Shown here: positions 1 through 24,674 of the stretch, in pieces
Numbering within the stretch: position 1 is the first letter of the stretch
Layout: each line of letters opens with the position of its first letter
Virus record (IMG/VR): IMGVR_UViG_3300025718_000181
Coordinates: 1-24,674 of that record
Length of the DNA stretch: 24,674 bases
Reading direction: 5' to 3' (one strand)
Source of the DNA: a virus
Taxonomy: Duplodnaviria; Caudoviricetes
Made by a program: the position numbers and the translations under genes
Notes under the pieces: generated by a model
Told to the model about the DNA's origin: nothing
What the model saw: the letters and a program-made list of their open reading frames with translations, nothing else
Databases searched by the model: none

Positions 1-2
1 CC

Positions 3-155
3 CGACGTATCATCTATGTGTCTTGCGACCCAGGAACACTGGCCCGCGATCTAGGCGTCCTAACACAAGGCGGATACGTTGTTGAAAACGTACAACCAGT
101 GGATATGTTCCCTTGGACGCAGCACGTGGAGTGCGTGGTAGTGCTATATTTGTGA
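3..155 (+). CDS. rlmD: 3' end of 23S rRNA (uracil-5)-methyltransferase RlmD/RumA (partial, starts before the window)
   Basis: Frame 3 reads [50 protein letters not shown], containing the TrmA/RumA-family motifs YVSCDP.TLARD and DMFP.T.HVE; TGA at 153-155. Confidence 0.95.
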
Positions 156-234
156 TTTCTGAAAGCCTTGATATGAGCGAGTCGTAGAGCGGGATGTTAC
201 TTTTATAGTGACAGAGTGCGTGGGGAAATATATT

Positions 235-272
235 AGCTAGATCGTTTTTATATTAAACGGTCTGGCTTTTTT
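235..272 (+). terminator. Intrinsic terminator downstream of rlmD
   Basis: AGCTAGATCGTTT (235-247) pairs with AAACGGTCTGGCT (255-267) with two G-U pairs, followed by a T-run. Confidence 0.7.
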
Positions 273-292
273 GATTTCTCTTGGATTATTTT

Positions 293-301
293 TGCTATCA
301 T
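293..301 (+). promoter_or_regulatory. Putative extended -10 promoter element for the hsd operon
   Basis: TG-C-TATCAT just after the terminator and about 130 nt upstream of hsdR. Confidence 0.4.
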
Positions 302-428
302 GGGAGGATATGATAGAAAAATGCAGAAATGTTAGAGTAGATAAAAACCCTGGCATCCCTTAGATTAAAATTCCCCGGCCATAAGATTCGCCGTCTTTGC
401 CAGGGGAAATGCTAAGATAGGAGAAACG

Positions 429-3227
429 ATGAAAACTGAAGCAGAAACACGAAAAAAATTAATTGATGCAAAACTCTATGCTGCAGGCTGGGATGTAAAT
501 AATCTTACCCAGGTTTCACAAGAGTATGATATTTCCGTGCCCCTTCCAGATGGAGTGGCGGAGCCGCGAACACCTTATGAAGGGCATCAATATAGTGATT
601 ATGTTCTGTTGGGGAGAGATGGGAAACCTCTGGCTGTAGTTGAAGCTAAAAAGAGTTCCAAAAACGCTGCAATCGGCCGGGAACAGGCTAAACAGTATTG
701 TTACAACATTCAAAGACAAAATGGTGGCAAACTATCTTTCTGTTTTTATACTAACGGTCTTGAGATTCACTTCTGGGACTTGGAAAATTACCCTCCCCGA
801 AAAGTAGTCGGCTATCCAACACGAGATGATTTAGAGCGGTTTCAGTATATTCGAGATCATAGAAAACAACTTGCTGATGAGCTTATAAATACAGAAATTG
901 CAGGAAGAGACTATCAGATTCGGGCAATTCGTTCAGTAATGGAAGGAATTGAAAAGAAACAACGGAATTTTCTTTTGGTAATGGCCACGGGAACGGGAAA
1001 AACAAGAACATGTATTGCCCTTGTCGATGCGCTCATGCGTGCAGGACACGCAGAGCGGGTGTTATTTCTGGTGGACAGAATTGCTTTACGGGAACAGGCG
1101 CTGTCGGCATTCAAAGAACATTTACCCAATGAACCTCGTTGGCCAAAAGATGGCGAAAAGCTCATTGCTAAAGATCGTCGTATCTATATTTCAACCTATC
1201 CAACAATGCTCAATATTATAAGGGAAGAAGGGAACACTCTTTCACCCCACTTCTTCGATCTGATTGTGATTGATGAAAGCCATCGTTCTATATATAACAC
1301 CTACGGAGAAGTGCTTGATTATTTCAAAGCAATTAGTCTCGGGCTAACTGCAACTCCTACAGATATCATTGACCACAATACTTTCAAGCTTTTTAATTGC
1401 GATAATGGTCTTCCAACATTTGCCTATACATACGAGGAAGCAGTTAATAACATACCGCCCTATTTGTGCAACTTTCAGGTGATGAAGATACACACCAAGT
1501 TTCAAGATGAAGGTATCAGTAAGCGAACGATTTCCCTGGAAGACCAAAAACGATTGATCCTCGAAGGTAAAGAGGTAGAAGAGATCAATTTTGAAGGCAC
1601 CGAGCTGGAGAAAACTGTGGTCAATAGGGGAACCAATGCACTCATCGTCAAAGAGTTCATGGAAGAATCAATAAAAGATTCAAATGGTGTTCTCCCTGGT
1701 AAAACAATATTTTTCTGCACTTCAATATCCCATGCGAGAAGAATCGAACAGATTTTCGATTCTCTTTATCCTGAGTATAAGGGTGAACTGGCAAAAGTTC
1801 TGGTTTCAGATGACCCAAGGGTCTATGGCAAGGGCGGCCTCTTGGCGCAGTTTACTAATAACGATATGCCTCGCATTGCCCTTAGTGTCGGTATGCTAGA
1901 TACCGGAATTGATATTAGAGAATTGGTGAACCTTGTTTTTGCTAAACCTGTATATTCTTATACCAAGTTCTGGCAGATGATTGGTCGTGGCACACGACTT
2001 TTGGAATCACATAAAATAAAACCCTGGTGTACTGAAAAGGACAGGTTCCTTATTCTGGATTGTTGGGACAACTTTGAATATTTTAAGCTCAATCCCAAAG
2101 GCAAAGAACCTACAGCTCAAATTCCACTCCCTGTGCGTTTTGTCGGCATCAGGCTTGATAAAATTGAAAAGGCAATCGACATTCAAAACGATGCTATTGC
2201 CAAAAAAGAGATTAATAAGCTTCGAGAACAGATCCAGGGACTACCGCAAAATTCAGTGGTTATTCAAGAGTCGGGCACAGAATTACAAAAGATCGAAGAT
2301 GATAATTTCTGGACAAGATTGACTCATGAAAAGATTAAATTTCTACATTCTACTATTAAACCGCTTTTCAGAACGGTTTCACAAACTGATTTTAAGGCAA
2401 TGCGATTTCAGAAAGATCTTCTTGAAGTATCATTGGCAAGATTGGCTAATGAAAAAGATAAATTCGAAACATTAAAGGATAATATCGTCGAACTAATTGG
2501 TGAACTCCCGCTATCAGTCAATATTGTTGCTAGGGAAGAGGCTATCATTAGGCTTTCTCAAACAAATAGCTATTGGGCAAAGGCAACTGACGAAACATTT
2601 GATGAACTTGCAGAAAAGTTATCTGCGCTTATGAAATACCGAGATGATATTAATCAACCTCTGGGACCTGCTCAGTTTGACTTTATCGACTTGCTGAAAA
2701 CAAAAGAAATGGTGGAATTCGGGCCAGAACACTCGGCAGTGAGTGTATCCAAGTACCGTGAAATGGTAGAAAAACTCATCATGGAACTTACTGAGAGTAA
2801 CCCTATTTTGCAGAAGATAAAGGATGGAAAAGAGATTACCGAGGATGAGGCGCAGGCGCTTGCAACCCTATTACACGATGAGCACCCTAATATCACCGAG
2901 GATTTACTAAAAAATGTGTATAAAAACCGTAAAGCAAAGTTTATTCAGTTCATTAGACATATCTTAGGGCTCGAAGTACTGGAAAGTTTCCCTGAAACAG
3001 TTACTAGGGCATTTGACCAGTTTCTCCATAGCCATACTAACCTAAGTTCAAGACAACTGGATTTTCTAAATCTACTGAAAGAGTTTATACTGGTAAAAGA
3101 AATCGTGCAAAAGCGAGATCTGATAGAATCCCCCTTTACTGTATTGCATCCACAGGGAATCCGTGGCTTGTTTACCCCATCGGAAATCAAAGAAATTTTA
3201 GAAATGACAGCAAAGGTGGCAGCATAA
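429..3227 (+). CDS. hsdR: Type I restriction enzyme R subunit (EcoEI/EcoAI-like)
   Basis: N-terminal EAETR..LID..L..AGW, nuclease motif DYVL...PLAVVEAKK, RDYQ, Walker A MATGTGKT, IVIDESHRS, GLTATP, QMIGRGTRL; GGAG RBS at 421. Confidence 0.95.
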   Translation: MKTEAETRKKLIDAKLYAAGWDVNNLTQVSQEYDISVPLPDGVAEPRTPYEGHQYSDYVLLGRDGKPLAVVEAKKSSKNAAIGREQAKQYCYNIQRQNGGKLSFCFYTNGLEIHFWDLENYPPRKVVGYPTRDDLERFQYIRDHRKQLADELINTEIAGRDYQIRAIRSVMEGIEKKQRNFLLVMATGTGKTRTCIALVDALMRAGHAERVLFLVDRIALREQALSAFKEHLPNEPRWPKDGEKLIAKDRRIYISTYPTMLNIIREEGNTLSPHFFDLIVIDESHRSIYNTYGEVLDYFKAISLGLTATPTDIIDHNTFKLFNCDNGLPTFAYTYEEAVNNIPPYLCNFQVMKIHTKFQDEGISKRTISLEDQKRLILEGKEVEEINFEGTELEKTVVNRGTNALIVKEFMEESIKDSNGVLPGKTIFFCTSISHARRIEQIFDSLYPEYKGELAKVLVSDDPRVYGKGGLLAQFTNNDMPRIALSVGMLDTGIDIRELVNLVFAKPVYSYTKFWQMIGRGTRLLESHKIKPWCTEKDRFLILDCWDNFEYFKLNPKGKEPTAQIPLPVRFVGIRLDKIEKAIDIQNDAIAKKEINKLREQIQGLPQNSVVIQESGTELQKIEDDNFWTRLTHEKIKFLHSTIKPLFRTVSQTDFKAMRFQKDLLEVSLARLANEKDKFETLKDNIVELIGELPLSVNIVAREEAIIRLSQTNSYWAKATDETFDELAEKLSALMKYRDDINQPLGPAQFDFIDLLKTKEMVEFGPEHSAVSVSKYREMVEKLIMELTESNPILQKIKDGKEITEDEAQALATLLHDEHPNITEDLLKNVYKNRKAKFIQFIRHILGLEVLESFPETVTRAFDQFLHSHTNLSSRQLDFLNLLKEFILVKEIVQKRDLIESPFTVLHPQGIRGLFTPSEIKEILEMTAKVAA

Positions 3228-3228
3228 T

Positions 3229-4794
3229 TTGTTACAAAACAACTCAGCAATCAAAAGTAAAATTAGTCAACTATGGGATAAATTCTGGTCCGGCGGTATA
3301 TCCAATCCTCTGACCGCCATTGAGCAGATCACCTATCTGCTCTTTATGAAACGGCTAGATGATCTTGATCTGAAGCGGGTATCTGATGCCGAGTTCACAG
3401 GGGAACAGTACATTTCTAAGTTTGATGGAGAGTTTACGCTTCCCGGAACCGAACTACAAATTGATAAACAGACTCTTCGCTGGAGCCATTTTAAACGAAT
3501 GCCGGCTGAAGAGATGCTGTCTCATGTGCAGATTAAAGTATTTCCCTTCTTGAAGATGCTCAATGGGGATGAATCGCCCTTTACCCATCACATGGAGAAT
3601 GCAGTCTTTATTATCCCTAAGCCTTCTTTGCTGGTAGAAGCAATGTCCACGATTGAAGAGATATTTGTGGAGATCGAAAAAGATGCCAACGAGGGTGGTC
3701 AGGCGTTTCAGGATATCCAGGGAGATGTCTATGAAATGCTCCTCTCCGAAATTGCTTCAGCAGGAAAAAATGGACAGTTTAGAACACCACGACATATCAT
3801 CAAGCTCATTGCCGAACTTGTAGAACCACAACTGGGCAATCGGATTGCCGACCCTGCCTGCGGAACCGGTGGCTTTTTGCTCGGCGCTTACCAGTATATG
3901 GTGACGCAGCTTGATAAAAACAAGAAGTATCTCCAGCCCGACGAAGATGGTTTTATTCGCAATTCGGTGAGTGGCCTGCTGACGAAAAAGGTAAGTGATA
4001 TGCTCAATGACAGCCTGTATGGTTATGATATCGATGTGACCATGGTACGACTGAGCCTGATGAACTTAATGATGCACGGTGTGGACACTCCCCATATTGA
4101 TTATAAGGACACTTTGAGCAAAGGATTTACGGAGTCAAATCAATATCAGATCATTATGGCTAATCCGCCGTTTACAGGAAGTATAGACAAGGGGGATATT
4201 AACGAATCGTTCAAATTAGGGACTACCAAAACTGAACTCTTGTTCGTAGAGAATATTTACAATCTACTTAAAATGGGTGGAACAGCTGGAGTGATTGTGC
4301 CGCAGGGCGTTTTGTTTGGTAGTGGTAAAGCGTTTGTTGAAGCACGAAAAATACTTATTGAAAAATGCGAACTCAAGGCTGTTATCACTATGCCCAGCGG
4401 AGTATTTAAACCCTACGCCGGAGTCAGTACCGCCATATTAATCTTTACCAAGGGCGGTGAAACAGAGAATGTCTGGTTTTACGATATGCAAAGTGATGGC
4501 TATAGCCTTGACGACAAACGGGCCAAACTGGATGGGTATGGTGATCTGCAAGATATCAAAACGCAGTATAAAAAGCGGGATCAGAAGAAAGAAAGTGACC
4601 GTAAAGAAAAGTTTTTCTTTGTGCCCAAAGGTGAGATTGTAGCAGAAAACTATGATTTAAGCATGAGTAAATACAAAGAGGATGTTTTTGAAGAGGTTGC
4701 ATATGAAAAGCCGGCAGTGATTATTGATAGGCTTAAGACTATGGAGAGTGAGATTAATGCAGAGCTGACTGAGCTTGAGGGAATGTTCGGATGA
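3229..4794 (+). CDS. hsdM: Type I RM methyltransferase M subunit (m6A)
   Basis: GQFRTPRHII, motif I DPACGTGGF, motif IV NPPF; TTG start 1 nt after the hsdR stop. Confidence 0.95.
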   Translation: MLQNNSAIKSKISQLWDKFWSGGISNPLTAIEQITYLLFMKRLDDLDLKRVSDAEFTGEQYISKFDGEFTLPGTELQIDKQTLRWSHFKRMPAEEMLSHVQIKVFPFLKMLNGDESPFTHHMENAVFIIPKPSLLVEAMSTIEEIFVEIEKDANEGGQAFQDIQGDVYEMLLSEIASAGKNGQFRTPRHIIKLIAELVEPQLGNRIADPACGTGGFLLGAYQYMVTQLDKNKKYLQPDEDGFIRNSVSGLLTKKVSDMLNDSLYGYDIDVTMVRLSLMNLMMHGVDTPHIDYKDTLSKGFTESNQYQIIMANPPFTGSIDKGDINESFKLGTTKTELLFVENIYNLLKMGGTAGVIVPQGVLFGSGKAFVEARKILIEKCELKAVITMPSGVFKPYAGVSTAILIFTKGGETENVWFYDMQSDGYSLDDKRAKLDGYGDLQDIKTQYKKRDQKKESDRKEKFFFVPKGEIVAENYDLSMSKYKEDVFEEVAYEKPAVIIDRLKTMESEINAELTELEGMFG

Positions 4795-5999
4795 AAATAG
4801 TTAAGCTTGCTGAGGTTGTAAAAGAATTAGAATCTGGTACCAGACCAAAGGGCGGTGTTTCATCTGAAACAGGGACAATACCAAGTCTTGGAGCCGAACA
4901 TTTGTCAGAAGATGGCCGTTTTAACTTTCATAAGAATAAATTTATAACAACTGAATTTTTTAATAGTTTAAAGTCAGGAAAAATTAAATATAATGATATA
5001 TTGATTGTAAAAGATGGTGCAACTACAGGGAAAGTAGCCTTTGTTAAAAATGACTTCCCCTTTACTAAAGCTGCAATTAATGAACATGTATTCCGTATTG
5101 CTATTGACAAGCAAATTGGTTTTTCAAAATATGTTTATTTTTTCTTAAGATCATTAGGCGGTAAGAAACAGATACTTAATGACTTTCGTGGTGCAACTGT
5201 TGGAGGAATCTCACGTCAATTTATAGAGTCAACAAAGATTCCCCTCCCTCCCCTCGAAGATCAAATCCGTATTGCCGCCGTTCTCACTCGCACTGAAAAG
5301 TTGATTGCTAAACGCAAAGAGGGTATCAAGGCGTTGAATGAACTCTTGAAGAGTACTTTTATGGATATGTTTGGGGATCCGGTGATGAATAAGAAGAGGT
5401 GGGATGTAAAAACAGCAATTGATTATGCTGGTTGTATTGTGCCAGGAAGAGATAAACCGAAAAGTTTCTCTGTTGGTACTCCGTGGGTAACAACAAATGA
5501 TTTAGTCCATTTAGGATTTACAGAAAAATCAAAATCGGATATTGGCTTATCTGATGATGAAATTAAGGAAGTACGGGCTCGAGTAATTCCTCAAGGTAGC
5601 GTAATAATTACTTGTGTTGGGGATCTTGGTGTTGCAACATTAGCGAGGGTAAATATGGTTGTCAATCAACAATTGCACGCTTTCCAATGCCATAATTCAA
5701 TAAATAATATATTCTTCATGCATGCAATTTCTTTTCAAAAAGCATTTATGTACAAAAGAGCGACAAAGACAACAGTGCCATATATGAATAAGACGGTATG
5801 CAATAGTATTCCTATGATTTGCCCCCCACTCACCCTCCAAAACCAATTCGCTTCCATCGTCGAAAAAGTCGAATCTCTTAAAATAAAGTACACCCAAAGC
5901 CTCACCGAACTGGAAAACCTCTATGGCACGGTCAGTCAACGGGCATTTAAGGGGAAATTAGATTTGAGCAAGGTCCCGGTGGAAGAAGTAAACCAGTAA
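4791..5999 (+). CDS. hsdS: Type I RM specificity subunit S
   Basis: Two TRDs each followed by the conserved repeat (KIPLPPLEDQIRI / PMICPPLTLQNQF), central MFGDP motif, C-terminal QRAFKGKL; ATGA overlap with the hsdM stop. Confidence 0.95.
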   Translation: MKIVKLAEVVKELESGTRPKGGVSSETGTIPSLGAEHLSEDGRFNFHKNKFITTEFFNSLKSGKIKYNDILIVKDGATTGKVAFVKNDFPFTKAAINEHVFRIAIDKQIGFSKYVYFFLRSLGGKKQILNDFRGATVGGISRQFIESTKIPLPPLEDQIRIAAVLTRTEKLIAKRKEGIKALNELLKSTFMDMFGDPVMNKKRWDVKTAIDYAGCIVPGRDKPKSFSVGTPWVTTNDLVHLGFTEKSKSDIGLSDDEIKEVRARVIPQGSVIITCVGDLGVATLARVNMVVNQQLHAFQCHNSINNIFFMHAISFQKAFMYKRATKTTVPYMNKTVCNSIPMICPPLTLQNQFASIVEKVESLKIKYTQSLTELENLYGTVSQRAFKGKLDLSKVPVEEVNQ

Positions 6000-6076
6000 A
6001 AGAATTTCACGAGGAAGTTGATATAGTTGTTTAGAATAACCCGGTTTCATCTCAAAAATAGAGCTGAGTAGAAGAA

Positions 6077-6117
6077 CTTTGTCGTTCTGTCCGCCGTTTA
6101 GACGCTGAATAAGCGTC
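6077..6117 (+). repeat. Diverged direct repeat, copy 1 (remnant of the 3' end of ORF 7260-7478)
   Basis: 33/41 nt identical to 7443-7483 including an exact 17-mer GACGCTGAATAAGCGTC; translates LCRSVRRLDAE* versus LCRFVRSSDAE*. Confidence 0.8.
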
Positions 6118-6124
6118 TTTTTTT
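6100..6124 (+). terminator. Intrinsic terminator after hsdS
   Basis: AGACGCT-GAATA-AGCGTCT hairpin followed by a T-run. Confidence 0.75.
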
Positions 6125-6286
6125 ATTGCCCACAAAATTAATGGAGGTATTTGGAAACTTTCGAAGAATAATAGTAGAAGTTGTGAATTATGGAATTTTT
6201 TATAATATAAAAGGGTGCAAGCAATGGTGGCACAGAAGCTGCGTGGTTTGAGTTAGGAAAATGAATCTGGCTTAGGAGGATTCGAA

Positions 6287-7216
6287 ATGACATTCTTAGA
6301 ATTGGCTCGGCTTACACTTGAAAAGGCTAAGGGGCCATTAACGGTTGATGAGATTTGGACTAGAGGGATAGAGTACGGCTACGCTCAGCAGGTTAGGACA
6401 ACGGGGAAAACGCCTTCACGGACAATCGGTGCTCAGTTATATGTAAATATTAGAGATAGTTCAAAACCTGATTTTTGTATAAGTAGTAAACGACCAACAC
6501 GTTTTGCATTATCGACCTGGGATAAGCAGGTACTTGAATCTGAACCCATCAAAGAAACTCAAAGTAAGACCTCATATATATACAAAGAACGGGACCTGCA
6601 TCAAATCTTAGCCTACTTCGCGTATAATTATATGAACATATTGACTAGAACTATTAATGACAAAATATCCAAAGGTGGTCCAAAAGGTAAAAATGAATGG
6701 ATTCATCCTGACATGGTTGGGCTTGATGTCTCCTCGATTAAAGATTTTAGTAAAGGCGTTCTTTCCTTTTCAAAACAAATAAATCAGACACCAATCGGCG
6801 TTTTTTCATTTGAGCTAAAGCGAAAGATTGAATTCTCCAACCTCAGGGAAAGTTATTTTCAAGCGGTCTCAAACTCACGTTGGGCGAACAAAGGATATTT
6901 AGTTTGTGCCGAAATAGATCAAAATGATATCGAATTGCTTGATGAGCTAGGACGACTTGCCAATGCATACGGCATAGGTGTTATAAAACTGGACCTTGTA
7001 AACCCAGATGAATCGAGAGTTCTTTACGATGCACACTATAATGAATCCATTGAATGGGGTTTTGTGAACTATCTCTTCGAGTTAAACGCGGACTATAAAA
7101 TGTTCATCGAAGCATCAATTGATATCATGAAAACAGAAGCCCTATATCGTGAAAAGTTTGATAAGGTATTATCTCAGCAAGAAATTATTACATGTGTCGA
7201 AGGATTTATGGGATAA
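6287..7216 (+). CDS. HARE-HTH (HB1/ASXL-type winged helix) plus COG2958/HrgA-like PD-(D/E)xK-fold protein
   Basis: N-terminal MTFLELA..TL...PLTVDEIW...GKTP.RTI.AQLY typical of HARE-HTH; C-terminal ERDLH, HPDMVG, SFELK, YFQAVSNS.WAN.GYLV typical of COG2958; AGGAGG RBS. Confidence 0.8.
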   Translation: MTFLELARLTLEKAKGPLTVDEIWTRGIEYGYAQQVRTTGKTPSRTIGAQLYVNIRDSSKPDFCISSKRPTRFALSTWDKQVLESEPIKETQSKTSYIYKERDLHQILAYFAYNYMNILTRTINDKISKGGPKGKNEWIHPDMVGLDVSSIKDFSKGVLSFSKQINQTPIGVFSFELKRKIEFSNLRESYFQAVSNSRWANKGYLVCAEIDQNDIELLDELGRLANAYGIGVIKLDLVNPDESRVLYDAHYNESIEWGFVNYLFELNADYKMFIEASIDIMKTEALYREKFDKVLSQQEIITCVEGFMG

Positions 7217-7259
7217 TTCTTAGCACTTTTATTGCTTGATAAATAAAGAGGTGATCATA

Positions 7260-7478
7260 ATGTACATAGCTTTCCCAGCAGATTCAAAGGTCAAAGCCCG
7301 ATTAGAAGCGGTTTGCAAATCGCTTAATATATCCCTCCAAGAATGGTTTGATACGGCTTTGATCGAATCAGAGCAGGATGTTTTGACTACGTTTCTGAGC
7401 AGCAATTCCGAGGATCAAACAGCATGGAAGTGGGATGCTACCCTTTGTCGGTTTGTTCGAAGTAGTGACGCTGAATAA
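7260..7478 (+). CDS. Small hypothetical protein, possible ribbon-helix-helix DNA-binding fold
   Basis: GAGGTG RBS before ATG at 7260 (preferred over TTG 7236); short strand YIAF, helix KVKARLEAVCKSL, turn, helix SLQEWFDTAL. Fold is inference. Confidence 0.55.
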   Translation: MYIAFPADSKVKARLEAVCKSLNISLQEWFDTALIESEQDVLTTFLSSNSEDQTAWKWDATLCRFVRSSDAE

Positions 7479-7483
7479 GCGTC
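7443..7483 (+). repeat. Diverged direct repeat, copy 2
   Basis: 33/41 nt identical to 6077-6117; overlaps the last 12 codons of ORF 7260-7478. Confidence 0.8.
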
Positions 7484-7503
7484 CTTGACTGGGAGGTAAT
7501 ACT

Positions 7504-7827
7504 CTGAAAAAAGTATATAAACTACTGTTTCTTTTCTGTGCTTTAAACATGGTGGATTATCTAACAACCATGCTATTAATAAGTTATGGGGGGGGAGAAG
7601 GAAATCCAATATCGAATTACTTTGTAGGCAATAATGCGCTACATTACTTCAAGATAGTCGGAGTTGGCTTAGTTTGCATCTACCTAATTCATGTAGCTAA
7701 GAGGAATCTGAAGAGTCAGTTGAGCGTGATTAGGGTGCTGTTGGCGACAAATTTGGTATTTAGTTTCATTGCTGTTTCTAACGTAGTTGTGTATTTTGTA
7801 CAGAAACATGATCTGGTGCTGAGATAA
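7504..7827 (+). CDS. Small multi-pass membrane protein, DUF5658-like
   Basis: DYLTT...GGGEGNP motif and hydrophobic segments. GGGAGG RBS at 7491-7496 precedes an in-frame CTG at 7504 (MKKVYKLLFLFCALNM...), 15 codons before the ATG at 7549. Confidence 0.6.
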   Translation: MKKVYKLLFLFCALNMVDYLTTMLLISYGGGEGNPISNYFVGNNALHYFKIVGVGLVCIYLIHVAKRNLKSQLSVIRVLLATNLVFSFIAVSNVVVYFVQKHDLVLR

Positions 7828-7851
7828 AGTACAATATAAGAAATCTTCTTT

Positions 7852-7883
7852 CCCTATACTCATGAAGTATAGGGCCTTTTTTT
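7852..7883 (+). terminator. Intrinsic terminator
   Basis: CCCTATACT-CATGA-AGTATAGGG, then CC and 7 T. Confidence 0.7.
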
Positions 7884-8073
7884 ATCGTCAATTCACTTTT
7901 CCGCCATGTTTCGCCGTCAATTAGGACTATAGTTGTCTGCAAGGAGCTTTTGCGAGGTGGTGGATAAGGGTAAGGGTAAGGCAGTTTCAATATGGTTAAG
8001 AGTTAGAAACATATTTTTGTCTAGGGTTGGTGGTATAGTTATATTCAGGGAAATAAAGGGAGGTATTGTAAGG

Positions 8074-8466
8074 ATGAAATACTTCGGACAAGATGAATTG
8101 CATATATTAGCAGAATGTTATGACTGCGGTAGAGTTCTTAAAATGAAAAGAGTAAACTTAACTGCAAACGAATTTGGCTTTAACATTAACCCAAATCCAA
8201 AATGTCCCTGTGGTAGGGCGTGTTTAACGATTGAAGGAAGTCCTCCATATAAATATACACCAACTATTGTTTCTACTAAGGATATACAGTTGAAATGTCC
8301 TAAATGTAAATCAACCAACCTTACTGCAAACAACAAAGGATTTGGATTAGGAAAAGCCGCTGTGGGAGGAATATTACTGGGGCCTGTTGGATTACTTGGA
8401 GGACTATTTGGTAGTAAAAAGCCAGTATTCATTTGTTTGAATTGTGGCAATCAATTTGAAAAGTAA
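8074..8466 (+). CDS. Zinc-ribbon / glycine-zipper protein of the type common in prophage accessory modules
   Basis: GGAGG RBS before ATG 8074 (preferred over 7933); CYDC, CPCG, CPKC and CLNC motifs flanking GFGLGKAAVGGILLGPVGLLGG; TG-G-TATAGT extended -10 at 8031-8039. Confidence 0.7.
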   Translation: MKYFGQDELHILAECYDCGRVLKMKRVNLTANEFGFNINPNPKCPCGRACLTIEGSPPYKYTPTIVSTKDIQLKCPKCKSTNLTANNKGFGLGKAAVGGILLGPVGLLGGLFGSKKPVFICLNCGNQFEK

Positions 8467-8477
8467 AGGGGATTATT

Positions 8478-8804
8478 ATGAAAACATTTCTTCAAATCAC
8501 GGGGGTTTTTTCTGCAATCTTATTCATAGTTGCTGGATTTCTACTATTAGATATCAAGTCAGTATCAGGCGATTCAATAGCAGAAAGTTTTTATCATGGA
8601 GTAGGCTGGATGTCGTTTGGCTTTGGATTATTGTCAGGTGGATTACTTATTGGATTCTCAGAGAAATTTGAAGACACTGTAATGATTTTAGATCGAGAAA
8701 ATGAAAACCCACCGATTGAAATTGATCAAGTTAAAACTGCAACTTCTGGAAATATTGCAAGTGATATGGTTAAAGACATAAAGGGGATTTTTAGTTCGAA
8801 ATAA
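8478..8804 (+). CDS. Hypothetical membrane protein with two TM helices
   Basis: AGGGGG RBS; two hydrophobic stretches (about residues 5-24 and 41-60) and an acidic C-terminal tail. Confidence 0.7.
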   Translation: MKTFLQITGVFSAILFIVAGFLLLDIKSVSGDSIAESFYHGVGWMSFGFGLLSGGLLIGFSEKFEDTVMILDRENENPPIEIDQVKTATSGNIASDMVKDIKGIFSSK

Positions 8805-8945
8805 ATCCTTGTAAGAATGTTGATATTGGGTTTCAAATCTATAAGGCAAATAACTAGTATAACATGATAGAGCAACATACTTCTGGCAGCCAAAAGCATT
8901 TATAAATAATTTTATGGGATATTAAGGGGAATTGGCAGATATTTC

Positions 8946-9003
8946 TGATATAATAAAAAGAAAGTTCTCGAACTGAAGGTTAATCTTTCAGTTCTTTTAT
9001 TAT
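8946..9003 (+). promoter_or_regulatory. Extended -10 promoter plus terminator-like leader hairpin upstream of the RNA polymerase gene
   Basis: TG-A-TATAAT at 8946-8954; GAACTGAAGG-TTAAT-CTTTCAGTTC-TTTTATT at 8970-9001 directly before the GGGGGT RBS. Confidence 0.55.
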
Positions 9004-9018
9004 AGGGGGTCAACATAG

Positions 9019-12000
9019 ATGAAGGCCAAACAGATTAAAATATATAGCTTTGGAAGATCATGCATTGAAGATGGGGTAATCACTTCCGGCAACTTGGAGG
9101 ATAATGAAGTAGCATTATCAGAAAGCTTTCTCACAATCGCTCTCGAATGTTACAAAAATATGAAGCTAGAAGATGGACAACTGGTAGATGAAATAATAAA
9201 GGTGTTGCTCCCTAATACAGAGGAAAAGGCAAAAGAAGAATGGGATCAGGGATTAGTTCTTAACGACAAGGTATATTTTGCTTGGTTTGCAACCCCAGGC
9301 GGTATGAAGCAAGAGAAAGCAATGGGTAAGTGCGAAACTTTCTTTATAAGGGAAGACTTTTGCAGTTTCGCTACAGAATTTGAGGATCTAATTTCTTTAG
9401 GTAAATTCAAGGAGATAGAAGATAGCAAAGAAGAGATATGCATAAATAAGGACGTTCTCAGCCGTCTCTCTTTAGGGGTTAGTAGTTGTCATGTGGCGGG
9501 TAATATGCCTGATCTAATTGTTTTACCACAGCCGCTTTATAAAATCATTAAGGATTATAAGACTATAGAAAAGTTCATGGATCAGGTTGAAGATAAAAAA
9601 GGCAAAATGGTAGACCAAGTAGATTATAAATTGGTAGATTATCATTTCGATAAAGATATTGACGTATTTGATGGAGGAGCAATTGCCACTCCAAAAGTGT
9701 TTAATCAGATTCAAAATGAACTTGGATTAGACTATCCTATTGAGTTTGCAATTATCAGAGGCTATGGGATCGGCATAAAAGGCATGATCACCAAGTTCAA
9801 TATCATTAAATACTTGAGTGTTTTCCACAAAGGGGATACCGAATATTGCAAGAAAGTGGATGATAAGTTTTATTTGCTGGACATGTGGCATGAGTGGCAG
9901 CTGGTAACTCAAAACACAATGCTCTTAAATGAGTCGATGGTGAAGCTAGCAAAGTATTATAAACCTGAAAATAGTGAGAACATGGATACTTATCTAACAA
10001 GGGTTGCTAATGTAGACCCTAAATATAAAGACATAATCGGAAAGCTATACGTCACAAAGGTCAATAAAAGAGATGAGGATATTGAGGACTATAGAAGATT
10101 GAATTATCAATTGCTTACGGCCCTGGCATTGAGCAAAAAAGATTATTACGAATTAATCAAAGAGGACGTAAAGGTATTTAGAAAGATCTTAAAACCATTC
10201 TCGAAAGACAGCGAAAAAGATGAATGGCTTATAAATATTGATACCATAAGACTATTCTTTAAAAATATTATAAAAAGCAATGATGATGAGAGCGAGGAGT
10301 TTCAAGAGGAAGCTGTGAATATGGCGGGTAATGTGGTCACAAAATGTGAAGAACTCCTCAATGTATCCGAGGAGTTTATCTACCTGAAATTTGTTAAGAA
10401 TAATTTAGCAAAGCTTATCGAAAAGAAATGCCGCGAACTCGCCTGTGGTAAGGTTACGGAAAAAGCAAGATATCAATATATTGCAGTTGATGCAATTAGC
10501 TATATGAATTTTGCTATGAATCGAGATCAGGGAGAAAATGGACTTAAAGCAGGAGAATTTTATTGCGCCGATTACAATGACGGAGAAATTAGAACTATCT
10601 CAAGGAATCCCCTGTGTGCATATAGTGAAGTCCACAATGTTGGATTTGCTAAAAATGCTTTCCTTGATAACTATTTTAGTCCTTGCCGAGAACTTATATA
10701 TTTTAATAATAAAAGTGATATTTTAGCATTGCTGAGTAGCGCAGATGAAGATGGAGATTCTTGCACCGTCATAGATTCAGATATTATCAGAGCGGCAGTG
10801 GTAACTCCCGAAGACGGTAAGTATTTCATCAATAAAGATGATGGACATAAAGAATTAATGGTTTATAATCCGGAAAATAGATTCCTAGCAACCTATAGAG
10901 CATCGGGGAATCTAATAGGGAAGATTGCTTTAAAGAGTGCCAGTATTAACTCAAATAGTCAGCAAACATATGATTATTACGATATAGCTAATGCCAAATT
11001 CATTCTGAATATGGGCTTGGATGAGGAAGATAAGAAACTAGCCAAAGAAAACATAGATAGTGGTGAATGGATTACAACCTATAAAGCCAGTGAGCAACAT
11101 AGGGAGCATATTAAACAAAGATTCTATGAAAATGAGAAGGACATTTATGTTGTTCTCTATAATGCCATGGTATCCATCGATGCCCCTAAGACATTGTATT
11201 TTCCAAGCCCTGAAGATATGGAAATTATTAATAAGAAGTATGGGAGGAAAGCGAAATTCCTACAGTATAAGGAAAATAAAAGCGAAGTCAACGATAAGCA
11301 TTATGTTTATACGTTTGGGCTGTTAGATAGTATTGCGCGTTTAATTCAAAAGAAACTGTTGAACGAAATCAATGGAATAATCACCAAGTTTGATAATAGA
11401 GCGGAGTTGATACAAGGTAAATTATTAAATGGCGATTATAGTGTCGCTGACTATCCCTTGTGTTTAGAAGAAATCGAAAAGCTCTATAAAGGTTACACGG
11501 AAGAAAGACAAGCAGTCAATAAGGAATGTTATTCGGAAATGAAGAAAGAAACCAAACGTAGGGATTGGGCAATAGAAAATTCGTCTTGGAGTCAATGGGA
11601 AGAAAGCGAATATGATGCATCGATAGCGGCTTTCAAATCTGTGAAGTACAAGCAGTATAAAGAAATTGATGCTAAGTACATTGTGGCTGCGGGTGAGATC
11701 CTCAAGAAATATGATATCGTAACTATTTCAAACGCTATTGGAAATCTCAAGAATTGTACTGAAGATTTCATTATCAATTTATTCTTCCCTGTCTTCAGCT
11801 ACTTGAATGTTAAGCTCCAGAATAGCCGATATGTCTATAATAAAGCGGGAGACGGCGACATTACTTATCTCTATGAAAAATATAAGAAGATACAAGTTGA
11901 AGCCATAGATAATAGTGATATAGTGAAAAACTTACATCTGGAAGAAAAGGTTAGGTTAAAGGTAATCGATGTCAAGGTGGATGTACGAGCCAGGGTCTTG

Positions 12001-12249
12001 GATGACGAAGTTGTGGAATTGATTGAATCAGAATTACAGGATAATGGTCAGGTCGTTTTTGATATAAAGGTATTGGACAATAAAGTGATCTTGGTCAAAG
12101 ATGAAAAGGATATGTTAGAGGTATTCAATGACTTTATACAGATCAAAGAGTATAGCTTGCTGAATTGCAACACTATAAAATTCGAGATATTAGTGAATGT
12201 AGCTCCCAGTGGGAAAAGCTTAAAATTAACGGCAACTGAAATAACTTGA
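9019..12249 (+). CDS. Single-subunit two-barrel RNA polymerase, YonO-like / cellular RdRP-family homologue
   Basis: RdRP-family motifs in the expected order: FDGG (~218), IRG....IKGM (~247-256), SRNP (~528-531), catalytic-loop SADEDGD (DxDGD, residues 576-580, nt 10744-10758), GNLIGKI, IDAPKT. Confidence 0.85.
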   Translation: MKAKQIKIYSFGRSCIEDGVITSGNLEDNEVALSESFLTIALECYKNMKLEDGQLVDEIIKVLLPNTEEKAKEEWDQGLVLNDKVYFAWFATPGGMKQEKAMGKCETFFIREDFCSFATEFEDLISLGKFKEIEDSKEEICINKDVLSRLSLGVSSCHVAGNMPDLIVLPQPLYKIIKDYKTIEKFMDQVEDKKGKMVDQVDYKLVDYHFDKDIDVFDGGAIATPKVFNQIQNELGLDYPIEFAIIRGYGIGIKGMITKFNIIKYLSVFHKGDTEYCKKVDDKFYLLDMWHEWQLVTQNTMLLNESMVKLAKYYKPENSENMDTYLTRVANVDPKYKDIIGKLYVTKVNKRDEDIEDYRRLNYQLLTALALSKKDYYELIKEDVKVFRKILKPFSKDSEKDEWLINIDTIRLFFKNIIKSNDDESEEFQEEAVNMAGNVVTKCEELLNVSEEFIYLKFVKNNLAKLIEKKCRELACGKVTEKARYQYIAVDAISYMNFAMNRDQGENGLKAGEFYCADYNDGEIRTISRNPLCAYSEVHNVGFAKNAFLDNYFSPCRELIYFNNKSDILALLSSADEDGDSCTVIDSDIIRAAVVTPEDGKYFINKDDGHKELMVYNPENRFLATYRASGNLIGKIALKSASINSNSQQTYDYYDIANAKFILNMGLDEEDKKLAKENIDSGEWITTYKASEQHREHIKQRFYENEKDIYVVLYNAMVSIDAPKTLYFPSPEDMEIINKKYGRKAKFLQYKENKSEVNDKHYVYTFGLLDSIARLIQKKLLNEINGIITKFDNRAELIQGKLLNGDYSVADYPLCLEEIEKLYKGYTEERQAVNKECYSEMKKETKRRDWAIENSSWSQWEESEYDASIAAFKSVKYKQYKEIDAKYIVAAGEILKKYDIVTISNAIGNLKNCTEDFIINLFFPVFSYLNVKLQNSRYVYNKAGDGDITYLYEKYKKIQVEAIDNSDIVKNLHLEEKVRLKVIDVKVDVRARVLDDEVVELIESELQDNGQVVFDIKVLDNKVILVKDEKDMLEVFNDFIQIKEYSLLNCNTIKFEILVNVAPSGKSLKLTATEIT

Positions 12250-12281
12250 TCATTAAGTTGGATTTGACTCTACTTGTTCTT

Positions 12282-12304
12282 GTGGGGCTTCCAGCCCCAC
12301 TTTT
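12282..12304 (+). terminator. GC-rich hairpin / probable terminator after the RNAP gene
   Basis: GTGGGGCT-TCC-AGCCCCAC followed by TTTT. Confidence 0.6.
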
Positions 12305-12353
12305 GTGGAATAGTGATAGTGCTATTACTACAATGGAGTAGGAGGTCAGCAAT

Positions 12354-12542
12354 ATGAACCATGATGATACAATGGTTATAACTCAAGAAAGAATGGCAGG
12401 TTGGCTTATGTTTAATAGGTTTCATAAACTAAATGAGAAGCCAGACTTGAAGGATTCAAATAGAAAAATATTTATCTTTAAGGATTCACTAATACTGCGT
12501 GAGACTATGGAGAAATATAACCAATTCAAAGAGTTGGTCTAA
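12354..12542 (+). CDS. Small phage-associated protein, DUF5659-like
   Basis: AGGAGG RBS; pattern VITQERMAGWLM...KPDLKDSNRKIFIFKDS recalls DUF5659; 15 nt upstream of the helicase gene. Confidence 0.7.
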   Translation: MNHDDTMVITQERMAGWLMFNRFHKLNEKPDLKDSNRKIFIFKDSLILRETMEKYNQFKELV

Positions 12543-12557
12543 TACTGGAGGATCATA

Positions 12558-14753
12558 ATGGATGGAGTTCAAAACAAAAAGATTATAATTGAGAGCTTCG
12601 AATACAAACGTGAATATGCCCAAAAGACTACTGCTAACGGAACAACATATCTTGATGGTAATAACTATGAATACTGGTCACGAGACATTGCAGTTTCGTC
12701 TCTAAAGCCTGAACAGATTGTAGACATAAATGATGAGATACAAGCCTTTGCCCAAGAAACTCAAGATAAATTTAGTGGACTATTTGATGCCAGACATAAT
12801 AAAATTTCACAGGGCCAAATAACATTTAGCTATGATGCAACAATGAGTATCCTCGGACAGGTAATAAACCCTGACAAAATTACAATTATTCCTGCAAAGG
12901 CCGGCTTTGGGAAATCAAGTTATATTTACTCCTTCCTGAGTACCCTTTGCAAACATATTCTTAGTGGTGCAGACAGTAAGTTCTCAAAGCAAGGCGTTAT
13001 TATTGTTACTGATAAAATTGAAGCACTAAGACAACTTGAAAAAGATATTTATAAGGATCAAGGCTTTTACAGCAAAGGAAAGCATAATACAAGGTACACT
13101 TATATCCTGGAAGCATGGAATAAAAACTCTGCTAGGGATGGAATCTGTAAAAATCCTGCTATCGAATCCTATGAGTATGGAATGTGCAGTCCAATTGAAT
13201 GCCCATATTTTAATAAATGTAAAATGAGTTACCAAAAACAAAAACAAGTTTTCAGCCCAATTCTGCTTATGACTAATGCCAGACTAAAACAATATCAAGA
13301 TAGAATCGACGAGTACAAAACTTGGATTGATAGTGAAAGAAATGAACACGTAAGAGATATCGTAATCATTGATGAAAAGCCCATTATAATAGATAACTAT
13401 AGGATTGATACGCAATTATTCTCCACTTTAAAAAAGACTGTTGAAGAAACAAAGACAAACGGAACGGATGCCACAATCACCAAGGAGCATCTTCTAAATG
13501 AAATTCATAAAGTGGAAACTGAAGTATTAGAACTCAGAAAAGAAGTAAGCCAATTTAGAAATTGTATTTGCTGTGGGACAAAAGAAGCAGTTTTTACTGA
13601 AGAATTCAGAGGCCGATGGCAGAGTATTATTGGCTTCAAAAATGTAGACTTATTAAATGCAGTAGAAAAGATGTTTATGCAGGGATCATTATGGTGTAAT
13701 ACTGATATTCCATTTTTCAAAACACTTGGAATCAAGAATTTTCATTACGCTGGCTTCAAGACATATATCTTTGATGCTACTGCTGAACTTGACCCTGATT
13801 ATGAAGATGAAAGATTCCAATTTTTAAATATTGAGGATTATAAGAACTATGAGAATATTACTTTTCATATCTTCAAGGCAAAAGAAATGAACATGAGCCG
13901 AATTGCTCTCAATATTAAAAAGAATGCTTGGAAAAACTTAGCGGTCGCTGAATGGATCAATAATAAATTTACTGATAAAACCTATGTGGTAACTTATAAG
14001 GCAAATGCAAAGTTTATTTCACAGAACTTGAAGAATCTGGGTACTCTCATATTCCTTGACAAAGGTGAAGAGAAAATTGTGATTCCTCATTTTGGGGACA
14101 CCAGGGGGAGTAATGAATTCAAGGATGCAAAGAGCATGGTTCAAATCGGATGGAACAGATCTCCATCCGATGAGTACCTAGCCCAGTGTCTAAGCAGAAA
14201 CACTACATTTGAAAAATTAATGGAGTACAAGGAAGATAAAGCTGAAAGAACTGCAAAACTATTTGAGAATGTAAATGGTCGATTTACACAATATGATGAA
14301 GTCAATATTTACATGTGGCGTAAAATGGCGGTAGAATTTGAACAGGAAGTATTCAGAACATGTGTAAGGGATTTTTCTGCAGATGAGCCTGTTGATATTT
14401 ACATATTTAAGCCAGATGGTAAAGTTATCGAACTTATACAACAACGATTCAAGAAATGCAGGGTACTGAGCGATTATAATGTTCCAGAAGAATTTCAACA
14501 GGAAAAAATACTGGGAAGGCAGACTCCAGATGGTAATGATAATAAAATACAGGCATATGTAAAATGGCTTAAGAATGAATGGGATGGTGGTTCAATCAGC
14601 CTAAAAGAGATTAAGAGCAAGTTTGAGATAAGCGATAAATATTGGGAGAAACTTATAAGAAATCAAGTGGTAACTGATATCAGGTCAAAACGCAATATTA
14701 AAATAAAAAGAGAAGGTAAGGGTAGTAATCAGGCTTATTATTGGTATATCTAA
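12558..14753 (+). CDS. SF2-like (DEAD/DEAH-related) helicase / putative replication protein with a Cys cluster
   Basis: Walker A PAKAGFGKSS, Walker B VIIDEKP, motif III-like FDATA, HFGDTRGSNEF, motif VI-like EQEVFRTCVR; C-x12-C-x4-C-x5-C between Walker A and B; basic HTH-like C-terminus. Confidence 0.75.
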   Translation: MDGVQNKKIIIESFEYKREYAQKTTANGTTYLDGNNYEYWSRDIAVSSLKPEQIVDINDEIQAFAQETQDKFSGLFDARHNKISQGQITFSYDATMSILGQVINPDKITIIPAKAGFGKSSYIYSFLSTLCKHILSGADSKFSKQGVIIVTDKIEALRQLEKDIYKDQGFYSKGKHNTRYTYILEAWNKNSARDGICKNPAIESYEYGMCSPIECPYFNKCKMSYQKQKQVFSPILLMTNARLKQYQDRIDEYKTWIDSERNEHVRDIVIIDEKPIIIDNYRIDTQLFSTLKKTVEETKTNGTDATITKEHLLNEIHKVETEVLELRKEVSQFRNCICCGTKEAVFTEEFRGRWQSIIGFKNVDLLNAVEKMFMQGSLWCNTDIPFFKTLGIKNFHYAGFKTYIFDATAELDPDYEDERFQFLNIEDYKNYENITFHIFKAKEMNMSRIALNIKKNAWKNLAVAEWINNKFTDKTYVVTYKANAKFISQNLKNLGTLIFLDKGEEKIVIPHFGDTRGSNEFKDAKSMVQIGWNRSPSDEYLAQCLSRNTTFEKLMEYKEDKAERTAKLFENVNGRFTQYDEVNIYMWRKMAVEFEQEVFRTCVRDFSADEPVDIYIFKPDGKVIELIQQRFKKCRVLSDYNVPEEFQQEKILGRQTPDGNDNKIQAYVKWLKNEWDGGSISLKEIKSKFEISDKYWEKLIRNQVVTDIRSKRNIKIKREGKGSNQAYYWYI

Positions 14754-14873
14754 TTGGTTTGTGTTTATGGGATACCCCATAATCCTTATATATATTAGTA
14801 GAGAATAGTAGGGAGCACAAGAATATATTACCAAATTTACAGTAATGCTACGAATTACAAAGGGGTGATTTAA

Positions 14874-15383
14874 TTGAAAAGGGCAGTAATTTTATTTCCA
14901 AAGTTTAATAACATCGATACTATTAATAATGTAAGAGGTAAGTATGACCCACTTGCAAATTACATTGCACCTCATATTACAATTATTTTTCCATTTGAAA
15001 GTGATTTGACAACGTATGAATTAAAAGAGCATTTCAATAAGTCATTGAAAGGCATAAAAAAATTTAACATCATGCTTAATAACATTACAGGTGATTATAG
15101 AGATGGATATTTATTTCTTAATGTAAAGAAGGGGAATGATAATATTATTGAATTGCATGATAAGTTATATAGTGGATTATTAGAAAAGTTTATATTTAGA
15201 AAGGTAACATATTGTCCTCATTTAACTGTTGGCAGGATGTTTGACCAGAAGGATTTTGATGGTGCAGTTGATGAATTAAGTTTCCATAATGAAATTTATG
15301 AAACAGTAATTGATAAAGTATTTGTAGAAAATATTGATTTGGATGAAAATTCAATAATTGAGTTTTCATTTGATTTAGAATAA
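14874..15383 (+). CDS. 2H phosphoesterase (2'-5' RNA ligase / YjcG-like family)
   Basis: Two HxT motifs (PHITI, PHLTV) and RGKYDP; AAGGGGTG RBS, TTG start; markedly AT-rich. Confidence 0.9.
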   Translation: MKRAVILFPKFNNIDTINNVRGKYDPLANYIAPHITIIFPFESDLTTYELKEHFNKSLKGIKKFNIMLNNITGDYRDGYLFLNVKKGNDNIIELHDKLYSGLLEKFIFRKVTYCPHLTVGRMFDQKDFDGAVDELSFHNEIYETVIDKVFVENIDLDENSIIEFSFDLE

Positions 15384-15444
15384 ATTTTATAATATTTATA
15401 AATTCTCTAAGTCCTAATAGAATTTATTCTTCATTATTAAATCT

Positions 15445-15473
15445 AAAAAACACCTATTTTTAGGTGTTTTTTT
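15445..15473. terminator. Bidirectional intrinsic terminator
   Basis: AAAAAACACCTA-TTTT-TAGGTGTTTTTTT. Confidence 0.8.
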
Positions 15474-15522
15474 AATGTTAAAATTTTACTCACAATATTT
15501 ACGAAAAGAGCCTAAATTATTT

Positions 15523-15553
15523 AACAGGAGTGTTTATACGCTCCTGTTTTTTT
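15523..15553 (+). terminator. Second terminator-like hairpin just upstream of the methyltransferase RBS
   Basis: AACAGGAGTGT-TTAT-ACGCTCCTGTT followed by a T-run. Confidence 0.7.
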
Positions 15554-15585
15554 ATGCCATAAATCAAATTTGAAAGGAGACTACT

Positions 15586-16827
15586 ATGGAATTCAAAAAA
15601 ATAAACATCTTAGCCTTAAAACATGCTGAGTATAATCCCAGAAAAGATTTAAAGCCTGGGGATAAAGAATTTGAGAAAATCAAGAACAGTATTAATGAAT
15701 TCGGCTACTGTGATCCTATTATTTTGAATGCTGATCTAACAATTGTTGGAGGCCATCAGAGAGCAAAGGTATTAAAAGAGTTAGGCTACACTGAAATTGA
15801 CTGCGTTATTATTGATATTGATAAAACAAAAGAGAAAGCGCTTAATGTTGCTCTAAATAAAATCTCAGGAGAATGGGACTTTGAATCATTAGCAAAGTTA
15901 CTGGATGACCTGAAAACAGAGGATTATGATATTGAACTGAGTGGCTTTGATATGAAGGAAGCTGAAAAGCTATGGGATGAATACATGCCAAAGGATGTGC
16001 AGGATGAAGAAGAACTTCCTGATGTGCCAGAGGTGCCGGTTATTCAACCAGGAGATATCATTCTGTTGGGTAAGCACAGGCTGATATGTGGTGATGCTAC
16101 TAAGGTAGAAGATCTGGAGAAATTGATGGATGGGAAGAAGGCAAAACTTACTGTACTTGATCCTCCCTATGGAATTTCATATGTTGGGAAGACGGATGAT
16201 GCTTTGACAATTCAAAATGATAATTTGAGTGATGAAGAATTCTATAATTTCCTTCTTGAAGCTTTCAAGAGAATTTATGAAATATCTGCTGATGGAGCCA
16301 GTAGTTATATATTTCATGCTGATGCTAAAGGTTTGATATTCAGGAAAGCATTTGTTGATTCAGGCTTCAAACATTCACAATGCTGTATTTGGGTTAAAAA
16401 TACCTTTGTCATGGGAAGGCAGCCCTACCAGTGGCAGCATGAACCAGCTTTATTCGGATGGAAACCTACAGGAGCACATTATTGGAATGGTGACAGAAAG
16501 CAGACTACAATATGGAACTTTGATAGACCAAGAGTTAATGATGTTCATCCTACAATGAAACCTATTCCGCTTATCGAATATATCATCAAGAACTCCAGCA
16601 AGTATGGTGATATTGTTGTGGACACTTTCCTTGGCAGTGGGACAACTTTACTAGCATCAGACAATACAGATAGAATTTGCTATGGCTCAGAGCTTGACCC
16701 AAAATACTGCCAGGTTATCATTGAACGCTGGATTAATTATAAGGATGGAATCAATGGTGATGATGTAATAATTGAAAGAAATGGACAGCAATATAAATAT
16801 TCAAATTTAAAGGTTGAGCAGGAATAG
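15586..16827 (+). CDS. Phage ParB-N-domain DNA methyltransferase (N4-C/N6-A, beta class)
   Basis: ParB/Srx-like YNPRK...IVGGHQR; catalytic DPPY, HPTMKP and SAM-binding DTFLGSGTT; AAAGGAG RBS. Confidence 0.92.
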   Translation: MEFKKINILALKHAEYNPRKDLKPGDKEFEKIKNSINEFGYCDPIILNADLTIVGGHQRAKVLKELGYTEIDCVIIDIDKTKEKALNVALNKISGEWDFESLAKLLDDLKTEDYDIELSGFDMKEAEKLWDEYMPKDVQDEEELPDVPEVPVIQPGDIILLGKHRLICGDATKVEDLEKLMDGKKAKLTVLDPPYGISYVGKTDDALTIQNDNLSDEEFYNFLLEAFKRIYEISADGASSYIFHADAKGLIFRKAFVDSGFKHSQCCIWVKNTFVMGRQPYQWQHEPALFGWKPTGAHYWNGDRKQTTIWNFDRPRVNDVHPTMKPIPLIEYIIKNSSKYGDIVVDTFLGSGTTLLASDNTDRICYGSELDPKYCQVIIERWINYKDGINGDDVIIERNGQQYKYSNLKVEQE

Positions 16828-16899
16828 TTTCTGATACCTATTCCAAGTGTAATAATGCTATAATCGCAATAGATCAAATTATAATTGGGGGTCATTTCT

Positions 16900-17193
16900 T
16901 TGGATTATAATCAAATTAAGAAGATGTTGCTATCATTTGGGCTGGTAGAACACTCTAATTCTGAGGGAACTCATTTTACATTTCATAAAGTAAAGAAGCA
17001 TAAGATTATTTTTGAAAGGCTAAGACCATTGGATGATGGTGGGGCTGGAGGATATTTATATGCTGTGGTGCTGGATGAATATAAAAGTAGATGTAGCAGA
17101 AATGGGCATATAAGCGTGAGCAAATTAAGAAATGAGATTGAATTAAACGGACTTGTAGAGCGAGTAATTAAGCACTTTGATTCGATTTATTAA
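16900..17193 (+). CDS. Hypothetical protein (cargo)
   Basis: TG-C-TATAAT extended -10 at 16856-16864; GGGGGT RBS favours TTG at 16900 over 16885; no recognised motif. Confidence 0.6.
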   Translation: MDYNQIKKMLLSFGLVEHSNSEGTHFTFHKVKKHKIIFERLRPLDDGGAGGYLYAVVLDEYKSRCSRNGHISVSKLRNEIELNGLVERVIKHFDSIY

Positions 17194-17279
17194 ACAATGA
17201 TATTTGGTAGGGAACCTTTATTTCTATTGATTTAGTGATTGGCGAAAAGGCTGTTGTATAGTAGAAGCATATTGCCCGT

Positions 17280-17319
17280 ATATCGCTTCACGTTGGCTTG
17301 TGAGGCGATATCTTTTATT
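17280..17319 (+). terminator. Intrinsic terminator
   Basis: ATATCGCTTCAC-GTTGGCTT-GTGAGGCGATAT followed by CTTTTATT. Confidence 0.7.
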
Positions 17320-17417
17320 GGTGGGGTAAATTGCTCAATTGAATTGCAATGTCTGGCGTATAGGCAAGTTTGGATTGTTGAAGTATGGGTTGTAAGCTTA
17401 TGGGCTTCAGAATCTTG

Positions 17418-17446
17418 TTGTTCATTTCCTTATGCTGGTATAAAAT
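17418..17446 (+). promoter_or_regulatory. Putative sigma-A promoter for the AlbA_2 gene
   Basis: TTGTTC-17 nt-TAAAAT. Confidence 0.45.
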
Positions 17447-17469
17447 ATTGGTTAGGGGGATGGACGATT

Positions 17470-18651
17470 ATGATTCAAAAACTATTTGAGAATATTAATA
17501 AGGATGATTTACTAGCCTTAATTAATAATTCAGTTTTAGAAATGAAGACTTTGGAGTATAAACAGGAGTTCTCTGGAAATGGTGATCAAGATAGAAAGGA
17601 ATTTTTAAAGGATATAACTTCGTTTGCTAATTCAAGCGGAGGGGATATTATTTATGGAATTAAAGAGGAAAATGGTGTTCCTATTGAATTGTTAGGAATT
17701 CCCAATGAAGAAGTGGATGCAAAAATTAGATGGATTGAAGATTTGGTAAGACAAGGCGTACAACCAAGAATTCCAGGAATAAAGATTCGATCCATTGAGA
17801 TTAGTGAGAGTAAAAACATAGTTCTAATAAGGGTTCTGAAAAGTTGGCGTAGTCCACATTGCGTAACATTAAAAAATTGGAGCAGGTTTTTTGCGCGAAG
17901 TAGTAATGGCGTATATCAACTCGACGTAGACGAACTTAGAAGTTCTTTTATTCAATCGGAGACTACAAATGAAAGAATTAAAAGTTTTAGAGAAGAAAGA
18001 ATAGCAAAGATTTATGCTGATGAAAGTTACATCAAACAGGGTGAAGAAGCTAAAGCTATATTGCATATTATACCAGTTTCTGCCTTCAATTCACGAGAGA
18101 GACTAAATGTTGGCTTTTTGTATGAACAATATAGATTAGGTAAAGTACCAATTCTTTTGGGCGACCATAGTAGTAATCCTAGCATTAATTTGGAGGGTAT
18201 ATTATTACATAGCTATATCGACGATCAAGGTAACTGTTTATCTTATGTTCAATTATTCAATAATGGAATTATTGAAGCGGTTAGTAAGAGTGTCCTTAAA
18301 ACATTTACAATACAAACCATTCCTAGTAAAAAATTTGAAGAAGATATTATTAATACCACTGTCCAGAGCATTGATTACTTAAAAGGAATAGAAATAGAAA
18401 TGCCCTACATAGTTTGTTTGACTTTAGTTGGAGTTAATGGTTATAGAATGTCTGTTTCAGAACATTTAGCTATAGATGGTGCAATTGATAGAGATGTTCT
18501 GCTTATTCCTGAAATATTAATTGAAGAAGATGTAAATGACTCTGATGTAACCAAACTATTGAATCCAATTATTAATTCCGTGTGGAATGCATGTGGTTAT
18601 ATGAAATCACCCAACTATGATACAGCAGGAAATTATAAACACAGGTTATAG
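17470..18651 (+). CDS. AlbA_2 / Schlafen-domain protein with an uncharacterised C-terminal domain
   Basis: EMKTLEYK...FLKDITSFANSSGGDIIYGIKE...SPH...FFAR is the AlbA_2 signature; AGGGGGA RBS supports ATG 17470 rather than TTG 17239. Confidence 0.85.
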   Translation: MIQKLFENINKDDLLALINNSVLEMKTLEYKQEFSGNGDQDRKEFLKDITSFANSSGGDIIYGIKEENGVPIELLGIPNEEVDAKIRWIEDLVRQGVQPRIPGIKIRSIEISESKNIVLIRVLKSWRSPHCVTLKNWSRFFARSSNGVYQLDVDELRSSFIQSETTNERIKSFREERIAKIYADESYIKQGEEAKAILHIIPVSAFNSRERLNVGFLYEQYRLGKVPILLGDHSSNPSINLEGILLHSYIDDQGNCLSYVQLFNNGIIEAVSKSVLKTFTIQTIPSKKFEEDIINTTVQSIDYLKGIEIEMPYIVCLTLVGVNGYRMSVSEHLAIDGAIDRDVLLIPEILIEEDVNDSDVTKLLNPIINSVWNACGYMKSPNYDTAGNYKHRL

Positions 18652-18675
18652 AATAATACAAACGATATGACATGC

Positions 18676-18704
18676 AGAGCCTATAATTAGGCTCTTTTTA
18701 TTTT
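18676..18704 (+). terminator. Terminator-like hairpin abutting the terS RBS
   Basis: AGAGCCTA-TAAT-TAGGCTCT-TTTTATTTT. Confidence 0.7.
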
Positions 18705-18721
18705 GGGGGAGGTGAGGTATT

Positions 18722-19318
18722 ATGGGAGCAAGAGGTAAAAATAATACTAAGTGGTTAACCAATGTTTTTCCCCGTTTATCTGAGATTCGAGACTGGTGCA
18801 TGAAGGGTAAAACCAATGAAGAAATGTGTGTGCTTTTAGGCATAAGTCCAGACAGTTGGTACACTTATATGAAGGAACATAATGAGCTAAATAACATCGT
18901 TACAGCAGGGAAGTCTGTTATAGATAACCGTGTAGAAAATGCAGTTTTGAAAACTGCCCTTGGTTTTGAATATGAAGAAATCAAAACAATTTTAGAAGAA
19001 GATCATAATGGCAAAAAAAGAACAAGGATTGAGAAAACCAAAAAGTATATGCCACCTAACCCGACTGCTCAAGCTTTCTGGCTAAAGAACCGTAAGAAGG
19101 ATGAGTGGGGCGATAGGAAAGAGATTGTCTTTGATACAAAGGGCCAGGAGGAAGAAAGAAAGCTGCAATTTCTTAAAATGATAAATGAAGAAGTCATTGA
19201 TGCGGATTATTCTATTGTTGAAGAAGATGCTGTTATGACAGGCCCTGAAGTTATAGAGGAGACAGAAGAAGGTTTTATTGAGGATGATCACTTTGGTAAA
19301 GAAACAATTGAAGCATAA
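18722..19318 (+). CDS. Terminase small subunit-like protein
   Basis: N-terminal HTH (GKTNEEMCVLLGISPDSWYTY), VENAVLKTALGFEYEE and PPNPTAQAFWLKNR motif seen in Bacillota phage TerS-like proteins; acidic tail; upstream of terL. Confidence 0.75.
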   Translation: MGARGKNNTKWLTNVFPRLSEIRDWCMKGKTNEEMCVLLGISPDSWYTYMKEHNELNNIVTAGKSVIDNRVENAVLKTALGFEYEEIKTILEEDHNGKKRTRIEKTKKYMPPNPTAQAFWLKNRKKDEWGDRKEIVFDTKGQEEERKLQFLKMINEEVIDADYSIVEEDAVMTGPEVIEETEEGFIEDDHFGKETIEA

Positions 19319-19389
19319 TCTTATGTCGTCAGTAATGTGGGAGATAAATGCCCTATATGAGCCTAATACTACCCAAAATAAGCCCATAT

Positions 19390-19417
19390 AGAATACATAA
19401 TTAGTCTTATGTATCCA
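19390..19417. other. dif-like tyrosine-recombinase core site (11-6-11)
   Basis: AGAATACATAA-TTAGTC-TTATGTATCCA; perfect 8-bp inverted arms ATACATAA/TTATGTAT around a 6-bp spacer, 62 nt upstream of the recombinase. Confidence 0.6.
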
Positions 19418-19418
19418 G

Positions 19419-19447
19419 TTGCTATCAGGGCCATACAGAGGTAACAT
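19419..19447 (+). promoter_or_regulatory. Putative sigma-A promoter of the recombinase
   Basis: TTGCTA-17 nt-TAACAT immediately downstream of the dif-like site. Confidence 0.55.
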
Positions 19448-19479
19448 GGACACACCTAGTAGAGAAAGGGTGTGTTTAT

Positions 19480-20328
19480 ATGCTTGATTTAGGCAATTTC
19501 GAGGTGTATCTCACAAACAAGGAACTGAGCCTGAATACCATCAGCTGCTATATTCGGGACAGCAAGGTTTTTATGGATTGGTTCGGAAGCAGAACGGATT
19601 GTGGATTGGATAGACTGATCCAACTCGATGCCATTGGATACAAGAAGCATCTGCTCAATATCAATAAATCAGTAGTGACAGCCAATAGGAAGGTCGCAAG
19701 CGTCAATGCCTTATGCAAATGGCTTTATGATAGCGGATCAACAGTTGATGAGATCAATATAAAGGCAGTGAAGAGTCGGGAGGCTCGGCAATATAAAGGC
19801 TTGGAGGAAAAGGATCTAAGGAAGCTTCGAGCAGAGATACATCGAAATCGCAATCCACTTCATATATGCATCATTGAGATACTCCTGGGCACAGGGCTTC
19901 GGGTGAGTGAACTATGCAATCTAAAGCTTCAAGACATAGAATTATCCGAGCGTAAAGGCACAATCAAAGTCATTGGCAAAGGAAACATATACAGAACATT
20001 GCCACTTAATAAGGATGTTCGCAAAGCAATCCAAGATTACGCTGATACAAGAACTGAAAATGATAGTGACTTCTTATTGATAGGACAGCGAGGAGCATTT
20101 AAACGGAACGCAATCAACTTAATCCTTGAAAAGTATGGGCAAAGAGTGGCAGTAGATGTAACCCCACACCGGCTCAGACATTCGCTAGGATATAGCCTAG
20201 TCAAGGCAGGAACAGCCATAACGACCATTCAGGAAATCTTGGGTCACGAAAGTATAATGACAACGAATTTATACACCGTCACAACTGAACAGGATAAGGT
20301 AGAGGCTCTGGAAGCCTTGGAGTGGTAA
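19480..20328 (+). CDS. Tyrosine recombinase, XerC/D-like (no arm-binding domain)
   Basis: Core-binding N-terminus (LSLNTISCY), catalytic motifs GLRVSE, GKG, PHRLRH, LGH, TNLY; 282 aa. Confidence 0.93.
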   Translation: MLDLGNFEVYLTNKELSLNTISCYIRDSKVFMDWFGSRTDCGLDRLIQLDAIGYKKHLLNINKSVVTANRKVASVNALCKWLYDSGSTVDEINIKAVKSREARQYKGLEEKDLRKLRAEIHRNRNPLHICIIEILLGTGLRVSELCNLKLQDIELSERKGTIKVIGKGNIYRTLPLNKDVRKAIQDYADTRTENDSDFLLIGQRGAFKRNAINLILEKYGQRVAVDVTPHRLRHSLGYSLVKAGTAITTIQEILGHESIMTTNLYTVTTEQDKVEALEALEW

Positions 20329-20549
20329 GATAGCCGCTCTATTTTTATGCACCTTTCCAATGGGAGGGGTGCTTCTATTTGTGCAAATTGCCCCTGCAGT
20401 AGATGGCGTGGAGATTTTTTTGATATTTTTACTAGAAAACTATATATTAAGTTGTTATTTTATGTAATAATTATAAGAATATAGTTGAAGGATTTATAAT
20501 CGACTAATTTGCTTTTAGAGATACAAAAATTTATTAATTGGGAGGTACT

Positions 20550-21590
20550 ATGTTCAGTAATGTTATTGCCATAGTTTCTGTAATATTTGCTTTGATGTCG
20601 GTACTTATTTCATATTATATTTATAAGGCTTCAAAAGTCGATACATCATATTTAGATATCGACAAGCAGTATGTTGAATTATTAAAATTAGCTTTAAACG
20701 AGCCAGATTTAAGAGACTACGAAAGAACTTCGATGTTCTATAAGCTGGATTCACAAGATAATTTCAAGAGAAAATATAACATATATGCTTATATGTGTTG
20801 GAATCTTGTGGAAACAATTTATGACAGGCAAAAGGACAAAAGTGGAAGATTTAGACTTTCAGAAACATGGGTACCTGTGATGTTTGAAGAGAATAGATTA
20901 CATTATACATGGTTCAAGCATAACTTGAGACTGTTTAAACCAGAGTATCAAAAGTTTGTTACAGGTGAATTAAACGATATAGATATATTAGAGGGAAGTG
21001 TCAATGATTTAAAGGATGTGTATGCAAGATTTAAAAGAGATTTTGCGGCTGATGAGAGGAAGAATTATGCTCACCTTGAGATGTTGATGGTTAAAAAGAA
21101 ATATAAACTTTTACTTGCTAAGCATAAAGTTTTTAACGAGGTAATTGGATATGCTTTCATTTATGATGATAATAAAAAAGTTCTTTGGCTTGATTATATG
21201 GCTATTGATATTAAATTCCAAGATGCAGGCTATGGTACTCTATTATTTAACAAAATAGCTGAATTAAAACAAGAAGGTATTTTAGGTATATTCTTAGAAG
21301 TGGAAATTCCTAGCACAGATGAAGCTAGTAAAGAAGATCAAATTCGAAGGATTAATTTTTACGAAAGACTCGGAGCAAAAAAATTGAAGTTTGAGTACCA
21401 ATTGCCAACTAATAATGGTGGATTGCCCATGTACCTTTATTTTAGACCATCGCCGAATGTAAGATTGTTACCAAAAGAGCAGATAAAAGAAACTATAGCA
21501 TTGGCATTTGAGTATATCCATTCTGATGTTAATCAAAGAGATACAATTCTTAAATCATTTTTAAGCACAGTGCCAGATGAGCATTTTTAA
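20550..21590 (+). CDS. N-terminal TM plus unknown helical domain fused to a GNAT acetyltransferase
   Basis: Hydrophobic N-terminus; C-terminal WLDYMAID..FQDAGYGT (acetyl-CoA loop), FLEVE, RRINFYERLG; GGAGG RBS before ATG 20550; AT-rich. Confidence 0.8.
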   Translation: MFSNVIAIVSVIFALMSVLISYYIYKASKVDTSYLDIDKQYVELLKLALNEPDLRDYERTSMFYKLDSQDNFKRKYNIYAYMCWNLVETIYDRQKDKSGRFRLSETWVPVMFEENRLHYTWFKHNLRLFKPEYQKFVTGELNDIDILEGSVNDLKDVYARFKRDFAADERKNYAHLEMLMVKKKYKLLLAKHKVFNEVIGYAFIYDDNKKVLWLDYMAIDIKFQDAGYGTLLFNKIAELKQEGILGIFLEVEIPSTDEASKEDQIRRINFYERLGAKKLKFEYQLPTNNGGLPMYLYFRPSPNVRLLPKEQIKETIALAFEYIHSDVNQRDTILKSFLSTVPDEHF

Positions 21591-21619
21591 AACTATTGTC
21601 ATTAAGGGAAGGAGGCTCT

Positions 21620-23233
21620 ATGCAGCCATCACAGGAAATACAACAAGACCATGACCGCCAAAATCTCCTGCTAAAGCGATATCTGAATAAATACTTCTCC
21701 CCGACCAAGATAGAAGAACTTGTCGGGGAGTTTTCATTTTCAGAGCTACGTAAATTACTTGGCGAGATGGATTTAGAATTTTTTAGCTTATGCTACTTTC
21801 CTAAATACTTTGATCGTAGATTTGGGGAGTTTCACTTAGAGCTATTCGAGGAACTGAAATACATGCTGGACAACAAAGGGTTGATTGAAGCTTTTGGATT
21901 ACCAAGGGAACATGGCAAAAGCACAATCAACTCTTTTTTATTTCCGCTGTATTCAACACTCTACAATAAATCTCAGTTTACATTAATAATATCAGCAACA
22001 GAGCAGATTGCTCTACCCTTCCTTGATATGATAAAGGATGAGCTTGAAACTAATGAGTTACTGATGGAAGACTTCGGTATTCAAAAAGGAAACCGCTGGA
22101 ACAATAATGAAATATGGATAAGGGGTAAGGGTGGCATTGATGCATGTATAATGATTCGTGGTATTGATGGTTCACTAAGAGGCATCCACTTCAAGCAATT
22201 TAGGCCTCAGCTTGTTCTATTGGATGATCTTCTTAAGGATGATACTGCAAAATCAGAAACAAAGCGTGAGCAAGTTAAAAATACATTTACAGATGTAGTA
22301 ATTCCAATCGGGACGAGAGATACAAATATACTAGTTGTCGGCACGTGCTTACATGAGGAAGATCTGATGACTGACCTGCTTAAGGGGAAAATACCTGGGG
22401 TCAGAAGCATAAAGAAAGCGGCAGTCATATGCTTTGCCGAACGAGACGATTTATGGAGTGACTGGGAAGCCAAATATAATAATCTACTGGACTTGGACAG
22501 GATTAAAACTGCCAAGTCTTTTTTTTATGACCATCAGGAGGAAATGCTGGAAGGAACAGAAATATTGTGGTCAGAGTATCTTGATTACTATTATCTAATG
22601 TGCAAGAAACAGGCAATGGGGGACAAATCCTTCTATAAAGAAATGCAAAATGATCCCCGCAGCACTGATGACTACATATTTCGGGATATTCAATATTGGG
22701 ACAGACTTCCTGGATTTGAAGAAATGGAACTCGTGATGTACATTGATCCTGCAATTAAAGCTGGTAAAAGGAATGACTTCTCTGCAATAACAATTCTCGG
22801 ACTTCATAGAAAAACTAAGCAAAAGTATGTTGTCGATGGCAGTATATATAAATTACTTCCCGATGATCTGTTTCAGGTAGCTATAGAAAAATTACAGCAA
22901 TATCCGGTTGAGAAGATTGGATTTGAAACTACAGCAGCGCAAAGCTATATCAAGCAGAAGTTTGAAGAGGAACTCTGGAAGAACAAGATATTTACTCCTG
23001 TCGATGAAGTAATAAGTAGAGGCCAGAAGCATGAGAGAATTATATCTTTAGAACCGGAAGTTAAGAAGGGGCATATCCTATTCAACCCTGGTAATATCAG
23101 GTATAATAATCAGGTAAAAGATTACAACAAAGGTGCTAAACATGATGATGCTCCTGACTCATTATATGGCGCAGTTCAGTTGGTTCAAGGGGTAAAGAGC
23201 ATTAGGTTTTATGATAGGAGTTTGTTGTTCTGA
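21620..23233 (+). CDS. terL: Phage terminase large subunit
   Basis: Walker A LPREHGKST, Walker B LVLLDD, VVGT, EMQNDP, nuclease YIDPA and HDDAPDSL; GGAGG RBS favours ATG 21620. Confidence 0.92.
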   Translation: MQPSQEIQQDHDRQNLLLKRYLNKYFSPTKIEELVGEFSFSELRKLLGEMDLEFFSLCYFPKYFDRRFGEFHLELFEELKYMLDNKGLIEAFGLPREHGKSTINSFLFPLYSTLYNKSQFTLIISATEQIALPFLDMIKDELETNELLMEDFGIQKGNRWNNNEIWIRGKGGIDACIMIRGIDGSLRGIHFKQFRPQLVLLDDLLKDDTAKSETKREQVKNTFTDVVIPIGTRDTNILVVGTCLHEEDLMTDLLKGKIPGVRSIKKAAVICFAERDDLWSDWEAKYNNLLDLDRIKTAKSFFYDHQEEMLEGTEILWSEYLDYYYLMCKKQAMGDKSFYKEMQNDPRSTDDYIFRDIQYWDRLPGFEEMELVMYIDPAIKAGKRNDFSAITILGLHRKTKQKYVVDGSIYKLLPDDLFQVAIEKLQQYPVEKIGFETTAAQSYIKQKFEEELWKNKIFTPVDEVISRGQKHERIISLEPEVKKGHILFNPGNIRYNNQVKDYNKGAKHDDAPDSLYGAVQLVQGVKSIRFYDRSLLF

Positions 23234-23297
23234 TAAATTTTGGTATAGACCATTTGTTATAGGAAAAATGAATAAATAATTTTGAATTTAATATTAT

Positions 23298-23358
23298 TTG
23301 ACAAAACAGATAAAATACGATACTCTTTTATCTAATAGATATCTAATAATTATTAGAT
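23298..23358 (+). promoter_or_regulatory. Sigma-A promoter with downstream palindromic operator
   Basis: TTGACA-17 nt-TACTCT (23298-23326); perfect 18-bp palindrome ATCTAATAATTATTAGAT at 23341-23358. Confidence 0.6.
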
Positions 23359-23373
23359 GAAAGAGGTAGTGAT

Positions 23374-23643
23374 ATGAAAAGAATAATGACAGATAAACAC
23401 AAGTTCATGTCATATGTTTTAAACAATGATGAGGACTTAAATGTAAGCACAACAAAGATTGCAGAAATGTTTGCAGTAAGTCAATCGACAGTTAGTAACG
23501 CAATAAAAGATGTAAGATATGAACTAAAGATTAAGAATTTAGAAAAAGAACTTTCTATGGCAAAAAAAGAACTTTATATCGATAAACTGATTGCGCTTCC
23601 GGAGTCAACTGATGATATTGGAGTTTTTAAAAGAAAGCCTTAA
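23374..23643 (+). CDS. Small HTH plus coiled-coil protein
   Basis: HTH STTKIAEMFAVSQSTVSNAIK followed by heptad-like ELKIKNLEKELSMAKKEL; AGAGGT RBS. Confidence 0.75.
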   Translation: MKRIMTDKHKFMSYVLNNDEDLNVSTTKIAEMFAVSQSTVSNAIKDVRYELKIKNLEKELSMAKKELYIDKLIALPESTDDIGVFKRKP

Positions 23644-23697
23644 CATTTTAGTGGCTTTTTAGAGTTAGCCAAATTTAGAAATAATAGAGAGAAGCAA

Positions 23698-23895
23698 ATG
23701 GCTAATAATCAAGTGTGTTTCTGCGAGAAAGTTTATAATTAATGAAACTGGGTACTTCTGTATTATCGATCAGGTAGTAATGATAGTAGAAAAGTATATT
23801 GCCCTCAGTGGTGGGAGGAGCAAGTGCCTGAAGGTAGATTCTGTAAGGAATGCGGTTCGAGAATGATTAATGTAAAGAGCTTATATCTTAACTGA
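23698..23895 (+). pseudogene. Possible degraded zinc-ribbon gene
   Basis: One frame reads MANNQVCFCEKVYN**NWVLLYYRSGSNDSRKVYCPQWWEEQVPEGRFCKECGSRMINVKSLYLN*: a CPxC...FCxxCG-like ribbon with one Cys lost and internal stops. Confidence 0.4.
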
Positions 23896-23914
23896 TATAG
23901 GCTCTTTTACTTTT
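23874..23914 (+). terminator. Terminator-like hairpin abutting the portal RBS
   Basis: AAAGAGCTTATATC-TTAACT-GATATAGGCTCTTT (14 bp, one G-U) then TACTTTT. Confidence 0.65.
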
Positions 23915-23931
23915 AGAAAGGTCGTGACATT

Positions 23932-24674
23932 TTGAACACAAACGAAAACTTAATAATGGAATGCCTCAATGAACTTAACAAAAACGCTCTAGTAAAGCAA
24001 AAATACAAGGATTACTACGAAGGCAATCACTCAATCCTCAAAAGCTACCAAATGCAGGACAGCCGGAGCAATATGAGATTGGTGTTCAACTTTCCAAGAA
24101 AGTTTGTAGATAATGAAACCGGATATATTCTAGGCAAACCAGTCAACTATATTTCCAAGTCAGATGAGTCAACAATCACAGCTGCTATCGACAAAAACAC
24201 GAGCCATTGGGATAAAGAACATAATATTAATCTGCGGAAACAATCGGAAATCTATGGGGAAGCTTATGAACTCAACTATGTTAATACTGAAGGGGAGTTT
24301 TCAGCGACTATACTCACTCCTCTGAATGCTTATGTTCTGGAGGATGGATCTGCAGAAAGAAACGTGGTACTGGCATTACATACCTTCACAAAGAAATTCG
24401 ATGATAAGAAATATCTTGATGTGTATACTGCCAACGAAATCTTACATTATGAATTGGGTAGTAACAGCAATAAATCATCTCTTAACCTGATCGGCAGCCA
24501 TGAGCATATTTTCGGAAGAGTGCCTGTGACTGTATGCCCCGCCAATCATGAAAAGATAAGTGGCTTTCAGGATGTCATTTCCCTCTTTGATGCCTACAAC
24601 GCTCTGAATTCAGATTTGGTCAATGAAATCGCCGATCACCGGAATGCTTACCTAGTAATTGAAAATGCCAAAAT
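23932..24674 (+). CDS. Phage portal protein, SPP1 Gp6-like (partial, runs off the window)
   Basis: Not in the ORF track. TTG start after GAAAGG; MNTNENLIMECLNEL...DYYEGNHSIL...NFPRKFVDNETGYILGKPVNY...IYGEAYEL...HIFGRVPV...DAYN are SPP1-portal motifs. Confidence 0.92.
   Translation, partial: MNTNENLIMECLNELNKNALVKQKYKDYYEGNHSILKSYQMQDSRSNMRLVFNFPRKFVDNETGYILGKPVNYISKSDESTITAAIDKNTSHWDKEHNINLRKQSEIYGEAYELNYVNTEGEFSATILTPLNAYVLEDGSAERNVVLALHTFTKKFDDKKYLDVYTANEILHYELGSNSNKSSLNLIGSHEHIFGRVPVTVCPANHEKISGFQDVISLFDAYNALNSDLVNEIADHRNAYLVIENAK

Follow-up and report, generated by a model that had tools for sequence, protein, structure and literature searches.

What does a single-chain RNA polymerase do in a small phage-like element of a soil bacterium, and where on the DNA does it start? 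The question is raised by the window, a 24,674-nucleotide stretch of a Caudoviricetes record (IMGVR_UViG_3300025718_000181), in which one large gene was originally predicted to encode a polymerase of the YonO/cellular RdRP family that transcribes the packaging genes of the element. Arguments over whether such enzymes are transcribers or primers have drawn on genomic context (PMC3417536, in its accessible part). We think, with modest confidence, that the protein works as a DNA-dependent RNA polymerase with a predicted start at a hairpin behind its own gene, from which it drives replication and packaging genes.

Translation yields an open plus-strand frame of 1,076 amino acids (aa) at 9019–12249, and the predicted motifs all lie in the claimed order and places (FDGG at residue 217, IRG at 246, KGM at 254, SRNP at 528, DEDGD at 576–580, LIGKI at 632, and IDAPKT at 720). 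The protein has 116 homologues at about 28–92% identity, and 73 of the 117 proteins supplied form the rows of our alignment. D218, R247, K254, G255, D578, D580, D721, and K724 are invariant in these rows, and R529, P531, D576, and G579 are conserved in at least 90% of them. The eight-residue catalytic list that the accessible part of PMC2919709 gives for two-barrel enzymes from QDE-1 (D; R, K; R, P; DxDxD) is present in full as D218, R247, K254, R529, P531, D576, D578, and D580, assigned by motif order and alignment with YonO. We read D218, R247, and K254 as the putative counterparts of QDE-1 D709, R738, and K743. Conservation of DEDGD extends to its three aspartates but not to position 577, where the glutamate had been proposed to mark a distinct clade. 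This proposal is ruled out by the counts: only four of the 117 proteins carry E577 (P0001, P0003, P0110, and P0114), the residue in a relative with 92% identity is C, and frequent choices at this position are T, C, F, A, S, K, and Q. Among 203 full-length relatives the motif reads DFDGD in 40, DTDGD in 34, DCDGD in 27, and DEDGD in nine, with 13 lacking a pattern match; SPbeta YonO reads DNDGD. By sequence comparison, the second position of the motif is variable and no clade mark.

The predicted structure (pLDDT 90.8) confirms, as a model, two double-psi barrels in one polypeptide. Its top structural match is QDE-1 (E = 1.5e-15; Z = 22.1 over 658 aligned residues at 14% identity), other matches include RDR2 (Z = 21.2) and P74 gp62 (Z = 13.5), and residues 481–593 match isolated double-psi barrels. 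Profile-profile comparison by hhalign matches YonO at 97.9% (E = 6.3e-13, 496 columns, 22% identity). Structure and profile thus bear out the family membership originally predicted, and the polymerase groups with the RdRP/YonO branch of two-barrel enzymes. Pfam, PHROGs, NCBIfam, and PDB sequences gave no useful match for it (one weak match to CDC37_M in Pfam), and annotated GenBank phages hold no close relative (12 records, nine at 21–24% identity with E < 1e-4). The comparison with the Pfam RdRP profile (PF05183) gave a divided result: the protein itself has no match, but four of six closer relatives and 30 of 44 distant ones pass the cut-off. The alignment with QDE-1 spans residues 1–968 of the model. 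The domain beyond it, a candidate DNA-recognition domain, has no match in the Atlas, and Pfam gave no C-terminal domain among the 44 distant relatives except two weak PRC-barrel matches. A HIRAN-like assignment suggested by strand order is unsupported by the Atlas or by Pfam in these 44 relatives, and was rejected.

Several known enzymes invite comparison. YonO, the one biochemically tested bacterial member in the literature covered, acts as a strict DNA-dependent RNA polymerase needed for late genes, and its promoter sequence is left open in the accessible part of that report (PMC5467207). It shares with the window enzyme a single chain, two double-psi barrels, the same catalytic set, and a temperate phage setting. 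In contrast to the window polymerase with its extra C-terminal domain, YonO has 839 aa, is encoded in a 134-kb phage rather than in records of 25–43 kb, and its gene stands directly 5' of HU rather than of a small gene and a helicase/initiator gene. The best structural matches, QDE-1 and RDR2 (PDB 7y7p, 2j7n, and 7w84), are eukaryotic RNAi enzymes, whereas the window protein belongs to a bacterial phage-like element. P23-45 gp64/P74-26 gp62 and gp96 and the virion RNA polymerase of crAss-like phi14:2 are also single-chain two-barrel enzymes (Z = 13.5, 9.5, and 8.6) but are far more distant and come from lytic phages.

Table 1. Features of the window, with positions counted from its first nucleotide.
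Feature	Position	Strand	Remarks
Type I restriction-modification cargo hsdR, hsdM, hsdS	429..5999	+	5' of cassette
Host-type extended -10 box (8946-8954), then terminator-like hairpin (8970-8994)	8946..8998	+	Polymerase leader
Single-chain two-barrel (YonO/QDE-1-type) RNA polymerase	9019..12249	+	1,076 aa; predicted structure and profile
First-barrel catalytic residues D218, R247, K254	9670..9780	+	Invariant in alignment
Second-barrel R529, P531, and aspartate triad D576/D578/D580	10603..10758	+	DEDGD at 10744-10758
C-terminal alpha/beta domain, about residues 968-1076	11920..12249	+	Beyond end of QDE-1 alignment
Conserved hairpin, candidate polymerase start site	12282..12310	+	8-bp stem, TCC loop, four T, GTGGA
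62-aa DUF5659-like protein, cassette gene 2	12354..12542	+	phrog_31546, E 9e-17
731-aa DinG/XPD-like SF2 helicase, cassette gene 3	12558..14753	+	Fold and motifs; without primase domain
ParB-domain DNA methyltransferase	15586..16827	+	First core gene past cassette
Terminase small subunit	18722..19318	+	phrog_309, E 2e-36
Tyrosine recombinase, between both terminase genes	19480..20328	+	PF00589
Terminase large subunit	21596..23233	+	phrog_38, E 2e-93
SPP1-type portal, incomplete at contig end	23932..24674	+	PF05133, E 3e-52

The polymerase gene heads a three-gene replication cassette, followed by a DUF5659-like gene and a swappable helicase/initiator gene. The original prediction overlooked this cassette, as well as the hairpin site behind the polymerase gene and the failure to find a primase in this clade. 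The Pfam match behind the DUF5659 assignment (PF18903, E = 0.005) falls under the cut-off, which one relative passes; a literature search for DUF5659 found nothing. The helicase model (pLDDT 84.6) shows two RecA-like domains with SF2 motifs and an XPD-type fold, with CasDinG, XPD, and DinG as top PDB matches (E = 3e-12). Its Walker A GxGK, DE, and Q..R...R motifs are invariant in 15 alignment rows, some of which lack the Cys cluster. It has no match in Pfam, PHROG, or NCBIfam, a search of PDB sequences with its alignment gave nothing useful, and a search with the single helicase sequence returned four close loci. The leader hairpin of the polymerase gene comes from a terminator scan, and a like hairpin is seen by eye in several close relatives; the -10 box was also read by eye and is not among the promoter-scan sites shown. 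The window has no Rfam match and no tRNA, and the largest repeat families shown for 6000–24674 include neither iterons nor long exact repeats.

The conserved hairpin between polymerase and DUF5659-like gene has a loop that reads GGA on the minus strand. Of 56 gaps, 21 contain a hairpin with a T-N-C loop, where shuffles give 2.65 (maximum 7). The stems covary: around TCC there are seven different 4-bp stems, each perfectly paired. An initial, looser profile scan lacked specificity (93 control matches) and gave way to a refined scan of intergenic regions only, trained without five loci whose polymerase is truncated or split (L013, L014, L018, L020, and L021); the automated profile recovered the site in just 34 of 51 gaps. 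At a score of 14, 11 of 50 loci yielded held-out copies, 14 sites in total and every one of them on the strand of the genes, four directly 5' of the polymerase gene and ten at 1.3–6 kb 3' of it, and none of 33 polymerase-free control loci had a site at this score or above. At a score of 12 there are three matches in the controls (p = 0.05), and the p-values for the site are optimistic because the loci are related and partly duplicated. In relatives, the site recurs 5' of the polymerase gene and 3' of the helicase gene, with up to three copies per element at gene heads on a single strand; copies within one element are alike (mean rank 3.8 of 15, 8 expected). The window has a single copy. We found no description of this cassette or site in the literature covered.

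The site has a parallel in the promoters of the N4 virion RNA polymerase. In the accessible part of PMC4496689, these are hairpins on the template strand in which a sheared G:A pair closes a loop of three bases; the stem bases are free if paired, and four A act as a ruler before the start. On the minus strand, the window site has the same layout, and in the window and its clade a GNA triloop, a paired but free stem, and a four-A spacer occur together. The likeness is an analogy. The N4 enzyme is T7-like and unrelated, the loop here varies among clades (TCT, ATCC, TACC, and in one clade GAA on the opposite strand), and spacing is longer in bulged forms. A strict GNA-triloop definition fails in several clades and was rejected.

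We propose that host RNA polymerase would make the polymerase mRNA from the 5' host-type promoter and would tend to end at the hairpin and T-tract. The new enzyme would then recognise the hairpin, which probably takes an extruded form on the template strand. By analogy with N4, it would start at about 12305, close to the GTGGA box. It would transcribe the DUF5659-like and DinG-like helicase genes and then the methyltransferase-terminase-portal-capsid block, via read-through or, in relatives, from further site copies. Terminator-like hairpins lie at 15523, 17280, 18676, 20318, 20349, and 23874, between the candidate site and the portal, and another at 16286, inside the methyltransferase gene. 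With one site copy and six such hairpins before the portal, late transcription needs read-through or another promoter.

The case for packaging genes as targets comes from sister elements. PolA-primase-VRR-NUC-SNF2 prophage islands of Bacillota carry the same ParB-methyltransferase and terminase block downstream. Among 47 loci with at least 6 kb 5' of a related ParB-methyltransferase gene, the polymerase cassette fills this stretch in 12. In the remaining 35 a primase module is found instead, which nearly always includes SNF2 and in most cases PolA and a phrog_36 regulator. The cassette occupies the slot held in sisters by PolA, primase, SNF2, and the sigma-region-4-type regulator. Two near-identical islands (G014 and G015), the only polymerase-free sisters with an identical packaging gene set, share terminase (76%) and portal with the window; sister islands have SSB, PolA, primase, VRR-NUC, SNF2, and the phrog_36 regulator where the window has the cassette. 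Searched across whole records, phrog_36 is full-length in 19/19 sister records (best E at most 5e-10) and in 0/31 polymerase records, which gave three weak partial matches (7.5e-7, 6e-4, and 6e-4); the nine polymerase records that are at least 90% complete have no match at all. The phrog_36 proteins of sister elements may be RinA/ArpU-type late activators; one of four matches ArpU (TIGR01637) at E = 0.01, under the cut-off, and three of four have weak sigma-70 region 4 matches. Since polymerase elements are without a regulator carried by all 19 sister records, this complementary distribution points indirectly to a polymerase that would transcribe the packaging genes, as originally predicted, and do the regulator's job. 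A tape-measure match is found in none of 17 window-type records and in nine of 11 other polymerase prophages, although the records are fragmentary and short tails are possible. The count bears on whether such elements may be capsid-forming PICI satellites, which carry their own capsid and packaging genes without tail genes and borrow helper tails.

The same exchange lends weight to the main alternative, in which the chief task of the enzyme is to make an R-loop or primers of RNA at the hairpin. The hairpin would then be the origin, opened by the DUF5659 protein and helicase, with host DNA polymerase extending. We regard this as unlikely though far from negligible, and it may coexist with transcription. 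The cassette stands exactly in the place of the sisters' PolA-primase-SNF2 module, no VapE-type primase occurs in the 31 polymerase records, and there is no primase among 127 proteins annotated from four records. In two loci (L125 and L133) the partner of the polymerase is a D5/SF3 helicase, a type usually fused to primase, and the Pfam matches of this helicase include no primase domain. The primase idea itself is stated in the accessible part of PMC3417536. On the polymerase tree, however, the third cassette gene changes 15 times, where the minimum is six and the shuffled mean 18.1 (quick tree), and such repeated exchange fits a transcriber of whatever follows better than a helicase-tuned primase. 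Priming also leaves the absent late regulator unexplained, sits poorly with promoter-like site copies at several gene heads on one strand, and departs from YonO, which is processive and transcribes late genes (PMC5467207, accessible part). One distant lineage (E about 1e-16) has both the polymerase, with DFDND intact, and an AEP-like primase-helicase; its support against priming is weakened by its distance and by the hairpin site not being found there. A transcription-only view, for its part, has against it that not just the regulator but also the primase gives way to the cassette. Both roles would be joined if, in convergence with N4, a sigma-free start at a DNA hairpin in extruded form opened the operons for replication and packaging and also primed replication, a rather improbable extension.

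Doubtful, too, is a reading that keeps the role in late-gene transcription but places the promoter elsewhere and takes the hairpin for a host terminator/attenuator or a DUF5659 binding site. A hairpin with a T-tract fits the terminator pattern, DNA folding energies are near equal on both strands (-9.3 and -9.4), the loop differs among clades, and no hairpin-GTGGA site is seen by eye 3' of yonO in SPbeta (yonO-yonK region); the CCAC-T4-GTGG portion is a palindrome, in line with a DUF5659 site. Yet conservation continues past the T-tract, which goes beyond the needs of a plain terminator, the T-tract itself is missing from one clade, and the 33 polymerase-free controls have no site at score 14 or above. 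That the enzyme copies RNA templates as the silencing RdRPs of eukaryotes do is highly improbable: the nearest solved folds and the relatives above the Pfam RdRP cut-off are in favour of this, but the gene belongs to a DNA element that also encodes helicase, terminase, and portal, and YonO strongly prefers DNA templates (PMC5467207, accessible part). Decay has next to no probability, as, despite the truncated or split relatives, the gene is full length with its eight invariant residues intact and many homologues down to about 28% identity.

The reading we prefer, a DNA-dependent polymerase starting at the hairpin, bears on the whole family. Among bacterial enzymes, those like YonO are the nearest kin of the RNA-silencing polymerases, and they serve as a model of how cellular RNA polymerase may have begun as a single chain. 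The locus combines a candidate site of about 30 bases, for which compensatory variants exist in nature, with a compact cassette and with natural sisters that either carry or lack the enzyme, so that both the start site and the choice between transcribing and priming can be tested at the bench. The hairpin would be the first testable promoter for the YonO-type family, and a single-chain polymerase that needs no sigma factor and has a short promoter may provide an orthogonal expression tool for Bacillota. If the same start also supplies the replication primer, one 1,076-aa enzyme and a hairpin would replace the primase and late regulator of sister phages.

The window spans an entire 24.7-kb record from a virus collection; the sequencing runs that contain it best come from peat metagenomes, possibly its source sample. 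The ORF at 9019-12249 encodes 1076 aa, and its translation contains the motifs listed in the original prediction, whose assignment to the YonO/cellular-RdRP family is borne out by structural matches to QDE-1 and RDR2 and by a profile comparison in which the polymerase aligns to SPbeta YonO (97.9% match). The polymerase itself had no useful match in Pfam, PHROG, or NCBIfam models or among PDB sequences; the Pfam RdRP cut-off is passed by 4 of 6 relatives in one set and by 30 of 44 in another. Scoring 8000 candidates gave 116 homologues, whose identity runs from about 28% up to 92%; those with names are Bacillota, a Desulfosporosinus (84%) being the nearest of them. With a profile, 1130 representatives reached E 0.001 or lower. 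The structure, modeled from 73 of the 117 sequences (pLDDT 90.8, pTM 0.83), has QDE-1 as its best PDB match (E 1.5e-15; Z 22.1, 658 residues), followed by RDR2 and then by Thermus and crAss-like phage polymerases; among viral models, phage proteins labelled RdRP match it best. Eight residues given as invariant in two-barrel enzymes (PMC2919709, accessible text) correspond to D218, R247, K254, R529, P531, D576, D578, and D580, and an additional domain lies past residue ~968. The E of DEDGD, proposed as a possible sign of a distinct clade, is no such marker: it occurs in 4 of the 117 proteins, and YonO has N.

The polymerase belongs to a cassette with a small DUF5659-like gene and a helicase or initiator-like gene. 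Counting the window, and with some loci present in more than one collection, 41 of 52 loci have such a partner soon 3' of the polymerase, mostly with a gene of 55-100 aa between the two; of the other 11, five run into a contig end, truncation or deletion affects four, and two are different. In the window this partner resembles DinG/XPD; in other loci it is another SF2 helicase (phrog_16), a D5/SF3 helicase lacking any Pfam primase domain, an AEP-like primase-SF2 fusion, or a member of one of two further families, of which one matches initiator and HTH models weakly. On a quickly built tree of 38 polymerases, partner types are dispersed, with 15 changes against a minimum of 6 and a mean of 18.1 after shuffling. 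Two groups of polymerases differ from the window type yet share its chassis. The L073 type (L073:4211-7711; also L100, L106, L132, L135, L156, L158, and L193) has 1130-1180 aa, about 25% identity, and its own GAA-loop hairpin, again 3' of the helicase in several of its loci. The distant L141 type (L141:1291-7878; also L096 and L111) has DFDND, matches phrog_8308, and joins YonO on long branches; 3' of it come an HTH gene, then a DUF5659-like gene and an AEP-like primase-SF2 helicase of 905 aa.

Features of the window and their positions.
Feature	Position	Strand	Description
Hairpin site	12282-12310	+	8-bp hairpin, TCC loop, four T, GTGGA; 3' of polymerase stop codon
Leader	8946-8998		Extended -10 box, then terminator-like hairpin; 5' of polymerase start
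Terminator-like hairpins	15523, 18676, 23874		Directly 5' of methyltransferase, small terminase, portal genes
Cargo	429-7216, 14874-15383, 17239-18651, 20538-21590		Type I RM, HARE-HTH protein, 2H phosphoesterase, Schlafen/AlbA_2 protein, GNAT fusion
44-base copies	6077-6120, 7443-7486		80% identity; each at the end of an ORF-like region, with a hairpin; an uncalled paralogue of the 80-aa gene 7236-7478 may lie at the first
Intergenic stretch	19320-19479		160 bases 5' of tyrosine recombinase, strongly conserved, repeated CTTATGT-containing motif; may serve in recombination (resolution) or packaging

Of 56 distinct gaps, 21 contain a hairpin with a T-N-C loop (2.65 in shuffles), and seven distinct paired stems surround the TCC loop. 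In several relatives, the small hairpin is part of a larger branched fold; others have a different loop, and one clade lacks the T-tract and carries its GAA loop on the plus strand. Sites across clades share a hairpin, a short spacer, and RYGGA. A profile trained on the gaps recovers the site in 34 of 51 of them and, at score 14, finds 14 additional intergenic sites, spread over 11 of 50 loci, and none in 33 control loci (18 versus 3 at score 12); a looser scan was dropped as unspecific. All 14 are on the gene strand, either directly 5' of the polymerase or 1.3-6 kb 3' of it. Copies inside one element resemble one another; the window has a single copy. On the minus strand its layout is similar to the hairpin promoters of N4 virion RNAP (PMC4496689, accessible text), although the N4 enzyme is unrelated. 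The SPbeta yonN-yonK gap (L225:2653-4335) is 1.7 kb without genes and includes the start published for YonO; inspection by eye revealed no hairpin-GTGGA site there.

Leader hairpins similar to the window's occur in close relatives (e.g., L001, L002, L010, L014, L015, and L026) and possibly attenuate polymerase expression. In many relatives, terminator-like hairpins with variable stems also lie directly 5' of the same three genes as in the window (methyltransferase, small terminase, and portal), bordering slots for exchangeable cargo genes (18 versus 8.9 in shuffles).

The cassette is found in two chassis, tailed prophages of 33-42 kb and the window type, ordered as defence cargo, cassette, ParB-methyltransferase, small terminase, recombinase, large terminase, SPP1-type portal, capsid, and serine recombinase. 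No tape-measure gene was found in 17 window-type records. Those of G001, G002, G003 (L052-L059), and L079-L140 have portal, scaffold, capsid, adaptor-like, and serine recombinase genes and one phrog_16444 gene (about 385 aa, shorter in G003). Window-type elements may be short-tailed phages or tail-borrowing satellites. Relatives have different RM systems as cargo, along with ToxN and HNH proteins, and PC4-like genes often lie 5' of the polymerase. At the upstream ends of L004, L013, and L018, a tRNA/rRNA uracil-5-methyltransferase gene (PF05958), of a kind commonly used for integration, lies 5' of the cargo and is a likely integration site.

We surveyed the cassette's slot in loci retrieved with the terminase (66) and with the methyltransferase (best 80 of 332). 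Among the latter, 47 loci have at least 6 kb upstream: 12 carry the polymerase cassette, and in 35 a primase module stands instead; SNF2 almost always accompanies it, and PolA, VRR-NUC, and a phrog_36 regulator do so in most. In two records (G014 and G015), which have no polymerase match, this module lies 5' of the window's own terminase type. Across 50 whole records, full-length phrog_36 is present in all 19 sister elements with the module, versus three weak partial matches among 31 polymerase records, and a VapE-type primase model matches 16 of 19 versus 0 of 31; the cassette therefore replaces replication genes and regulator alike. Since polymerase records and sisters are largely two lineages, these counts stand for a few evolutionary events rather than 50. 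The regulator bears a weak resemblance to sigma region 4, its ArpU match falls below cut-off, and it is presumably a late activator.

The YonO-type family is already known (PMC5467207, PMC2919709, and PMC7824862, accessible texts). A literature search, with subscription papers and the YonO supplement outside its reach, found no description of the cassette, the module swap, or the site, which are apparently new within the literature searched.

Primer synthesis, proposed in the accessible text of PMC3417536, is a rather doubtful role for the polymerase, kept as a rival because no primase was found in the window's clade and the sole lineage with one is distant and lacks the site. That the site is a terminator or a DUF5659 operator is improbable; we lean toward a promoter, because it is positioned as promoters are. 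A DNA-dependent RNA polymerase starting there is the somewhat better than even reading, favored also because YonO has such a job, DNA-dependent and on late genes (PMC5467207, accessible text), because the partner gene is interchangeable, and because the late regulator, weak partial matches aside, is missing where the polymerase occurs. Several terminator-like hairpins between the window's site and the portal gene count against it. On this favored reading, the polymerase would begin transcription at the hairpin and from there drive the helicase and packaging genes.
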